Translations under genes and position numbers: made by a program | NCBI GenBank assembly: GCA_963705725.1 | Contig: CAVPKM010000010.1 | Span: forward strand, 12,264 to 76,263 | Direction: 5' to 3' | Source: an uncultured Gammaproteobacteria bacterium | GTDB taxonomy: Bacteria; Pseudomonadota; Gammaproteobacteria; UBA6002 | DNA: 64,000 nucleotides | The notes under the pieces: model-generated | The model's input: only the letters and a program-made list of their open reading frames with translations | Database searches by the model: none | What the model was told of the DNA's origin: nothing | Shown here: piece by piece, positions 1 to 64,000 of the stretch | Layout of the letters: every line of letters starts with the position of its first letter | Position numbering within the stretch: the stretch's first letter is position 1

Positions 1-270
1 CGCATTTAATCTACTTGCAACATTGCTTAACCTAAATTTATTTTTGGCTTGAATTACAGACTCGGTACAAATGCGAACTGGAAACGTGATTTTGGTTTAA
101 TTTAGTACTAATTCGGTTTGAAGTTAATTACGTTATCTAATAAATATCCAGAGTTATTTAAAACAAGTAAATTACTACAAATATAGATTTTATATGGACT
201 TTGGCAGTATCAGTATTGATGAAATTAAGCAATGGTACACCAATCACTGATCGCATAATTAGGGTTTGCA

Positions 271-515
271 CTACAAATTAAAATGGCTAATGTTAATACC
301 CCCACAAGCGATAACAAGAATAGATTCTGATGAATGAATAATCGGGTGATTATCATAGACCACAGACATCGAAGCTCCACTTGAAAGCTCTACCAACATG
401 CGCTGATCTTTTGCAAAATAACGACTGCCCTGTTCTGCGTCCGCATCGCTGACGACTATGTTTTTAATCACATTCTCTTTTGCCCATTGCATGAGCCTTG
501 GTGTAACACTTTTTG
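271..515 (-). pseudogene. C-terminal fragment of PLP-dependent L-serine/threonine dehydratase, 5' part removed at IS66 end
   Basis: Motifs VVSDADA, RMLVELSSGASMS and VIACGG are typical of the fold-type II dehydratase C-terminus; the frame stays open (KSVTPRLM) up to the IS66 terminus at 516. Confidence 0.7.
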
Positions 516-592
516 GTATCCGCTAATTTAACCACCCACTTATGCTATAACGTAAGTTCTTGCATACTCCTGTTTTTTTAAAGGAGTAGCGC

Positions 593-945
593 ATGACAGC
601 AACCCATAATTCGCCTTCTCAAAAAACTCTGGCATTAAATATGGAAAAATGGCGATCAATAATTACAGATTGGGAATTAAGCAAAGAAAGTCAAAAAAAA
701 TATTGTGAGCGGTTAGGGATAAGTTTAAATACTTTTACGCATGCCCGTAGCAAGTTAATTCGAGATAAAAAAATAAACCCGCGTTTATTCCTCTCTCTTT
801 GAATCCAATCGAGATTCAAAATTCTTCGAGCATTAATACCGTGATTATTGAAAACCCGAAGGGATTTAAACTCCATGTTTCATCAGAATTATCGTTAGAT
901 CGTTTAGTGAAAATTTTTAAATTATGTGGGTGGTTAAATGCTTAA
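593..945 (+). pseudogene. tnpA: IS66 accessory TnpA, frameshifted
   Basis: One A missing near 777 (AAATAAACCC vs AAATAAAACCC in the intact copy at 30364..30717). Confidence 0.85.
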
Positions 946-1294
946 GTTACGAGACGAAGTAAAAATTTATGTGAGCATGGAGCCTATAGATGCGAGAAAA
1001 AGCATTGATAGTTTATGTATCCTTATTGTCGAAAATTTTAAGGATAATCCACAATGTGGGAGCCTCTTTATTTTTTTTAATAAATCACGAGATAAAGTAA
1101 AAATTATTTGGTGGGATGCAAATGGTTTTATTCTACATTACAAGCGCCTTGAAAAAGGACGCTTTGTTCTGCCAAAATTAAGTGGAATTGATAAACTAGA
1201 AATTTCACAAACTCAGCTTCACGGTTTATTGGCAGGTTTAGATTTCTCACTCATGCGCCATTTTCCTGAAATAAATTATTATCAATATGCATAA
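938..1294 (+). CDS. tnpB: IS66 accessory protein TnpB
   Basis: DARKSIDSL, FIFFNKSRDKVKIIWWD and KRLEKGRF motifs of IS66 Orf2. Confidence 0.95.
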   Translation: MLKLRDEVKIYVSMEPIDARKSIDSLCILIVENFKDNPQCGSLFIFFNKSRDKVKIIWWDANGFILHYKRLEKGRFVLPKLSGIDKLEISQTQLHGLLAGLDFSLMRHFPEINYYQYA

Positions 1295-1334
1295 AACAGT
1301 GAGGCATAGTGGAAAATTATAGTATCATGTCTCC

Positions 1335-2882
1335 ATGGATAGATCTCATGAATTACAAGCGATATCAAAAGAAGAATTAATTAAAATAATTCAACAAAAA
1401 AACACCCTCCTTTTTGAACAAGCAAAACAAATTCAATTTTTAGAAGAGCAAATTCTTGCCTATCGACTTCGCCAATTTGCCAATAAATCCGAGAAAATTA
1501 ATCCTAATCAAATTTCTCTTTTTGATGAGGCGGTATTGCCTAAATCAGAAGAGAAAATCTTATCACAAGAAGAAGTCATCACGGTTGCTTCTTATACTAA
1601 AAGTAAGCAGGTAGGGAGAAGAGCACTACCTGCAGAATTATTTCGTATACCTCGAATCTATGATTTATCTGAAGATGAAAAAATTTGTCAATGCGGTTGT
1701 GCATTAACTCACATTAAAGATGAAAAAAGCGAGCAACTCGAAATTATTCCAGCAAAAATTTATGTCATCGAGCATATCAGAAAAAAATATGCCTGCAAAA
1801 AATGTCAAGAAACCATTAAGCTAGCAAAACAACCTGCTGCACCTATTCCAAGGAGTATTGCAGCAAGTGGATTATTAAGTCACGTATTGGTTTCAAAATT
1901 TCAAGATCACTTGCCGCTATTTCGCCAAGAAAAAATATTAAAACGCATTGGTGTGGATATTCCTCGAGCCACATTATGTTTATGGGTGATCAAGTGTGCT
2001 GAACTTTTGCTGCCGATTTTAAAACTAATGCATGATCGAATATTAACTTATGATATTGCTTATGTTGATGAAACCACATTGCAAGTTATTAAAGAACAGA
2101 ATAAAAGTATAAAAAGTAAAAAATACATGTGGCTTTATTCAGGCGGACCCAAAGCACAATTTGTTTATTACTACCAATATCATCCTTCACGCTCACACGA
2201 AGTCGCCGATGCTTTTTTTGCGGATTTTTCAGGCTACTTACACTGTGATGGCTTCATTGGGTATGACACATTAGCGGGAAAAAGAAAAACGATAAAACTG
2301 GTTGGCTGTTGGTATCACGCGAGACGAAAATTTATTGAAGTTACAAAGCTCATGCCAAATAAAGAAGGGGTGGCTTGGCATATTGTTAAACTCATTGCAA
2401 AACTCAGCGTGATTGAAGAAGAAATAAAAATCTTATCTGCTGCAGAAAAACAGGCTATTCGACAAGCGAAATCGAAAGTGATTATCAATGAAATACAGGA
2501 TTATCTCATCAAACATCAATCTATTATTCCACCAAAAAGTTTATTAGGAGAAGCGGTAGGTTATACACTCAATCAATGGCCAAAATTATTAAGATTTCTT
2601 GATGATGGACGTCTCGATATTAGTAATAATCTTTCTGAGCGAGGCATTAAACCTTTTGTAATCGGCAGAAAAGGTTGGCTCTTTGCTGATAGTGTGGCTG
2701 GCGCTCATGCAGCAGCAACAATTTTTAGCATCATTGAAACTTGCAAGTATCATCAAGTTGAGCCTTATGATTATTTGCGATATGTGCTTGATGTCATACC
2801 CCGATGCAACACGATTGAAGATTACGAAAAACTCCTTCCTTATAATATTGATCGAGCACTGCTGGTTAGCCAAGTGCGCTGA
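1335..2882 (+). CDS. tnpC: IS66 DDE transposase TnpC
   Basis: Zn finger (CQCG...CKKC), DET, CDG, CWYHARRKF and NNLSERGIK motifs. Confidence 0.96.
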   Translation: MDRSHELQAISKEELIKIIQQKNTLLFEQAKQIQFLEEQILAYRLRQFANKSEKINPNQISLFDEAVLPKSEEKILSQEEVITVASYTKSKQVGRRALPAELFRIPRIYDLSEDEKICQCGCALTHIKDEKSEQLEIIPAKIYVIEHIRKKYACKKCQETIKLAKQPAAPIPRSIAASGLLSHVLVSKFQDHLPLFRQEKILKRIGVDIPRATLCLWVIKCAELLLPILKLMHDRILTYDIAYVDETTLQVIKEQNKSIKSKKYMWLYSGGPKAQFVYYYQYHPSRSHEVADAFFADFSGYLHCDGFIGYDTLAGKRKTIKLVGCWYHARRKFIEVTKLMPNKEGVAWHIVKLIAKLSVIEEEIKILSAAEKQAIRQAKSKVIINEIQDYLIKHQSIIPPKSLLGEAVGYTLNQWPKLLRFLDDGRLDISNNLSERGIKPFVIGRKGWLFADSVAGAHAAATIFSIIETCKYHQVEPYDYLRYVLDVIPRCNTIEDYEKLLPYNIDRALLVSQVR

Positions 2883-2908
2883 AAGGGCTGATTAATTAGC
2901 GGATACGT

Positions 2909-3345
2909 CATTTCGATAACTGGACACTGAATCATGATTTAGGGGGAATGAAACATTATCTGAATAATAATCCCGTTAATGTACTTGAGATTATGATAAG
3001 TGATTATAATCACGAAAGGTGTGAGATTCTAATCAGTGCTGGCTATAGAGAATCCCCTAATGCACTTTCACTAGTTCAGAGAACAATCGGCAATTACTAG
3101 AAGCACTTCAAAATCATGGGATAACAGCTGATCTTAATGGTGGCGGTACCCTTGTAGTTTTTCCTAGTGCAGAATTAGATTATCTAAATATGTTTAATCT
3201 AGAGACCTCTGCAGAGGAATTAGTTCAGGTTCTCCCTCAAATATTAGATGCTTTACAAGATATAGAACCCTCGATTGTTGCTATTCGGGATGATGTGATG
3301 GATACATTTCCTGAGCGCCATCCTGGTCCAGAAATAACTGGTTAA
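2909..3345 (+). pseudogene. 5'-truncated, frameshifted hypothetical gene remnant
   Basis: Frame HFDNWTLNHDLGG... opens at the IS66 end; a second frame ENNRQLLEALQNHG...PEITG* runs from about 3080 to TAA at 3345. Confidence 0.5.
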
Positions 3346-3556
3346 TGCTACTTCGTTAAGTTTTAGCCAGCAAAGTTAGTTGTCACGAGCTGCAATGTTA
3401 GTTGACATTTGACGATCAGCACCCTAAAGGAACCATCAAACCGCAATAGCATGGCCCCCGCCACTTCACAACGGCTTCAAAGCAAGTAAAAAATAAATTT
3501 TAACACTTTAAAAAAGTGCAAAACCCCCTGAATACCACCTGAATTAATGACATCCA

Positions 3557-5683
3557 CTAACTAGACTCTATCGGATTCACATCAAATTTACCCTTGAAAT
3601 AATCATGCTGATAATACCGCACTTTTTTACACTTAATCGGAGGCAGGCCATGCATGAAAATAAACTGCTCCTCTGAGTTAAGCTCTCGGATTTCATTTAG
3701 CGGAATTAAATCCACGCCAGTCTCTTGATAACTTTCTCCTTCTCCAGATGAAACCGTTCCGCCTACCCATTGCATTTTTTGTTTGGAATCTCCTTCATTG
3801 GAAGAAAGTGTTTTCGTCATAATCGTTTTTTTTCCGCCTAATGCTTGTATCCATTGCAGGGTTTCTACATCATCATTGGTAAAAATCTGCTTAATCGGTG
3901 CACCCATAAAAAGATCCGGTTTTTTATAAAGCTTAATTTGACTTAAGGTTTGAAACACGGTCCACACCACTAATTTTCTTGCTCTTAATACTTCAATGGC
4001 TTGTTCTACATCGGGACAGTAACCCAGCTGCGCCAATTCATCTAAAAGAAATAACATCTTCTCTTTGGGCAGTTTACTTGGAGGCGTTTGGACAATTAAA
4101 CTGGTCAAGAGTGAAAGTAGCATCCTGACAAAGCGTTGGTGTTCTTTAATTTGATCTTCCGGTAAAATCACATAGATATCCATTTGTCCGGTCATAAATT
4201 TGTTCAAATCAACATTACTTTTAGCTAACAGGGCGTTAATATTGGTATCACTCATCCAATCAATTTGCCGATAACTGGTCGATAAAATGCTCCCTCGCTC
4301 ATCGACCCCTACTCGAGAAATTTGATTCGCTGCCGCTGCTGCTCGCCCGGAGAGTGTGGCCATATGTTGAAACGTCTCATTGGCCTGGTCTTGATGCTCA
4401 GAAAGTAATGCATATAAAGTTTTCAGGTTACGCGCCGCTTTAGGCAAAGCCCGCATCATGTAATCAATCAAGCCGCGAATTAAAATCTTGGCATTCTCAT
4501 CAAAATGCTGGCTACTCCCGCCTTCATTAATAATAAACGAAGCGGCAAACGCATTAATCATGCGATCACGAAGTTTTGGGTCTTCGGGTATCCAATCAAA
4601 GGGATTCAATGTGTAATCATTAAGGAGCGCCTTATCTTTTCCTTTTGCAAAATCAGGGGATCGGGTTAATCCATAAGGGTCGAGGGCCACGACCGCTTTG
4701 TTAAAGGCTTCCCTTCTAAACCGGCTAGTCACTGCCCAAAGCTCCCCTTTAATATCGAATACAAAACAATTGCCCGGATGGCTTAATAAGACATTAACCG
4801 AAGAACACGAGGTCTTCCCGCCGCCTTGCGGAGAAAGCGTTAATTTATTCAAAAGCGGCAAGTAAAGGCTTCGCCCGTTTTCATCCTGGCCACTTAAAAT
4901 GGCATGATGACCCTCATAGAAACCAGCTCGTTTTATTTCCTCATCCTTTACAAAACGCGCACTGCCAAAACTGTTTGAGGTTTCTGCCTCTATAACTAAC
5001 ACCTTATTGTTAACTAGCTGGCACATTCGGTAGAGTAAAAAAAGCATGAAGAACAAGGGCGATAACAAAATAAACAGGTTTTTTGCATGAAACATCATAT
5101 GCGCCGCTAGGCTGAGTTCAGTAGGATCCTGCTTTTTTACTTCAAAAAATACTGACAATAAGATGAATGTACAAAATAAGCCGACAACCAGCGCATGCTG
5201 CTTCGCTAACTTTTTCACATCCTGATGAAAGGATTTTTTCAGAAAATAATTTAAAATTAAGGTCCCGCTTAAACTGAAAAGATAACTGAAAACCAGACAG
5301 AACAATAACGGCGAACCGATTCGAAATATTGTTTCTTCGCTATGAATAAAAAGTAGGAGAGGCACTAAGGCAAAAAAAATTAACCCCCACCCTAAAAATT
5401 TTGTGACATTTCGCCCTACCCTTAACAAGACTTCAGATGAAAAAAATGATGCGCTTTTTTGGTTCGCTTGAATGATTAACAATCCTGCAAGTAGCAAAAC
5501 AATAACAATAAGCTGAAATGTCCAAGAAGTGTGAAATAAATAGAAAATCGCCTCGTCCAAAAACCCTGCCTGTTTTTGCTCCCACCCTATTTTGATCATC
5601 GACAATAATTGAAAAAATAGGCTGCCGATATCAAGCCAAACAAAAATTTTTAGCAAAGCAGAAAGCGTGACTCTCATAAGCAC
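3557..5683 (-). CDS. traG: Type IV coupling protein VirD4/TraG with extended multi-TM N-terminus
   Basis: FGSARF, Walker A SPQGGGKT, FDIKGEL, Walker B LLDELAQLG; last gene of the trb operon. Confidence 0.9.
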   Translation of the reverse strand: MLMRVTLSALLKIFVWLDIGSLFFQLLSMIKIGWEQKQAGFLDEAIFYLFHTSWTFQLIVIVLLLAGLLIIQANQKSASFFSSEVLLRVGRNVTKFLGWGLIFFALVPLLLFIHSEETIFRIGSPLLFCLVFSYLFSLSGTLILNYFLKKSFHQDVKKLAKQHALVVGLFCTFILLSVFFEVKKQDPTELSLAAHMMFHAKNLFILLSPLFFMLFLLYRMCQLVNNKVLVIEAETSNSFGSARFVKDEEIKRAGFYEGHHAILSGQDENGRSLYLPLLNKLTLSPQGGGKTSCSSVNVLLSHPGNCFVFDIKGELWAVTSRFRREAFNKAVVALDPYGLTRSPDFAKGKDKALLNDYTLNPFDWIPEDPKLRDRMINAFAASFIINEGGSSQHFDENAKILIRGLIDYMMRALPKAARNLKTLYALLSEHQDQANETFQHMATLSGRAAAAANQISRVGVDERGSILSTSYRQIDWMSDTNINALLAKSNVDLNKFMTGQMDIYVILPEDQIKEHQRFVRMLLSLLTSLIVQTPPSKLPKEKMLFLLDELAQLGYCPDVEQAIEVLRARKLVVWTVFQTLSQIKLYKKPDLFMGAPIKQIFTNDDVETLQWIQALGGKKTIMTKTLSSNEGDSKQKMQWVGGTVSSGEGESYQETGVDLIPLNEIRELNSEEQFIFMHGLPPIKCKKVRYYQHDYFKGKFDVNPIESS

Positions 5684-6276
5684 TCCTCCCTGAACCGCCC
5701 TTGCAGTGACTTAAAATAGGCCAGGTAGGCTTTTGTCTCCTGAGGGAGGGGTAATTCCTCAATGGGAAGAGTCGGCGCTTTAATTAACAGGCGTTTAACG
5801 CGATTTTCCCCTGCATTGTAAGCGGCAATGGCAAGTTCCCAGCTGCCAAACTTTTGATGGAGCTGGTTAAGATAAATAAGCGCGCCTTTTGTCGAGGCAT
5901 TCAGGTTAAAGCGATCTTCTTCTGTCAATCCTAATGATTTAGCTGTCGCTGGCATCAGTTGCCAGAGTCCGGCTGCTCCTTTTTTAGAAATAGCCTGTTG
6001 CGTATAGTGACTTTCGATCAGGGGAAGGAAGGCTAGCGATTTGGGCAGATGTTGCTCTGCGAGTTTTGCCAGAATAAACGTAAGCTGACCTTGTTCAAGC
6101 GCTTGGTTAATTGAATAATCTATTACATTTTTTTTCCGATGAGAAAAAGTCCGCGTTTTCACTTCCTCCCTACTTCCGAGATACACCCTATTCCCTTGCA
6201 CCTGCTTAACCACTACCTCTCTTGCCTCAATTGCAGAAAAATAACCAAAAAGCAAAATAAGCAACATGCACTTCAC
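5674..6276 (-). CDS. Lytic transglycosylase (SLT, VirB1-like role)
   Basis: IES, GAAGLWQLMPATA and AAYNAGE SLT motifs; signal peptide. Confidence 0.92.
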   Translation of the reverse strand: MKCMLLILLFGYFSAIEAREVVVKQVQGNRVYLGSREEVKTRTFSHRKKNVIDYSINQALEQGQLTFILAKLAEQHLPKSLAFLPLIESHYTQQAISKKGAAGLWQLMPATAKSLGLTEEDRFNLNASTKGALIYLNQLHQKFGSWELAIAAYNAGENRVKRLLIKAPTLPIEELPLPQETKAYLAYFKSLQGRFREECL

Positions 6277-7388
6277 GGTTTAGCCCAATAAGGCGTATCA
6301 AAAACCAGGTCCTTGGTGACGGTGATGTTAAATAAATAGCCAGGGCGGATCGTCAAGGTGGGGTCAATGTCTGCAGTTTTTGATAAAAATTTGGAACCCG
6401 CTTCAGATAATTGTTGGCTCGCACTTTGCGAGAATAACTCCCCTACCGTTAAGGGATTAAGGTGGGGATTTACAGCCTGCCTTTCTTCTCCTAGCGATAA
6501 TAGACTCATTAAAAAAGCCGACCTCAGTAATGCGCCATAATGGTTATCTACTTTATCTTTTAAGCCAGCATACCCTTCCAGATCACTGCCCGGCATCCCT
6601 CCTAAACGGATACTGTCACCACTTGGTAAAATAATACGCTGCCAAATTAAGAATAATCGCTTTTGTCCAAAGCAAAGTTTTGATTCATAGTTTCCGATCA
6701 GTTTTGATCCTTGCGGAATCAGTAAATATTGACCATGAATCGAGTCATACACCGAGGTTCTGACCATGGCCATCACTTGACCCGGGAGGCTTGAATTAAT
6801 TCCCGTCATTAATATTCCCGGAATAATCGTGCCTGCTTGTAGCACATATGGAGCGGCATTTTTTTCAATAGCAGGTGAATCAGCCTGCACACTTTTTTCT
6901 TGAATTGTTTCATTTGGGTTTTCATTTGAACCACTTCCTGCATGATTTTCCTCTCCATTGTTAGCTTCTTTTGCTAAAGCTTGCGCTTGATTATTTTCGG
7001 CAACAATTTGATTACTGCTGATACTGGCTGCCATGGCTTTTCGCTCTTCTTCTAAACTAGGGGGAATCATATTAGGTGCAGAAGCTTTCTCATCCAACGG
7101 CGAATCATCTTGTTTAGGTGCGGGCAAATTAATCAGGGAAGACTTCGGCAAGTCTTTAAATCGTTTCGCTTCATTTTGATACCAATCCCGATCCAACTGA
7201 CTGGCTATCGAAAATAACGTCGGCTTTTTTTTATCGACCGGATGGTGCAATGCAAAAAAAGTACGCACCAGATTAATTAACGCAATCAACAAAAGACCTG
7301 TCATCAACCCCATCAATACCCACTTCCAAATGGGGCGAAGCGAGACTAACGCTGTTGAGTTTTGCTTGATTTGACTGGCTTTACCCAT
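6273..7388 (-). CDS. trbI: TrbI/VirB10 outer-membrane core protein
   Basis: AGTIIPG, LLIPQGSKLIG, GYAGLKDKVDNHY and PTLTIRPG motifs; N-terminal TM. Confidence 0.93.
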   Translation of the reverse strand: MGKASQIKQNSTALVSLRPIWKWVLMGLMTGLLLIALINLVRTFFALHHPVDKKKPTLFSIASQLDRDWYQNEAKRFKDLPKSSLINLPAPKQDDSPLDEKASAPNMIPPSLEEERKAMAASISSNQIVAENNQAQALAKEANNGEENHAGSGSNENPNETIQEKSVQADSPAIEKNAAPYVLQAGTIIPGILMTGINSSLPGQVMAMVRTSVYDSIHGQYLLIPQGSKLIGNYESKLCFGQKRLFLIWQRIILPSGDSIRLGGMPGSDLEGYAGLKDKVDNHYGALLRSAFLMSLLSLGEERQAVNPHLNPLTVGELFSQSASQQLSEAGSKFLSKTADIDPTLTIRPGYLFNITVTKDLVFDTPYWAKP

Positions 7389-7392
7389 CTTG

Positions 7393-8331
7393 TTAGGCCT
7401 TTTGGTTAATCAGTGTTAATGAGGCTTGATGCTTTCCTGCCCCGCTAATTAATAGCGCCTTTGAAAAAACTTGATCGATCACAAAGTAAGGGGCGTTAAA
7501 GCGATAATTCGCCATCTGCATTTGATGGTGACATTGCACAAAGAGGGCCGGTAAATTTGCTTTTTTCATTTGATCATTAAATTCAATAAAGGTGTGCCGG
7601 CCATCATCGAAAATCCGAATGGGCGTCCAGCTCGGTTGCTGACTAAAAAAAGGGGCGCGAATTTTATAATCAAAATTTAAATGGCGGGGATCAATTGCAT
7701 TGTCACTTTCATTGAGCGGGGCCCCTTCCATTAACTGATTGCGTTTAGTATTACTCGCTTGATTCAGGCTCTGTTGAAGATCCTCGGGATACCAAAAACG
7801 CACATCTCGAAAATAATGGGGGCTTTGCCGGGAGACTAACTTGATCGTATAGAAACGCTTATCGGTCATGATCACCAAATCCGTACTAATATTGGGCAGT
7901 GCGGGTTTCACCATTACATGGGCTCGGCGCTTTTCTTTTCCGGAATAAGCGAGAGAATAAGACCAGCGCATCGGATCACCTGAACTCACATTGGTGACCC
8001 ATTCCCCGGCCTCTAAAGTAATCACCGACAGCTCAAAGGGGCTGGCCGGCACAATCGGTTGCTGCGCCCCGTAAGCAAACGCCACAAACCCTTCTGTAAT
8101 AATATTTGGCGCTTTACCCGTTTTTAAATATGTGTGATAGGCTTTTTCTAAGGCAGAATCATTGCCGGTTTGCAAAGAAAAAGAGGGAAGAGGCGGTTTC
8201 AATAAGATCGGTTGATAAACGATTTGTCTGGCTGCATTAAAAGGCAGCAGGCTTTCTTTAGCAAACGTGCTTGCTGTCAATAAGAGAAAACAAAAAATTA
8301 AGGGTCGCTGCTTATTGAGGTTTTTTTTCAT
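7393..8331 (-). CDS. trbG: TrbG/VirB9
   Basis: GDPMRW, VKP, TDKRFY, LNFDY, WTPIRIFDDG and NYR motifs. Confidence 0.92.
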   Translation of the reverse strand: MKKNLNKQRPLIFCFLLLTASTFAKESLLPFNAARQIVYQPILLKPPLPSFSLQTGNDSALEKAYHTYLKTGKAPNIITEGFVAFAYGAQQPIVPASPFELSVITLEAGEWVTNVSSGDPMRWSYSLAYSGKEKRRAHVMVKPALPNISTDLVIMTDKRFYTIKLVSRQSPHYFRDVRFWYPEDLQQSLNQASNTKRNQLMEGAPLNESDNAIDPRHLNFDYKIRAPFFSQQPSWTPIRIFDDGRHTFIEFNDQMKKANLPALFVQCHHQMQMANYRFNAPYFVIDQVFSKALLISGAGKHQASLTLINQKA

Positions 8332-8347
8332 CGTATTTCCGCCTTTT

Positions 8348-9064
8348 TTATTGAATTTTTGACCAAGAAAGGGCTGTCACGTAAATGCCAAAGGGATTGG
8401 TCGTTAAAAACTTGGCATTTGGCGCTGACTGCAGGAGGGTCAGCGTACCCAGATAGCGAGAGGTCTGACAGATGGCCCCGCCGTTTCGACTTTTTTCCAC
8501 CTCATCCCAGGTCACCTGCCACGTATTGGCCCCAATTTTTAAACTATTCAAAATCACGACGCTAACCGTGGCGGTTTCTGCTTTTTCAAAAGGGTTATGA
8601 TGGGTGTAGTAATCCCGTAAAAAATTTAACGTGTCGTTGGCTGAGAATGCATAAGTTTTATCCAGGAGAGACTTTTCTGCCTGTGCATCCCCCAAAATGG
8701 TTCTAGCGCTCGTAATAAATTCGTTAATCGAATATTGAATTAACTTGTCAGCACTCGGTAATTGCTCTAAGGGCTTTGCGATACCAATTGGCATCCCGCG
8801 AGAGAGTTCCACCACAAAAGGTTTAATGGTTGAGGCCGTACTTAATTTAATGGTAAGAAGAAGTAAAATAAAATTAATGACAAACAGCGCAAGACAGGCA
8901 AGCTGCCAATGCTTTCGTGCTTGACTTAAATTTAAATAGCGATCATTCCAGATGCGTTTACCGTTTGAACGATCTAAATAAGGGTTGAGGTTGGCTGGAT
9001 TTGGCTGATCGCTCTGTGGCATTTTATTATTTTTCTTCTTGTTTTTATTCAACACAAATTTCAT
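8348..9064 (-). CDS. trbF: TrbF/VirB8
   Basis: NPYL...WNDRY, TM helix, TWQVTWDE and NPFGIYV motifs. Confidence 0.9.
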   Translation of the reverse strand: MKFVLNKNKKKNNKMPQSDQPNPANLNPYLDRSNGKRIWNDRYLNLSQARKHWQLACLALFVINFILLLLTIKLSTASTIKPFVVELSRGMPIGIAKPLEQLPSADKLIQYSINEFITSARTILGDAQAEKSLLDKTYAFSANDTLNFLRDYYTHHNPFEKAETATVSVVILNSLKIGANTWQVTWDEVEKSRNGGAICQTSRYLGTLTLLQSAPNAKFLTTNPFGIYVTALSWSKIQ

Positions 9065-10317
9065 GCGGGTAACTCCTCTCGTGACTCACTTTCGCTTTTT
9101 TCTTCTTGATCAGTTGAGGCATAGACTTCCCCGGCTGCTGGATGGAGGTTGGCATGTTTAGCTTGCAGGCGCGCGCTTTCTGCTTGATCAAATAAGCGCT
9201 CCGCTACCCCAGTAATATGCTGGTGCGAAGCCGCGACGCCCTGCCCACCTATTCCTTTTTGAAAACTCTGTTTGACGTGGTCTTGAAAAGAGGTGGAAGA
9301 CGCTTTTGCCAAATCTACTGCGCCTTGCATTCCTCCTTTTGCGACACTGCCTATCGCGCCCTCCCCGCTTTTTCGATGACGCGTCATCTGCATCGCACTG
9401 TTATAGAAGGCGCTACCCATCATCTTGGCTACTTGGGGCAGGCCCGTTAAGCTCCCGGCTTGTTTGGCAAAACGGGTTGCTTGCCTCATCTGCCCGCTTC
9501 CTCGCAGCAGAGAAGTAGTGAGGCTACCTGCGTCTGCCCCGTAATGATCCTGCACCGCAATCGAGGCAATTCTGGCTAACTGGTTCGGTAAATTTTTGGC
9601 CAGGAGCCAAAATAACAAACAGGAAGCCACCACCCAGACATATTGATCAAACGAAATCATTTCTACCGGAATGGTGCTTGCCATAAACTCAATGGTGCGA
9701 CTGCCTGCCCCAACAACGAGGTAGATGCCAAGCAAACGAAAACAGTTTCCCAAGATGACATCTAATGTGAGTCTTGCGATATTGCTGGTAGTGCTTAATG
9801 CACTGAAACTTAATAATAAGGAGGAGAGAGAAATTAAGGCTGTGGTAGTAATCAAGGTTAACGCCAGCTCTAAGGCGATCGTTAAAAATGTAAATAGAAT
9901 GATCAAATAGGCAATCAAGATAATCACCGCACTCCAGCCAAAGGTGAGCAGACTCGATTTGGCTAAGGGCATCAGGGTTTTATTCCCCAAGCTGATTCCC
10001 ATACTAATGAGAGAGGAAGGGTCAAGCGGAATCCCGGTTAACTGCTGGCCCATCACATGGACCGATTCAAGCAAGGAAAAAAGCCAATCGGGATGTAGCA
10101 TCAAGGTATAGAAAATTAATATACCCATAAAACGTTTAATAAATGCGCCAACGCTCTGGGTGAACCCCGCTTGATCAAAGGCGTACCACAGGCACATCCA
10201 GCTGACGTTCATGACCATGAGGCTCCAAAAAATCGTTTGTCCCCAACCCAGAAAAAGTTGGGAGAATTGACTGAAGCTCACTAAATAATTATGCGTGGCG
10301 CTGGTAAAGGTATCCAT
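9061..10317 (-). CDS. trbL: TrbL/VirB6 inner-membrane protein (likely start at MDTFT, 10317)
   Basis: Multiple TM helices, DPSSLISMG, Gly/Ala-rich C-terminal tail; lies between trbJ and trbF. Confidence 0.85.
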   Translation of the reverse strand: MDTFTSATHNYLVSFSQFSQLFLGWGQTIFWSLMVMNVSWMCLWYAFDQAGFTQSVGAFIKRFMGILIFYTLMLHPDWLFSLLESVHVMGQQLTGIPLDPSSLISMGISLGNKTLMPLAKSSLLTFGWSAVIILIAYLIILFTFLTIALELALTLITTTALISLSSLLLSFSALSTTSNIARLTLDVILGNCFRLLGIYLVVGAGSRTIEFMASTIPVEMISFDQYVWVVASCLLFWLLAKNLPNQLARIASIAVQDHYGADAGSLTTSLLRGSGQMRQATRFAKQAGSLTGLPQVAKMMGSAFYNSAMQMTRHRKSGEGAIGSVAKGGMQGAVDLAKASSTSFQDHVKQSFQKGIGGQGVAASHQHITGVAERLFDQAESARLQAKHANLHPAAGEVYASTDQEEKSESESREELPA

Positions 10318-10321
10318 TCCT

Positions 10322-11047
10322 TCACCTTGGCCGATAGGGAAGAAGATCAATCGCGTGCCCGGAGAAGCCAATTGGCGGGGCCTGAATTTGACCGGCTAAC
10401 AGCATTTTTTTAAATTCAGCGCGCTGACTGGCCGCTTCTTGCACATGGCTTGCAAAATACACATTTTGTGCGGTGGTTTGGGCCATCAATGTTTGGCGAA
10501 GCAGTTGGAGCTGACTCACTTCTTCTGAGGCGATTTGACTCAACGCTTGAATAGCCTGGGTTTGACCGACCGCTCGCCTTTCTTCTGTTTGCAACAGGTG
10601 GAGCTGTGCTTGTTCTTGATCAAAATGTTGGGCACTTTGATTGAGGCTAAGGAGCACCCCATTTAAGGTGCCAAGCGTTTGGTCGGTGCGTTTTCGATAG
10701 GCGCTATCATAATTATTGACTGGCACCTCACCCGGATAGCTTGCGTTGAACTGCGAAGTCAAATTTTTCGTCGAATAAGACAACCCTTTAGCCGCTTCAA
10801 TACTGGCCCCCATCCGGTTAAGCAGCCCCTTCGTACTGCTCCAATGAAACTGCGAAGGATTCAGCCCCTTAACGCTGGCTAGCTGTTCTTTAAGCGTTGC
10901 GAGTTGCTTCTCTAAGAGCAGCGCCTCACTCCCTAAACGCGCACAAACTGTGGGATCAAATACCACTGCCGCTACCCCATAAGCAGGTAGCACCAGGAAT
11001 TGACTGGCTAAAAGCACAAAAAGTAAGCATAAATTTTTTCTTCTCAT
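10322..11047 (-). CDS. trbJ: TrbJ/VirB5
   Basis: Signal peptide, VVFDPT, AVGQTQAIQA and QLQLLRQ motifs. Confidence 0.88.
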   Translation of the reverse strand: MRRKNLCLLFVLLASQFLVLPAYGVAAVVFDPTVCARLGSEALLLEKQLATLKEQLASVKGLNPSQFHWSSTKGLLNRMGASIEAAKGLSYSTKNLTSQFNASYPGEVPVNNYDSAYRKRTDQTLGTLNGVLLSLNQSAQHFDQEQAQLHLLQTEERRAVGQTQAIQALSQIASEEVSQLQLLRQTLMAQTTAQNVYFASHVQEAASQRAEFKKMLLAGQIQAPPIGFSGHAIDLLPYRPR

Positions 11048-11064
11048 CGTTTTTCCCTCTTTTA

Positions 11065-13536
11065 TTATCGAGTTTTCAGTGATTCATTCAGCAAATCACT
11101 TGGGTGATCAAGGTGATTGGCAGCTAACCAAACCCCAAGCCATTTTTCCCCCTGCTCCCTTTGGCAATCCAATAATTGCTGACTTTTTTCTTTCGACAGA
11201 CCAATAAAACACTTGGCAAGGGGACTGTGCGCTAGCCCTAAATGAATGAGACGATTGCCTTGTGGTGTCGTGACATAGTAATGATGTTTCGGGGTAGCGA
11301 CGCGCCCGATGAGATCTAATTGGCGCACATTTAATCCCATTTTTTGATAAAGAGACCGAGCTTCACTCTCCATTTTTAAATTTGGGAGAAATACTTTGGT
11401 GGGACAGGACTCAAAGAGCGTTGCCGTTACCTGCGTTAAGGTTTTGGTAGCTGGATCATATAAATCAGAGAGCGATTGGGTGGCAAAAATCACGCGGGCA
11501 TTTTTCTTTCGAAGCGTCTTTAACCAATCTCGGATCTTGTTAACAAAAATCGGATGAGTAAGATACAGCCAAGCTTCTTCCAGAATGATTAAGGCGGGGC
11601 ACTTAGCTATACTCTCTTCTAAACGGGTTTCAATTTGATCAAACAGATAGAGCAAAACCGGCAAATAGACTTCCGGCTTTTGGGATAATAACCAGCCCAT
11701 TTCAAAGGTTTGTAAATACCCAGTTTGCAACGTATCACTTTCGGCATCTAGTAGGCAGACTTGGCCCTGCTCTGTGTAATAATTGAGCGCCTGGCGAACG
11801 GCTTCACATTGAACAAGATTCACCAACACACTTAAACTTCGTGATTGCGGATCCACACTTAAGGCCGCGAGCGCTTGGTGGATCGCGCTTTTGATCAATG
11901 GGGTCAAGGTCACATTTTGCAATAACACTAAATTTTCAATAAATTGCTGCGCGCGCATTTTTTGCGAAAAAGTATCGAGTTTTTGCAAGGGGCAAAATGA
12001 CAGCGGATCCTGACCTATCGCATCATGCCTACCCCCTAACGCCTTGGTTAATGCTTGATGAGAAAAATCTTTATCAAAGATAAAAATTTGTGCTTTTTGA
12101 TAGCGTAAAAACTGACAAACCAGTAACCCTAAAAAAGTCGATTTACCGCTGCCAGTTGGCCCAAGTAACACTTGATGACCCACATCCTGGCTATCTAAAT
12201 GATACCGGAAAGGAGTTTGCCCTAAGGTCACGCCATAAAAAACAGGCGGGGAGCTAGGCGGCAAGAGGGAGCTTTTTGGCGTTGCTTTTTCTCCGCACCA
12301 AATATGGCTAAGCGGCAAGGCATGGGCAAAGTTATAACCTGTCACCAGGAGCCTTCTCGCATTACAACTGCCATGCCCAGGAATCGCCCCTCGCCAGGCC
12401 TCTAACGCATTCACTGTCTCAAGTAAGGTGCGACATCCCGCCTGCTCCAAGTAATTCCCAATCGTTTTACTTGCCGCGTCTAACACATCCTGCTCTTCAT
12501 GCATTAAGACCAAGGTGCTCGTCCAATAGCCAAACCGGGTCTGCTCACTTTCACACAACGCGCCAGCTTGGCTCGCTTCATTCCATTTATTCAAGGCATA
12601 TTGATTGCCCCTAACTTGACCCCCAGAAACCATTTCCTTAATTAACCCCATCAACCCTTTGGCTGAATTATGCCAATTGCGCTCAATCCGCTTAATTTCT
12701 GCCTTTGCCGTGTTAAAGCTAAGCGGAATAAAGCGGTGAGAGGCGCGATAAACCAGTGGATAGCTGCCAAGCTCTCGCAGCAAACAGGGAAAGGTGGCTT
12801 CATGAGCAAACCCAAGCACGGTCAAGACATAAATAGTTTTCTCCCCAATTCTTGGCACAAAGCCACCGATCAGCGGCTTTTTGGCAAGTGCCACATCAAG
12901 GTAAAGGCCACTTGGCGACAAAGGCGCAGGACTCACGGTCCCTTCAATACAAAAAGTCAGATAAGCAAGGAGTGCGTCAAGGGTTAACTTCGTCAGCGTG
13001 AATTGGCTTTGTAAAATCAAGACAGCGCGTTCTACCGTTTCCAGAAAGTCGCGCAGTAAATGATTAAGATCTGTCTCAAATGCTTTCTCCACCCCTTTTA
13101 AAAACAGATAACGAGTTTTCGTCGCGATATCGAGCGGAAACTTCCACACAAAGGTGAGCACATACCGATTTTCAAAATGCTGCCCTTCTTTAACATAAAG
13201 CGCCCTTCGCTCTTCATCAATGAGGGTTGAGACCGGGTCCGGAAAATGCCCTTTTTCGGGATACGCCCTAGCTGGCAGGCGAATTTCATCTACATGCAGC
13301 ATCCAGCCATCTTCTAAAACCAGCAGCATCCGATTAAATAGCGCCATTAAGGCATCGCGCTCAATCGGGGTAGCGGAATCAAGATCTGGGGCTTGGTAAT
13401 CATAACTCACCAAGAATCCCCCATCTTTCAATAAAATGACCCCTTCCTCTTCCAGGCCATGCGCAAAGTTCAGTAAATCTGACAGCGCTACCTCGTTAAG
13501 ATGCCGATTTTTTTTCTTGAACCACCCAGCTATCAC
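11065..13536 (-). CDS. trbE: TrbE/VirB4 ATPase
   Basis: DVGHQVLLGPTGSGKS Walker A, FDKD, LEEAW and WLKTLRKKN motifs. Confidence 0.95.
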   Translation of the reverse strand: MIAGWFKKKNRHLNEVALSDLLNFAHGLEEEGVILLKDGGFLVSYDYQAPDLDSATPIERDALMALFNRMLLVLEDGWMLHVDEIRLPARAYPEKGHFPDPVSTLIDEERRALYVKEGQHFENRYVLTFVWKFPLDIATKTRYLFLKGVEKAFETDLNHLLRDFLETVERAVLILQSQFTLTKLTLDALLAYLTFCIEGTVSPAPLSPSGLYLDVALAKKPLIGGFVPRIGEKTIYVLTVLGFAHEATFPCLLRELGSYPLVYRASHRFIPLSFNTAKAEIKRIERNWHNSAKGLMGLIKEMVSGGQVRGNQYALNKWNEASQAGALCESEQTRFGYWTSTLVLMHEEQDVLDAASKTIGNYLEQAGCRTLLETVNALEAWRGAIPGHGSCNARRLLVTGYNFAHALPLSHIWCGEKATPKSSLLPPSSPPVFYGVTLGQTPFRYHLDSQDVGHQVLLGPTGSGKSTFLGLLVCQFLRYQKAQIFIFDKDFSHQALTKALGGRHDAIGQDPLSFCPLQKLDTFSQKMRAQQFIENLVLLQNVTLTPLIKSAIHQALAALSVDPQSRSLSVLVNLVQCEAVRQALNYYTEQGQVCLLDAESDTLQTGYLQTFEMGWLLSQKPEVYLPVLLYLFDQIETRLEESIAKCPALIILEEAWLYLTHPIFVNKIRDWLKTLRKKNARVIFATQSLSDLYDPATKTLTQVTATLFESCPTKVFLPNLKMESEARSLYQKMGLNVRQLDLIGRVATPKHHYYVTTPQGNRLIHLGLAHSPLAKCFIGLSKEKSQQLLDCQREQGEKWLGVWLAANHLDHPSDLLNESLKTR

Positions 13537-13853
13537 ACCTTTCTCCTTAACGCGCGTGGCAAAGCAGGAGAAGGCACAGCGGTCGCACTCACTAAAAAAG
13601 GAATCGGCTCATAGCGCTGCTGATAACGAAGATGGCGCTGATACACCGATAAAAAATTAGCATCTTGTTTCGTTAAGCGCTGACCGATACTTAAGCCAAT
13701 TGACAAAATCACACTCCCGAAGACCAGCATGCTGGGGGTAAATAAACTCGTTAATACCAGCGAGGAAGCTAGGGCAAGCATTAAAAAAAAGAGGCGTTTT
13801 TCACCCCAAAGAACAACGTTTCGCGGTTTAAGGCTTGAAAATAATGACAACAA
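13533..13853 (-). CDS. trbD: TrbD/VirB3
   Basis: SLKPRNVVLWGEKR, two TM helices, D...VYQRHLRYQ; overlaps trbE start. Confidence 0.8.
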   Translation of the reverse strand: MLSLFSSLKPRNVVLWGEKRLFFLMLALASSLVLTSLFTPSMLVFGSVILSIGLSIGQRLTKQDANFLSVYQRHLRYQQRYEPIPFLVSATAVPSPALPRALRRKV

Positions 13854-13873
13854 GTGGCTTCCATCCTGCCCCC

Positions 13874-14188
13874 TTAGATCACGCTGCCAACGCCAAAGAG
13901 GCTACTCACCCCTGCTGGCCCGGCCAAAGCAAGCGATGCCCAGCAAAGAATATTTAAAATGCGCTTCACGCCATCCCCCCATTCTCCAAAGGCCATCATC
14001 AGCATCGTCGCCACCCATAAAATCACTAAGATGACAAAGACGCCGGATAAAAAGTTGGTTTTGAAGACGTCCAAAGTGCGATTAAACGGTAAGTAGCCGG
14101 TGGTGGAAGCAAAAGCCTCAACTTGACAAAAAAGGAGCAGCAGTAATGTGCCGCTTTTAAAAGCGCGAACAAATTTGTTACCATGCAT
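13874..14188 (-). CDS. trbC: TrbC/VirB2 pilin
   Basis: Signal peptide, LPF, two TM helices with AFGEWG; lies between trbB and trbD. Confidence 0.82.
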   Translation of the reverse strand: MHGNKFVRAFKSGTLLLLLFCQVEAFASTTGYLPFNRTLDVFKTNFLSGVFVILVILWVATMLMMAFGEWGDGVKRILNILCWASLALAGPAGVSSLFGVGSVI

Positions 14189-14224
14189 TTGTAGGGTTCC
14201 TTAAATAACGTGGGGCACTACCTG

Positions 14225-14255
14225 CCTAAGAAGGGTCTCAACTCCCCTTCTTAGG
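14225..14255. other. Intergenic stem-loop between trbB and trbC
   Basis: CCTAAGAAGGG-9nt-CCCTTCTTAGG perfect 11-bp stem. Confidence 0.6.
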
Positions 14256-14272
14256 ATTCTGATTTCATGCTG

Positions 14273-15253
14273 CTAATCCTGCTCAATCAACTCGCCCTCC
14301 TCATTGACTTTTTCAACAATAAATTGTCCTCTCTCATAACCCTTCACTAAGGCAAGATCGCTAATGACCCCGCCCTGGTTTCCGATACGCTCTACATACA
14401 AAATGGCGTCAATGGTTTGCAGCATGAGAGAAATTGGGGCGGACTGTCCGCCTTGGTGGCAAAGGTCCATTATTCTCTGCAATGTTGCCTCCACCCCATT
14501 GGCATGAAGCGTGCCAATTCCTCCTGAACATCCCACATTCCAGGCTTGAAGCATGTCATAGGCTTCCACCCCTCTCAATTCGCCCACCAAAATTCGATCT
14601 GGACTCGCCCGAAGGCTGCTTAATAACAACCGGCTCATCGGCACGCGAGGTTGACTCAAGCAGCGCAGCACATTTCGCCCCGCGCATTGAAGTTCAGGAA
14701 CATCTTCTAAAATAATCAATCGCTCATTGGGATCCAGGCGGGTCACTTCATGAATCAAGGCATTGGTGACCGTCGTTTTCCCAGAGTTAGGGCGACCGGC
14801 CACCACGATATTTTTTCGCGCCTTTATCCAAGCTTTGATACGCGCTGCTCTCCCTTGTGTGATTCTTCCGGTATCCACATAGTCATCCAAAGAAAAAACT
14901 TTCCTGGCTTTTTTTCGAATGTTAAAGGCAGGCCCCAGTACCACAGGTGGCATCTGCGCGTTGAAGCGCTCACCAAATAACCCCCTCTCCTCAGGAAAAT
15001 CGGCTTCTAAAAAAGGATGATCGCTTGAGATCACCCGGTTCATTAATCCTGCCACATTATAAATAATCGCGGTTGCTCGCTTCGTTTCAAGCACACCCAC
15101 GACTTTTCTCCCCTCGCTCAAACTGTCTATCCACACCTCTTGATTAGGATTACGCATCACTTCAATCACCGCCTTATCTGCCAAGTAAGGCATTAACGGC
15201 GCTAGATCTCGCACTAATTTTTCAATGGCGCGGGACTGTTCAGATCGCTCCAT
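14273..15253 (-). CDS. trbB: TrbB/VirB11 ATPase
   Basis: GRPNSGKTT, ILEDVPEL, PDRILVGELRG and GTLHAN motifs. Confidence 0.95.
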   Translation of the reverse strand: MERSEQSRAIEKLVRDLAPLMPYLADKAVIEVMRNPNQEVWIDSLSEGRKVVGVLETKRATAIIYNVAGLMNRVISSDHPFLEADFPEERGLFGERFNAQMPPVVLGPAFNIRKKARKVFSLDDYVDTGRITQGRAARIKAWIKARKNIVVAGRPNSGKTTVTNALIHEVTRLDPNERLIILEDVPELQCAGRNVLRCLSQPRVPMSRLLLSSLRASPDRILVGELRGVEAYDMLQAWNVGCSGGIGTLHANGVEATLQRIMDLCHQGGQSAPISLMLQTIDAILYVERIGNQGGVISDLALVKGYERGQFIVEKVNEEGELIEQD

Positions 15254-15255
15254 GT

Positions 15256-18200
15256 CTACCTCGACAACAAAGGCAGACTGTGTTTCAGATCAGCTTCTGC
15301 CGCTAAATAAGCCGCCTCTTTCGGTTTACCAAAAAAATTGGCCCAGATGGAATTGGCCCCATCTATTAAGGTCTTAGAATGATGGGTGAGGTCTCGCGCT
15401 AACCGCGCTTGGCGTTTTTCCAATCGTTTGGCAGAAGGGCTCACAGCGGAGGTGGTCCTGCCACAAGCATCAAAATCGGCATAAATACGCAGCAAAGGAT
15501 TCAAAAGGGAGGCTATTTGCTCTGCTTTGTCTTCATAAATGGCAGCTAAATGAGGATCCACCCCTAACGCCCTATTTTTTACCCAATCACTTGGCAGCGT
15601 GTGGGTATTTTCAAGGCGAAGGCGCGACATCCCTGCTTTAAGTGAGGTCAGATCCACCGCTTTTAATTCTGGCACTTCTCGTAATAAGGCTGCCCAGATA
15701 TAGGTTTCAAACAGCCCCACCCGGCGATAGTCTTCAAGCAGCGCTGGGTGACCCTCAAATTTGAGCGGGGCGCCCTGACTCAACGCTTTTAATCTGTTGA
15801 CTTTTTCTTGGGGAAAGTGCACCAATAAGGCATCTCGTATCATCGAGACTTCTGCTAAATCTTGTGACTCAATCAATTCGCTTAAATAAGCATCAAGCGA
15901 TTGAATGGCCCCCGCAACGCACGCCTCTGCCTGGGTACTAACTAGCGCGCTAATCGGTTCTTCTGCTAAAAAGGTCCACTTTTCCAGCCAATGAATGGCG
16001 GGGAGAAAATGTTGACTTTTGACTAACGCCATCAAATCTTTCACTTCCTGCTGAATCGATTCTTCTAATTTTGATCGCTCAACTTGGGCGCTGGCCATAG
16101 CTTTTAAGCGTGCCCCCTCGCCTATTGCATCCTTTAACGACTCAAAAAGATCCAGATAACCTTGTATCCTGTTTGGATGAAAGGGTGCCGCTAAGTAATG
16201 CGCAATTAACTGGTACACCTCCTGCAATCGTTCCTTGCCATATAAGCTTTCAAACGCTTCCACATTCCCAAGTGGAAGCGGCGCATGATAATAAGGATCT
16301 GCTGCTAACACTAAACAAGACTGCAGATAAAGAAAGCGATAGTGCTGCTTGACTGCTGCATCGGCATACTTTTCTACATAGGTATGCAGACTGAAATTCC
16401 AGGTTTGCTGTTTTTGAATCCATTGACGGAGCACCTTTTCTTGACGATCTTGGTTTAATAACACAAGTAACTCAAAATGGGCTTGTGCTCGCTGCAAGCT
16501 TTTGAGCCGAACAAAGGGAACACGCGGCAGCTGCTTGGCGTCAATGAGCGTCATCTTTTGAAGATTTTCTTGCAAATATGCTTGCAGCGCGACTTGAATT
16601 GAATCCCGATCTAAAAAACGCGTTAATGTTTCTGTGGTTTTAACCTCAGCCATGCCGGGTTGGTTTAATTGATCGGTTAACCAGATCTTGAGGTAACGAT
16701 CTAATAAGCTTGGCATGCCGAGTTTTTCAAAAAGCGGTAATAAGGTTAACGATGCGGGATGGGTTTCAAATTGAAGCAGCGCCTCCTCAAAGCGTGCAAT
16801 CAGGCTATCTCGATAGCGAAGAAACCCCCCAACATTTTTTTCCTGCCAGGTTTCTAAATCCAGAATTTGTGTCAAAGCGATTAACGCCCGCTCCATCGTC
16901 GATTTTTCTTCTCTCGTATGAATCCAGATGGAATCCCCATTCAATAACTGCGGATTTTTTAGGATTTTGCATAAAAAATGAAATTCCCCGGCTATTTTTT
17001 TTCGCGCGGCTATCAAGAAATGACTGACACGATCGGGTTCAAGCCGATAAGCCAAAGAAAAATAAGGCGACTTCTCATCATGGATGGTCGGTAACATAAA
17101 CCGGGTGAAAATAAGATTGATCATTTTATCACGCATTGCCGCTAAGATTCCTGGTCCTTCAAAACAGGCAGTGAACGCTGCTTGGTTTTCCGGCACCCAC
17201 TCTCCTTCAATCAAGAGAAGGATGTGGCTAAGGGCGGCGTACTCATCATTTGTCAACACGGATTGGATTGCGGTTAACGTTTCTCTAAGTGAAGAGACGG
17301 CTTCGCTCGGTAATGACTCAAGGGGTAGTATTTCAACTTGATGAAAGAAATACGCAACGCTCGAGGTTTCAATCGGCTTTTTTGTTTCAAGCGCTTGATA
17401 GAGCAAGCAGAATGGTTGGTCTTTTTTTCCATTCAATAAGAGGCGAAGCCCTCGATAAAAACACCATGCCATTAATCGAGTATCAAGTGAGGCATCCTCT
17501 TTTTCTTTCTGTTCTAGTAAAACGGTTAATACTTGGTGCACTACTTGAGAGTGATACGCTTGACTGGTTGGCATTTCACTGAGACTCACATGATGCTGCA
17601 GGCGCTCCAATGCTTCTGCCCATTTTTCATCAGAGAGTTGATCCAAAATGGCATCGGTTTCTAGTTGAATTTCATTCTTTAATCGCAGGGCGCGGCGTTG
17701 AGTTTCAAATAAGGTTTGTAAAGGTGCCATCTCTTCTTTGAAGGGGGCTCGGAGTAATTGTTCAATGAATGCAAAGTCACCGGTTTCAACAATTGCTTCT
17801 TGAGAGAGCGCTCTAAAGAGGAAATCATATAATGCCCCCATTCTCTCTTCGCCGATGAACGTGGCTAAGTGAATGTCATCAAAATTAAATGCGCTGCGAT
17901 GCTTAAGACCAAATCCAGAGTCAATGATTCGGGTGCGAATAAATAAAAAATGGTATTCATTCGCTAACGTTTTATCGTCAAAATTCTCTAGTGCGCTCTG
18001 TAAAGCAGCATCCCAATGATTCACTTGAAAATAAGGCAGCAGCGCATTTTTTACTTTCTCATAACAGGTGGGATAATGATTAATGGAGTAAATCAGCTTC
18101 GGGTGATTGAATAGCTCAAAATTGGATTGATCTACGCTTTCATGGGTGAGGGTTTCTAAATAGTCAGCAAGTAAGGATTCATCGTTTAATGAAAAAACCA

Positions 18201-20055
18201 GATCAAGAAATTCAGGCAGGATGGGTAGGCTTGCTTTTTGCTGGCGTATTGCGACGCTCATCATTTCTTTCAGTGAACAGAGCAGTTTTTCTCCTAACTT
18301 TGTGCTTGAAAAATCTTGCAATAATTTAATTTGGGTTAATACGTTGGTGATATCAGCTGGATAAGGTTGATCATAAATAAAAATGGTTTTCCCGGATAAA
18401 GGAAGCGAACTCAGTGCCTGCTTTAAAAATAAAAAGGCAGCTTCTAAAAGCGGTGTTTTGCGCGCTAACCAATCAGAAATATAGCTGGAATCAACTGCTG
18501 ACATCCACTGAAAATGAGGCGAATTCATCTCACACAGTGCCGGTTTCAGGTAATGATCAATGATTGTTTCAACAAACTTTGTTAAAAACGCATCTGGATG
18601 TTGATAGTTTTTAAAAAGTGGACGCAACCCTTTTTTAATTTCATCAATTGATGTCTCGCCGGTCCCCTTTAATAAATCCGCTAACCCGATCAACGCAGTT
18701 TGTTCGTCCGGTTGCAGGTATGCCTTCACTCGATTCAGTAATGCTTGAATAGCTTTTTCATCACAAGTTAAAAAGCGCAGTCCATTAGCTGCGCGTTTTT
18801 CCTTCTGCTTAAAAGGCGGTTCAACATGCAAAATAGCATGAAGAAGCGGTGTTAACACATCGAATTTAGTTTGAGTATGATATTTGATTTGATCTAATTG
18901 CGTGATTAATGATTGCGTGGTCGCAGGAAAATGATTAAGCGAGGCTCGTGCTTCATCAATGAGTGAGTAGATCGCCGCTAATTTTTCTATCGGAATCAAA
19001 TCAAAATGCGAGTGACGATATTGACTGGAAAAAGTGGTTAACACTTCATTTAAGAAATTTAATTTTAAAGTTTGAAGTTCCTGAAACCCTTGGCAGAGAT
19101 CTGTTAATTCTACATTTAGCGCTTGATTTTTATCCTGAAAAAAGTAGGCTTTTATTCCAGCGACCCGTTCATTTTCTACGGTTTGATAAAATCCCAATAA
19201 TTTCGTTTCAGCCGCTTTCAGTAAATTAATAAAAGCCAGCGAACAAATATCTTCGGTGGTAGCAAGCTTATTTTTTTCAAGAAAAAACGCCATCGAAAGT
19301 TGCTGCATGTCAGATACTCGATTTGCGCGCCGATAAAACTGATCCGCTAATAACTGATCGCGATCCGTTGAATTAAAAAACCAACTGCGAAGGCCGGTGA
19401 GTTTTTTGGTAAATGTGTCTTGAATAGCATCAAAAAGATAAGTGGGCTTGTGATCGATTTCTGCCCTCACCCATTTTTGACCTTGTTGTACATTAAACCA
19501 ATTAATGCAGTGATAACGCCTTTTTACTTTTCCACTCGCCTGCTGCTCAATATGCGCATGAAACTGATCAAAATGCGGCTTTGAGATAAAGAAAGGATTG
19601 ACGCTACTTAATTCCATGAGTCTGGCTTCTTCTTCTGAAATCAGTCGGTGACATTTTGGCTCTGCAGTTAAAATTGAATGAATGCTATCACGCAAATCTT
19701 CACAACCAGTTCGCGCTTCAAGGAGGGATTGTAAGGCGTGAGCACGTCGCGTAATAATTGCTAAATACGGTACTAATTCCGCCACAAATGCAGCTTGCTT
19801 CAAACGAAAATGATTTATTTTATTTTCTAAATCTTCCTTAGAAAGCGACAATAACGTATGGCGATTTTCAATCTCATGAATGCTGTCTTCAATTAATTGA
19901 TGTTGCTCTACAATAAAATTAAATTGCTGAATTGAATCAGAGAGGATCTGAAAGGAAGCCACATCGTCCGAATGAAAAAAATGATAGAATTTTTTTGAGC
20001 GATTAAACTGTTCTAAATTTTCTTCAGTTAACATTGTTAATTTGCAAGCCAACAT
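15256..20055 (-). CDS. 1599-aa alpha-helical hypothetical protein with internal duplication; candidate effector
   Basis: Long ORF ending 2 bp before the trbB start; two homologous internal segments visible by eye. Confidence 0.85.
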   Translation of the reverse strand: MLACKLTMLTEENLEQFNRSKKFYHFFHSDDVASFQILSDSIQQFNFIVEQHQLIEDSIHEIENRHTLLSLSKEDLENKINHFRLKQAAFVAELVPYLAIITRRAHALQSLLEARTGCEDLRDSIHSILTAEPKCHRLISEEEARLMELSSVNPFFISKPHFDQFHAHIEQQASGKVKRRYHCINWFNVQQGQKWVRAEIDHKPTYLFDAIQDTFTKKLTGLRSWFFNSTDRDQLLADQFYRRANRVSDMQQLSMAFFLEKNKLATTEDICSLAFINLLKAAETKLLGFYQTVENERVAGIKAYFFQDKNQALNVELTDLCQGFQELQTLKLNFLNEVLTTFSSQYRHSHFDLIPIEKLAAIYSLIDEARASLNHFPATTQSLITQLDQIKYHTQTKFDVLTPLLHAILHVEPPFKQKEKRAANGLRFLTCDEKAIQALLNRVKAYLQPDEQTALIGLADLLKGTGETSIDEIKKGLRPLFKNYQHPDAFLTKFVETIIDHYLKPALCEMNSPHFQWMSAVDSSYISDWLARKTPLLEAAFLFLKQALSSLPLSGKTIFIYDQPYPADITNVLTQIKLLQDFSSTKLGEKLLCSLKEMMSVAIRQQKASLPILPEFLDLVFSLNDESLLADYLETLTHESVDQSNFELFNHPKLIYSINHYPTCYEKVKNALLPYFQVNHWDAALQSALENFDDKTLANEYHFLFIRTRIIDSGFGLKHRSAFNFDDIHLATFIGEERMGALYDFLFRALSQEAIVETGDFAFIEQLLRAPFKEEMAPLQTLFETQRRALRLKNEIQLETDAILDQLSDEKWAEALERLQHHVSLSEMPTSQAYHSQVVHQVLTVLLEQKEKEDASLDTRLMAWCFYRGLRLLLNGKKDQPFCLLYQALETKKPIETSSVAYFFHQVEILPLESLPSEAVSSLRETLTAIQSVLTNDEYAALSHILLLIEGEWVPENQAAFTACFEGPGILAAMRDKMINLIFTRFMLPTIHDEKSPYFSLAYRLEPDRVSHFLIAARKKIAGEFHFLCKILKNPQLLNGDSIWIHTREEKSTMERALIALTQILDLETWQEKNVGGFLRYRDSLIARFEEALLQFETHPASLTLLPLFEKLGMPSLLDRYLKIWLTDQLNQPGMAEVKTTETLTRFLDRDSIQVALQAYLQENLQKMTLIDAKQLPRVPFVRLKSLQRAQAHFELLVLLNQDRQEKVLRQWIQKQQTWNFSLHTYVEKYADAAVKQHYRFLYLQSCLVLAADPYYHAPLPLGNVEAFESLYGKERLQEVYQLIAHYLAAPFHPNRIQGYLDLFESLKDAIGEGARLKAMASAQVERSKLEESIQQEVKDLMALVKSQHFLPAIHWLEKWTFLAEEPISALVSTQAEACVAGAIQSLDAYLSELIESQDLAEVSMIRDALLVHFPQEKVNRLKALSQGAPLKFEGHPALLEDYRRVGLFETYIWAALLREVPELKAVDLTSLKAGMSRLRLENTHTLPSDWVKNRALGVDPHLAAIYEDKAEQIASLLNPLLRIYADFDACGRTTSAVSPSAKRLEKRQARLARDLTHHSKTLIDGANSIWANFFGKPKEAAYLAAEADLKHSLPLLSR

Positions 20056-20215
20056 ACTTCACTCCGCCTTGAATAATTAGTATTTTTATTTTCAGAAAAG
20101 TGTTGCATAGTTTTTTTACGTTGTATGTAAGGAAAATATATTTTTTTATATTTATTTTTAATTTGGATTTTTGCCATTAGAAATTTCATGTTCTATGCCA
20201 CTTATTTTTAATTTC

Positions 20216-20332
20216 ATTCCTTTCCTCCTATTTTATTTCCTTTCTTTTTCCTATTCCTTTTCCTTTCCAATTCCCCTTAAAAAAAGAAAAGGCAAAGCAC
20301 TTTCGCGTTATTCACGCGTGAACGACGTGTTA
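20216..20332 (-). other. Purine-rich GGAAA/GGAAT tract preceded by a CACGCGTG palindrome; origin-like relic
   Basis: TTCACGCGTGAA at 20311..20322; strongly strand-biased tract at 20216..20276. Confidence 0.4.
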
Positions 20333-20364
20333 AACAGAAATTATCGATAATCCAAGATTGAATT

Positions 20365-20383
20365 GTACCCGCAACTAGGGTAC
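20365..20383. promoter_or_regulatory. Putative HigA operator
   Basis: GTACCC-7nt-GGGTAC immediately upstream of the toxin gene. Confidence 0.5.
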
Positions 20384-20403
20384 TGGACATTTTTAAAGTA
20401 CTA

Positions 20404-20667
20404 TTGACCAAGCAGGCGAAAAAAGATTTAACAAAAGTACCATTGCCTATTGTGCGCAAGTTACTAGCTTGGGTTGATAGTATTGAGAATATAGGATTAA
20501 GCGAAGTAAAAAAAGTTCCTGGCTACCATGATGAGCCATTAAAAGGAAATAGAGCCGGACAAAGATCTATTCGATTAAGTAAAAGTTATCGAGCTATTTA
20601 TGTAATAGATCAGGAAGGAAAAATTGAAATACTAAAAGTACTAGAGGTGAATAAACATGACTATTAA
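20404..20667 (+). CDS. higB: HigB/RelE-family mRNA interferase toxin (in-frame CTG at 20383 may be the true start)
   Basis: GYHDEPLKGNRAGQRSIRLSKSYRAIY and EVNKHDY motifs; toxin-first arrangement. Confidence 0.85.
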   Translation: MTKQAKKDLTKVPLPIVRKLLAWVDSIENIGLSEVKKVPGYHDEPLKGNRAGQRSIRLSKSYRAIYVIDQEGKIEILKVLEVNKHDY

Positions 20668-20971
20668 AAAGAAAAGTGACACCACAAAATTTTTGGAAAA
20701 TTTAGGCGGAGCATTAACTTTTTCCAATTTAATAGAATCAATTCGTCTTGGTGAAGAAATATCACAAGTCGAATTTGCACAGATATTAGGCATATCCAGA
20801 CAAAATTTATGCGATATTGAGCATGGTCGCCGAACAGTGAGCCCTAAAAAAGCAGTGGATTTTGCGAAGAAACTAGGCTATCCCCCTCAGCAATTTGTTA
20901 GATTATGTTTGCAGGATTTAGTAACGCGAGATGGGCTGAAATTAAAAATTGACGTTCAAGATGCCGCTTAA
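20657..20971 (+). CDS. higA: HigA-type XRE antitoxin
   Basis: HTH SQVEFAQILGISRQNLCDIEHGRR; overlaps the toxin stop. Confidence 0.85.
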   Translation: MTIKKKSDTTKFLENLGGALTFSNLIESIRLGEEISQVEFAQILGISRQNLCDIEHGRRTVSPKKAVDFAKKLGYPPQQFVRLCLQDLVTRDGLKLKIDVQDAA

Positions 20972-21061
20972 GTGTAGTTAAGCCATTGGACGCAATTTTA
21001 ATTAAAAACCTGCGGCAAGATCTGTCACTGAATGTCGTCATAAGATCAATCCCCTTCATCA

Positions 21062-21283
21062 TTACCATTTTTTATAATGATAGTTAACCACTTCTTCTTT
21101 AATTTTTTTAAGATTAGGAAGATTAAGCTTTTCCTTTATGCGTGATAAATAGGTTGAAACTGTTTTTGGACGAATGCCTAATTCAATGGCAATTTGATTT
21201 ATGCTGTACCTCTTCTTTATTAAGTCTAAGCAATCAGATTCCCTTTTAGATAATTTGATAGGAGTTGAAACATTAAAATTCAT
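21062..21283 (-). CDS. Stand-alone LuxR/GerE HTH regulator
   Basis: LSKRESDCL...SINQIAIELGIRPKTVSTYLSRIKEKL. Confidence 0.85.
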   Translation of the reverse strand: MNFNVSTPIKLSKRESDCLDLIKKRYSINQIAIELGIRPKTVSTYLSRIKEKLNLPNLKKIKEEVVNYHYKKW

Positions 21284-21334
21284 CGCTTCCTCATTTTAGT
21301 ATTAGTTTTTATTATTACGCATAGGCTTCAATAA

Positions 21335-21808
21335 TTAATGCGATTGTTCAATCACTGCTAACGGCAGTATTGGATTTTGTTTTGAGAGCGCTAAATAGTT
21401 TTCAACAAATGCATTTGCAATAGCTGGCACCTGATCTCTTGCCACTGAACACATCTGCCCCCAACCACCCATCTTGCGAATAACTTGTATAATCATGGGG
21501 TCATTAAATCTCACGTTCCCATACCGACCACTATAACGAATGGCGCTTTCAACTTTTCCCCACGCTTCAAGGGCCATTTGTTTGTGATTTTTCACTAGAT
21601 ACTGCAAGAAATTAGCGGGCTTTGGCATGAAACGCCCTTCCTGTGGATGATTAAGATGGTGTAATGCCGCTTTCCTTATATCCTCAAACAAATAGCCTTT
21701 TAGGGTGCACCAATAAATTTCGAGCAACGTGCTAGTGATGGATTTTTGATAGAGTTCTCCTAGCACATTCATCATTTTAATAAATGCTGGCAAATCGGAT
21801 TGGTTCAT
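21335..21808 (-). CDS. Phage-type helicase-loader-position protein (DUF6475-like)
   Basis: GRFMPKPA, AW.KV..AI...GRY..V.FNDP.I..VI..MGGW; directly follows the replisome organiser. Confidence 0.75.
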   Translation of the reverse strand: MNQSDLPAFIKMMNVLGELYQKSITSTLLEIYWCTLKGYLFEDIRKAALHHLNHPQEGRFMPKPANFLQYLVKNHKQMALEAWGKVESAIRYSGRYGNVRFNDPMIIQVIRKMGGWGQMCSVARDQVPAIANAFVENYLALSKQNPILPLAVIEQSH

Positions 21809-22796
21809 TTTTATCTTCTACCGCCATTTTTTGTGATACCCATCGCTGAGTTGCTTTCAGATTGCTTCTAACCAATTTTGAAAAACAAGGTTTTGGCGGA
21901 GAATGCGCGTTGTGCCTAAATTGTTCAATGTGAATTTCATCTTTAAAAATATTGGATAAATCATTAAATAATTTTCCATCAGTATTTAAACCCATATTAA
22001 ATGGTGTTTTCTTGCAGCCAATAATAGCTTCTTGAAGCTCTGATTCGTTGTAACCTAAAGCCAATGCTGCTCTGATTGCTAAGGCGTCTTTTTTGTCAAA
22101 CCGCGTGCGGCGTTGTTTCATCATCTCGTTCCAATAAGTAAAGAGACGTTGGATAATTTTTTCATCACATGGATCGTTTGAGGGCGGCATCAAAATAGCA
22201 GAGAAACTTTCTCTGAAATTCATAGCGACTTCCTGTTGACCAACTTTTTCTTTTTGCGAACTTCGCATTGTTTCTTCTTCATCGTATTTAACAGATGAAC
22301 GCGTTTCAACCAAGAATTGGTCTGCTTTTTTTTGCATATCAATAGAAGGAGCAGAATGATAAGGGAAATTTTTATGCTTACTTTCTTCAACAACTTGCCC
22401 AACTGAATCATAATTTGCGCTGTGAGCGTGAATTTTGAAAGTGTTATGGTTTAATTGTGAAGGCGGCACAGGATAATCACTTTTTTTCTCTTTATTATTG
22501 AGTACCTGGTGACGGTGCCAACTGGGAATATAACCATATTCCTCTCCTTGAGCCGCATACTTTTCAATAAACCCGACTTCTGCTAAAGCATTCAAGATTA
22601 TCGAAAAATCCATCTCATCATAAGGTAACACGTCTAATTTTAATTGCCGAGGTCGCCAACGAAATCGTCCTTCTCGATCACAACAGGTAAATAATCCAAT
22701 AAATGCAAAACGAAGGGGTAATTGATATCTCATTTCTGCTTCATACAATGCTTCATGTCGAAAAAGATCAGGCTTGACGGTTCGTATTCTTGGCAT
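21777..22796 (-). CDS. Phage replisome organiser / O-like replication protein
   Basis: N-terminal MPRIRTVKP...CDREGRF...W.RHQ; C-terminal LFTYW...AIIGC...PFNMG.N. Confidence 0.75.
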   Translation of the reverse strand: MPRIRTVKPDLFRHEALYEAEMRYQLPLRFAFIGLFTCCDREGRFRWRPRQLKLDVLPYDEMDFSIILNALAEVGFIEKYAAQGEEYGYIPSWHRHQVLNNKEKKSDYPVPPSQLNHNTFKIHAHSANYDSVGQVVEESKHKNFPYHSAPSIDMQKKADQFLVETRSSVKYDEEETMRSSQKEKVGQQEVAMNFRESFSAILMPPSNDPCDEKIIQRLFTYWNEMMKQRRTRFDKKDALAIRAALALGYNESELQEAIIGCKKTPFNMGLNTDGKLFNDLSNIFKDEIHIEQFRHNAHSPPKPCFSKLVRSNLKATQRWVSQKMAVEDKNEPIRFASIY

Positions 22797-22903
22797 AATA
22801 TTTCCTTTTAATTAAAATTATTAAGTAGTTTGATATTAATTGAACTCTCCTGCTTATTGTCGTTGGTAATAATTCAATATTTCTATATAGAAAAAAGAAA
22901 AAA

Positions 22904-23332
22904 TCATCTGATCATTCTAATAAAAGCGTATAACGTTTGTGGCTCGATAACTTTCGAATGGATTTCATCGATGGCCAAATCACGACAGCGCCTAATTAAA
23001 TCTGGAATAAACCAAGAGGTGAGTACAACAATTGGTGTAGGTAATTTTTTATGGTAGGATTCATACGCTCGTCTGGTGCTGGCGATTTCCAACCCATGAC
23101 AGTCTGGTAGTCCAATGTCTAATAAGATTAAATCAAAAGAATTTTCAATAATTTTAAATGCTTCTTTTCCGGATGAAACCGACTTTATGGTAACTGCGTA
23201 TTTTTTTAGATACAATTTCATCACTTGTTTGAGTGTAGGATCATCTTCTACTAGCAAAATATGCGGTTTTCTCTTCGTTTGTCGCGTAGGTTTAAATAAG
23301 ATGTAATCAGCTTTTGTCTTTTTGCTATTCAT
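22904..23332 (-). CDS. Single-domain response regulator (REC)
   Basis: ILLVEDD, LLDIGLPD, VLT and terminal K. Confidence 0.9.
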   Translation of the reverse strand: MNSKKTKADYILFKPTRQTKRKPHILLVEDDPTLKQVMKLYLKKYAVTIKSVSSGKEAFKIIENSFDLILLDIGLPDCHGLEIASTRRAYESYHKKLPTPIVVLTSWFIPDLIRRCRDLAIDEIHSKVIEPQTLYAFIRMIR

Positions 23333-23422
23333 GATGATGACCTCATTTATAAAATGATCATCCTAAATTAATACCTTACTTAAGGTTAAATCCTTTTATT
23401 AATGTTGGCTTAATATAGACAA

Positions 23423-23450
23423 ATTATATTTCTACTTAACACTATGTCAA
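23423..23450 (-). promoter_or_regulatory. Consensus sigma70 promoter for the leftward REC-O-P-LuxR operon
   Basis: Minus strand TTGACA (23450..23445), 16-nt spacer, TATAAT (23428..23423); overlapped by the CTTAAC...GTTAAG inverted repeat at 23435..23458. Confidence 0.7.
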
Positions 23451-23463
23451 GAGTTAAGATAAG

Positions 23464-24096
23464 ATGAATGACAAGCAACAAGCAATTGAGCGTGGCAAGC
23501 GACTACGGCTTATTAGAAAAATTGCTGGATTAACAAGAAATCAATTGGCAGAGTCAATTGGTATGACACCTACTACCTTAAGCACGTGGGAAAATGCTAA
23601 TTTCAATGGCATCACTCTAGGTGGCGGAGAAAAAGTTATCACGACTTTATTGAGTAAGGGCGTCCACTGTTCCCTCGCTTGGCTAATGGAAGGGATTGGT
23701 CAACCTCCTGAAATTCTTTCCGAGCTATTAGGAAATGATTCTATTTCGTTGAAGCCTGAACCAGAAAATAACATCCACAAAGAAATGATCTTTTTTTTAC
23801 GTTTAAATCCTAAAAGTATCACTTTTCAAATTCGAGACCCTCGCCTCATGCCTTTTTTAAAGCCAGGCGACTGGGTGGGCGGCCTTTGGCAAGCACCCAA
23901 TGCAACCATCATTAATGAATTTTCTATCATTAAAGTCAATCAAGAGGAAGAAGTTTGCTTAATTCAGGCGGGATCTCAACCTGATCATTATACGTTGTGT
24001 TATACCACACAACTTAATTTAGAAACGCTTCCTCTTCAGCGCTTTGATGTCAAGCTGAAGGAAGTGGCAGTGATTACTCGTCTTTGGCGGAATTAA
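23464..24096 (+). CDS. CI-like XRE repressor with degenerate S24-like C-terminal domain
   Basis: N-terminal HTH (RLRLIR...TRNQLAESIG...LSTWEN), WLMEGIG linker, MPFLKPGDWV; divergent from the O-P operon. Confidence 0.8.
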   Translation: MNDKQQAIERGKRLRLIRKIAGLTRNQLAESIGMTPTTLSTWENANFNGITLGGGEKVITTLLSKGVHCSLAWLMEGIGQPPEILSELLGNDSISLKPEPENNIHKEMIFFLRLNPKSITFQIRDPRLMPFLKPGDWVGGLWQAPNATIINEFSIIKVNQEEEVCLIQAGSQPDHYTLCYTTQLNLETLPLQRFDVKLKEVAVITRLWRN

Positions 24097-25259
24097 CGTC
24101 TGTTACCAACGTCCTTAGCATCCTCGAGACATTTTTTTAATTGCTTAAATGTAATGGGTTTAGCCAGCACCCCGATTAGTCCATTATCTAAAAAATATTC
24201 AATATCTGCCGGTGTTGTTGTTGATGTAATGCCCACAAAAAGACTATTGTGATTTATCGTTTGCATAGCCTGTCGCTTTACTGCTAGCCCATCCATATCT
24301 GGTAATGAGATGTCAAGTAAGATTAAGTCATACCGATGCTCACTTAACGCCACTACCGCTTCTTGCCCTGTTTTGACAAGTTCTGCCTTTGAGTTTAAAC
24401 GTTGCAATAACGATTGGAGAATTTCAGCTGTTTCGGAATCATCTTCAACCAATAAAATTTCGTTGAGCTCAGTTATATATCGAAAAGATTCTAGTGTTTT
24501 TTTCTCACCCTTATTTTTATTTAATCTTTTCTCAATTCTTCTTTCTTCAGAATAGAAAGGAATGATAATCTCAACGCATGTGCCCTTTTCTAATTCACTT
24601 TGAATGGTTAAGTTCCCGCCTAATAATCTAATTAATGTTTGGGCATACGTCAGCTTAAGTGCTGGGTTTAAATAGCTTAATTCTTGTTCTTTAAAGAACG
24701 CAGGCAAGTGATTGATATCATTGACGACTCGTTCTGGAATTCCGATTCCTGTATCAGCAATAGTAAAATGAAGTCGATTTGAATCAGCGAAAACCTTAGC
24801 CTTAAGAAGAATTTGTCCTTGCCGAGTATATGTTAAAGCATTTTGGTAAAGTATTTTAAGGACTTGATATAAATGATAACTATCAATAAAGAATGTCTTC
24901 TCTAACAAGACAGGATCAACATTTATAATGTTTTCAACGGATTTTTTCTGTTTTTCTTGCTGAATTTTATCAATCAGCGCCATAATATCAGTCGCGATAA
25001 TCTCTAACTGAAGGCCACTCGTAACCAGATCGTAATATTGACCTAACCATTTCGAACGCAAGTGATAAGTAGCTAGCTGCTTTTTAATTTTTTTCAGTTC
25101 TTTAATAATCTGGTTATTCTTAGGAGATTTGTCGAGCGCTTCCAACAGACATTCAATACGGGCACTTGCATTGGAAATTGGGCCACCCATTTCGTGCATA
25201 ATTAAGGAAAGAAATTTTTTTTCATTGATATGATAAAAATCAACAGTGTTTTTCGACAT
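24093..25259 (-). CDS. Sensor-less hybrid histidine kinase (HisKA-HATPase-REC) with degenerate G2 box
   Basis: MHEMGGPI H-box, QNALTYT N-box, DTGIGI G1; NPALKL in place of GxGLGL; C-terminal VEDD/LDISLPD/KP. Confidence 0.85.
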   Translation of the reverse strand: MSKNTVDFYHINEKKFLSLIMHEMGGPISNASARIECLLEALDKSPKNNQIIKELKKIKKQLATYHLRSKWLGQYYDLVTSGLQLEIIATDIMALIDKIQQEKQKKSVENIINVDPVLLEKTFFIDSYHLYQVLKILYQNALTYTRQGQILLKAKVFADSNRLHFTIADTGIGIPERVVNDINHLPAFFKEQELSYLNPALKLTYAQTLIRLLGGNLTIQSELEKGTCVEIIIPFYSEERRIEKRLNKNKGEKKTLESFRYITELNEILLVEDDSETAEILQSLLQRLNSKAELVKTGQEAVVALSEHRYDLILLDISLPDMDGLAVKRQAMQTINHNSLFVGITSTTTPADIEYFLDNGLIGVLAKPITFKQLKKCLEDAKDVGNRR

Positions 25260-25520
25260 AATTGCTCTTGTCTAAATTAGTAATAGACTAATAGTCATAC
25301 TGATTTTGAATTTATAACATACACTTTTCGAGTGTTAACAGTTATTTTTTTGTCCATACAAAGAAATCTTGTCAATTTAGTATATAACGTAAATTTCTCT
25401 TCTTAATGTCTGTTCTAAATCACCAGTTGAAAGGAGAAGCTCATTATCCACTTGCGGTATACCCTTTAGTCTTTCTCCGTAAGGCGCTGTCCGCCTGTTA
25501 TATTTTTGGCGCCAAGCCAA

Positions 25521-25536
25521 TGTTCTACGTAGAACA
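25521..25536. promoter_or_regulatory. parS-like 16-bp palindrome
   Basis: TGTTCTACGTAGAACA vs parS consensus TGTTTCACGTGAAACA; DnaA-box-like TTATCCACT at 25444..25452. Confidence 0.55.
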
Positions 25537-25857
25537 GCGCCCACTGACCGAAAGATCCCTTATTGATATCTAATTGAGTCTTATATGATCCCTAATATGA
25601 ATACTTAAGACTATCAATCATTATTGTAAAGAGAGCAGTCCAATCGCATCATGCTCCCATCTATATCAAACTTTCGAAACCAATTAAGTTTTCTCATCTT
25701 TCAAATTCATTTGTGAATAAAAATAATACATGGGGGCTTTTAATGCATCAGTACAGACTTATTTATTTTTGTTTACATTCAGAAGAGATAAATTCAGCTA
25801 TTATATTACGCATATATTGGATTTTTTATAGCTGATTAACAAAGAAAACCAGTCAGA

Positions 25858-26590
25858 TGATATCTATTTGATTTCCAATAGATACCCTTTTGATATCTAT
25901 TTAACATCTATACTAACTCAAAGCTACACGTAAAAACTGACTTCTCTATCCTATCCGAAAGATGTTGATTGATGATTCCCAATATGACCTAAATTGAAAG
26001 GATTAAAGTTGAGTATCAATTGGAGATCTATCGAGCATCATTTAGATATCAAAAGATAATCATAAAGGAGCTTTTTAAAACTAATGGGGATCAATCAAGG
26101 CTCATATGGAACTCAATTAGGCATCATATAAGGATCGTATAGATATCATTTTAAATTTGAATCTCTCTATCTAATTCGAATAGCTACTTTGTGTGTTTTT
26201 AGATTTATGCAAATCGTTATTGATATCAATTGAACATCATTTAAGAATCAACTAGACATCTATCAGGCATCATTTGGCGATCTAAAGAGAATCATTAAGG
26301 CACCTATTGGGAATCTTATAGAGATCAACCAAGATTCATCTAGAAATCAATTGAATATCAAACAGGGTATCATAAAGGCATCAAGCATTAGGCATCAAAT
26401 AAGGATCATATAGAAATCAAATTAAACTTGAATCTCTCTATTTATCCAGGTAACTCATGGGGTATTTTAAATTAATACGAATTGATATAGAAATCAATTA
26501 AGCATCTTTCAATAATCATTCAGACATCTATAGGGAATCATTCGAGGGATCATTTTTCAATTAGTAGTAGTAGTATTAAATTACTACTAC
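25858..26590 (+). repeat. Helically phased degenerate 11-bp repeat array (candidate iterons/centromere) ending in a GTAGTAGTA/TACTACTAC palindrome
   Basis: ATC core recurs every 11 bp in four blocks, including 13 consecutive units at 26225..26359; 57-bp imperfect duplication at 26117 and 26388. Confidence 0.85.
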
Positions 26591-26690
26591 TTTATATACA
26601 CGATTTATTTTAAAAATATGTTTGACAGGTCTTTATCTGTAAGTTTAAAATTTTATTCAAATTTAACCGCAATCTTAAACAGGAGTCGGG

Positions 26691-27680
26691 ATGGAGCCTA
26701 AAATGTTAGTTTCAGAAGCCGCTGAAGCAGTTGGCCTTACAGTGCAGGCCCTGCACAATCAAATTAAGAAGAAAAATCTGATACATGCAAAAAGCAAGAA
26801 TCGAGTATATTTTTCACATTCAACCGCTAAATCATTATTAGAATTAAAATTCAAAAATCAAATTATCTGCTTCCAGATAGTCAAGGGAGGCACTGGGAAG
26901 ACTTCATTGTGTCTGTCTGTCGGTGTTAGAGCCAGTTTATATGGAGCTAAAACGCTATTAATCGATCTTGATTCACAAGGTAATCTTACTACTGCGTGCC
27001 GAATAAAATCTCAAGACAAGCCAGTTATGGTCGATATTATTAGTGACGATCTAAGTATTGAAGAAGGAATAATTAATGTCAGTGAAGGTTTAGACATTTT
27101 GCCAAGTCGTATAGAAAATGTGGTATTGGATAATACCCTTATGTTAAGAAGATTTCCTGTAGATAGAGTTTATCAAGAACTATTATCCCCACTGCGTCAG
27201 AAATATGATCTGATAGTTGTAGACTGTCCTCCTGCCCTTGGGTATTCGGTTGCTGCTACAGCATTAGCATCAGATAAAGTAATTTCTCCAGTAACACCAT
27301 CTGAATTTAGCTTAGAGGGCCTAGAAATTACCTCGAAAGAATTACGAGATTTACAACAAAAATATAAAACCAAAATAAAACACAGCCCAATTTTAAATGA
27401 ATTTGATGGAAGAACAACCTTATCGCACGATACCTTACGATTTTTAGCTAGTCATAAAGAATTTAGCAAACATATGATGAGAACGGTAGTTAGAAAAAAT
27501 CAAATTTTCGAAAATGTTTTGACAGAGCGCGTTTCTATTTTTGATTCTCTATTACATAGCTCAGCTAAAGAAGATGTCGACCTCTTAACAAGAGAGATTC
27601 TCAGCATTGGCGTTTTTTCAGAACCCATTGAAGAAAGTTTGGATAAAAATAAAGTAAAAAAAGAAGACTTGGTTGTATAA
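26691..27680 (+). CDS. parA: ParA partition ATPase with N-terminal HTH (type Ia-like)
   Basis: KGGTGKT, IDLDSQGNLT and VDCPPALG motifs; TTGACA-18-TAAAAT promoter at 26622..26651. Confidence 0.93.
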   Translation: MEPKMLVSEAAEAVGLTVQALHNQIKKKNLIHAKSKNRVYFSHSTAKSLLELKFKNQIICFQIVKGGTGKTSLCLSVGVRASLYGAKTLLIDLDSQGNLTTACRIKSQDKPVMVDIISDDLSIEEGIINVSEGLDILPSRIENVVLDNTLMLRRFPVDRVYQELLSPLRQKYDLIVVDCPPALGYSVAATALASDKVISPVTPSEFSLEGLEITSKELRDLQQKYKTKIKHSPILNEFDGRTTLSHDTLRFLASHKEFSKHMMRTVVRKNQIFENVLTERVSIFDSLLHSSAKEDVDLLTREILSIGVFSEPIEESLDKNKVKKEDLVV

Positions 27681-27700
27681 GCTAAAAAGGATATTGCTGT

Positions 27701-28780
27701 ATGCCTAGCGTTGAAGAAATACTAAATGGAAAGAAGAAAAAATTTAAAAAAACAAATTATCGTCCTTGGAATTTTTTAGAAGACGCAGATGTAAAAAAAA
27801 TTGATTCTGACAGTAAGGAAATTGAATATCATCAAGAAGCACCTCGACGAATAGAAGAAAGAAAAGAATTTAAAAAAAAATTACAGTCCAATGACACATT
27901 TCAAGAAGATCAGCAACATTATATCTCTACAGATACTTACCTTGATCAAATTGGTAGGTTAACTGGATATCAAAAAAAGATATTTGCCTATGTACTGGAA
28001 CGTTGTATGAGTAGAGGAATGTTAACAACAGGAATGGTGACTAATGAAAGTTTATCTCAGATAACATCAACTTCTCGTCAAATGGTTAAAACGTCTATAA
28101 GTAGATTAATAGAGAAGGGCTTAATATATCGAGAGAAGGGTAAATCAGGTAGGGGAGGATTTTTTATTCTAAGAATTAGTGAGGGGATACGAGCTGCTGG
28201 GTTGGAACATAAACGAAAAAATGATTTTTTTATTGAGTACGATAAAAAAATAGATGAAGCGCTACCCGAAATAAAAAATTTAGTTACACCAGAAGGTTGG
28301 ATTGATGAGGATATTGATTGCTTAAAGGATATTGGCTTTACATTTGATCATGTACAACAGCTATTAAACATAGGGATATCCACGGAAAAATTAAAAGAAT
28401 CAATTTTATTTTTTGCATATGACCTAAAATATAACAACAAGACAGCTGAAATTAAAAAATCACCTTTAAACTATTTTATTGGTATTTTACGGAAATCTCG
28501 AATGTATATACCCCCGGATAATTATGAGTCTCCTGAGGAGAAAACACTTCGCCTGTACATAGAAAAAAAAGAACAGGCTTTTAAGATTAAAGAAGCAAGA
28601 CTGAATAAGGCATTTAATTTGGCTTTTGAGGATTGGTACTCAACTTTGAATTCAAATGAAAAGGACATAATGCTTCCTAGCTCTTTAAAAAATCTTAAAG
28701 AAGGGAAAATTAAAATAGAACATTTTAAAAGCGTCTTTAGAGAAAAACACTGGCCAAAAATTTTAGATGAACTTTCTTAG
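27701..28780 (+). CDS. Putative plasmid replication initiator / winged-helix DNA-binding protein
   Basis: Central wHTH (VKTSISRLIEKGLIYREKGKSGRGGF); C-terminal KSPLNYFIGILRK; co-transcribed with parA. Confidence 0.6.
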   Translation: MPSVEEILNGKKKKFKKTNYRPWNFLEDADVKKIDSDSKEIEYHQEAPRRIEERKEFKKKLQSNDTFQEDQQHYISTDTYLDQIGRLTGYQKKIFAYVLERCMSRGMLTTGMVTNESLSQITSTSRQMVKTSISRLIEKGLIYREKGKSGRGGFFILRISEGIRAAGLEHKRKNDFFIEYDKKIDEALPEIKNLVTPEGWIDEDIDCLKDIGFTFDHVQQLLNIGISTEKLKESILFFAYDLKYNNKTAEIKKSPLNYFIGILRKSRMYIPPDNYESPEEKTLRLYIEKKEQAFKIKEARLNKAFNLAFEDWYSTLNSNEKDIMLPSSLKNLKEGKIKIEHFKSVFREKHWPKILDELS

Positions 28781-29034
28781 TAGCAAAACTTTGGAATGAT
28801 AAAAGGGTATAAAAATTTAATAACCTATTGCTATTTTTATTTTACCTTCAAAGTTAATTTTAGATCACTGTTTAGTCAAATATCACAAGTAATTTGAATT
28901 TTTGCACATATAACGAAAAAATAAAAATTTGTAAAAAATACTATAGTTTAAGTTTGTTTTAGCAATCTAGCCATCTAAGCATTTTTAATGTATAGTAATT
29001 AAAATTAACTAAATTACACTAAGGATATACAAAA

Positions 29035-29754
29035 ATGTTTCAATCGAAAGAACCTTCAAATATTAAAGCTTCTCGCAAGGTGCTGACTGCCCGTTTTGCA
29101 GGGTTGGCGGGTAAAGCTCCTAATTTTAAAAAAACAAGTTGTATTCTTCTTGTTAGTGTTGGAAAAGAAAATTTTGAAGGATCTGCCCTTGAAGCTCAGT
29201 TAAAATTAATTAATGCAGAATTTAATGATTGCATAATATTAGTTGCTGATACACTTCAGCGCTATAATTTTTTAGCTTCTTATACTGAAATCTTGTCTGA
29301 AGAAAAAGCGAGAGAGGTAGGTTCCGAATGGATTAATAGACATAATCATTTATTTAAACAGCATTTAACAAATATTAATTATGAGATTTGCAGATGGGAT
29401 GAATGGATAGAAAAAGAGGGCTTTTTGGGAAAAAAAATAATGATTGAACAACAGCTAAATTCAGACAGTATATATATTGAAGCGATGAACAAGTCTATTA
29501 ACGAGTTTGTTACTAGGTGTCAAAAAAGAATTACACCTGATCAATTTTTCAATGAATTAGAAATAACTGAAAACTGTAAAAATTATCTCATAGAGGAATG
29601 TGCTGTTTTGTTAATGCTGGGCGAAGAAAATTATCAATATATTGTCTATCCGGGAAAAGAGACACCTATTTTAGCTGCAACTCTTGATTTCATACATCAA
29701 CAGAAATCAGATTGTTTAAAGGTTAGAGAAAAAGAAAGAAAGTCAACCAACTAA
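29035..29754 (+). CDS. tRNA-dependent cyclodipeptide synthase (CDPS), XYP subfamily
   Basis: LLVSVG (catalytic Ser), VADTLQRYN, RWDEW, NYLIEEC (catalytic Tyr/Glu) and VYP motifs. Confidence 0.88.
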   Translation: MFQSKEPSNIKASRKVLTARFAGLAGKAPNFKKTSCILLVSVGKENFEGSALEAQLKLINAEFNDCIILVADTLQRYNFLASYTEILSEEKAREVGSEWINRHNHLFKQHLTNINYEICRWDEWIEKEGFLGKKIMIEQQLNSDSIYIEAMNKSINEFVTRCQKRITPDQFFNELEITENCKNYLIEECAVLLMLGEENYQYIVYPGKETPILAATLDFIHQQKSDCLKVREKERKSTN

Positions 29755-29959
29755 TTTTTTTATAAATAGACCTTCTTATCAAGAGAAGAAAATTTCTATC
29801 GATTTAAATACGTTAGCCTTATCCTTTACTGTAAACTTAAAAACTATTTTGCAAGCTATCCCAACTTCTGAAGAGCGAATGGCGCTGCTTGAAAAAATTG
29901 AATTAGATATCTTAAATGAATTAAGAGAATTATCTCATGAAAAGCAGGAACTTGCATAA
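29720..29959 (+). pseudogene. Probable frameshifted C-terminal continuation of the CDPS
   Basis: 79 sense codons open in the +1 frame (RLEKKKESQPTNFF...EKQELA*), with no good start, filling the gap to the kinase. Confidence 0.5.
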
Positions 29960-29994
29960 AAGCTGTTGCTATTTTATCAAATGGAATTTGAATA

Positions 29995-30286
29995 ATGCAT
30001 AAAAAATACGATCTCAAAAAAAAAGTAATAACTTTAGAAAAAATTATTTCATTGTTGCCTGGACATATTTATTGGAAGGATATGAATGGTGTTTATCTTG
30101 GTTGTAACTATTATCAAGCAAAATCTTTAGGATTCGAATCTATTGCTGAAATTATAGGGAAAACAGACTACGAGTTACCTTGGAGAGAACAAGCAGATGA
30201 ATTAGTACGAATAGATAAGAAAATAATAGCTACAAAGCAAGCTATTAAGACAGAGGAATTCGTAGTCCTACCAGATGGAAAAAAGG
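29995..30286 (+). pseudogene. PAS sensor histidine kinase, 5' part (PAS) interrupted by IS66
   Basis: LPGHIYWKD...YLGCN...IIGKTDYELPW PAS motif. Confidence 0.9.
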
Positions 30287-30363
30287 GTATCCGCTAATTT
30301 AACCACCCACTTATGCTATAACGTAAGTTCTTGCATACTCCTGTTTTTTTAAAGGAGTAGCGC

Positions 30364-30717
30364 ATGACAGCAACCCATAATTCGCCTTCTCAAAAAACTC
30401 TGGCATTAAATATGGAAAAATGGCGATCAATAATTACAGATTGGGAATTAAGCAAAGAAAGTCAAAAAAAATATTGTGAGCGGTTAGGGATAAGTTTAAA
30501 TACTTTTACGCATGCCCGTAGCAAGTTAATTCGAGATAAAAAAATAAAACCCGCGTTTATTCCTCTCTCTTTGAATCCAATCGAGATTCAAAATTCTTCG
30601 AGCATTAATACCGTGATTATTGAAAACCCGAAGGGATTTAAACTCCATGTTTCATCAGAATTATCGTTAGATCGTTTAGTGAAAATTTTTAAATTATGTG
30701 GGTGGTTAAATGCTTAA
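30364..30717 (+). CDS. tnpA: IS66 TnpA
   Basis: W...I..W..S..SQKKYC..LGIS HTH, AFIPL; first IS66 ORF. Confidence 0.9.
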   Translation: MTATHNSPSQKTLALNMEKWRSIITDWELSKESQKKYCERLGISLNTFTHARSKLIRDKKIKPAFIPLSLNPIEIQNSSSINTVIIENPKGFKLHVSSELSLDRLVKIFKLCGWLNA

Positions 30718-31066
30718 GTTACGAGACGAAGTAAAAATTTATGTGAGCATGGAGCCTATAGATGCGAGAAAAAGCATTGATAGTTTATGTATCCTTATTG
30801 TCGAAAATTTTAAGGATAATCCACAATGTGGGAGCCTCTTTATTTTTTTTAATAAATCACGAGATAAAGTAAAAATTATTTGGTGGGATGCAAATGGTTT
30901 TATTCTACATTACAAGCGCCTTGAAAAAGGACGCTTTGTTCTGCCAAAATTAAGTGGAATTGATAAACTAGAAATTTCACAAACTCAGCTTCACGGTTTA
31001 TTGGCAGGTTTAGATTTCTCACTCATGCGCCATTTTCCTGAAATAAATTATTATCAATATGCATAA
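30710..31066 (+). CDS. tnpB: IS66 TnpB
   Basis: Identical protein to 938..1294. Confidence 0.95.
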   Translation: MLKLRDEVKIYVSMEPIDARKSIDSLCILIVENFKDNPQCGSLFIFFNKSRDKVKIIWWDANGFILHYKRLEKGRFVLPKLSGIDKLEISQTQLHGLLAGLDFSLMRHFPEINYYQYA

Positions 31067-31106
31067 AACAGTGAGGCATAGTGGAAAATTATAGTATCAT
31101 GTCTCC

Positions 31107-32654
31107 ATGGATAGATCTCATGAATTACAAGCGATATCAAAAGAAGAATTAATTAAAATAATTCAACAAAAAAACACCCTCCTTTTTGAACAAGCAAAAC
31201 AAATTCAATTTTTAGAAGAGCAAATTCTTGCCTATCGACTTCGCCAATTTGCCAATAAATCCGAGAAAATTAATCCTAATCAAATTTCTCTTTTTGATGA
31301 GGCGGTATTGCCTAAATCAGAAGAGAAAATCTTATCACAAGAAGAAGTCATCACGGTTGCTTCTTATACTAAAAGTAAGCAGGTAGGGAGAAGAGCACTA
31401 CCTGCAGAATTATTTCGTATACCTCGAATCTATGATTTATCTGAAGATGAAAAAATTTGTCAATGCGGTTGTGCATTAACTCACATTAAAGATGAAAAAA
31501 GCGAGCAACTCGAAATTATTCCAGCAAAAATTTATGTCATCGAGCATATCAGAAAAAAATATGCCTGCAAAAAATGTCAAGAAACCATTAAGCTAGCAAA
31601 ACAACCTGCTGCACCTATTCCAAGGAGTATTGCAGCAAGTGGATTATTAAGTCACGTATTGGTTTCAAAATTTCAAGATCACTTGCCGCTATTTCGCCAA
31701 GAAAAAATATTAAAACGCATTGGTGTGGATATTCCTCGAGCCACATTATGTTTATGGGTGATCAAGTGTGCTGAACTTTTGCTGCCGATTTTAAAACTAA
31801 TGCATGATCGAATATTAACTTATGATATTGCTTATGTTGATGAAACCACATTGCAAGTTATTAAAGAACAGAATAAAAGTATAAAAAGTAAAAAATACAT
31901 GTGGCTTTATTCAGGCGGACCCAAAGCACAATTTGTTTATTACTACCAATATCATCCTTCACGCTCACACGAAGTCGCCGATGCTTTTTTTGCGGATTTT
32001 TCAGGCTACTTACACTGTGATGGCTTCATTGGGTATGACACATTAGCGGGAAAAAGAAAAACGATAAAACTGGTTGGCTGTTGGTATCACGCGAGACGAA
32101 AATTTATTGAAGTTACAAAGCTCATGCCAAATAAAGAAGGGGTGGCTTGGCATATTGTTAAACTCATTGCAAAACTCAGCGTGATTGAAGAAGAAATAAA
32201 AATCTTATCTGCTGCAGAAAAACAGGCTATTCGACAAGCGAAATCGAAAGTGATTATCAATGAAATACAGGATTATCTCATCAAACATCAATCTATTATT
32301 CCACCAAAAAGTTTATTAGGAGAAGCGGTAGGTTATACACTCAATCAATGGCCAAAATTATTAAGATTTCTTGATGATGGACGTCTCGATATTAGTAATA
32401 ATCTTTCTGAGCGAGGCATTAAACCTTTTGTAATCGGCAGAAAAGGTTGGCTCTTTGCTGATAGTGTGGCTGGCGCTCATGCAGCAGCAACAATTTTTAG
32501 CATCATTGAAACTTGCAAGTATCATCAGGTTGAGCCTTATGATTATTTGCGATATGTGCTTGATGTCATACCTCGATGCAACACGATTGAAGATTACGAA
32601 AAACTCCTTCCTTATAATATTGATCGAGCACTGCTGGTTAGCCAAGTGCGCTGA
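31107..32654 (+). CDS. tnpC: IS66 transposase TnpC
   Basis: Identical protein to 1335..2882. Confidence 0.96.
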   Translation: MDRSHELQAISKEELIKIIQQKNTLLFEQAKQIQFLEEQILAYRLRQFANKSEKINPNQISLFDEAVLPKSEEKILSQEEVITVASYTKSKQVGRRALPAELFRIPRIYDLSEDEKICQCGCALTHIKDEKSEQLEIIPAKIYVIEHIRKKYACKKCQETIKLAKQPAAPIPRSIAASGLLSHVLVSKFQDHLPLFRQEKILKRIGVDIPRATLCLWVIKCAELLLPILKLMHDRILTYDIAYVDETTLQVIKEQNKSIKSKKYMWLYSGGPKAQFVYYYQYHPSRSHEVADAFFADFSGYLHCDGFIGYDTLAGKRKTIKLVGCWYHARRKFIEVTKLMPNKEGVAWHIVKLIAKLSVIEEEIKILSAAEKQAIRQAKSKVIINEIQDYLIKHQSIIPPKSLLGEAVGYTLNQWPKLLRFLDDGRLDISNNLSERGIKPFVIGRKGWLFADSVAGAHAAATIFSIIETCKYHQVEPYDYLRYVLDVIPRCNTIEDYEKLLPYNIDRALLVSQVR

Positions 32655-32684
32655 GGGGCTGATTAATTAGCGGATACAAAAAGG

Positions 32685-33201
32685 CAACTTTCTTATCGAT
32701 TAAACATCCTTTATGTGACGATGATGATAATGTTATTGGTATTTTAGGAGTTTCTTTTGATATTACTGATCGAAAGCAAATGGAGAGTGAATTAATACGA
32801 ACAAAAGAACAGGCTGAAATAGCAAATAAAGCAAAAACCGAATTTTTAGAAAACATGCGCCATGATATCCGTACGCCATTGACTGGCATCACGGGATTTG
32901 CATCAATCATCGCTGATGAATCCAAAGACCTAAAAATTAAAGAGTATGCAGAAAACTTGGTCTCTTCTAGCTATGCACTCAATGATTTATTAAATGAAAT
33001 TTTAGAAGTAATTAAAATTGGATCCAATGAAATTCCAATGCTAAAGAAAAAATTTAATTTCAATGATAAATTGTCTAATATCATCAAGCTGTTAAACGCT
33101 AAAGCTTTACAAAAGCAGCTTCAGCTGACATTGGACTATGATGACAGGATTCCTACTTATCTTCTAGGAGACTCCACTCGAATACATCGCATTGTTTTAG
33201 A
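32685..33201 (+). pseudogene. PAS sensor histidine kinase, 3' part (PAC-HisKA), truncated by IS256 at the N-box
   Basis: Removing IS66 and one TSD restores PDGKKATFLSIKHPL...GVSFDITDRK; H-box FLENMRHDIRTPL; ends at GDSTRIHRIVLE. Confidence 0.9.
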
Positions 33202-34716
33202 GAGGCTGTAAAATTTTTTGTGTAACTGGATTTAGTCAGTATAAACTAACTGAAACAAGGAGTACTGACTATGGCGACAAAACTCACTTCATTTGATCCG
33301 CAAATGATAGATAATTTGATTAAGGACTGCAAAACCCAAGAAGATATGTTTGGCGAAGGAGGTCTTCTGAAAAACTTGACGAAGGCACTTTTGGAAAGGG
33401 CCATGCAAGGAGAGATGAGCAGCCACTTGGGCTACGAGAAAAATGAGGCTAAAGGTAAGAATAGCGGCAATTCTCGAAATGGATATTCAGAAAAAACTTT
33501 AAAGGGCGAAAATGGCGAATTTACTATCCAGGTACCCAGAGATCGAAATGCAGATTTTTCTCCCCAGATTGTTGCTAAGAACCAAACGCGTTTTGAAGGG
33601 TTTGATGACAAAATCATCAGCCTTTATGCGAGAGGGATGACGACACGTGATATACAGGGGCAATTGCAAGAGCTCTATGGGGTAGAAGTCTCTCCTACTT
33701 TCATTTCCAATGTGACCAACGAAGTCATTGAGGAAGTGAAAACTTGGCAGTGTCGTCCCTGATAAACTTTATCCCATTGTTTACTTTGATGCCTTAATGA
33801 TCAAAGTTAAAGAAGATAAGCGAGTGATTAACAAAGCCTTTTATCTTGCTTTGGGTGTAGATCTTGAAGGGCAAAAAGAATTACTGGGAATTTGGATTAG
33901 CCAAACGGAAAGTTCAAAATTTTGGCTCAATGTGTTATCTGAATTGCAGCATCGTGGTGTGGGAGATATTTTGATTGCTTGCGTTGATGGCCTTACGGGC
34001 TTTCCTGATGCCATTTCAACGGTATTTCCCAAGACCCAGGTTCAACTTTGCATTGTTCATATGATTCGAAATTCACTACGCTATGTTCCTTGGAAAAGCC
34101 GTAAGCAAGTGGCGGCGGATTTAAAAACGATTTATGGCGCAAAGACACTCGATGAAGCCGAATTATGTCTCGCTACTTTTTCCGAGAAGTGGGACGAGCA
34201 TTACCCTTCTATCAGTAAAAGCTGGCTGACTCACTGGGAAAATGTCACGCCTTTTTTTGGCTACTCTTCTGAAATTCGTCGCGCGATTTATACTACGAAT
34301 GCAGTTGAATCCGTGAATATGAGCCTTCGGAAGGTTATTAAAAGTAAGCGCGTTTTTCCTTCGGATGATGCGGCTTTGAAGCAGCTATATTTAGCGCTTA
34401 AAAATATTTCAAAAAAATGGACAATGCCAATACGAAATTGGGGTGATGCCATGAATCGTTTTATGATCCTGTTCGAAGACAGGCTAAAAGGAGCGATTTA
34501 GTTTAAGAACTGATTTAAAATTTTGTGCCTTCGATCGCCTGTGGATATATGCACAAACTGACTCGTTGCACTCGTCAGTATTGCGCACATACCCACAGGC
34601 ACAATAATTTTATTTGTTTATTTAAAAAATTTTTGTTATTTTAATTTCGCTATCTGGAATTCGGTAGCAAAAAATCTGCTGACTCAACCTGCTTACACAA
34701 AATTATTTACGCTACC
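33202..34716 (+). mobile_element. IS256-family element, copy 1 (1515 bp)
   Basis: Imperfect IRs GAGGCTGTAAAATTTTTTGTGTAA / TTACACAAAATTATTTACGCTACC; inverted copy at 39774..41288; no TSD. Confidence 0.93.
33271..34501 (+). pseudogene. IS256 transposase split by a +1 frameshift at CCC-TGA
   Basis: RNGY, VPRDR, GMTTRDI in ORF1; the +1 frame continues DKLYPIVYFDA...DGLTG...QLCIVH...YTTNAVES. Confidence 0.9.
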
Positions 34717-34767
34717 TATATTTTAGGTCATACACAAGTTTTTCTCAGGAAAAAATTGAATTAAGGG

Positions 34768-35304
34768 ATGATCATGCCAAAAAGATTTGTTATGACAGGT
34801 GCGATGGGAAGTGGTAAATCGACTATTTTAAAGTTGCTGCAATCTACCGGCTTGGCTGTGATTGAAGAACCAGCGAGACAAATATTAGCTGAGCAACGCA
34901 GCATCGGTGATGATGGTGTACCAGAAAAAAATCCTAAATATTTTTTACAACTCATGTTATCCCGTGCAATCTACCAATTTAAGCAAACTCAAGAGCTAGA
35001 TGGGAACGTGATCTACGATAGGGGAGTCCCAGATATGTTAGCGTATTTTCATCTATTCAGTATGAGTTATCCTCCGGCGCAACAAGCCTCAAAATTATTT
35101 AGATATGAACCCAAGGTTTTTTTCTTCCCAGCATGGAAAGAGATATATACAACTGATGACGAAAGAAAAATGTCATTTGAATTAGCACAAGATTTTGGAA
35201 TGAAAGTCCAAGAAATTTATAGTGACTATGGTTATACGCTAATCAATGTACCCTGCGTATCGCCAGAAGAGCGTGTTCAATTTATTATCGAGAGATTGAG
35301 TTAA
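34768..35304 (+). CDS. AAA_28/NadR-like P-loop ATPase
   Basis: MTGAMGSGKST, EPAR, YDRGVPD and IYTTDDER motifs. Confidence 0.85.
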   Translation: MIMPKRFVMTGAMGSGKSTILKLLQSTGLAVIEEPARQILAEQRSIGDDGVPEKNPKYFLQLMLSRAIYQFKQTQELDGNVIYDRGVPDMLAYFHLFSMSYPPAQQASKLFRYEPKVFFFPAWKEIYTTDDERKMSFELAQDFGMKVQEIYSDYGYTLINVPCVSPEERVQFIIERLS

Positions 35305-35308
35305 TAAA

Positions 35309-35452
35309 ATGATTGAAAAGGTCAAAATGAAAAAATTGGTTGTTCTATCTGGTGCGTCTTCCGGCGGAAAAGCAACGCTATTATCCGAATTGTTTTTTGG
35401 GAAGCTAAAGCCAATGATTAAATTTTTCGTTACTGCATTATTAGGTGGGTAA
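35309..35452 (+). pseudogene. N-terminal stub of a second P-loop ATPase
   Basis: MKKLVVLSGASSGGKATLLSEL followed by unrelated sequence and a stop. Confidence 0.5.
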
Positions 35453-35454
35453 CA

Positions 35455-36636
35455 GTGTCATCATTGAATCAACATGATATTTCTAAAAAGACAGCACTTA
35501 AGTTTGTTATTTTATTAAGCGTGGTCAGTCTATTTGCCGATATGACTTATGAAGGTGCGCGCAGTATTACTGGACCTTATTTAGCAATATTAGGTGCCAA
35601 TGCTGCAATTGTAGGTTTTGTTGCCGGCTTCGGTGAATTTGCCGGATATGCGTTGCGCATTGTGTCTGGATATCTCGCCGATCGCACAGGTAAATATTGG
35701 GCTATCACGATAATCGGTTATGTCTGTAATTTACTTGCAGTTCCATTGTTAGCATTAGCTGGATATTGGTGGATAGCGACGGTTTTAATTGTCCTTGAGC
35801 GAACAGGCAGAGCTATTCGTGTGCCACCGCGTGATGCCATGCTCTCTCATGCTGGGCAAAAAATGGGGATGGGATGGGTCTTTGGATTACATGAGGCAAT
35901 TGACCAAATAGGCGCGATGATGGGCCCATTAATTGTCGCATTTGTACTTTATTCCAAAGGAGGATACAGAGAAAGCTTCGCGGTACTTTTGGTACCAGCA
36001 TTAATTGCGCTAACAATATTAATATTTGCACGATGGCTCTATCCAAAACCACAAGCTTTGGAAGTACAGCATGATAATTTTGAAGCTAAAGGAATGAATT
36101 TTTCATTTTGGCTTTATCTAACGGGCGCATCGCTAATTGCAGCAGGGTATGCAGATTTTCCTTTGATTGCGTTTCATTTTCAAAAAACAGCAATATTATC
36201 GCCCATCTGGATCCCTGTATCTTATGCAATCGCAATGGGTCTGAATTCATTATCTGCGCCTCTTTTCGGACATTTTTATGATAGAAAAGGTTTTGTAATT
36301 TTAATTATAGTAACGATTGCTTCATGTCTTTTTGCTCCTCTGGTATTTTTAGGGAATGCTACAACGGCATTTTTTGGCGTTGCTTTATGGAGTATCGGCG
36401 TAGGCGCGCATGAGTCATTAATGCGTGCGATTGTCGCAAATATGGTACCAATGAACAGACGCGGTTCTGCCTATGGAATATTTAATACTGGATATGGCAT
36501 TTGCTGGTTTTTAGGTAGCTTTTTGATGGGTATCATCTATGATGTGTCTATTCCTGCATTAGTTGTTTTTTCAATTCTCATTCAATTATTAGCCGTACCA
36601 ATATTATGGATAGTAATGAAAAAAATTAAAAAATAG
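35455..36636 (+). CDS. MFS transporter
   Basis: About 12 TM helices; GYLADRTG and GHFYDRKG motif A. Confidence 0.92.
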   Translation: MSSLNQHDISKKTALKFVILLSVVSLFADMTYEGARSITGPYLAILGANAAIVGFVAGFGEFAGYALRIVSGYLADRTGKYWAITIIGYVCNLLAVPLLALAGYWWIATVLIVLERTGRAIRVPPRDAMLSHAGQKMGMGWVFGLHEAIDQIGAMMGPLIVAFVLYSKGGYRESFAVLLVPALIALTILIFARWLYPKPQALEVQHDNFEAKGMNFSFWLYLTGASLIAAGYADFPLIAFHFQKTAILSPIWIPVSYAIAMGLNSLSAPLFGHFYDRKGFVILIIVTIASCLFAPLVFLGNATTAFFGVALWSIGVGAHESLMRAIVANMVPMNRRGSAYGIFNTGYGICWFLGSFLMGIIYDVSIPALVVFSILIQLLAVPILWIVMKKIKK

Positions 36637-36966
36637 TTGTATTAGCTAAAACGCACCGACGATCTCTAACTTATAACTGTAGACTCCTTTTGCTGCACCT
36701 GTTGGCCCTATTGCCGAACTCTTCTTTTGCAGGTTGAACTTGACTTTGGCGAATGAAAATGAGTAGAGGTTATATTTGTTAAATTGTAGTAGGAAATACT
36801 ACAACGTAGTACTATTTCTGATAACCTCATGACATGGAGAAAAGCTAATCTAGTTTTATAACCCCAGCTCGTTGAAGACGTATACAGAGGAAAGAACTCT
36901 AAAAACGGAAAATCAGCAAGTTGAAGTTCTCTTAAATTAGGCGGTTATTTAAGTTAAAACTCATAT

Positions 36967-36987
36967 AACCCCCTTTAAAAGGGGGTT
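36967..36987. promoter_or_regulatory. Putative AbiEi operator inverted repeat
   Basis: AACCCCCTTT-A-AAAGGGGGTT ending about 20 bp before the abiEi start. Confidence 0.55.
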
Positions 36988-37008
36988 TAGATAGAGTATA
37001 ATTACAGC

Positions 37009-37812
37009 ATGGATATAAACGCTAAAGATTACATTGATCAGCTGACAGCGCGGGGTGAGATTTCCTTCACTACGCAAACAATGCGTGATGCAATGGGTGT
37101 AACAATAAAAGCCGTCGAAAGAGCGATTTATCGCCTAAGAAAAAAAGGTGAAATTGCAAACATTGCGAAAGGTTATTACCTTATTCTGACACCTGAATTT
37201 CGTAAATTAGGTTGCTTGCCGCCAGATTATTTTATCGATGATCTCATGCAACATTGGCAACAAAACTATTATGTTGGTTTACTAAGCGCTGCTCTTTATT
37301 TTGGTGCTGCGCATCAACAACCCCAAGTATTTCAAGTAGTGACAGACCAGTATAGACGCGCCATCCGGTGTGGACATGTCAAAATTGAGTTTTTCACCAA
37401 AAAAAACATCTCAGATACACCTACTAGGCAACTAAAAACCCATACAGGAATGATGAATGTTTCTACCCCGGAAGCAACTATGATGGATTTATGTGTGCTT
37501 CTTAGACGTAGTGGAGGATTAAGTCATGTGGCAACGGTTCTCGATGAATTGGCAGAATCGGCTAATCCTGAAGATTTAAAAAAATTGCTGGGAAAAAACA
37601 ATGAGCTGACCTGGATGCAAAGGTTAGGCTATTTATTGGAACAATTAGGCCGGGATGAATTAGCAGAAGTTTTATATCAGCATATAAAAGATCAAGAAAC
37701 AAATATTGTTCCGTTAGTGCCTTATTATTCAATGCGAGGTGCTGAGCGTAATACAAAATGGCGAATTGCCATTAATGCAGTGATGGAGAGTGATGTACAT
37801 GATACCGATTAA
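37009..37812 (+). CDS. abiEi: Type IV TA antitoxin AbiEi family
   Basis: N-terminal wHTH (KGYY), YYVGLLSAALYFGAAHQQPQVFQV, STPEATMMDL and QRLGYLL motifs. Confidence 0.88.
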   Translation: MDINAKDYIDQLTARGEISFTTQTMRDAMGVTIKAVERAIYRLRKKGEIANIAKGYYLILTPEFRKLGCLPPDYFIDDLMQHWQQNYYVGLLSAALYFGAAHQQPQVFQVVTDQYRRAIRCGHVKIEFFTKKNISDTPTRQLKTHTGMMNVSTPEATMMDLCVLLRRSGGLSHVATVLDELAESANPEDLKKLLGKNNELTWMQRLGYLLEQLGRDELAEVLYQHIKDQETNIVPLVPYYSMRGAERNTKWRIAINAVMESDVHDTD

Positions 37813-38626
37813 TATGATTAAAGAATGGCGGCAGCAAGCCCCATGGGTTTACCAATCACAAGTTGAGCAAGATCTTATACTCAGTCGAGCGTTGATTGCG
37901 CTTTATCAAGATGAACTTATACAAAAGACGCTTAGCTTTAGAGGTGGTACTGCGCTTAATAAACTTTTTATTAAACCACCAGCAAGATACAGCGAAGATC
38001 TCGATTTTGTTCAAGTGAACGATGAACCTATCGGTCATATTTTAACAGCTGTGAGAAAAGCATTAGATCCTTGGTTAGGAGCAGCTCGATGGAAACAGGG
38101 GCCTCGTTCAGTTAAATTAATATATCGTTTTCAATCGGAAGATAATCCTCCTGTTCCGCTACGTTTAAAGATTGAAATTAATACCACCGAATTTTTTACT
38201 CTCTATGGTTATCAAAATCATGATTATGGGATTGAAAGCCGATGGTTTACAGGACGAGCCAATATAAAAACTTACCAATTAGAAGAATTGATGGGAACAA
38301 AGTTGCGTGCGCTTTATCAACGATTGAAAGGACGCGATTTATTTGATTTATGGCTAGGCATTACTCAATTAAATATGGATTGCGAAAAGGTGATTGATGT
38401 ATTTGGCCAGTATAATAAGTCTAACAATATTATTATTAGCCGTGCTGAATTTGAAAAAAATTTAATACCAAAAATGAAAGTTCATGAATTCATTGGTGAT
38501 GTTAAAGCACTATTATCAGGCGATATAAATTGGGAACCGGAACACGCTTATTTATCTGTTATGGATAAATTGATTGCAAGATTGCCTGGTCAGCCATGGA
38601 AAGACTTAAATGCTTCGAGTAAATAA
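37790..38626 (+). CDS. abiEii: Type IV TA toxin, AbiEii nucleotidyltransferase
   Basis: EQDL, FRGGTALNK, RYSEDLDF, KIEIN and KLRALYQR.KGRDLFDL motifs. Confidence 0.92.
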   Translation: MMYMIPINMIKEWRQQAPWVYQSQVEQDLILSRALIALYQDELIQKTLSFRGGTALNKLFIKPPARYSEDLDFVQVNDEPIGHILTAVRKALDPWLGAARWKQGPRSVKLIYRFQSEDNPPVPLRLKIEINTTEFFTLYGYQNHDYGIESRWFTGRANIKTYQLEELMGTKLRALYQRLKGRDLFDLWLGITQLNMDCEKVIDVFGQYNKSNNIIISRAEFEKNLIPKMKVHEFIGDVKALLSGDINWEPEHAYLSVMDKLIARLPGQPWKDLNASSK

Positions 38627-38661
38627 GAATTTTTTATTTCGCGAGTAGAGAGAGGTGATTA

Positions 38662-39783
38662 ATGTTAAGTGAAACTTCACAGCCAAAACCAAAAACAAGG
38701 AAGGAAAGTGAAATTTGGCATGCATGTAAATCGCTATGGGAAGATGGCGTTAATGTGGAGCAAATGACAGGGCTTGCTATTGGTGATCGTTTAGAAAAAC
38801 TAGGCTTTAAACGCGGCAGTAATACTGACATACACCGATTTAAAAAATCATGGATGGTGGAGCATAAAATCGATCAATTGATTAATAATAGTGATTATGA
38901 ATTGAATAGCAATTTATCGAGTCCAATAGCATTAGCTGTTAATAAGGTAGAAAAAGAACTCACTCGACAATTACAAGAAAAACAATCCAAGATTGAATCC
39001 GATGCAAAACAAAAAATTGTAACAGCACAAGAGCAATGTGAGCGATTGAATATAGAATTAAATGATGCACGTAAAACCATTGTAAATTTAGAAGAGCAGA
39101 TATCACAACTCAAATTACAAATAAATAAACTTGAAATGAGTGTTAATCATGAACGCGAACAGAAATTAATTTATGAAACACGTTTTAATGATTTAGAAAA
39201 TTATTATCAGCAATTAATAAAAGATACTGAAAATCGGGTTAAGGATCTAAATGAAGTCAATCAAAAAAATGTTGAAATTTTGCAGGCGAATATAAAAAAT
39301 ATAATGCATCAGCATCAAGACGATGTTAATAATTATAAAAAAATATTTGAAAATGAAAAGCTGCAATATATTTCAAACATTGATTATCTGAAGCAAATAA
39401 TTGATGGTTTGGAAAAAATAAATTATGAAAAAGAGCAGTCTAACACGAAATATCTAATGGAAAATGAAAAAATTCTAGAGGAAAATAAATTTTCGCAAGA
39501 AGATAATTTACAGATAAAAATACAATTATCAAATGTAGAAAAAAATTCGCAAGCCATACAGGAATCAATAGCTCACAAAAATGGAGAGATTAAGCAACTT
39601 ACTGATCTAATTAATCAAAAAGAAAGTCACATTTATGAATTGCATCAAAAAATAATTCACGCTGACTATCAGAATACGGTGTTACAAACACAACTGGATA
39701 AAGCCAAGGAAGAGATTAATCAAATTAAAAGCCAGCATGATATGCAGATAAGAAAACTTAACGCTAATGCTGAGGTAGCGTAA
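38662..39783 (+). CDS. KfrA-like DNA-binding coiled-coil protein, 3' end cut by IS256
   Basis: N-terminal RGSNTDIHRFKKSW helix motif, long coiled coil; stop codon lies inside the IS end. Confidence 0.6.
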   Translation: MLSETSQPKPKTRKESEIWHACKSLWEDGVNVEQMTGLAIGDRLEKLGFKRGSNTDIHRFKKSWMVEHKIDQLINNSDYELNSNLSSPIALAVNKVEKELTRQLQEKQSKIESDAKQKIVTAQEQCERLNIELNDARKTIVNLEEQISQLKLQINKLEMSVNHEREQKLIYETRFNDLENYYQQLIKDTENRVKDLNEVNQKNVEILQANIKNIMHQHQDDVNNYKKIFENEKLQYISNIDYLKQIIDGLEKINYEKEQSNTKYLMENEKILEENKFSQEDNLQIKIQLSNVEKNSQAIQESIAHKNGEIKQLTDLINQKESHIYELHQKIIHADYQNTVLQTQLDKAKEEINQIKSQHDMQIRKLNANAEVA

Positions 39784-41288
39784 ATAATTTTGTGTAAGCA
39801 GGTTGAGTCAGCAGATTTTTTGCTACCGAATTCCAGATAGCGAAATTAAAATAACAAAAATTTTTTAAATAAACAAATAAAATTATTGTGCCTGTGGGTA
39901 TGTGCGCAATACTGACGAGTGCAACGAGTCAGTTTGTGCATATATCCACAGGCGATCGAAGGCACAAAATTTTAAATCAGTTCTTAAACTAAATCGCTCC
40001 TTTTAGCCTGTCTTCGAACAGGATCATAAAACGATTCATGGCATCACCCCAATTTCGTATTGGCATTGTCCATTTTTTTGAAATATTTTTAAGCGCTAAA
40101 TATAGCTGCTTCAAAGCCGCATCATCCGAAGGAAAAACGCGCTTACTTTTAATAACCTTCCGAAGGCTCATATTCACGGATTCAACTGCATTCGTAGTAT
40201 AAATCGCGCGACGAATTTCAGAAGAGTAGCCAAAAAAAGGCGTGACATTTTCCCAGTGAGTCAGCCAGCTTTTACTGATAGAAGGGTAATGCTCGTCCCA
40301 CTTCTCGGAAAAAGTAGCGAGACATAATTCGGCTTCATCGAGTGTCTTTGCGCCATAAATCGTTTTTAAATCCGCCGCCACTTGCTTACGGCTTTTCCAA
40401 GGAACATAGCGTAGTGAATTTCGAATCATATGAACAATGCAAAGTTGAACCTGGGTCTTGGGAAATACCGTTGAAATGGCATCAGGAAAGCCCGTAAGGC
40501 CATCAACGCAAGCAATCAAAATATCTCCCACACCACGATGCTGCAATTCAGATAACACATTGAGCCAAAATTTTGAACTTTCCGTTTGGCTAATCCAAAT
40601 TCCCAGTAATTCTTTTTGCCCTTCAAGATCTACACCCAAAGCAAGATAAAAGGCTTTGTTAATCACTCGCTTATCTTCTTTAACTTTGATCATTAAGGCA
40701 TCAAAGTAAACAATGGGATAAAGTTTATCAGGGACGACACTGCCAAGTTTTCACTTCCTCAATGACTTCGTTGGTCACATTGGAAATGAAAGTAGGAGAG
40801 ACTTCTACCCCATAGAGCTCTTGCAATTGCCCCTGTATATCACGTGTCGTCATCCCTCTCGCATAAAGGCTGATGATTTTGTCATCAAACCCTTCAAAAC
40901 GCGTTTGGTTCTTAGCAACAATCTGGGGAGAAAAATCTGCATTTCGATCTCTGGGTACCTGGATAGTAAATTCGCCATTTTCGCCCTTTAAAGTTTTTTC
41001 TGAATATCCATTTCGAGAATTGCCGCTATTCTTACCTTTAGCCTCATTTTTCTCGTAGCCCAAGTGGCTGCTCATCTCTCCTTGCATGGCCCTTTCCAAA
41101 AGTGCCTTCGTCAAGTTTTTCAGAAGACCTCCTTCGCCAAACATATCTTCTTGGGTTTTGCAGTCCTTAATCAAATTATCTATCATTTGCGGATCAAATG
41201 AAGTGAGTTTTGTCGCCATAGTCAGTACTCCTTGTTTCAGTTAGTTTATACTGACTAAATCCAGTTACACAAAAAATTTTACAGCCTC
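39774..41288 (-). mobile_element. IS256-family element, copy 2 (inverted)
   Basis: Reverse complement of 33202..34716; no TSD. Confidence 0.93.
39989..41219 (-). pseudogene. IS256 transposase with the same CCC-TGA frameshift
   Basis: Two ORFs identical to those of copy 1. Confidence 0.9.
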
Positions 41289-42392
41289 CGTTATTCAATC
41301 TGTTTCTGAACTTATTTCTAGTGTTTATGCTGCTCTGGTGCATAACTTAGAAGAGCGAAAATTAATCAGAAATGGTCCTTTTGATACTGCTCCTTGTAAA
41401 GGTTCAACATTATTAGATTTAAATGAAGAGAGTATGGCTGCTTTTTTACGTCGAGCAAAGCGGGGACGGGGATTTCCCTTACCTATTGATTCTGTTTCTT
41501 TTGAATTATTGTCTCATTTGAATTTGCTAGATGGAAATACCCCAACGCATGTGGCCGTATTACTCTTTGGCAAGCAACCACAACGATTTATCATATTATC
41601 CGAGGTAAAATGTGCCCATTTTCATGGAACAGAAATCGCAAAACCTATTCCCTCTTATCAGGTATATAAAGGAACACTATTTTCGTTAGTCGATCAAGCG
41701 ATTGATTTTGTGATGTCTAAAATTAATCTTTGGGTAGGAACTAGAGAGGGTGGGGCAGAAGTACCTGTTTCTGATGAAATCCCTCAGGAAGTTGTGGCAG
41801 AAGCCATCGTAAATGCCGTTGCCCACCGTAGTTACGACAGTAATGGAAGTGTACAGTTATGTTATTTGCAGATCGACTGGAGATATGGAACCCAGGGGGA
41901 TTGCCACCTTCCTTAACCCTAGAAAAATTACGCCATCCACATGGTTCTGTTCCAAGAAACCCCTTGCTTGCAGAATCGTTGTATTTAACGAAATATATTG
42001 AACGTATGGGAACTGGCACTGGCGATATGATTCGTCGTTGTTCTGAAGTAGGATTACCAGAGCCTAAATTCTCTATATCTGATGGATTCAAAACCACTAT
42101 TTGGCGTAAATCATTAACTGTGACCGGACAAGTGACCGGACAAGTCGATCCATGGATTGAGCGAATACTAAGAGGATGTGCATTAAGAGGAGAACTGAAA
42201 AGTATAGAGCTGCAAAAACTAGCAGGGATCAGACATCGTGAGACTTTTCAACGTAATTATCTTGATTTCTTACTCAATGAACAATTGATAGAGCGTACTA
42301 TCTCCGATAAACCCAAAAGTCGGTTGCAGAAATATCGTTTGTCAGGAAAGGGAAAAAGTTTATTAGAAAGTCTAACCAAAAATGAAAAATAA
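41289..42392 (+). pseudogene. RecG-like HATPase_c_4 / HTH regulator, 5'-truncated and frameshifted near 41855
   Basis: EAIVNAVAHRSY, DRLEIWNPGGLP, PRNP, IERMGTG and PKSRLQKY motifs split across two frames. Confidence 0.82.
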
Positions 42393-42511
42393 AATCTGCT
42401 AGTTAGTCTCGCAAATGGTAGCAGCCAAAGTTATTTAGGTTTTTCAGCAGCGTGCAGGTAACTGAAGCTTGGATAGTGTCAAAACTAATTTAGATAAGTC
42501 ATACTCATCAG

Positions 42512-42620
42512 ATGGGTATTATTAAATTAACACAATTGCCAGAAGGGCAAACCTTAGAATTTAAAAGAGATACTTCTTCGTTGGATGGATTCTAAAAACT
42601 GTGATTGGATTCGCTAATTC
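42512..42620 (+). pseudogene. AlbA_2/Schlafen domain N-terminal fragment
   Basis: PEGQTLEFKRD, then LKTVIGFANS after a frameshift. Confidence 0.6.
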
Positions 42621-42859
42621 GCCCGCATCTGCTGTTGATCTAAGCGGTCTAAACCCTTGAGCACTTTTATCCTCTAGCATTTCTGCTCTGGGTTCCAGTG
42701 CCAGCAAATGTAGCGTTTGGTGTGTTCGACAGTTTAGCGTTGGAATGCTAAGTGGTCTCAGTTTTTCTCTTTGCTTTTTAGAGATATAAATTCGGGTTTG
42801 TTACTATTCAACACAGATAATGTAGATATTTTATAATTGTATTCAACTAGGAGGTTTTA

Positions 42860-42972
42860 ATGGAAGGTCATCATCCTCAGGATAAGTTAACTATTGTAGG
42901 TGGTGGTATTGTTGGAGCTTTGGAAGCATATTTTGCTTATCTTGATGCTCAAAAGTCCGGCAAAAAATCCGT
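42860..42972 (+). pseudogene. FAD-dependent oxidoreductase N-terminal fragment
   Basis: GGAGG RBS, then MEGHHPQDKLTIVGGGIVGALEAY (GxGxxG). Confidence 0.6.
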
Positions 42973-43255
42973 GTTGTACATAGCCACAAACGGCATTCTC
43001 AATTAGCTCTTGCGCTAAGGTATTGACTGCATCGTCTTGGATAGCAAAATTTCGAATTACCTTTTCTATTAGGGCATTGACTTCTTGTGCCTGCCCGCCT
43101 ATCGCATAGCCTCGAACAGCCGAATCTCGGCTTGCTTTACAAGGGTTGATTAAAAAATCAACCGACTCTATATCCCCTTGTTCTGCAAGTAAACCAATAG
43201 CATTTTGCATGCCTTGAGTAAAATCTAAACAAATTCCTTGGCCAACCAAGGTCAT
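42970..43255 (-). pseudogene. Ankyrin-like helical repeat protein remnant
   Basis: AVRGYAIGGQAQEVNALI and AVCGYVQHG repeats. Confidence 0.5.
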
Positions 43256-43492
43256 TAGCGCAGCTTATTTTTATCTCTGGCTAATTGACAAATGTCGTTT
43301 AGCGAAATTGCTGATTGATGTGGGTACTCTGGCATCATTAAACATTAAAATTCACCTTAAGATTAAAAAATTATTTTAGCAACTAGCACTTAACCTGGTT
43401 GAATTGATGTCAGCGTTATCTTTAAAAAAAATAGAACTAAACTTAAGCAAAATTATTTAAATCCGTTGATAGAGCAGGAGTGCTGTGCATAA

Positions 43493-43996
43493 CTATTCTT
43501 GTCTACCATCCGGTTTCGCAATAGGCTTTTTGTGTGAAGTTATTTTCATGATAGAAACGGGATAATCATTGAGCGAGTCGTGTCCTATTAATTCCCAACC
43601 CAGCTTTTGGTAATATGTTAGCAATGCCGTTTCAAAAGTAAGCAAGTAAAGATGATTAAAACCCATATTTTTAGCTATATTTTTTATTGCTTCAATCAGT
43701 TTTTCCCCTACCTGTTGTTTTCGGTGAGTGGGTCTCACATAGAGCGAGCCAAGCCAAGGGGTGAGTTCTGGTCTGATCCCATCTGAATTTCTCAGTGAGC
43801 ACATTCCAATCAGCTCGTCATTTTTATTCAACGCAATTAATGTCAGTGGTAATGTGTCAACGTGACAATGTGTCTTAAATTTTTCAATTTGATTTTTTCT
43901 CGTTGCTTGAGGATTATATTTTGACCAAGTTTCAAAAGACCACTTGCCAAGGGCGGCCATGTATTCTTGATAATCTTTCAAATAGGCAATTTTCAT
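43493..43996 (-). CDS. GNAT acetyltransferase
   Basis: PWLGSLYVRPTHRKQQVGEKLI, LYLLT and YYQKLGW motifs. Confidence 0.9.
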   Translation of the reverse strand: MKIAYLKDYQEYMAALGKWSFETWSKYNPQATRKNQIEKFKTHCHVDTLPLTLIALNKNDELIGMCSLRNSDGIRPELTPWLGSLYVRPTHRKQQVGEKLIEAIKNIAKNMGFNHLYLLTFETALLTYYQKLGWELIGHDSLNDYPVSIMKITSHKKPIAKPDGRQE

Positions 43997-44115
43997 TTTA
44001 ATCCTTGGTGATTTTGGATGAATGATAACAAAAGATTGGGTTAAAAAATATCAATTATTCACAAATTTAATCTTTATGATATAATGCGCTGACTATTTAA
44101 TTTAAGAGGTCTGTT

Positions 44116-44400
44116 ATGAAATTGTTTTTTGAAAAATTGCCAAGCGATGACTCAACTCTAGAAAATCGTAGTGATTTACTCCAAACTGAAAACGCCGTTT
44201 ATGGCTATGCGAGAGGCGGCCATGTCCAAGAAGTCAATGCCTTATTAGCGCAAGAATGGGCAAACAGAAATATCGATAAAATTAGAAAAGTTAGGAGTCA
44301 GGCAATATCATTAGAAGCTAACCTTGATGATATAAATTCAGAGCCGTTTAATTTTATTGAGGATACATCAGAAGATCAAACCAATTTAAACACATTTTAG
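44116..44400 (+). pseudogene. Short ORF with one ankyrin-like repeat
   Basis: AVYGYARGGHVQEVNALL, homologous to the repeat at about 43070..43125. Confidence 0.45.
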
Positions 44401-44644
44401 TCTAATACCTCAATTTCTAATTGTTTTTTCCCAAAGTAATGGACTCATCCACCTTTTACTAGGCGTTTTAATGCGCCAAAATGATGAAGTCAAAATTTTA
44501 TCATTTATTAAAGACGGAGAGTCTAATACGATTATAACTTCGCCTGAATATGTAGACTTAACATCATTTTTTCAGGTGTGTAATTTTTTGATGATGCGTA
44601 ATATTCCGATATTTTCACAATGCAATATGTATATGTAATGTTTG

Positions 44645-45649
44645 CTATTCATTTTTCATAGCCACCAATTGATGTAAAACATTTTTTGCTGCATTTTCGC
44701 TAAAACGTTCACTGGCTTCAATATATTCCATTACCGTATTGACTCGTTTCCATCGTCCAGCACACATAATGGTTTTTATAGATGCATTAGCTGACGCTGC
44801 GCTTGTTGCGAGTCCTCGACGTAAACTATGTGGCGTGATCTTCTCTGCATTTGGAAGATTGGCAAGTAAAGCAGAACGGCGAATAATATGATTGACTGAT
44901 AAAGGGGTGAGCGCTTGATTACTTACCATTTGATTTCTCATGATGCGCCTAAAAATAGCTCCAACTGTTATATTCGATTTTGCCAGCCAGGCTTTTAATG
45001 CTTTGATGGGACAGAGTACCTCATTCCCATAAGGAATCGCACAATATTGTCCTTCATGAGTTTGGTCTGTTTTGGATAGGGGTAAGAGGATTTCAATGCC
45101 TTCATTTATCCAGTTGATGTGTTCGTAACGAATATTAATGATCTCACTACGCCTAAGCGCACCAAAAAAACCGATTTGTAAAATGGCATTGTCACGGATT
45201 GAGCGTAGTGACGACTCCTGCGATAAAGCACTCACCACCTTTTGCAAATCTTCTGGTGTGAGAGCCGGCGCTTTGTCTTTGGGTTTGCCATGTACACGGA
45301 TAATCCCGATCATGGTTTTTGTCACTAAAGGATGCGAAGTAGGGTCAGTAAACCCTTGGTATTGATGCCAGTGTTTTAGGGCGACCAAGCGACGTGAAAG
45401 GGTGCGCGTGTTGAGTTTTTCAGCAAAATTTTGTAGATAGTGAATGAGGTGTTGAGGGGTCGCCGGGAGCACGCCGCCCGATTGCTCATAGTGTTTGATA
45501 TCACTGCGGTAGGCTTTTCGTGTATTTTCGCTTGTCGCCGCCGCCAGATAAGGATTGCTGATACCCATTGGGTATGCTTGAGGGCGGTGAAGCACGACGT
45601 TTGAAAGCGCTTCTGTCAACTCATTGACATTTTCGACGTTATTCCCCAT
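44645..45649 (-). CDS. Tyrosine recombinase (Cre/TnpS-like cointegrate resolvase)
   Basis: SENTRKAY, RDNAIL...LRRSE, SKTDQ, HSLRRG and GRW...VMEY catalytic motifs. Confidence 0.92.
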   Translation of the reverse strand: MGNNVENVNELTEALSNVVLHRPQAYPMGISNPYLAAATSENTRKAYRSDIKHYEQSGGVLPATPQHLIHYLQNFAEKLNTRTLSRRLVALKHWHQYQGFTDPTSHPLVTKTMIGIIRVHGKPKDKAPALTPEDLQKVVSALSQESSLRSIRDNAILQIGFFGALRRSEIINIRYEHINWINEGIEILLPLSKTDQTHEGQYCAIPYGNEVLCPIKALKAWLAKSNITVGAIFRRIMRNQMVSNQALTPLSVNHIIRRSALLANLPNAEKITPHSLRRGLATSAASANASIKTIMCAGRWKRVNTVMEYIEASERFSENAAKNVLHQLVAMKNE

Positions 45650-45712
45650 AAAGCGTGAATCCCTGTTTTATTCCCATTTTCATAGCATGATAACAGAGTC
45701 ATTTTTCTATCA

Positions 45713-45738
45713 CTATAGATAATGATCCTTATCGATAG
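45713..45738. promoter_or_regulatory. Putative recombinase core (res) site
   Basis: CTATAGATAA-6bp-TTATCGATAG inverted repeat between the divergent TnpS- and TnpT-like genes. Confidence 0.6.
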
Positions 45739-45831
45739 CTTATTTTATTTTATATTGTGATGGATTAAGCCATAAAAAAACATTAAATTACATCATACGT
45801 TTTGTGATGAATAAAAATTGGAGTACATGTT

Positions 45832-46893
45832 ATGGGAAGGAATGGCGTGACGCATGAGGATGTCGCCAAGGCGGCGGCGTCCTTGACCGCAGAGGGCAAA
45901 TCCCCCACCATTGAAAATGTTCGCTTGATCACCCGCATGGGCAGTAGTACCACGATTGCGCGTCATTTAAAGGCCTGGAAAGAGAACGCGCTGCAAACGA
46001 AGCGTCTTTTAAATAAAAACGAATTACCCGAAGCGATGATGGCAACCATACAGGGCCTTTGGACTGGGCTGGTCAATCAAGCGGAAGAAAAAATCGCTGT
46101 GATTTCGACGGCATTCGAACAACAGCTTCAATCACTCACTGCTGAGCAAAATCAACTTCAAACACAGCATCATCACTTAGCACAGAAACATCACCACCTC
46201 CAGCAAGCACACGGCGTATTACTTAGTGAAAAGAATCACTTAGAACGCGCTATTCAACAGCTTGAACAAGAAAAGTGTGAACTTGGTTTTCAACATGAAC
46301 ATCAAACCACCCAACTTGCCGAAAAAGACGAACGGATTCTGGAGCTGCAACAACTCAATCGGCAAGTGCAAGCGAATTTAGAGCATTATCGAGAAGCCTC
46401 ACGCGAACAACGCCTGCAAGATCAAGCGCATTTTGATCAGTTCAAAGCGGAATCCGAAAATGCCGTTAAATTGCTACAACAAACGCTTACCCTCAGCAAT
46501 GAGGAAAAACAAAGGATCCTGCTAGTGAGGACACAGCTCGAGACGACCAATGACAATTTACGGGCACAAAATACGGACTTGAATCAAAAAATGGAAACGT
46601 TAACCCGTGAATATCACCAAATTAAACAAGACTTGCTTTGCCAGGCTCAAGCAAAAATGCGTGTTGAAAGCGACCATCAAGCAGCACAGCAAAAAAATGA
46701 GCAGCAAGCGCTGCTGATTGCTAAACTGACCACGGAAGGGGCGGTTATGGCTCAGAAATTGGTAGATATCGGAACGGCCCTACAAGATAGTCAGGATCAA
46801 AACAAACTGCTTGCCAGCGAAAAATGGGTGCTGGGCCAAGAGAAGGCGCAGTTAATGGGTGCGTTAAAACAGCTGGATGAAACACAATCGTAA
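45832..46893 (+). CDS. KfrA_N / TnpT-like DNA-binding coiled-coil protein
   Basis: GVTHEDVAKAA..L...GKSPTIENVR....GSSTTIARHLKAW followed by a coiled coil. Confidence 0.85.
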   Translation: MGRNGVTHEDVAKAAASLTAEGKSPTIENVRLITRMGSSTTIARHLKAWKENALQTKRLLNKNELPEAMMATIQGLWTGLVNQAEEKIAVISTAFEQQLQSLTAEQNQLQTQHHHLAQKHHHLQQAHGVLLSEKNHLERAIQQLEQEKCELGFQHEHQTTQLAEKDERILELQQLNRQVQANLEHYREASREQRLQDQAHFDQFKAESENAVKLLQQTLTLSNEEKQRILLVRTQLETTNDNLRAQNTDLNQKMETLTREYHQIKQDLLCQAQAKMRVESDHQAAQQKNEQQALLIAKLTTEGAVMAQKLVDIGTALQDSQDQNKLLASEKWVLGQEKAQLMGALKQLDETQS

Positions 46894-47159
46894 ATAGCTT
46901 CCTAAAATCCGACAAGGCTAGCAAAGGCCCGTTCGATTGATTGAGAGCACGCTCTTCAACCTTTGATAATGCTCACAAGTGTAGAAACTTTCACAATCTA
47001 TGTAATCTGACAAAGGATTGAAAAAAGTAAGGTTACCCGCTTTAATGGTTATCGAAAGTACCAAACTAACCTGGGTATTTCATGAAATATCCAGGCTAAC
47101 CCATTTCTTTCATTAAAAACTTAATCTAGTTAAGCTTTTTTAAAACTAAAATATGCTGA

Positions 47160-47360
47160 TTGCCCTTGACAGGTCTGGCTTTGAAATGTGTCATGACTTT
47201 TTTCAACTGATCCATTTTCATGGCTGACGCCAGGATTATTTGTCGTTGGTGTCACTGCATAGTGCGCCATAAATTGCTGCCAACGATCTGTAAATTCCCG
47301 TTGACTGCCCATGGCTTGTGTCGCCGCTGTTAAATTATCCGTACGATGTTCAGGAGCAAC
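47160..47360 (-). pseudogene. IS21 IstA transposase fragment
   Basis: HRTDNLTAA...HY...NNPGVSHENGSVEKSH. Confidence 0.75.
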
Positions 47361-47615
47361 ATTTTTCAGATTTTTTACTAATTCATCCAAATCGTCAACT
47401 TCAAACGCAACGCTCCCACCTGAGTTTGAACTTGGTTTAACGCCTTCAGCCAATGTGGTAATTGCAAAATATCCGCCACCAGGAAGATCCTATTCAACCC
47501 AAGAACCATTTGCAGAAATTTTACTTGGCGTCAAACCCACAATTTTTTTCATAGAAATTTTTTGCGCGATTAATATTAAGAACTGGGTACATGGTAAAAG
47601 CAACTTTTGTAACAT
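47361..47615 (-). pseudogene. VOC/glyoxalase family remnant
   Basis: AFTMYPV...RAKNFYE...WVE*DLP...SVAFEVDDLD with frameshift and internal stop. Confidence 0.65.
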
Positions 47616-47912
47616 ACCAAATAACTCCTTAATAAATTATTCTTCTGCATCTTTACTAATAACAGATAACTTTTTCTTCAATTCAAGCCGACGCAATTCT
47701 TTATAACGATCGCTAGACTGAAACTCTTTAGCGTAATCAATCATGTCGTGTATCTCAGCATCTTTTTTCTTATCAAATATTTCTGGGCATTTATTTTTTA
47801 ACTCTAGCAATTTTGTCAGATTACACTCTCGCATTGCATGATGCTTTTCGTATACAATGCAATCGCATCGTTAACCGGCATTTCATCTAAAGATTTTCAT
47901 ATTCAATTCTCA

Positions 47913-47976
47913 TCTTGGCCCCTTTGGCCCCATTATGGCCCCTTTCTTGGCCCCTTTGGCCCCATTATGATGACCC
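47913..47976. repeat. TGGCCCC tandem cluster (25-bp duplication)
   Basis: TCTTGGCCCCTTTGGCCCCATTATG at 47913 and 47945. Confidence 0.7.
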
Positions 47977-49336
47977 CTTCAACCGATAGGTAGATCCTCG
48001 ACCAGTGCTTTCTGATGTCAATATTCCTTTATTTTTCAAGTCAGTTAGCTCTCTGGTTGCTGTTCGCTTTGAAACTTCAGCTATAGTTTGATATTCGCCA
48101 TTCGTGATACTGCCATGTTCTTTTACATACGCGATCGCCTTAAGCTGTCGATCAGATAAATCCATTTTTTGAAGCTCTTCTTCGCTCAGCAATTCCCTAT
48201 TAAAAGTAACGCGAAAACGACCTGATTCAGATTCAAATTGTGGAGGTGGAAGTCCAGCTGCTTTTAGTTCTTCAACCATTCTAAGAGTGCCACTACCCCA
48301 TCGTTCAATTAACCCCGAGTAAAAAAATGCTTCTGCAATTTTCCGATTTCTCGGCATAGAATCATGCTCATGAAACAACTCTTCTGGTGTTAAAGCCGGA
48401 GGCAAACTACCCGCATTCCAAATTTCTAAATGTTCGTCATATAGCCTGATTTGGCTGTGAGCTAGACTCGTGTAATCGCGATGGCAAACAGCATTAGTAA
48501 CAGCTTCGCGGATAGCCGCTAAAGGATACTCCCAATGCACATCTCGCTCTGGCTTTCCCGTTATAACAAACTCAGTCTCAAGTCGCTCTTTAAACCAGCT
48601 CATTGCCCCATCTAATTGCTCAATGATTTTTCCATGAATTTCCCGATCATCAACAATCTGAGTCGGCGATCGAAACCGTCCAAGCTTCAAAAATGCAGAA
48701 GAGAAAAACGACTCGGGGTTAGATCCGAAAAGCAGTAATGCCGCACGCGTAGGAGTTTCATCTTTAACAAGCTCTAATTTGCGTATCACATCCTGGTCTG
48801 TGGCTTGAGCTGGGATTGGCAATCGACCTTTTTCTTTAACGGTTTGCACAAATCGGCTTATATAATCAGCATCCAAATCCGCTAAAGTAGCTGTTGGTTC
48901 AATAGTGGCATCCCAGCTTAATCCTGTGCTTGCAACCATGCGCCGCATAATCTCATCATGACCCATGCGCTGATTACTTTTTCCTGTTCGCTTAAAATAA
49001 CGACCACGAACGCTAACTGGTGCTCCTATTGCCGGGGATACCTGAATAACAATTATTTGCTTATTCTCTTGCTTCACAATCAATATTTCTGGTTGAATAC
49101 GAGGATCGGTAGCTTCCTGAATTCGATTTGCAATATCTTCCAATGTTTTTTTGCCAATCTGAACTCCCAAAACATCGCCAGAATCTCTTACTCCAATAAA
49201 AAGAATACCCCCGCGCATTTGCAAAAGCACCAATAGCCTCAAGAGCCTCTTCTCCAAAAGATTCTTTAAACTCGACTGTCTCTGACTCGCCAGTGGAAAT
49301 TAAATCAAATATTTTCTCTTTAGTTATCTCAATCAC
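47965..49336 (-). pseudogene. AlbA_2 (Schlafen) + HATPase_c_4 + wHTH protein, frameshifted in a G run near 49210
   Basis: GESETVEFKES...AFAN in one frame; GGILFIGVRD...REAVTNAVCHRDY...IERWGSG in the other. Confidence 0.82.
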
Positions 49337-49365
49337 TCTTAATTCCTTTCAACGTCGCTCTATGT

Positions 49366-49923
49366 CTATTTTACTTCAATATGCTCTACAAGCCATTCGG
49401 CTTCATCCAATGAATTAACATGAATAATTACTTTTCCTTCACCTTTGCTATTAAATTGAATGTTAACTTTTGATGACAATCGTTCTGATGAAATCCTGCG
49501 TAAATATAGTGTTTTATGAGAATTATCTGGTGTTAGGTGCTCAGTTTCAAGCGGAGATAGTTTATATCTGTTAACTAACTTTTCTGTTTCCCGAACAGAT
49601 AATTGCCCTTCAACTATTTTCTTTGCGATTTCTAGCTGTTGGTTCTCATTCAAGGTAAGCAACGCTCGTGCATGACCCATATCTAACAACCCATCTTTAA
49701 GCATAATTTTTACTTCATCTGGCAGCTCCAACAATCGTAATAGATTAGTTACTGTAGTCCGGGATTTACCTATAGAGTCGGCAACGGAATTATGAGTCAT
49801 CGAAAATTCTTCAATTAGCTGATAAATTGCCATTGCTTCTTCTATCGAATTTAAATTTTCTCTTTGGATATTTTCAATTAAAGCGACGGACATAATATCT
49901 TGTTTGCTATAGTCCTTTATTAT
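49366..49923 (-). pseudogene. parB: ParB/Spo0J C-terminal half, 5' part lost at the MITE
   Basis: ALIENIQRENLNSIEEA, GKSRTTVTNLLRLL, MGHARALL and LSVRETEKLV motifs; GERR CTPase motif absent. Confidence 0.85.
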
Positions 49924-50286
49924 AGTTAATCAGCACCACAAAGTAGCCAATCGAACCGCAGCATAAAGGGACCACTAGATCAGCAACATAAAGGAACCAG
50001 TGGAGCCGCAGCATAAAGGGACCACCCGAACCGCAGCATAAAGGATCCACTTTTCGTGTCGAACTTTCGAAAAACTCATTAAATTTTCTCTGCTTATAAA
50101 TTTTAACAAGTAGAGGAAATCAGGATGACCAACCGGAGGTTTGCAATGTATCAATACAGACATATCATTTTTCGTTTACGCGCAGGAGAGACAATTTGAA
50201 ATAAACCCTTTTTTAACCAAAAATAAATACCGTTCGACACGGTTTTTTGCCAGTTCTAAGTGGTCCCTTTATGCTGCTGATTGACA
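49924..50286. mobile_element. Non-autonomous IS21-like MITE (363 bp)
   Basis: Five 25-bp-periodic GCAGCATAAAGGGACCAC-type units at 49933..50050; one inverted unit ending in TTGACA at 50286; no transposase. Confidence 0.7.
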
Positions 50287-50401
50287 AGCTGTTTCTTGAC
50301 GTTTATTTTTGTAGCTTGCTTATTTGACATGCGCGATTTTCTATCTACTAATATTGATTGACATTATAATCTAATCTCACTGCAACAATAAAGATAATCA
50401 A

Positions 50402-50914
50402 ATGACAAGCATTAAAACACGCAGTATTTTATTTATTTTTTTCAGCTTAATTTTTATCTGTCTGGTTAAATCTTCGATGATTATCAATTTAACACCGAGC
50501 ATGCCTTTGGGGATTTATTTTGAAAAAAAGAAAAATATAATCGAACAGGGAGATATTGTGGCTGCTTGTCTTCCTTCTAAATTACGAGAAGAAGCGTTGC
50601 AAAGAGGATATGTTTTAAAAGGACTTTACTGTCAAGGCACCACTCCGCTGATTAAAATAGTGGTTGCTTGTCCAGGTGATCGTGTCAGTATTTTTAATAA
50701 TCGCATCGTGGTTAATGGCATCACCCATCCTATAAAAAAATTCTTGCTGGATTATCAGGGAAGATCTCTTACGCTTTATCCAAATGGAGATTACCGCTCA
50801 ACAGGTTTTTGGTTAATTGGAAAAACGAGTGAACGCTCATGGGATTCTCGCTATTTTGGCGAATTGAAGCCGAAGCAAATACTTTGTGTGCTTCAGCCCC
50901 TGCTTACTTGGTAA
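50402..50914 (+). CDS. traF: Conjugative S26 peptidase TraF (pilin processing)
   Basis: NLTPSMPLGIY (Ser), LIK.V...PGD and SWDSRYFG motifs. Confidence 0.9.
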   Translation: MTSIKTRSILFIFFSLIFICLVKSSMIINLTPSMPLGIYFEKKKNIIEQGDIVAACLPSKLREEALQRGYVLKGLYCQGTTPLIKIVVACPGDRVSIFNNRIVVNGITHPIKKFLLDYQGRSLTLYPNGDYRSTGFWLIGKTSERSWDSRYFGELKPKQILCVLQPLLTW

Positions 50915-51172
50915 TTACGCTTTTCCTTCTTTAAAGGCCAGCTCACCTTTTAATCGCCACTTGCAAATCGCTTCTTGATTCCGAGCCGTTAACCGCTCCT
51001 TTGCATCTAACAATAAGCCATATAAAAGCGCAGTAGTTTCACCATCAAGACCTGCTTTAATGATGAGACCACCAAGCTGTATTTTTTTTCTTGTCGCTGC
51101 TTTTCTATCAAGTTCTGTCATGCGCATTCTCAAGCGAATTAACTTTAGTCGTTGCTGGCGAATCTGGCGCAA
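50915..51172 (-). CDS. traD: Conjugal transfer protein TraD (Ti-type)
   Basis: RKAATRKKIQLGGLIIKAGLD...LYGLLL...W...G. Confidence 0.88.
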   Translation of the reverse strand: MRQIRQQRLKLIRLRMRMTELDRKAATRKKIQLGGLIIKAGLDGETTALLYGLLLDAKERLTARNQEAICKWRLKGELAFKEGKA

Positions 51173-51434
51173 TAATTTGCTTTCGTCTTTTTTTATTAAG
51201 GTAATCTTCTCCTAACTTTTCATAGTGTTTAATTTGATGCGGATGAGTGAGAATGGTGGCTTGATAATCGCTAAAAATACCTGCTATGCAAGCGTCTGAA
51301 TACATCAGTAGGTCAAATTCCTCAGCTAACTCGCCGATTCGATTTTTTCTTTTCTGCATTAATACCAATTCTTGTTCTTTTAGTTGATTTATTTTTTCTT
51401 GAAGCTGATGAATTTTATTTTGATATTGACTCAT
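51108..51434 (-). CDS. traC: Conjugal transfer protein TraC (Ti-type)
   Basis: N-terminal coiled coil, RIGELA...L; lies between oriT and traD. Confidence 0.65.
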   Translation of the reverse strand: MSQYQNKIHQLQEKINQLKEQELVLMQKRKNRIGELAEEFDLLMYSDACIAGIFSDYQATILTHPHQIKHYEKLGEDYLNKKRRKQIIAPDSPATTKVNSLENAHDRT

Positions 51435-51573
51435 CTTGACCTCTTGTTCTTTAAACTGAATTTATTTTAATCGATAAAATATTTCTTGTCTGTAGTCTAT
51501 TGAGACTACATTTTTTTTAATTCTCTTGAGATAAAATTAAATTTTAAAAACTCTAAACTTCGAAAATCATGAA

Positions 51574-51602
51574 CATGCGCACTTACACATCGCACGCGAT
51601 TT
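51574..51602 (-). other. MOBQ-type oriT / nic site
   Basis: Minus strand ATCGCGTGCGAT hairpin followed by GTGTAAGTGCGC (MOBQ core TAAGTGCGC), between divergent traC and traA. Confidence 0.85.
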
Positions 51603-51653
51603 TTTGGAATTAAAATAAAAATAACTTCTAATTTCTCTTGAGAAAAAAAGCAA

Positions 51654-54572
51654 ATGGCAATTTATCATCTTCACGTTAAAATACTCTCGCGAGGCAAAGG
51701 GCGAAATGTCATCGCCGCTGCTGCCTATCGACGTGCAGCTGAAATGCTGGATGAAAGAGAAGGGATCACTTATCAGTATAAAAATAAACCTGAGGTCATG
51801 CACAGTGAACTCACTGTTCCTGAATCAGCGCCTGATTGGTTACCACAACTTTTACTCGCGGGTTCCCATCAAGCTTCCGAGCGATTGTGGAATGTTGTAG
51901 AAAAAAATGAAAAAAGAATGGATGCTAGGTTAGCAAGAGAAATTGAATTTTCTCTTCCCAAAGAATTAACGCTCGATCAAAATATTGTCCTTGCTAGAAG
52001 TTTTATTACGGAAGCATTTGTTAAACTTGGCATGATTGCTGATTGGAGCGTGCATTGGGTGGATTCGAATCCGCACGTGCATGTGCTGCTCACTACCCGC
52101 GCAATTGAACATGATGGCTTTGGGAAAAAAGTCAGAAGCTGGGATGATAAAGCCCTGCTTTTTACTTGGCGCGCTAAATGGGCAGAAAAGGCAAACTATC
52201 ATCTAAGCCTCAACCTGATTGATGCACGTATCGATCATCGTTCTTATCAAGCACAAGGCATCGAGTTGATTCCCACTCAACACCTGGGTAGAGCGGCTGG
52301 TGAGATGCATCAACGCGGGATTCACATCGAGCGGTTAGGACAAACTCAAGCCATTAAAAAAATGAATTTAAAAAAAATCAAGCAAACACCCGAAGCACTT
52401 TTTAATCAACTGGCGCTTAGGAAATCTAGTTTCTCTCGTACGGATTTAATTGCTTCTTCGCTTTCCTATACTGAAAGCTCTAAAAATTTGCCTTTAACTT
52501 CCCTGCAAATAAAAACCCTTTTAGAAAAAATAGAAAAACATGATGCGGTTTTCTCAAGCCAAGCCCTTGCAAAAACGCTATTTGGCTTAATCAATGATTC
52601 CGAATCTTTTACTGCTGCATTTCAGCAGCTCCTCGCCTCTCCTCAGCTGCTTTCCTTGGGTTTGGGTGAAGATGGGCGAGAACGATTTAGTACGCGCACT
52701 TTATTTTCCATTGAAAAACAAATTGAAGAAATCGCTTTGCTCAAGTCGAGGCGCACGCATTTTTCAATGACGCCGGAACAATTGCAGCATAAACTTAGCC
52801 ATTATGAAGTCAAGCAGCAACAATTCTTTACCTCTGAGCAAAAGGAAGCGATTTCGCACTTGCTCAATCCTACCCAGCTCAGCTGCTTGGTTGGCCGGGC
52901 AGGAACAGGAAAAAGCTTTTCATTAGCTTTTTTGAGAGAAGTCTGGGAATCACAAGGGGTGAAGGTTTATGGCGTGGCTTTATCAGGTATTGCAGCAGAT
53001 GGCTTGAAAAAAGAGGCGGGATTAACTACGCATACCATTGCTGCTTTTCTATTAAAAGCTCAAAATTATCCCCATTTTCTTAAGAAAAATGATGTGATTG
53101 TCATGGATGAAGCGGGCATGTGTGATAGCCCATCAATGCTGAAGATGCTGGAATTAGCTAAACAAGCACAGGCAAAACTTGTTCTTATTGGAGATCCGCA
53201 ACAAGTGCAACCTGTTGGACCCGGCGCGACCTTTCGTGCGATTTTAGAGCAAGTGGGTTATGCTGAACTGCAAACGGTCTATCGACAGCAAGCGTTATGG
53301 CAGCAGCAAGCCACTCAGGCTTTTTCCCAAGGGAGAATTGAAAAAGCCATGGAGGCTTATCATGCCAAAGGCTGCGTGCATGTTGATCAGCATTCCCAGT
53401 CTTCACTTGAGCATCTGGTTTCGGATTGGTTTTTACTTCGTGCTAAAGAGGGGGGCTCCTTGAAGGATTATGCAGTGATTACGCATCGTAATCAGGATGT
53501 AGCGCGGCTCAATCATGCGATTCGAAGTGAGCGAATTTTAAGAAATGAAATTGATTCAGGAGCACAAGTAGCCACAACGAAAGGTGAAATATCACTTTCT
53601 TTAGGTGATCGGCTGTTATTTTTAAAAAACGATACGCGCTTAGGCGTGAACAATGGCCGCTTTGCTCATGTGGTAGCGCTTGACCTCAATGCTGCAGGGA
53701 AGGTAAAAAACTTGGTTTGTGAGCTCGATGGGACACAAACCAGGGTCTTGATTGATCCGATGCTTTATGGGGACTTTATGCACGGCTATGCGGCGACTGT
53801 TCATAAAACTCAAGGGATGACGGTGAAACATGCCTTTGTTTATATCGGGGGGAAAAGCTGGGACCGGCATCTGACTTATGTGGCGATGTCACGGCATAAG
53901 GCGAGCTGTCAGCTTTATGCTGATCGCACCACTTATCCTGGATTTAATCAATTAGCTACCTCTCTTGGTCGTGATGGATTGAAAGATAGCGTATTAGATT
54001 ATCCTTATGCTTTTGCTAAGCGAAGAAATATCCGGCCTAATGAAGGGGGTTTTCTAAAACATCTCACTGCGCGTTTAAAAAAATTTAAAGACGAGATTGT
54101 TCAAAAGCTAGGTGCCCTATCACAAAATGAATTAAATAGGCAGGCTACGGATACGCAAGCCTCTTCATTGGATAATAGTGATTCTTCAACTCAATTCAAG
54201 GCGTTGTTGCTTGAATACCTTGATTTGGAGCTTAAGCAAGAAGATTACCTTAAGCGCTTATATACCATACAAAATCCCTCAGCGAGGCAAGCAATGAAGG
54301 AAGAGATTTCAGCTGGAAGAAAAGCTATTGAAGCATTTGCTGGTTTATTTATTAAAAACCCTGCTCACCGCTATCGTTTAGAGGAAACAATTTCCCGTAA
54401 AATTTTACAAGCTGAAGCGTTTGATGGCTATTCTGCGATTAAAGACCGACTGAAAAACGAAACAGCCAATCACCAGGATATCTTATATCTGTTATCGCAA
54501 ATCAAAAAACGTAGTCAAAGCCAAGCCAGTCACCTAAAGCAGAGTCAGAATAAAGGTAGAGCACAACGGTGA
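51654..54572 (+). CDS. traA: Ti-type relaxase-helicase TraA (MobA/MobL + RecD-like)
   Basis: MAIYHL, AAAAYR, NPHVHVLLTTR, RIDHRS; GRAGTGKS, DEAGM and GYAATVHKTQG motifs. Confidence 0.95.
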   Translation: MAIYHLHVKILSRGKGRNVIAAAAYRRAAEMLDEREGITYQYKNKPEVMHSELTVPESAPDWLPQLLLAGSHQASERLWNVVEKNEKRMDARLAREIEFSLPKELTLDQNIVLARSFITEAFVKLGMIADWSVHWVDSNPHVHVLLTTRAIEHDGFGKKVRSWDDKALLFTWRAKWAEKANYHLSLNLIDARIDHRSYQAQGIELIPTQHLGRAAGEMHQRGIHIERLGQTQAIKKMNLKKIKQTPEALFNQLALRKSSFSRTDLIASSLSYTESSKNLPLTSLQIKTLLEKIEKHDAVFSSQALAKTLFGLINDSESFTAAFQQLLASPQLLSLGLGEDGRERFSTRTLFSIEKQIEEIALLKSRRTHFSMTPEQLQHKLSHYEVKQQQFFTSEQKEAISHLLNPTQLSCLVGRAGTGKSFSLAFLREVWESQGVKVYGVALSGIAADGLKKEAGLTTHTIAAFLLKAQNYPHFLKKNDVIVMDEAGMCDSPSMLKMLELAKQAQAKLVLIGDPQQVQPVGPGATFRAILEQVGYAELQTVYRQQALWQQQATQAFSQGRIEKAMEAYHAKGCVHVDQHSQSSLEHLVSDWFLLRAKEGGSLKDYAVITHRNQDVARLNHAIRSERILRNEIDSGAQVATTKGEISLSLGDRLLFLKNDTRLGVNNGRFAHVVALDLNAAGKVKNLVCELDGTQTRVLIDPMLYGDFMHGYAATVHKTQGMTVKHAFVYIGGKSWDRHLTYVAMSRHKASCQLYADRTTYPGFNQLATSLGRDGLKDSVLDYPYAFAKRRNIRPNEGGFLKHLTARLKKFKDEIVQKLGALSQNELNRQATDTQASSLDNSDSSTQFKALLLEYLDLELKQEDYLKRLYTIQNPSARQAMKEEISAGRKAIEAFAGLFIKNPAHRYRLEETISRKILQAEAFDGYSAIKDRLKNETANHQDILYLLSQIKKRSQSQASHLKQSQNKGRAQR

Positions 54573-54595
54573 GTAGCGAGGTCGTAATAGCCAGA

Positions 54596-54636
54596 GGGAG
54601 TGTTCAAAAAACTGTGTCAGTTTTTTGAACACTCCC
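54596..54636. terminator. 19-bp perfect hairpin between convergent traA and the immunity gene
   Basis: GGGAGTGTTCAAAAAACTG-TGT-CAGTTTTTTGAACACTCCC. Confidence 0.6.
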
Positions 54637-54680
54637 CAACTGCTGATCAGGTATAAACTTTTACAGCTAATATTTCCATA

Positions 54681-54971
54681 TTATTCAACTACAACTCCTA
54701 TATTTTGGAATTCCATAGCTTCAGTAAAATTTATTAAAATTTCTTCCTGCTTTTCTTTAGATACCAGTGTTCCATCATCCCATTTTACGAATGCATTAGG
54801 GCTAACTATTTCACAAAATCTACCGTCAGATAAACGCCCATTATCAACTTCAATGGATAGGCATTTATTTCCTTCTCGATATTCAATTGTAAATCGTCCA
54901 ACTGATTGAACTATAAATCCTTTACTACTTTTTACACCTTGCTTATTTATCCATGTAAACATTTTTAACAC
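54681..54971 (-). CDS. Immunity protein, Imm74-like
   Basis: 96 aa, GF.V...GR..IEYREG.K...I......I......KWD; starts 10 bp after the toxin stop. Confidence 0.75.
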   Translation of the reverse strand: MLKMFTWINKQGVKSSKGFIVQSVGRFTIEYREGNKCLSIEVDNGRLSDGRFCEIVSPNAFVKWDDGTLVSKEKQEEILINFTEAMEFQNIGVVVE

Positions 54972-54980
54972 TTCTTTTAA

Positions 54981-57900
54981 TTAATATCCAAAATAATACT
55001 TTGGCTTTATATTTAATTCATCTAGACCTAAAATATTTCTATTCATCAATATTTCTACTTGCTCCTTCCTATAAATACTGGATGGTTTAACGTTGCCAAT
55101 AAGCGATCTTACTTGACCGCTAGCTTGTTGAATCATTCGACTCGAAACATTAGACCATATCTGAAATATTTCTTCACGTGTAAATGGCGAATTTTGTGAG
55201 AACAGATTCAAATCATCAAGCCATTTTCCGCCTGCAGTCATTTCTAAAGTCACACCACCATTAGCTGCCGCATATTCTTGTGAGATGAGCTTTCCTTTCC
55301 CATCTTTACCTAAACCAGACCACAGAATAAGTTGATTTCTAGGTGTTTTCAAACCTAACTGATCAACATAATCAACAATTTGTTCTGGAGCCCAGCCTTC
55401 CAAAGAGTGTTTCGTTAGCGGGAAAGTGGAAGCTATTTCCTCTGACTTAATAAAAAATTTTGCTACTTGATTAGTTATTAAATGCTCCTGGCTAGCCATA
55501 ATTAAACCAAGAGCTGCAATCTCGCTAGTAATTAAACCAGCTGTTTCACCCAATCCCATCCCAAAATAGTACTCTGACTTTTGCACAATATTCATGCCTG
55601 AAGTATCAACAGGATCAAAAGTAAAACCAGCAACGATTCCTTCTTTTACTATTGCTTCATTTTCTAACATTTTTTGCGCAACGCTGTTTATAAATTGATT
55701 GGTTGTATCAATCTTCTCCGCTATCTTTAAAAGCGGTTCATCAAAGGTAGCTGGGCCATCATTACTGTTTGTTGGAGTTTGATCACACTCATTTTGCTCT
55801 CTTCTAAAAGCTGACAACTGGTAAATAGGAATAGGCGTTTGAAAGTCATTTTGATCATTAAAGCAATTCAGATCGCTGCCTTGGTCAAAGGCATTGTGCC
55901 TAAATAAGTTCTCACCTAGCACTCCATTTATTTGCTGCTCAAGATCTCCCGTTTCCCAGTTGGATAATGCACTTTCCCAATCTTTTGGTGGATTAACACT
56001 TTCTTGATAGTCTTTTACAGTTTGTTTTTGTGCTAAAGCATGATGTTGAGCAGGGAGTGTAGTCATATACAACGGATCTCTATCGCTTTCATATTCCACA
56101 TGAAAATAAGGACCATTCTGCCCTTCTGCTGGCCGATTATCTAAATAGAAAGGGGAATACGTTTTGCCTTGATCTTGAAATGGTTGCGAATAATATTTTT
56201 CATCTCTTGTATAATTTTCTGATTTTATTTTGCCGCTTTCATCTTGAACGGAAATTTTGCTTTCTGTCACCGTTTTATTGTGATCTGAATAAGAAGTCGC
56301 TTCCCACTTCCATTTGTTGGCATTTTCGTTAACAAGATTGCCTAAACCTAAACTGGCATTAAATTCTGATAAGGCAGCGGCTTGCCAAGGCTCAAGGCTG
56401 GTTTGATCTTGATTTTGTTCTCGGTTTTCTTCTTGTGCTTCTGAGCTGGGGTGACTTTCATGTTCCTCTTTACTGGAATCTGCTTTATCTTCTGTCTGAC
56501 TAGAGAGAGGATTAGCCAGTGCTTCATCTTGATTAATCGGATGAATCAACTCATCATATTCTTCTGGATCTTGAACTTCTTCCTCATCATCATCCCCGCC
56601 ACCGTTGTTATTATCATGATAATTTTCTCTATGGCTATGCTCTTTAGAATAAATAGGGAAATCGGGATCCTTTGGAGGAGGGGACGTCGCATCCGTTTGA
56701 TCCACCTGATTGAATCCTAATTGATCATGCAAGTATGCTGCATTTTCTTTGAAGTTTTGGATGACTCCTTCATTGAGGTTGGGAATGGCAACATGCCAGT
56801 TGTGTGAAGTATTTTTAATCACTTCTGTCTGGTGTGCGGCATCGACAATGGGGTCTCCAGTTGTATTTCCATGGATAGGGCTGCCGGCACCATCGATCAC
56901 CGAATGCACCTTTGCCTGATAATCTTGATGAGTAAAATTTAAATCGGTTGTGGTAATCGGAAAACTTTGTAAGTTAGGGGGAATTAAATGGTTCATTTGG
57001 GTATTCGGATCAAAGGCTTTAACATTGCCAGAGAGACCCAAGCCACTGGTTTTTGAATGTTGCCTCACGTCCTTCGAGATCGTTTGATCCGCAGTAAAAT
57101 GATTCACGCCATTTGAAGTAATCTCGCCGCCTTCTGAGTAATACGTGCCAACGCTCAGCTCCTTGGTGTTTTCATTAATGGCCGTGTTCACATGAATGCC
57201 CGCCACTTGATCGACCCTGCTCTCATGATGGGTTTGGTCATTCACATTAAAATTGCCGTTGGTATTGGCGCCCAAGCTCTCACATCGGCTTTCTGATTCA
57301 CTGGCTCTGGTAATAATCGTTAAGTGCTCAATTGCGCCTTTTAATTGATTGGTTTCAAGGTTTGCGCCATCAAGTATCGTCTCTTTGGTATGAAGCGTGG
57401 TGATGCCCCCTACTTGAACTAAGTCATTCACCTGGGTGGTACTGCGGGAGGTTTGATGATCCCAGGACGCGCCTACCTCATAAGGATTCCCGCTTGCAGA
57501 AGCGGCCACACTTAAAGTGGTCTTTGTTTCCTCGTTTTCCGCCTTAAGCGCTATCCCAGATATTTTAAAGGTTTTTGCTTCTACATCTAAATCTTTTGCT
57601 ATCTGCATCGGCAAGGCGTTTAACGCTAAGGTATCCTCGATATCAAAATGTGCAGAGCCCGCAACAATGCCCCCTTGACCTAAAGACTCTTGGCTCCCAT
57701 GTGAGGTTGTCCACGTTACATTCACGCCGATTTGCGGGGCATAAAGATTCGGTAATTCTTGCTTTAATGCTTCTTGTAGTAATGTCCCGGTGCGAAGACC
57801 ATTTAATAAGCCATTTGCTGTATTAGCTAACGCAATACCGGTACTCGCGCTATTCAGTAACGCCTCTCCCATGCCAGTTGAATGGCTTAATTGCTGCAAT

Positions 57901-60900
57901 TGGTTGAAGAGTGGGTCCCCGCTCCAAAGCGGCGTCTGGTTATTTTCCTGATGGCAGTTTGCGAGGTTTTGATGACATAACGTGATCCCCAAACCAAAGC
58001 TTGATTTGTCGTGGGTATGGGTGAGCGGCGTCAAGCTTGCTGTAAAATCTTTGGCCTTAGCCTCAAGATGACCGGGCGTCACTAAAGCGGTATCGGAAAT
58101 TTTGATATGATGATCGCTTAAAAGCGTGATGCCGGTTTGATCATAGACGATAGTCGGGGCGATCTCTTCCTCTACCTGGTGCTCCTTAGTATAGAAGGGG
58201 CCGGTGCGCCGGGTTTGCGTGGTGTCAACAAAGGTGGGTAGGCCATGTAAATTAATGTCATCTTTAGCATGAAGGAGCGTACCTTGCTCGGCTTCAAACG
58301 CACTCGCTTCCGCCTCTATGGCCCCTTGGGTGGATTCAATTATATTCTGCCCATGGGTACTGACAATTTGGGAGGTCCCTACAACCGGAGCATGCGTGGT
58401 AGTCTCCTCCTTGATTAAGCCAAAATCTTTTGATAGGGACTCGCGGTTACTGATGTAAGTACTGACCTTAGCTGTGCTTTCAAAGCCAAGGTCCGCTAGT
58501 ATCACGTTGCTGCCACCGCTTTGAATCCAGGAAGCCTCATTTTCTACCTTGCCTGTCGTATGAAGGTAGCAACCGACGCCTTCGTGATCCTTGCCATCCC
58601 CGCCCAATAAATACGAGGGGCGATAGGTTTCATGCGTATCAAATTCACCCACGACTGGCTCGATTCCGCAGACATTATGCACATTTCTGGCTTCAATATG
58701 CAGCCAGTTTAATCCTTGGAGGATTCCGCCATTTAAGTTATATAAATCTTCTTGCAAAAATGCACTCAAGGTTTTGCTTAAAAAGCTTTGGCCATTATTG
58801 ATTAAATTGGCTGCCTTAACTTGGGCGTCTTCTGAGAGTAAGCGAGTAGAAATCGGTTTTTTATCAGGATTTTTGCTGTTGACATCTAAGATGAGATTGT
58901 GGGCGGCGTCTAATGAAAGATGAGTAGACATCGCCTCAACACCGGCTAATTGGATATCTGCTCCGCTTTCCATGGCTAAAGTTTCGGCAGAGAGATGGAT
59001 CGGGTGATAAGCCCCTAGATTTAACGCGCTGGCTGTTTGGTAGGCCGGGAGCGAATAAAGGGGCACCGGGGTGGTGGGGCTCGCCGGAGCGTAAGTATAA
59101 ACAGGCAGCCATTGATTGCCGACTTTTATATAAGTGCGGACTTCGTGAAAATGTGCGCCTGGCTCAAGATGACCTGCCATCACCCCTTTCTTACCATAGG
59201 CTTCCAGTAATTTTCCGCCTGAGATGTCATCATAGACTTTAACGGCGCCTTCTTTCGCATAAAGCGAGGTGCCGGCTACCGTGTGAATGGCTTTAGCTAC
59301 CCAAATATTTCCCACCGTGCTCTCTAAGTGCAGGGAATTCAGCCACTGCTCCGCTTGATTTCTGACGCTTTTTCCCACAATGGTTGCATTTTTTGCTGAA
59401 GTGATGGGAAGATAAAGTGCGACATCCACATCATTGATCAAGGTTAATTGCTCTACGGCGAGATTTTTATCCGAAATGAGGTCGTTTACCGCTTGGTTGC
59501 TGAGATGACTATCAATAGCCAGCTCCCCAATGCCATCGATCTTTCCGTTTCGCTCAAGACAAGGGGTGTTGATCAATAATTTCGCATCTTTATCTTCAAG
59601 GTGGAGCGAAGAAGAGGGCGTTAAGGTTACCCGCTTATCGCTATTCAGGCTTAAGAGGTGATGGATGTGGACCTGATCCGTTAACTCTGTTATGTGCGAG
59701 TCGATGCCGACATTATCTGTGCTGAGGTGGTTGCCTATTGCTTGACCGACAGACTCGCCTTGGAAAGCACAGTTTTTTAAAGCCGTCTCTTGTTCTCCTG
59801 CCAAAAACTGCTGACTGCCTTCAAAACACGTATTCACCGCCTCCGTATCCGCGCTAAACGCAAATTGCCCTTCGATCAGGTTGGCGCTTTTTTCCTCTGA
59901 GACGAAGTGATTATGACCGAGTAAACTTCCTCCTGCTTTACTGACAATATGGGAGGCATTGGCTTCAAGTAGGCTTCCTCGTTCGCCCTCTAAGTGTTTG
60001 CCGCTTAAGGTGCTGTGATCTAGTCGCACGTGGCTGGATGCCTCTAGCTTGAGCGTCTCTTTTCCTTCTATAGTAGAATGGGTTGCAGCTAACGTTCCAG
60101 CTAGGTGGCTTGGGGAGTCAATGATCAGTGAAGAATCTTCCAGCACCAACGTTTGCGCAGCGCCTTGATGGAGGGTGCCAATTTGTCCTGAGGATGACCA
60201 AAAAGTGGTGTTGCCCTCTAAAAGATCGGCCTGTTTGATTTGAACTAGCAGATGATCTGCTTCAAGATTGGCTGTTTGGCCCGTTGCTAAGTGGTCGAGC
60301 TTAATGAGTCCGCTATGGGCAGTGAGCTCGCCATTGACGTAGGCTTCCTTTGCTATCAAGGTCTCACTTTGTACTAAGCGCGCGCCGCCTGCTTGCAGGT
60401 AGGTATGGGCATTTAGATTGCCAACCGCCGCTAACTGGTCGTTATGTAGATTGAGGGTAATAAAATGATTTTGAAAGCAGGTTCCTGCTACTTGCTGGTT
60501 GCCAATTGCAGCGCCAACTAGGGCCATTTCATTATAAAGGCCCGTGGCACTGATGCCACTATGGAAGGATATTAAGCTTTGATTGGTGATACTGCCACCA
60601 AAGAGTCCCATTATGCTTGGAAACACACTCAACAAGCTGTCGTGGCTGGCTTGGATTTGATCTGACAACGTAGCCATGGCTTGGGGCAGATTGTAACTAA
60701 ACTCAGTGAAAAAAGTTGCGCTGACTAAGAGATTTTTTAGAGCGGTCATGAGGGAGACGACATCTCTTAACTGGATTTTATTGCCGGCTTGATGCCTTGA
60801 AATAAGCGCTTCGACTTCTTGGCGGACGGTTAAGCCATTTAAGGCGAGTTGCAGTAATAAGTTGATGGCAGTTAAGATCAAATTGATTGAAATGCCGGTG

Positions 60901-63900
60901 TCTGGGGTGAGTACCATCAGGAGCTTGCCGGTAATGGTGGCCAGTTGCAAGGCATTAGCCGCGCTACTGACCAAGAAGGCTTTGCCATCTATGGCATCGT
61001 AATAGTCTTGAATCAGCTCTCTGATCGATTGATCTTTAAAAAATAAGCTGTCGAAGGTCTCGCCAAAAAACGAGACTAAGCTTTTGAGGGATTTTAGAAA
61101 GGTGAGATTTAAGCTTAAATCGAGGCTCACGAAGTTAGAGCGGCTTAAATGTTTGACATTGACCAAGCCGATGCTCACATCTAAAAAAGCATTGATCTGG
61201 GCGACTTGATCTGCTTCCACGTTAGTGAGCAGATTTAAATAAAAGGCAGTGTTGATTTTGATGGATTTTCCTGAGAGTTGCCCTCCCTTTCCTTCTTTGA
61301 GGGCGTGAAACGCTTCGCTTTTTAAGACGCCGCTCATGACGGATTCATCAAAACCTAAATTTAGGCTGTCGGCGGCGGAAATATTGCCGGTATGCCAGCA
61401 GGTTTTGCCGCTTAACTTGATGTGCGCGCTTGAGATCATGGTGCCTTCTGGAAAGATTTCTAGTGCTTCCTCAGTTTCGCCATAAATACTATCTTGAGAT
61501 TCGATAGCGCCGTAGAGCTTTATGCTGTGGCTGCGGGTGACGAATAATCCCGCTGTTTGTATGCGCGCGCCCTGATCGAGGTAGGCGCCACTACTTGCTA
61601 GGAGGAAATTAGCGGCTGGCTTGGATTCCTGCTTAGCCGGTTTATCGACTTCTCCTCCCTCATTAGGCAATATGGGAGGAGTCAACCCTGTCGCTTGGCT
61701 TTTGAGTATGGATCGAGAACTAGCAAACAGCTGTTCACATAACACACTGAAATACGCTTGAGTGTCGACTTCTCCATCGATTTGCAATCCCTTGGTTTGG
61801 ATCACAAATTGCTTAGCTACATGGGGATTATTGCTTTCCTCTAACGGTTTGAGTTTTCCTTTAAGCAAGGTGTTCTCAGTAAATGCATAAAAATCGTCAC
61901 AAAATAGCTGGCCTTTTTTAATGAACCGATCGCAGTAGAGCAGTAACACATTCGCTTTAATGACAGATTTTGAACTAAAAAATACGGCTTCATCGCTATG
62001 GAGCGCAAGCTTTTGGCAAGCGATTTCTCCACGTGCTAACAGGCTTTCGCTGCTAATGGCTAGATGAGTGGCTTGAATGCAGCTCCTTTGACAGAGTTTG
62101 GCTTGATTGCCCGCTTCTAGCGAAATCGCTTCTCCCTTTAATTGACCGCGAATAAAAAGCTGATCTGCTGAAGTTATGCTTAGTTGTTTGCTGTGAAGGA
62201 TGCCATGCCTTGATAGACTCAGCAGTTTTTCTGCTGAAAACTGCACGGTATCAACGATTATCTCTCCGCCGCATTCAATCGCTTCTGCCCTCACCTGCAA
62301 GCATGCCTCTTGGCCTTTTGGGACTACATTGCTAATTTTTGCAGATTTCTCAATCCGCACCTGCTGCCCTTCAAACACTGCTTGCTGACTCGCCAGCTTG
62401 CCAGCCAGCACACTTTGTTTTGCCTCTACGTTTAACTGCTCGCAGGAGAGATCCCCAGTCTCTTTAAACGTAAATATCTCACAGAAAATTTGTAGGTGGC
62501 TCAGCACATTCAGCACTGAAGATAAATAGATTTCTCCTTCCGAAAAAACTTGCAGTGCCTGGATCGGTGCCATCCAGTTAAGGCGACTTAAGTCAAAGGT
62601 TTTTGACAGCACATAAAGAAAGACTTCGCCCGCTACGTTAATTACATAGCCTTCGATTTCCCCTGCTTTGCTGTAAAATACTTCACGAGTTGTCACTGCC
62701 TCTTGATAGTTTTTTAGGAAACGGGCTTTTCCTCCCTCATCTGGACTGCTTCTTGCTAAGGCAATCTGGTGTTTTCGAAGCAGTTCGGTATCAATGGGAG
62801 AAATCGCGGCTAAGGATTTTTCCTTAGCTAAGGCCATCACTTCTTCCACCACAATGGGTCCCGAAGCAGCGGAATCACTCAAGTGCTGGCGAGGAGCATA
62901 AGGGCTACCTTGGGAGCAATAAGTGAGTAAAATCCCTTCATCAAGCGCCTGCAACCTTTTTGTTAAGGCTTTGCGTAATTGCCCCTGTTCCGCTTGGGTA
63001 AACTTCCCTCCGCCCTTAGGGTCATGAAGCTGCAAGGCAATCTCACACTCCTGGCCTTGTTTTTGAATCGTGATCTCGGTGGTTAGCCATATTTGATTGC
63101 GGCAATAAGGGAAAAGGACCTGGATCTCTGTATTTTTTTCTGAAGATAACAGGATCGCGAGGTCTGAAAAGTTTGAAAAGGCAGAGCGATCATCGGTTTG
63201 GGTGGATTCTGACTGCGTAGCGAAATCAATATAAAAGGCAATGGGTTTAGCGCTTTCTTCATCTCCGCCTACTGCCGGAAGAATCAAGGTATGCCAGGAA
63301 GCCACATTTAACAGCGACTGAAATCCTGCCTTGATCCCGCCCAGCTGCTGAATTTTCTGCTCAAGCAAAAAATTCATGGCGGCTTCATCATAGCCAGCAG
63401 GAGAAAGCAAGGGTGGCAGCAAGAAACGACTTTCGGCACATGCCTTTGGAAAAAACCCCTGCTGACTAAAAAAATCTAGCTCCGTTAGAAACTGCCCGTT
63501 AAGTCTCAACCACGAAGCTTCAAACGCTTGTTGCTTAGCTTTTTTCTCCTGATGCAGCACCGCAGAAGAAACCTGGGTCATCGCTTGATCTTGATCGCCT
63601 AACACCAGCCATACCGCAAGGTGCTGGGTGCGTTTTAATGCGCGCGTGAGCAGCGTAATATCGCCTGACAATTTGCAGCTAAGCAGCGTTATCCTAAGGG
63701 GTTTATTCTCTCTCGCCTTATCCTGCTCCTCAATGAAGGCCTTAATTTTTAATAATGCAGTTTTATCAAGTGGCAACCCACTTAAATCCAGTGAAGCAAT
63801 CGGTTTAAGTAATATCACGTCAAGCAGGGCATGGACTTCCTCATTTGATAACACATGATGGCGTAAATTCACCTCCTCGATGACAGGCATACGCGCTAAA

Positions 63901-64000
63901 CCCATCAACAGCTGATTGAAGGCACTGACCCCGTGAAAATCACGGGGTAGCTGGGCACTATTAAATGTCGTATCTTCTAACAATCGAAAATACATTAAGC
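54981..64000 (-). CDS. Giant polymorphic toxin: LRR + CE-clan-like domain + hemagglutinin-like repeats + C-terminal ADP-ribosyl cyclase-like (Tox-ARC) domain; 5' end runs off the window
   Basis: No stop upstream of ATG 63995; C-terminus LWSG...TLEMTAGG...IWSNVS...ASGQV...SSIYRKE parallels the CD38 motifs WS, TLEDT..G, FW..VS and STF..VE. Confidence 0.85.
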   Translation of the reverse strand, partial: LMYFRLLEDTTFNSAQLPRDFHGVSAFNQLLMGLARMPVIEEVNLRHHVLSNEEVHALLDVILLKPIASLDLSGLPLDKTALLKIKAFIEEQDKARENKPLRITLLSCKLSGDITLLTRALKRTQHLAVWLVLGDQDQAMTQVSSAVLHQEKKAKQQAFEASWLRLNGQFLTELDFFSQQGFFPKACAESRFLLPPLLSPAGYDEAAMNFLLEQKIQQLGGIKAGFQSLLNVASWHTLILPAVGGDEESAKPIAFYIDFATQSESTQTDDRSAFSNFSDLAILLSSEKNTEIQVLFPYCRNQIWLTTEITIQKQGQECEIALQLHDPKGGGKFTQAEQGQLRKALTKRLQALDEGILLTYCSQGSPYAPRQHLSDSAASGPIVVEEVMALAKEKSLAAISPIDTELLRKHQIALARSSPDEGGKARFLKNYQEAVTTREVFYSKAGEIEGYVINVAGEVFLYVLSKTFDLSRLNWMAPIQALQVFSEGEIYLSSVLNVLSHLQIFCEIFTFKETGDLSCEQLNVEAKQSVLAGKLASQQAVFEGQQVRIEKSAKISNVVPKGQEACLQVRAEAIECGGEIIVDTVQFSAEKLLSLSRHGILHSKQLSITSADQLFIRGQLKGEAISLEAGNQAKLCQRSCIQATHLAISSESLLARGEIACQKLALHSDEAVFFSSKSVIKANVLLLYCDRFIKKGQLFCDDFYAFTENTLLKGKLKPLEESNNPHVAKQFVIQTKGLQIDGEVDTQAYFSVLCEQLFASSRSILKSQATGLTPPILPNEGGEVDKPAKQESKPAANFLLASSGAYLDQGARIQTAGLFVTRSHSIKLYGAIESQDSIYGETEEALEIFPEGTMISSAHIKLSGKTCWHTGNISAADSLNLGFDESVMSGVLKSEAFHALKEGKGGQLSGKSIKINTAFYLNLLTNVEADQVAQINAFLDVSIGLVNVKHLSRSNFVSLDLSLNLTFLKSLKSLVSFFGETFDSLFFKDQSIRELIQDYYDAIDGKAFLVSSAANALQLATITGKLLMVLTPDTGISINLILTAINLLLQLALNGLTVRQEVEALISRHQAGNKIQLRDVVSLMTALKNLLVSATFFTEFSYNLPQAMATLSDQIQASHDSLLSVFPSIMGLFGGSITNQSLISFHSGISATGLYNEMALVGAAIGNQQVAGTCFQNHFITLNLHNDQLAAVGNLNAHTYLQAGGARLVQSETLIAKEAYVNGELTAHSGLIKLDHLATGQTANLEADHLLVQIKQADLLEGNTTFWSSSGQIGTLHQGAAQTLVLEDSSLIIDSPSHLAGTLAATHSTIEGKETLKLEASSHVRLDHSTLSGKHLEGERGSLLEANASHIVSKAGGSLLGHNHFVSEEKSANLIEGQFAFSADTEAVNTCFEGSQQFLAGEQETALKNCAFQGESVGQAIGNHLSTDNVGIDSHITELTDQVHIHHLLSLNSDKRVTLTPSSSLHLEDKDAKLLINTPCLERNGKIDGIGELAIDSHLSNQAVNDLISDKNLAVEQLTLINDVDVALYLPITSAKNATIVGKSVRNQAEQWLNSLHLESTVGNIWVAKAIHTVAGTSLYAKEGAVKVYDDISGGKLLEAYGKKGVMAGHLEPGAHFHEVRTYIKVGNQWLPVYTYAPASPTTPVPLYSLPAYQTASALNLGAYHPIHLSAETLAMESGADIQLAGVEAMSTHLSLDAAHNLILDVNSKNPDKKPISTRLLSEDAQVKAANLINNGQSFLSKTLSAFLQEDLYNLNGGILQGLNWLHIEARNVHNVCGIEPVVGEFDTHETYRPSYLLGGDGKDHEGVGCYLHTTGKVENEASWIQSGGSNVILADLGFESTAKVSTYISNRESLSKDFGLIKEETTTHAPVVGTSQIVSTHGQNIIESTQGAIEAEASAFEAEQGTLLHAKDDINLHGLPTFVDTTQTRRTGPFYTKEHQVEEEIAPTIVYDQTGITLLSDHHIKISDTALVTPGHLEAKAKDFTASLTPLTHTHDKSSFGLGITLCHQNLANCHQENNQTPLWSGDPLFNQLQQLSHSTGMGEALLNSASTGIALANTANGLLNGLRTGTLLQEALKQELPNLYAPQIGVNVTWTTSHGSQESLGQGGIVAGSAHFDIEDTLALNALPMQIAKDLDVEAKTFKISGIALKAENEETKTTLSVAASASGNPYEVGASWDHQTSRSTTQVNDLVQVGGITTLHTKETILDGANLETNQLKGAIEHLTIITRASESESRCESLGANTNGNFNVNDQTHHESRVDQVAGIHVNTAINENTKELSVGTYYSEGGEITSNGVNHFTADQTISKDVRQHSKTSGLGLSGNVKAFDPNTQMNHLIPPNLQSFPITTTDLNFTHQDYQAKVHSVIDGAGSPIHGNTTGDPIVDAAHQTEVIKNTSHNWHVAIPNLNEGVIQNFKENAAYLHDQLGFNQVDQTDATSPPPKDPDFPIYSKEHSHRENYHDNNNGGGDDDEEEVQDPEEYDELIHPINQDEALANPLSSQTEDKADSSKEEHESHPSSEAQEENREQNQDQTSLEPWQAAALSEFNASLGLGNLVNENANKWKWEATSYSDHNKTVTESKISVQDESGKIKSENYTRDEKYYSQPFQDQGKTYSPFYLDNRPAEGQNGPYFHVEYESDRDPLYMTTLPAQHHALAQKQTVKDYQESVNPPKDWESALSNWETGDLEQQINGVLGENLFRHNAFDQGSDLNCFNDQNDFQTPIPIYQLSAFRREQNECDQTPTNSNDGPATFDEPLLKIAEKIDTTNQFINSVAQKMLENEAIVKEGIVAGFTFDPVDTSGMNIVQKSEYYFGMGLGETAGLITSEIAALGLIMASQEHLITNQVAKFFIKSEEIASTFPLTKHSLEGWAPEQIVDYVDQLGLKTPRNQLILWSGLGKDGKGKLISQEYAAANGGVTLEMTAGGKWLDDLNLFSQNSPFTREEIFQIWSNVSSRMIQQASGQVRSLIGNVKPSSIYRKEQVEILMNRNILGLDELNIKPKYYFGY

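Follow-up and report, generated by a model that had tools for sequence, protein, structure and literature searches.

A broken copy of a widespread cyclodipeptide synthase–PAS kinase gene pair suggests a candidate cyclic-dipeptide signalling module

In the CqsA/CqsS and LqsA/LqsS systems, the gene for an autoinducer synthase adjoins the gene for a sensor kinase with phosphorelay output; CqsA and LqsA are PLP-dependent acyl transferases, and the receptors CqsS and LqsS sit in the membrane and bind alpha-hydroxyketones within their transmembrane helices. VqmA of Vibrio cholerae couples recognition of DPO, a ligand of the pyrazin-2-ol class, to an HTH output; DPO, whose precursors are threonine and alanine, arises via threonine dehydrogenase, and its synthesis is not encoded beside vqmA. 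Classical clusters of cyclodipeptide synthases (CDPSs) combine the enzyme with tailoring partners, as in AlbC with a cyclodipeptide oxidase, YvmC with CypX, and Rv2275 with CYP121. A two-sentence remark by Skinnider et al. (2018, BMC Genomics 19:45; PMC5767969) noted the co-occurrence of CDPSs with PAS domains and guessed at quorum sensing; the remark itself does not mention kinases, fusions, a relationship to VqmA, a PQ-loop partner, or the lineages concerned. Here, we describe a CDPS gene and the PAS kinase gene behind it in a 64,000-nucleotide stretch of DNA from an uncultured gammaproteobacterium (the window). The pair has the same layout as CqsA/CqsS and LqsA/LqsS, but its sensor is a cytoplasmic PAS protein, its synthase is a CDPS, and in homologs the two are often one protein. 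The enzyme family and first-step chemistry are those of the classical CDPS clusters (PMC12945691; PMC5767969).

A PDB search with the window CDPS matched the solved XYP-type enzymes Fdum-CDPS (5ocd, E 4.9e-32), Cglo-CDPS (5mlq, 7.9e-22), and Rgry-CDPS (5mlp, 6.7e-5), its best structural relatives, all from intracellular or host-associated bacteria; the Pfam CDPS model did not detect it (0 families). Reported substrates are two Gly-tRNAs for Fdum-CDPS and Phe/Leu-tRNAs for Rgry- and Cglo-CDPS (PMC12945691), and a published connection of these three enzymes to a sensor was not seen. The catalytic domain is intact, with Ser41, Tyr184, Glu188, and Tyr205-Pro206 all present, and at 239 aa the protein is of ordinary length for the family. 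Among 53 distinct CDPS homologs, Ser41 was conserved in 51, Tyr184 in 46 (Phe in the other 7), Glu188 and Tyr205 in all 53, and Pro206 in 49, bearing out, together with the PDB matches, the assignment in an earlier note of an XYP-type CDPS with catalytic Ser, Tyr, and Glu. The C-terminal tail has been lost through a frameshift in an A-rich run at ~29720-29750, and its out-of-frame remnant (matching stretch 29720-29956) aligned with P0002, the closest homolog, at residues 297-343 (BLASTP E 2e-4, 38% over 47 aa).

The kinase gene that follows survives as two fragments (Table 1). Matches to PAS_4 and HisKA, and an N-terminal fragment in which no hydrophobic stretch was seen, agree with the co-directional, cytoplasmic PAS-HisKA kinase proposed 3' of the CDPS. 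The second fragment holds the last PAS strands, including the Lys equivalent to VqmA K101, and the HisKA domain with its His box, and breaks off just inside the ATPase N-box. Between the fragments lies an IS66-family element, inserted in the PAS beta-sheet just before this Lys, with terminal inverted repeats and a 7-nt direct repeat on its flanks; it is 99.8% identical to a second copy in the window at 515-2906, and at least 7 full copies occur in the genome. This 2391-bp element was missing from the earlier note. From about 33203 the ATPase domain gives way to an IS256-family element, likewise present at least 7 times in the genome, whose Mutator-type transposase occupies two frames (33271-33762 and 33797-34501). 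AAA_28, MFS, AbiEi/AbiEii, and KfrA-like genes lie between this copy and its inverted twin, and neither the sequence beyond the twin nor the rest of the genome yielded the missing ATPase part. The window receptor is dead, because IS66 splits its PAS domain and IS256 removes its ATPase. The earlier description of this copy as decayed holds: the kinase stops at IS256, and the frameshift has put the end of the CDPS into another frame.

Table 1. Features at and around the CDPS–kinase pair (window coordinates).
Feature	Position	Strand	Evidence
Solo receiver (REC), 142 aa	22904..23332	-	Pfam
Hybrid kinase, HATPase_c + REC, separate from the pair	24093..25259	-	Pfam
ParA-type partition ATPase, upstream of CDPS	26691..27680	+	Pfam AAA_31, E 2e-34
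XYP-type cyclodipeptide synthase (CDPS)	29035..29754	+	239-aa ORF; PDB matches, conserved residues
Out-of-frame C-terminal tail remnant of CDPS	29720..29959	+	Three-frame translations, BLASTP
Kinase fragment 1: N-terminus and first two thirds of VqmA-like PAS	29995..30286	+	PAS_4, E 5.4e-5 (29995-30297)
IS66-family element, 2391 bp, inside PAS domain	30287..32677	+	Pfam TnpB_IS66, DDE_Tnp_IS66
IS66 orfA	30364-30717		
IS66 TnpB	30710-31066		
IS66 transposase	31107-32654		
Kinase fragment 2	32678..33202	+	Frame-0 translation; HisKA, E 6.2e-15 (32780-33211); residue mapping
IS256-family element, terminates kinase	33203..34717	+	Pfam Transposase_mut
Inverted twin of IS256 copy	39773..41287	-	Inverted relative to 33203..34717

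No tailoring enzyme lies near the window CDPS, as the earlier note had observed; the genes upstream of it encode the ParA-type ATPase and a 359-aa protein without family assignment. ParA at this position is a plasmid or ICE context; type IV secretion genes occupy 3557-15253, and ParA homologs are also close to the CDPS in loci L012 and L015. The hybrid kinase and solo receiver said to lie within 8 kb are there, but an HTH of LuxR type is absent; Pfam places the HTH proteins encoded at 23464-24096 and 20657-20971 in the HTH_3/Xre class. No PAS domain was found upstream of the hybrid kinase, and 25200-26750 holds neither a PAS nor a CDPS remnant. Solo REC ORFs also follow the kinase in homologous loci L012, L014, L016, L039, L076, L080, and L094. 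The suggestion that the pair times transfer or sets copy number found no support, as several homologous pairs reside on 0.5-2 Mb contigs, where the surrounding genes vary; plasmid-type genes are occasional among 139 neighbouring ORFs (three ParE, two MobA, and two ParA-type).

The source genome contains further copies. When four CDPS-linked kinases were compared by tblastn with the 1.58-Mb genome, kinase/receiver matches appeared only on contigs C10 and C7; C7 carries an intact CDPS–kinase pair, and C10 carries, just outside the window, a kinase-only copy whose CDPS has been deleted. PAS kinases of the window type occupy three places in this genome, each with a present or former CDPS link, an adjacency that greatly exceeds what chance would give. 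Scoring of CDPS homologs for adjacency, the check proposed in the earlier note, was positive. In a merged, de-duplicated set of 53 distinct homologs, window included, a PAS protein was encoded directly downstream in 37, fused in 2, and adjacent in another arrangement in 4, with 7 lacking PAS and 3 uninformative; a PAS protein is fused or adjacent in 43 of 50 informative cases, in loci that came from searches seeded with this CDPS family and whose related sequences are not independent. Three of the seven homologs without a PAS neighbour form one clade. Among the pattern-based loci (32 distinct homologs), 21 had a same-strand PAS/HisKA ORF immediately downstream of the CDPS, 2 had a fusion, 4 had neither, and 5 were uninformative. 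An even class sample gave a CDPS match in 29 of 401 genomes, and among 28 best loci from these genomes, the kinase was directly downstream in 19, a PAS protein was adjacent on the other strand in 3, and another kinase or REC was adjacent in 2, leaving 3 with none and 1 at a contig end.

Could the two genes be neighbours by chance, or by hitch-hiking on the same mobile DNA? IS elements, ParA, MobA, and toxin-antitoxin genes do lie near some pairs, and the five pairs of one genome (G004) are recent duplicates. The 43 paired homologs, however, come from 28 genera of the even class sample plus metagenomes, their CDPSs diverge to about 25-35% identity, gaps between the genes are mostly 3-36 bp, fusions recur, and such kinases are few per genome. 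Non-functional adjacency is already contradicted by these counts, and we consider it extremely improbable. The pair in the window is one broken instance of a gene pair that is widespread in bacteria.

Fusions take the association further. CDPS-PAS-kinase fusions, including PAS-CDPS-PAS-kinase forms, made up 15 of the 150 best representatives among 2703 CDPS clusters; locus L016 encodes CDPS, PAS_4, HisKA, and HATPase_c in a single ORF, and L010 is similar. Most linked kinases are soluble and cytoplasmic, with hydrophobic segments in 6 of 41 kinase ORFs (a set that includes some truncated duplicates). Adjacency and fusion show that synthase and sensor are functionally coupled, but not which of them controls the other. 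Whereas the partners in classical clusters are oxidases, P450s, and methyltransferases, none of these recurred in the 139 ORFs neighbouring the window clade, where no Pfam family appeared more than three times. The claim that this CDPS belongs with a sensor and not with tailoring enzymes is strongly supported.

The sensor domain itself most closely resembles VqmA, the Vibrio DPO receptor, as judged by sequence and predicted fold. A PDB search with the PAS domain of the intact paralogue ranked VqmA first (6ugl/6ide/6kju, E 1.1e-9) and BvgS next (6.9e-6); a profile of 21 PAS domains gave 4.7e-13 for VqmA versus 7.8e-9 for BvgS, and the only PDB matches of the window PAS fragment were three VqmA entries (E 1e-6 to 1.7e-6). 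An AlphaFold model of the PAS domain (pLDDT 93.7) returned VqmA chains as its top six Foldseek hits (TM 0.79-0.81, rmsd 2.1-2.2 A), making DPO-VqmA of Vibrio cholerae (6ugl, 6ide, 6kju; phage VP882, 7dwm) the nearest solved relative of the sensor domain, at TM about 0.8. Chemically, its ligand class resembles a 2,5-diketopiperazine, and the Lys that in VqmA bonds the ring carbonyl of a six-membered N-heterocycle is shared: the hydrogen bond from VqmA K101 to the ligand ring carbonyl is essential (bioRxiv 10.1101/2019.12.19.881847), and the aligned Lys is invariant in 21/21 PAS domains. Of the two stacking residues of VqmA, F67 corresponds to Phe or Leu in these domains and F99 to a nearly invariant Ser, so the pocket is not the DPO pocket. 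Across the 21 PAS sequences, which share 33-59% identity, 11 columns of the core are invariant. The systems differ in output, an HTH in VqmA versus a histidine kinase or phosphorelay in CDPS-linked sensors, although PAS proteins with a LuxR-type HTH, the VqmA architecture, occur beside CDPS genes in two genomes. They also differ in that the presumed synthase here is a tRNA-dependent CDPS that adjoins or is fused to the receptor. PAS domains of this type outnumbered CDPS genes in the five genomes checked (2-12 matches each, with a profile partly built from them), so that many receptors lack a linked synthase.

These observations also bear on ordinary pathway regulation, in which the PAS kinase would sense another cue, such as redox, oxygen, or a host, and merely control expression of a CDPS whose product, a secondary metabolite or a molecule aimed at the host, is not what the kinase binds. 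Regulators often adjoin biosynthetic genes, PAS domains sense many different cues, and VqmA F99 is not conserved here; the pair on plasmid p-ren of Ca. Endohaliclona renieramycinifaciens, arranged as CDPS, PQ-loop-PAS-PAS-kinase, and REC, adjoins the renieramycin NRPS, and a role in manipulating the host has been proposed by Aravind and colleagues for the CDPSs that intracellular bacteria encode (PMC2922099). Yet enzyme-regulator fusion is rare in general but frequent in this family, no conserved DNA-binding output gene adjoins the pair, the PAS core is unusually conserved and keeps the Lys that contacts ligand in VqmA, and pairing holds across many families whose neighbours are otherwise unrelated. 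We regard pathway regulation as quite improbable.

A third component accompanies many pairs. In 17 of 53 loci, a SemiSWEET-like PQ-loop protein of 84-118 aa, with three hydrophobic helices and matches to the PQ-loop and MtN3/SWEET models (PF04193, PF03083), is encoded next to the pair or joined to the kinase in one polypeptide. Known SemiSWEETs are sugar carriers; the PQ-loop protein here, by contrast, is CDPS-linked or fused to the N-terminus of the PAS kinase. No homolog was found in the window's own genome, and outward release is therefore putative and not universal. This last point fits cell-autonomous metabolic sensing, in which the cyclodipeptide would be an internal messenger whose synthesis rate reports charged-tRNA pools to the PAS kinase of the same cell, a nutrient or charging sensor complementing the stringent response, which reads uncharged tRNA. 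Sensor and synthase are both cytoplasmic and often a single polypeptide, in some cases with the synthase embedded in the sensor region, which favours sensing in cis; the 3-5 pairs carried by each of several genomes could report different amino acids, and aminoacyl-tRNAs are the substrates of CDPSs (PMC5816076; PMC12945691). Against metabolic sensing, the characterised protein most closely related to the sensor domain is a receptor that reads an extracellular autoinducer, 17 of 53 loci include a linked or fused SemiSWEET-like channel, and receptor-only copies exist, like orphan quorum-sensing receptors. Small cyclodipeptides, moreover, are generally thought able to cross membranes. Overall, metabolic sensing seems unlikely, if less so than pathway regulation.

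The best reading, which we hold to be fairly probable, is a conserved cyclodipeptide synthase–receptor signalling module of two or three genes, of which the window copy is decayed. Judging from family membership, the XYP-type CDPS would convert two aminoacyl-tRNAs into a small cyclodipeptide in the cytoplasm. The downstream gene supplies a soluble, usually hybrid, histidine kinase with an N-terminal VqmA-related PAS domain, whose pocket may bind the cyclodipeptide or a close derivative via the invariant Lys; binding would tune autophosphorylation and phosphorelay to REC/Hpt partners. Where the three-helix PQ-loop protein is present, it may pass the molecule across the inner membrane, which would make the system quorum-sensing-like. 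The VqmA-like PAS domain, the common CDPS-PAS-kinase fusions, and the frequent SemiSWEET-like partner strengthen the autoinducer reading, the likeness to VqmA and the PQ-loop partner being the two new elements. The gene pair and its VqmA-like pocket point to a dedicated, unstudied cyclic-dipeptide signalling system.

The cyclodipeptide synthase (CDPS) of the window matched solved CDPS structures over its whole catalytic domain, with E-values of 4.9e-32 for PDB entry 5ocd (residues 30-221), 7.9e-22 for 5mlq (residues 34-237), and 6.7e-5 for 5mlp, enzymes that the accessible portion of a review assigns to the XYP subfamily (PMC12945691). When residue conservation was read from alignments, first of 18 distinct homologs and then of 53, Ser41 was kept in 51 of the 53 and Glu188 in all of them, the position of Tyr184 held Tyr in 46 and Phe in 7, and the Tyr-Pro signature of the subfamily, Tyr205-Pro206 in the window protein, was conserved at 53/53 (Tyr) and 49/53 (Pro). 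We take Ser41, Tyr184, Glu188, and Tyr205 to be the equivalents of AlbC S37, Y178, E182, and Y202. The structural matches and these residues bear out the earlier note's description of an XYP-type CDPS with its catalytic Ser, Tyr, and Glu. The length of the protein is normal for the family, in which many relatives have 224-262 aa. Its closest homolog, the cluster representative P0002, is 52% identical, and the 240 bases 3' of the CDPS stop resemble, in another frame, the C-terminal tail of P0002 (E 2e-4, 38% identity over 47 residues), indicating that the window CDPS lost its tail by frameshift and kept its catalytic domain whole. A promoter and terminator scan of positions 28600-30400 returned three promoter-like sites, fewer than the mean of 7.8 in shuffled sequences.

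The window protein hit no Pfam family at an E-value of 0.01 and fell short of the gathering score of PF16715, against which relatives reached 24.6 and 26.6 bits for a cut-off of 27. This model is thus blind to the clade, which explains the 'hypothetical protein' labels on its genes. We searched 1.84 billion cluster representatives exhaustively with a CDPS profile, which returned 2703 CDPS relatives with E-values up to 1e-3, 661 of them at or below 1e-30; many of the 2703 probably bear the label hypothetical and escape genome-mining tools.

Features of the window around the CDPS and its broken kinase
Feature	Position	Strand	Remarks
Type IV secretion genes	3557-15253		
Solo REC	22904-23332		
Hybrid kinase	24093-25259		
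ParA	26691-27680		
CDPS, XYP subfamily	29035-29754	+	ORF of 239 aa; matches to solved CDPS structures
Kinase fragment, co-directional ORF	29995 to 30286	+	begins with PAS_4 domain
IS66-family element, 2391 bp	from 30287		inside kinase PAS; orfA, TnpB, transposase
Kinase, resumed frame	32678 to ~33202		last PAS strands and HisKA; ends in first ATPase N-box residues
Inverted twin of IS256 copy	39773-41287	opposite to copy at 33203	

The co-directional PAS kinase that had been noted after the CDPS is present, with PAS_4 starting at 29995 and a HisKA phospho-acceptor domain with its His box (E 6.2e-15 in 32780-33211), and so is its decay. The IS66-family element within it is 99.8% identical to a copy at window positions 515-2906, has terminal inverted repeats and a 7-nt direct repeat on both flanks, and inserted between PAS strands, just before the Lys equivalent to K101 of the Vibrio receptor VqmA; this Lys is present in the second kinase fragment. 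Farther downstream, the reading frame stops at ~33202, where an IS256-family element cuts it at ~33203; the earlier note had placed at IS256 the loss of genes beyond the kinase. The window kinase lacks the ATPase domain that its homologs have, usually with REC and sometimes with Hpt, and a tblastn search did not find the missing half elsewhere in the genome. Two candidates for this half were rejected: the sequence beyond the twin IS256 copy belongs to a different, itself truncated Schlafen/AlbA_2-HATPase_c_4 gene, and the hybrid kinase has a phospho-acceptor region of its own. Both IS types, IS66 and IS256, are each present in the genome in seven or more copies. Two identical IS256-family copies in inverted orientation (33203-41287) lie on either side of a 5-kb segment that carries AAA_28 ATPase, MFS transporter, AbiEi/AbiEii toxin-antitoxin, and KfrA-like genes. 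They interrupt separate genes, one copy the kinase and the other the Schlafen/AlbA_2-HATPase_c_4 gene (41338-42392), which points to IS-mediated rearrangement and not to a simple composite insertion. The window copy is a relic: its receptor is dead, its synthase has no tail, and the plasmid-like contig is riddled with IS elements.

Among the regulators that had been reported near the pair, the hybrid kinase and the solo REC protein were confirmed and the LuxR-type HTH was not, both HTH proteins being Xre-type; the surrounding genes also include two KfrA-like genes, an AbiE toxin-antitoxin pair, and an integrase. A search for PAS or CDPS remnants upstream of the hybrid kinase (25200-26750) gave nothing better than an E-value of 0.2. 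Between the hybrid kinase and parA lie 1.4 kb of AT-rich sequence (25260-26690) with no ORFs of at least 60 aa and no PAS or CDPS remnant, which may be a replication or partition region. A 1599-aa ORF with no convincing Pfam family (15256-20055, minus strand) separates the secretion genes from the regulators, and a 3004-aa ORF (54981-63995, minus strand) continues past the window end. The contig ends showed no overlap in a circularity check, and we therefore call the contig plasmid- or ICE-like; near-identical DNA was not found in plasmids. The proposal that the circuit times conjugation was not borne out, co-location being its sole support.

The window's genome (1.58 Mb, 92% complete) carries related genes at two further sites. 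On contig C7, a 239-aa CDPS is followed after 5 bp by an intact 545-aa PAS_4-HisKA-HATPase_c-REC kinase; this pair is directly followed by two very large RHS-repeat proteins (L044:12545-17149 and 17203-19998, in the numbering of the C7 locus). On the window's own contig, ~10 kb before the window, C10:283-2718 is a 99% identical copy of the C7 kinase that has lost its CDPS gene by deletion. Of that gene only the final ~60 nt persist, the junction shows a 3-nt microhomology, and a solo REC ORF is found immediately upstream. The genome is thus predicted to carry a single working pair, plus a receptor-only copy and a synthase whose receptor is dead.

CDPS-kinase adjacency recurred across homologs. 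Pattern scans recovered 7 loci from species genomes and 20 from metagenomes, and the window's order comprised five genomes of one genus, two of which carry CDPS genes (two copies in the window's genome and five full copies in G004). In the pattern-based set of 32 distinct homologs, the window's excluded, a PAS/HisKA ORF lay directly downstream on the same strand in 21, the gap between the two ranging from -66 to 110 bp and falling mostly between 3 and 36 bp; two were single ORFs with CDPS and kinase, five were uninformative, and four (L009, L020, L023, and L027) lacked a kinase although 5 kb or more of sequence was available downstream. An even sample of the class (401 genomes, 320 genera) yielded CDPS matches in 29 genomes of 28 genera, and among its best 28 loci the kinase was directly downstream in 19, a PAS protein was adjacent on the other strand in 3, another kinase or REC was adjacent in 2, nothing of the kind was adjacent in 3, and 1 reached a contig end. 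We then merged these data: 96 ORFs matched the CDPS profile, matches covering fewer than 150 of its 304 positions were dropped, and identical or contained sequences were combined, giving 53 distinct CDPS domains with the window's included. A PAS protein was directly downstream on the same strand in 37 of the 53, fused in 2, and otherwise adjacent within 1.5 kb in 4, with none in 7 and 3 uninformative, these counts describing loci that were found with family-derived patterns and profiles and whose kin are not independent. Synthase and receptor are genetically linked, as quorum-sensing pairs are expected to be. In a tree of 28 CDPS sequences, three of the unpaired ones formed one clade (SH-aLRT 98), and the two fused ones were not sisters, one of them being a long branch. 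Some loci are multiplied: L076 (G372:C7) has two consecutive CDPS genes and then one kinase, L011 has two complete CDPS-kinase pairs in tandem, and G372, like G004, has five CDPS copies.

The neighborhoods of homologs also agree with the claim that no tailoring enzyme accompanies the pair. At 25 loci, the ~4-5.5 kb around the CDPS contained 139 other ORFs, in which no Pfam family occurred more than three times (MFS, ParE, and PQ-loop, three each), and the 25 commonest families included no P450, oxidase, or methyltransferase. Neighbor clustering found no conserved neighbors beyond kinase, REC, and PQ-loop proteins except for lineage-specific synteny in Rickettsiella-type loci. Comparative genomics could hardly lend firmer support to the coupling of the window's CDPS clade with its PAS sensor.

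In some homologs the two partners are one protein. L016 encodes a single 596-aa ORF in which Pfam recognizes PAS_4, HisKA, and HATPase_c together with the CDPS region, and L010 has a similar architecture up to a contig end. The 2010 survey of the family, in the part accessible, describes stand-alone CDPSs only (PMC2922099). A word-based search for longer, fused relatives found none; the exhaustive profile search found many, so the earlier blank reflects a limit of sensitivity. Fusions made up 15 of the best 150 of the 2703 relatives, based on a Pfam scan of 20 of the longest: all 14 scanned proteins of at least 583 aa had PAS_4 and HATPase_c after or around the CDPS part, with HisKA in 12 and REC in 8, the fifteenth (P0025) carries PAS_4, and the other five scanned proteins gave no family. 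In P0160 and P0024, the CDPS is embedded between PAS domains. P0018 (460 aa) looks like a CDPS-CDPS fusion.

The PAS domain of these kinases resembles that of VqmA. For the intact paralogue (L044:10696-11145), the best solved relatives were three Vibrio cholerae VqmA entries (6ugl, 6ide, and 6kju; E 1.1e-9), followed by the BvgS PAS (E 6.9e-6), and a profile of 21 CDPS-linked PAS domains scored 4.7e-13 against VqmA versus 7.8e-9 against BvgS; by sequence, VqmA thus ranks first, four orders of magnitude before the next solved relative. The 97-residue PAS fragment of the window matched VqmA alone (E 1e-6). An AlphaFold2 model of the domain (mean pLDDT 93.7) gave VqmA chains as the top six Foldseek hits (TM 0.79-0.81, rmsd 2.1-2.2 Å, 28-30% identity), with a phage VqmA-DPO complex at rank 14 and other PAS domains close behind by E-value, mostly at rmsd >3 Å. 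According to the accessible part of a preprint, the autoinducer of VqmA, 3,5-dimethylpyrazin-2-ol, is bound by F67 and F99, on which it stacks, and by K101, which hydrogen-bonds its ring carbonyl; binding is lost in the K101R and F67A variants, and the ligand must have a 2' hydroxyl or carbonyl (bioRxiv 10.1101/2019.12.19.881847). We mapped this pocket by reading a HMMER alignment to VqmA against the alignment of 21 kinases. VqmA K101 aligns with Lys112 of the intact paralogue, which is invariant in 21/21, and N33 and D85 align with an invariant Asn and Glu; the aromatic pair is not retained, the F67 position being Phe or Leu and the F99 position a nearly invariant Ser. The predicted pocket is therefore related to that of VqmA and not identical to it, a difference that would be expected for another six-membered N-heterocycle with ring carbonyls. 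The proteins also differ in output, as VqmA has a LuxR-type HTH, whereas the window protein continues into HisKA. PAS_4-GerE proteins with the VqmA architecture adjoin a CDPS only in L083 and L090, from two genomes, and their best solved match is also VqmA. In the five genomes checked, with a profile built partly from those same genomes, VqmA-type PAS domains were more numerous than CDPS genes, with 2-12 matches per genome, many of them within ORFs of 216-282 aa. This surplus would fit orphan receptors and shows a PAS family broader than the CDPS pairing.

The VqmA-like sensor probably reads the product of the synthase, as suggested by the fused forms, the homology in ligand type, and the lack of tailoring enzymes. 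A third partner bears on where the product acts; with its 84-118 aa and three hydrophobic helices, it matches PQ-loop and MtN3/SWEET models. Its gene adjoins the CDPS or separates CDPS from kinase and is present within 4 kb at 17 of the 53 loci; in L013, L014, L081, L082, L090, and the Ca. Endohaliclona kinase, the protein instead forms the kinase N-terminus. Together with receptor-only copies, this partner leans toward a signal that would leave the cell, and both speak against the cyclodipeptide being a messenger inside the producing cell. The likeness to VqmA is a further, indirect pointer to a released and receptor-bound signal. We consider such an internal role unlikely, with three observations in its favor: the kinases are cytoplasmic, the CDPS is embedded in some fusions, and the window's genome has no PQ-loop homolog. 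At least one hydrophobic segment was found in 6 of 41 kinase ORFs, a set that includes some truncated duplicates from overlapping loci, and kinases apart from the PQ-loop fusions had none. That the kinase answers an unrelated cue and simply regulates a biosynthetic gene is quite improbable and less likely than either an internal messenger or a sensor of the synthase product.

Named carriers of the CDPS clade include Rickettsiella species and Ca. Endohaliclona. All four Ca. Endohaliclona renieramycinifaciens plasmids in PLSDB had a CDPS match. On p-ren, the 33-kb renieramycin plasmid of this reduced sponge symbiont (MK748464.1; L094, record positions 2693-5333), the CDPS is followed by a PQ-loop-PAS-PAS-kinase and a solo REC, beside the renieramycin NRPS gene renA. 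The CDPS is annotated "hypothetical protein" (E 5.9e-51 to the CDPS profile), the kinase "putative sensor histidine kinase", and the solo REC is unannotated. Vibrio aquimaris has a weaker CDPS-like gene with no such neighbor.

It has been disputed for many years whether cyclic dipeptides truly act as signals in bacteria. One reason for the dispute is that no dedicated synthase-receptor pair is known to have been defined, and a 2026 review, in its accessible part, still lists only orphan LuxR-type receptors. The accessible part of Skinnider et al. 2018 (PMC5767969) names PAS among the commonest non-biosynthetic domains near CDPSs and guesses at quorum sensing; beyond this remark, main full texts outside subscription journals yielded nothing on a CDPS-kinase or CDPS-VqmA link, and the word kinase is absent from Gondry et al. 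2018. The kinase identity of the partner, its relationship to VqmA, the frequent fusions, and the PQ-loop partner thus appear to be new.

The window's own biology is modest, given its dead receptor and tail-less synthase. The CDPS clade is a candidate for the pair that has been lacking, in that the synthase has one constant sensor partner, often fused to it and akin to the one receptor known for a pyrazinone-type autoinducer, and a likely channel protein alongside. More tentatively, with confidence somewhat short of even, we propose from these comparisons that CDPS, SemiSWEET-like channel, and PAS receptors of the VqmA type, either hybrid kinases or PAS-LuxR regulators, may form a widespread cyclodipeptide signalling family in small-genome, probably host-associated Gammaproteobacteria. 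It would be the first case of a tRNA-dependent CDPS serving as a dedicated autoinducer synthase with a cognate, linked receptor; the fusions would be self-reporting synthase-kinases, and receptor-only and synthase-only mobile copies, such as those on the window's contig, would be eavesdroppers and orphan producers. Reading these genes as a module would give a function to hundreds of "hypothetical" CDPS genes missed by the Pfam model and, if true, would add phosphorelay kinases to a VqmA receptor family so far made up of one-component regulators.

Follow-up and report, generated by a model that had tools for sequence, protein, structure and literature searches.

A candidate polymorphic toxin with an ADP-ribosyl cyclase-type tip on a giant carrier lacking a recognisable TPS domain in an uncultured gammaproteobacterium

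Organization of the locus

The window, i.e., the whole 64,000-nucleotide stretch of DNA analysed, closes with a giant gene located at positions 54981..63998 of the minus strand and comprising 3005 codons in a single unbroken frame. The frame leaves the window at its end, which is also the end of the contig (C10 of the source genome, G000), and the true 5' end of the gene is cut off there. The N-terminus of the product may be deduced from a degraded, 92%-identical paralogue, from which the missing part is estimated at about 56 codons. The preliminary description of this DNA had proposed inspecting the sequence past the window for a signal peptide, a TPS domain or a secretion partner; the contig stops at that point, and the paralogue carries about 56 extra N-terminal residues of TPR-like appearance, with neither a signal peptide nor a TPS domain. 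In the paralogue and in three full-length homologues, a methionine and a TPR-like motif are found at least 56 residues further upstream, preceded by stop codons, and all four proteins open with a TPR-like helix pair.

Directly downstream of the giant gene, on the same strand, lies a small immunity gene (54681..54962), and the two converge with a plus-strand gene coding for a Ti-type TraA relaxase (MobA/MobL plus helicase; 51654..54572). From the N- to the C-terminus the giant protein comprises leucine-rich repeats (LRR), a CE-like fold, a beta-helix with a hydrophobic block, an FHA-2-like region and an ADP-ribosyl cyclase (ARC) domain, followed by the immunity gene. This is the order given in the preliminary description, and each of the features listed there was found where it had been placed or close by. 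Pfam and NCBIfam models searched with eight pieces of the protein (E up to 10 or 1) matched Fil_haemagg_2 alone, and a word-indexed search with the whole protein returned no match, its own sequence included.

The genome of the source is small, 92% complete and rich in IS elements, and its further copies of the gene, on contigs C11, C13 and C18, have suffered deletion, fragmentation or frameshifts, which would suit a reading of the present gene as one more decaying, non-functional relic. Such a reading is improbable, because 3005 codons would not stay open by chance: the 9-kb frame is free of stops, and both the catalytic residues of the toxin domain and the immunity gene are intact.

The N-terminal LRR and CE-like modules

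The LRR (aa ~27–125; 63624..63920, minus strand) are of the ribonuclease-inhibitor type, as had been proposed from the sequence. About two to three repeats are present, with one more in the homologues, and a profile built from the protein and three relatives matches a designed LRR protein (4r5d, E 5.9e-7), ribonuclease inhibitor (3tsr, E 5.3e-6) and the NLRP1 LRR (3.4e-5), while the Pfam LRR models give no match to the region.

The following region (aa ~202–377; 62868..63395, minus strand) resembles the CE-clan (Ulp1/SENP/DUB-like) fold. Its ESM features point to ElaD/Peptidase_C48 (0.93) and C57 (0.91). An AlphaFold2 model of low confidence (pLDDT 45.6), made from a two-row alignment, gives RavZ as the best Foldseek match (E 5.5e-3), with nothing at E <=1e-3; in VIA-align CE-clan proteases fill most of the top rows for the same low-confidence model (Z 6.7–4.8). 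By sequence, the domain has no PDB match and no relatives among longer proteins. Among the members of the toxin family it is an insertion confined to the present protein; outside that family it recurs in a congener's ankyrin-repeat protein. The CE-clan catalytic pattern is HW...D...Q...C. At the triad positions expected from it, a two-sequence alignment places I/P, D/N and S in the two known copies, and the domain is probably not an active protease, because the catalytic His and Cys are missing in both. The CE-like domain named in the preliminary description is retained as a tentative fold resemblance. The region may be likened in fold to the CE-clan deubiquitinase and deSUMOylase effectors (Lpg1148, RickCE, SseL, ChlaDUB1, OtDUB, CidB) and to RavZ, on the strength of the ESM features and VIA-align Z scores given above, but it differs from them in its weak scores, obtained on a low-confidence model, and in having the triad His and Cys out of place.

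The stalk

The first beta-helical segment of the stalk (aa ~440–967; 61098..62681, minus strand, assigned by homology and modelling) is 27–29% identical to those of the homologues P0003, P0004 and P0045. It is followed by a hydrophobic alpha-helical insert of about 165 residues interrupting the beta-helix (aa 968–1133; 60600..61097, minus strand), recognised from its composition and an AlphaFold2 model, in agreement with the hydrophobic block described earlier; its sole stretch of transmembrane grade comprises aa 1026–1059 (60822..60923). The model was made from a five-row alignment and has an overall pLDDT of 51.6, which is low. Its beta-helical flanks match the secretion domains of TpsA proteins (HxuA, Z 17.7; HMW1, Z 16.3), as expected of the hemagglutinin-like stalk originally suggested. 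The helices (model residues 89–254) have a pLDDT of 27–57, so the insert has no usable model and no conclusion as to its fold is drawn.

The second beta-helical segment (aa 1134–1700; 58899..60599, minus strand) includes the Tyr/Pro patch VYTYAPASPTTPVPLYSLPAY (aa 1633–1653; 59040..59102), which had been compared with the YP domain of CdiA. It is probably not such a domain, having a length of just 21 residues and no conserved counterpart in P0003, P0004 or P0045. LYN strings (aa 1154 and 1752), considered as a toxin boundary of the Burkholderia type, lie inside the stalk at places where the homologues differ, and were rejected.

The FHA-2-like region (aa ~1754–2447; 56658..58739, minus strand) does carry the repeats attributed to it: Fil_haemagg_2 (PF13332) is matched with E 6.1e-8 at aa 2154–2240 and with E 8.7e-6 in the piece comprising aa 1501–2000, best around aa 1865–1918. 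It is the most widely kept part of the protein, with relatives in six other genomes of the class sample. The acidic, low-complexity linker (aa ~2448–2545; 56364..56657, minus strand) is likewise evident from composition, with 23 and 22 D+E per 100 residues at aa 2401–2600. Relatives of the stalk are few: among 1.84 billion representative proteins its core has four, each with another C-terminal toxin, and a tblastn search of 72,556 plasmids with both stalk halves gave no match.

The ARC toxin domain

The pre-toxin region (aa 2546–2861; 55416..56363, minus strand), delimited by alignment with relatives, closes with a conserved hydrophobic motif, EYYFGMGLGE... (aa 2809–2836; 55491..55574), beyond which the family members diverge into different toxins. 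In the present protein, the remaining part (aa 2862–3005; 54984..55415, minus strand) is assigned, on the basis of profile matches and catalytic residues, as a CD38-like ARC domain, a predicted NAD(P)+ glycohydrolase. This tip of about 145 residues gives no Pfam or NCBIfam match; with phmmer it matches two solved bacterial ARC toxins, 9ouf_A (E 3.8e-7) and 9ro8_A (E 3.7e-7), the latter bearing the name 'ADP-ribosylcyclase toxin'. A ten-sequence profile matches the same two (9ouf_A, E 1.4e-16; 9ro8_A, E 2.9e-15) and the Aplysia cyclase (1lbe, E 0.021). W2893, E2919, W2948 and E2979 are invariant in all ten aligned ARC sequences and their spacings resemble those of W273/E299/W323/E356, given as the catalytic residues of ARCtox (PMC12605009). 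E2979 is the Glu of the SSIYRKE string singled out before as catalytic, and the ARC-like character of the tip is upheld with it. The C-terminal tip is thus predicted to have an ADP-ribosyl cyclase fold and NAD(P)+ glycohydrolase activity. In the subgroup of ARC domains to which the tip belongs, the loop ahead of this Glu is shorter by one residue. The presence of ARC on polymorphic toxins, CdiA with Imm74 included, is no novelty, being already in print (PMC12356396, PMC12605009, PMC3482391).

The immunity gene

The immunity gene probably starts at the ATG at 54962 and codes for 93 amino acids; the open frame extends over 54681..54971, and a GTG at 54971 is also possible. Its product has 36 homologues beyond the window's own and is related (pairwise E 2e-7) to the product of a 99-aa ORF that follows the second ARC gene of the genome and whose own Imm74 score, 23.2 bits, falls short of the 27.1 required. 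The immunity protein gives no match to Pfam Imm74 (PF15603) even at E 10, as against two of 25 family members matching at E<=1, and in the nearest atlas clusters 11% and 21% of members have Imm74. The proposal of an Imm74-like gene is therefore retained as regards an immunity gene and a probable divergent relative of Imm74, and not as regards membership of that family by the Pfam threshold. A search of the PDB with the immunity profile returned chance matches to antibodies alone.

In 33 loci elsewhere, the gene has ARC directly upstream in 17 and not in the other 16; in the present genome, C13 carries an identical copy and C18 one with a frameshift. In a model of the toxin–immunity complex, the small protein is set on the active-site cleft, with contacts at residues 39–45, 78–94 and 114–123 of the toxin piece, beside its catalytic W38, W93 and E124. 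The partner has a pLDDT of at least 90, and at least 73% of contacts are common to the runs. The complex scores 0.78, as against 0.33 for the best control; among 157 solved complexes 116 come up to this mark, and among 215 mismatched pairs two do. The pass may in part reflect likeness to the solved ARC toxins. The model thus suggests that the small protein would cover the ARC active-site cleft. The immunity gene does not identify the target of the toxin, because any cytoplasmic NADase needs one.

A probable polymorphic toxin on an unusual carrier

The relatives share the stalk up to about aa 2340–2495 and then differ: P0045 closes with a RES domain, and P0046 and the paralogue on C18 with different sequences again. 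The cassette of ARC and immunity gene is also carried by RHS proteins of Pandoraea and of a metagenome-assembled genome of Legionellaceae. A conserved carrier, varying C-terminal toxins, a downstream immunity gene and orphan cassettes, the features of polymorphic toxins, are thus all present, and the system is rather likely to be a polymorphic toxin in which a known warhead sits on a new, TPS-independent scaffold. To our knowledge, each known carrier of polymorphic toxins is defined by an N-terminal domain naming its secretion system; the present carrier has no recognisable domain of this kind.

Homologous C-terminal domains with the same four catalytic residues, a downstream immunity gene whose product is predicted to sit on the cleft, and a cassette moving between scaffolds are common to Tac1/Tci1 (Streptococcus parasanguinis, LXG, T7SSb), ARCtox/ARCimm (Pantoea ananatis, PAAR, T6SS) and Tox-ARC/Imm74 (Zhang et al. 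2012). The present system differs in having an immunity protein too divergent for the Pfam Imm74 cut-off and the shorter loop before the catalytic Glu, and its carrier is not among the scaffolds named in the parts of those accounts at hand (PAAR, VgrG, RHS, FIX, LXG, EsxA, TPS/CdiA, pyocin, Flp pilin and Fn3).

With the CdiA/CdiB (type Vb) system it shares a giant beta-helical filament with Fil_haemagg_2 repeats preceding a modular toxin at the C-terminus, an immunity gene paired with that toxin, and orphan immunity copies. The repeats, the similarity of the beta-helix to TpsA secretion domains above all others, the truncation of the gene at the contig end and the existence of CdiA with ARC and Imm74 (PMC12356396) would all be accounted for by an ordinary CdiA/CdiB pair whose TPS domain and cdiB were lost at the contig break. 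Such a loss is very hard to credit. The TPR-like beginning of the paralogue and of the three full-length homologues speaks against it, and so does the genome search, in which neither a TPS domain nor ShlB was found in G000 or in four of the five other genomes with relatives (G001, G004, G058 and G248); the fifth, G109, yielded both by the same search. A weak ShlB match in G000, below the cut-off, is TamA; G000 being 92% complete, a TpsB gene could sit in a gap. Nor does the protein contain a VENN string, and PT-VENN/DUF637 gave no Pfam match at E 10. The lack of a TPS domain, VENN and CdiB noted in the preliminary description is thus borne out, for the 5' end through the paralogue and homologues. 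The present protein departs from CdiA in lacking a Sec signal, a TPS domain, CdiB, VENN, DUF637 and any recognisable receptor-binding/YP domain; in place of the last a hydrophobic helical insert interrupts its beta-helix, a TPR–LRR module is N-terminal, and its pre-toxin motif is another one (EYYFG[ML]GLGE, then a hydrophobic stretch).

Genomic context and export

The preliminary description regarded the operon as plasmid-borne. Its location on a conjugative element is supported, while plasmid status itself is unproven, since a plasmid and an integrated element both fit. Homologues in other genomes are not beside T4SS genes within the DNA examined, and no conserved neighbour gene or secretion partner was found beside the relatives. 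All genomes with relatives have Dot/Icm genes, and the source bacterium probably lives inside other cells. All five genomes of the genus have DotD, which in G000 sits at the edge of a contig. Searches of G000 for DotI and DotH gave neither, but in the congeners 8–10 kb separate DotI from DotD, a distance that in G000 would reach past that contig end. DotI is present in all ten other genomes with relatives; in the class sample, 38 of 151 have it.

As regards other routes, T6SS was rejected, VipB not having been found in G000. The variation of the C-terminus among family members speaks against a classical signal for T4SS or T1SS at that end, and such a T4SS signal and the T1SS route were set aside as well. 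A partial parallel is offered by the C-terminal toxin and antidote modules of Rickettsia, CDI-like or Rhs-like, which have no cdiB and no signal peptides and for which export by T1SS or T4SS and antagonism between co-infecting bacteria have been suggested (Verhoeve et al. 2022, PMC9111745). They too are polymorphic-toxin cassettes in bacteria living inside eukaryotic cells; the present case differs in its lineage (Gammaproteobacteria with Dot/Icm), in its toxin and antidote families and in its intact, full-length giant carrier.

Proposed mode of action

The reading preferred here, with a fair degree of confidence, is that of a polymorphic toxin operon: a filament of TpsA-like beta-helix and Fil_haemagg_2 repeats would carry an exchangeable C-terminal warhead, and the ARC warhead would drain NAD(P)+ from any cell entered, killing it, while the 93-residue product would bind over the active-site cleft, shielding the producer and its kin. 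Because there is no Sec signal, TPS domain or TpsB partner, the protein would exit by a route other than that of CdiA, probably type IV, either the Dot/Icm system of the lineage or a VirB system on the same element. The constant N-terminal TPR–LRR module and the hydrophobic insert may serve export, anchoring or membrane crossing, and the most likely targets would be neighbouring bacteria sharing the host or niche.

Alternatively, the protein could be a host-directed effector, translocated whole or in fragments by Dot/Icm (type IVB) or inserted, from the surface of the bacterium, into the vacuole membrane by its hydrophobic insert, with the LRR and CE-like modules engaging host proteins, ARC depleting host NAD+ or making ADPR/cADPR, and the small gene guarding the producer before export. 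Ribonuclease-inhibitor-type LRR and CE-clan-like folds are characteristic of the effectors that intracellular bacteria produce, the CE-like domain recurs in the congener's ankyrin-repeat protein, and the LRR, CE-like fold and Dot/Icm background fit such effectors equally well as, or better than, an anti-bacterial weapon. Both bacteria and yeast are poisoned by ARC toxins (PMC12605009). However, the CE-like domain has no catalytic residues and is absent from other family members, the Dot/Icm link may reflect shared ancestry of the genomes alone, and the cassette is common to RHS toxins of free-living bacteria, which is a mark of bacterial conflict. The orphan immunity genes, in the present genome as in 16 of the 33 loci elsewhere, are another such mark and seem to favour conflict between bacteria over the action on host NAD+ that the preliminary description had held possible. 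Moreover, the best kept part of the protein is the FHA-2-like one, and FHA-2 in CdiA is linked to entry into bacterial targets. A host-directed role is thus considered rather unlikely as compared with the polymorphic toxin operon.

Significance

By now the warhead–antidote pair is textbook matter (two papers in 2025), and the unusual part is the stalk, which has almost no relatives in public data and is found in Dot/Icm-equipped bacteria alone. A tentative and somewhat doubtful extension of the polymorphic-toxin reading is that the stalk represents a new TPS-independent delivery class confined to Dot/Icm-bearing, cell-associated Gammaproteobacteria, in which the N-terminal TPR–LRR module would stand in place of TPS, PAAR or LXG, and the hydrophobic insert in place of the receptor-binding/YP region as a membrane-crossing device, so that, from inside a eukaryotic cell, a single filament would bring swappable warheads (ARC, RES and others) into competing bacteria or the host. 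The export route, if found, would extend the known ways in which contact-dependent toxins are delivered and would show how protist-confined bacteria fight one another or tap host NAD+. The family also forms a natural series, one scaffold with ARC, RES and other toxins, for studying warhead swaps at a new pre-toxin junction.

Structure of the toxin gene and its product

The toxin gene runs through 3005 codons as a single unbroken frame (window 54981..63998, minus strand), and its 5' end is missing because the end of the window coincides with that of contig C10; the genome assembly comprises 1.58 Mb in 20 contigs and is 92% complete. A deleted copy of the gene on the chromosomal contig C11, 92% identical across the first 112 residues of the toxin, reaches 56 residues farther upstream, to a methionine preceded by stop codons. 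The N-terminus of this paralogue displays a TPR-like motif (Pfam TPR models at sub-threshold E-values of 0.04–0.4), and all three full-length homologues share this type of start. Neither a signal peptide nor a two-partner secretion (TPS) domain was found in the paralogue or in the three homologues. The G+C content is 44–48% in the stalk-coding part (window 56001–64000), against ca. 39–40% across the genome's contigs, and 37% in the region of the toxin tip and the immunity gene (window 54001–56000).

The only Pfam family found on the stalk is Fil_haemagg_2, located at aa 2154–2240 (E 6.1e-8) and in the piece aa 1501–2000 (E 8.7e-6, best stretch ca. aa 1865–1918). The best structural matches of the beta-helix parts are TpsA secretion domains (HxuA, Z 17.7, rmsd 2.1, 161 aligned; HMW1, Z 16.3; EtpA, Z 15.6), and since many generic beta-helices follow at Z 11–15, these matches show the fold and not family membership. 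In a low-confidence model of aa 880–1230 (mean pLDDT 51.6, strands 60–73), a predicted helical insert (aa 968–1133) has beta-helix on either side, and the protein's only strongly hydrophobic stretch (aa 1026–1059) falls within it.

A full HMMER search of 1.84 billion representative proteins with aa 424–1600 matched four proteins, and within the GTDB order, which holds five genomes of one genus, stalk homologues are present in two congeners. The relatives can be aligned from ca. aa 440 to aa 2340–2495, at 26–36% identity, and diverge farther on: the homologue P0045 ends in a RES domain, and another homologue, P0046, and a degraded copy on contig C18 have C-termini of other sequence. The junction comes after a common hydrophobic motif, EYYFG[ML]GLGE.... 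Relatives of the FHA-2-like part (aa 1700–2420) occur in 8 of the 301 genomes of a class-wide sample, a count including the present genome and the congener G001. In each of the six others the relative is a giant, its open frame spanning 1055–3714 residues, and the four that were fetched (2070–3714 aa) have no signal peptide and, in Pfam, one weak Fil_haemagg_2 match only. One distant relative is a 3172-aa giant stalk protein (locus L071, genome G109, contig C20), whose gene has as a divergent neighbour that of a 461-aa RNI-type LRR_6 protein (E 1e-40; L071 3236–4618, minus strand); there the LRR is a separate protein, whereas in the window's family it is fused to the N-terminus.

N-terminal modules

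The ribonuclease-inhibitor-like LRRs of the preliminary description are borne out by a four-sequence profile including the window's protein, which matches LRRs of this type (4r5d, 5.9e-7; 3tsr, 5.3e-6; the NLRP1 LRR, 3.4e-5), and by a wider family profile, which reaches 1.8e-10. The LRR of the window's protein is one repeat short of those of its relatives.

Residues ca. 190–420, which include the CE-clan-like domain described earlier, form an insertion that other family members do not have. Its only detectable sequence relative, at 26% identity, lies in an ankyrin-repeat protein of a congener (1277 aa; locus L019, G001 contig C13, 4830–8663). ESM features of the insertion suggest Peptidase_C48 (ElaD, 0.93, with 184 features in common) and, at 0.91, C57. 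Its model is poor (pLDDT 45.6), and Foldseek gave no match at E≤0.001, the best rows, all above that value, being RavZ, poxvirus I7L, CidB, SseL, and OtDUB. In an all-against-representatives structural search, every match of which stayed below Z 8, the top rows are mostly CE-clan proteases (Lpg1148, 6.7; RickCE, 6.4; Ulp1-like, 6.3; OtDUB, 6.2), and other rows of this clan comprise SENP1/3/5, NEDP1, RavZ, SseL, I7L, Ulp1, CidB, AvrA, and ChlaDUB1. A CE-like fold is probable on this evidence. The catalytic pattern of the clan is HW...D...Q...C; where it would be expected, the residues in the two copies are I/P, D/N, and S, which makes cysteine-protease activity unlikely.

The ARC domain and its immunity protein

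Among solved structures, the last 166 residues of the toxin match 9ro8_A (E 3.7e-7; 'ADP-ribosylcyclase toxin') and 9ouf_A (E 3.8e-7); a profile of ten relatives matches them at E 2.9e-15 and 1.4e-16, respectively, and reaches the Aplysia ADP-ribosyl cyclase (ARC) at E 0.021. W2893, E2919, W2948, and E2979, the last being the glutamate of SSIYRKE singled out in the preliminary description, are invariant in all ten aligned ARC sequences, which together with the sequence matches upholds the ARC-like tip proposed there. Their spacing agrees with that of W273/E299/W323/E356 of a Pantoea ARC toxin, essential by mutagenesis according to PMC12605009. The loop preceding E2979 is one residue shorter in the subgroup of the window's toxin. 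As stated in two reports from 2025 (PMC12605009, PMC12356396), ARC domains hydrolyse NAD+ and NADP+, are toxic for bacteria and yeast, and have carriers including PAAR, VgrG, RHS, LXG, and CdiA; the Tox-ARC pairing with Imm74 was predicted earlier by Zhang et al. 2012 (PMC3482391). From homology and the conserved residues, the window's ARC domain would be expected to act as an NADase. A second, small ARC toxin gene is located on contig C7 (locus L020, 554–1650), and its 265-aa product is 32% identical to the window's toxin in the ARC domain.

The ATG at 54962 is the most likely start of the immunity ORF (54681..54971, minus strand), which then encodes a protein of 93 aa, as in 36 homologues (51–85% identity). 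No Pfam domain is recorded on any of the 36, and Pfam Imm74 does not match the window's protein even at E 10. Three links nevertheless point to a divergent Imm74 relationship: the protein is 27% identical (E 2e-7) to the 99-aa ORF behind the C7 ARC gene, which lies just under the Imm74 cut-off (23.2 vs. 27.1 bits); 2 of 25 family members match Imm74 at E≤1; and the nearest atlas clusters have Imm74 on 11% and 21% of members. The predicted ARC–immunity complex scored 0.78 against 0.33 for the best control, a result that may partly reflect likeness because related ARC toxins have solved structures. Of 157 solved complexes, 116 attain this mark, as do 2 of 215 mismatched pairs, counts that hold only roughly here since the prediction ran on author-made alignments. 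The partner has a pLDDT of at least 90, at least 73% of contacts are common to the runs, and the predicted toxin contacts (residues 39–45, 78–94, and 114–123 of the piece) lie around the catalytic Trp and Glu.

The ARC domain begins at ca. aa 2862 (KHSLEGW), which is also the start of the cassette (ARC domain with the downstream immunity gene) shared with other bacteria. Scanning the immunity alignment across one genome per species yielded 33 loci in many phyla; ARC sequence lies immediately upstream of the immunity gene in 17 and is absent there from 16, and the catalytic core is covered in 10 of the 33, one of them frame-broken. In Pandoraea communis and a Legionellaceae MAG the cassette is carried by an RHS protein of >3300 residues, which argues that the warhead and its antidote are, as judged from sequence, an ordinary mobile polymorphic-toxin module.

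The conjugative element and further toxin copies

The window is a conjugative element with T4SS genes, ParA, ParB, KfrA, an integrase, TA modules, IS66 and IS256-type elements, and a Ti-type TraA relaxase ca. 37% identical to TraA of alphaproteobacterial plasmids. In the T4SS operon, virB11 is immediately followed by a 1599-aa ORF (window 15256–20055, minus strand), on which Pfam found no family above threshold and NNH6 only, at E 1e-3. Two IS66 transposase genes (1335–2882 and 31107–32654, plus strand) have identical Pfam scores and, upstream, the small ORFs usual for such elements; they probably belong to identical IS copies on either side of the T4SS and partition region. Two inverted IS256-type (Transposase_mut) copies (33271–34501, plus strand, and 39989–41219, minus strand), both broken into a 163-aa and a 234-aa ORF, enclose an AAA_28 gene, an MFS transporter, an AbiEi/AbiEii pair, and a KfrA-like gene, with which they may form a composite transposon.

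On contig C13 (72812–73667), short toxin-gene fragments lie on either side of an orphan immunity gene that matches the window's at 100% identity. On C18 (72447–76177), a frameshifted copy of the pre-toxin region, whose C-terminus differs from the window's, adjoins a relaxase remnant (81% identity with the window's traA, at its 3' end); two 109-aa ORFs in tandem, candidate immunity genes, come after this copy. A frameshifted immunity copy is located at 63732–64020 of the same contig.

Export and target

A search of the genome found neither a TPS domain nor a ShlB-type transporter, consistent with the preliminary description, which saw no TPS domain and no CdiB; the one weak ShlB match is TamA. 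The searches work, since both families were detected in G109, on contigs other than that of its giant gene; neither was found in four other genomes with stalk relatives (G001, G004, G058, and G248). The export route can only be inferred. VipB was not found in the genome, TolC was, and the window's own element encodes a VirB-type T4SS (3557..15253) with a coupling protein. DotD is present in all five genomes of the genus, here on contig C1 (79973–80338), 280 bases from the contig end, and a search of this genome found no DotI or DotH. In the congeners DotI and DotD are 8–10 kb apart, which in this genome would fall past the end of C1, and the remaining Dot/Icm cluster (DotI, DotH) was probably lost in an assembly gap. 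Whereas 38 of 151 genomes in the class sample have DotI, it occurs in all ten other genomes with stalk relatives; as these genomes are kin, the association is one of lineage and does not prove that the two are functionally linked.

The target, too, we can only infer. A role directed at the host is a serious rival reading, for which both N-terminal modules (LRR and CE-like fold) and the Dot/Icm background count; orphan immunity genes, a cassette that RHS toxins carry as well, and the conserved FHA-2-like part make bacterial targets the favoured reading. No published description of the window's carrier was found in open-access text, and in concept the closest precedent comes from Rickettsia, whose CDI/Rhs-like toxin and antidote modules are without cdiB (PMC9111745). 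The best-supported reading is that of a polymorphic toxin, in which an ARC NADase warhead with a cognate immunity protein is borne on a rare, TPS-independent, beta-helical carrier.
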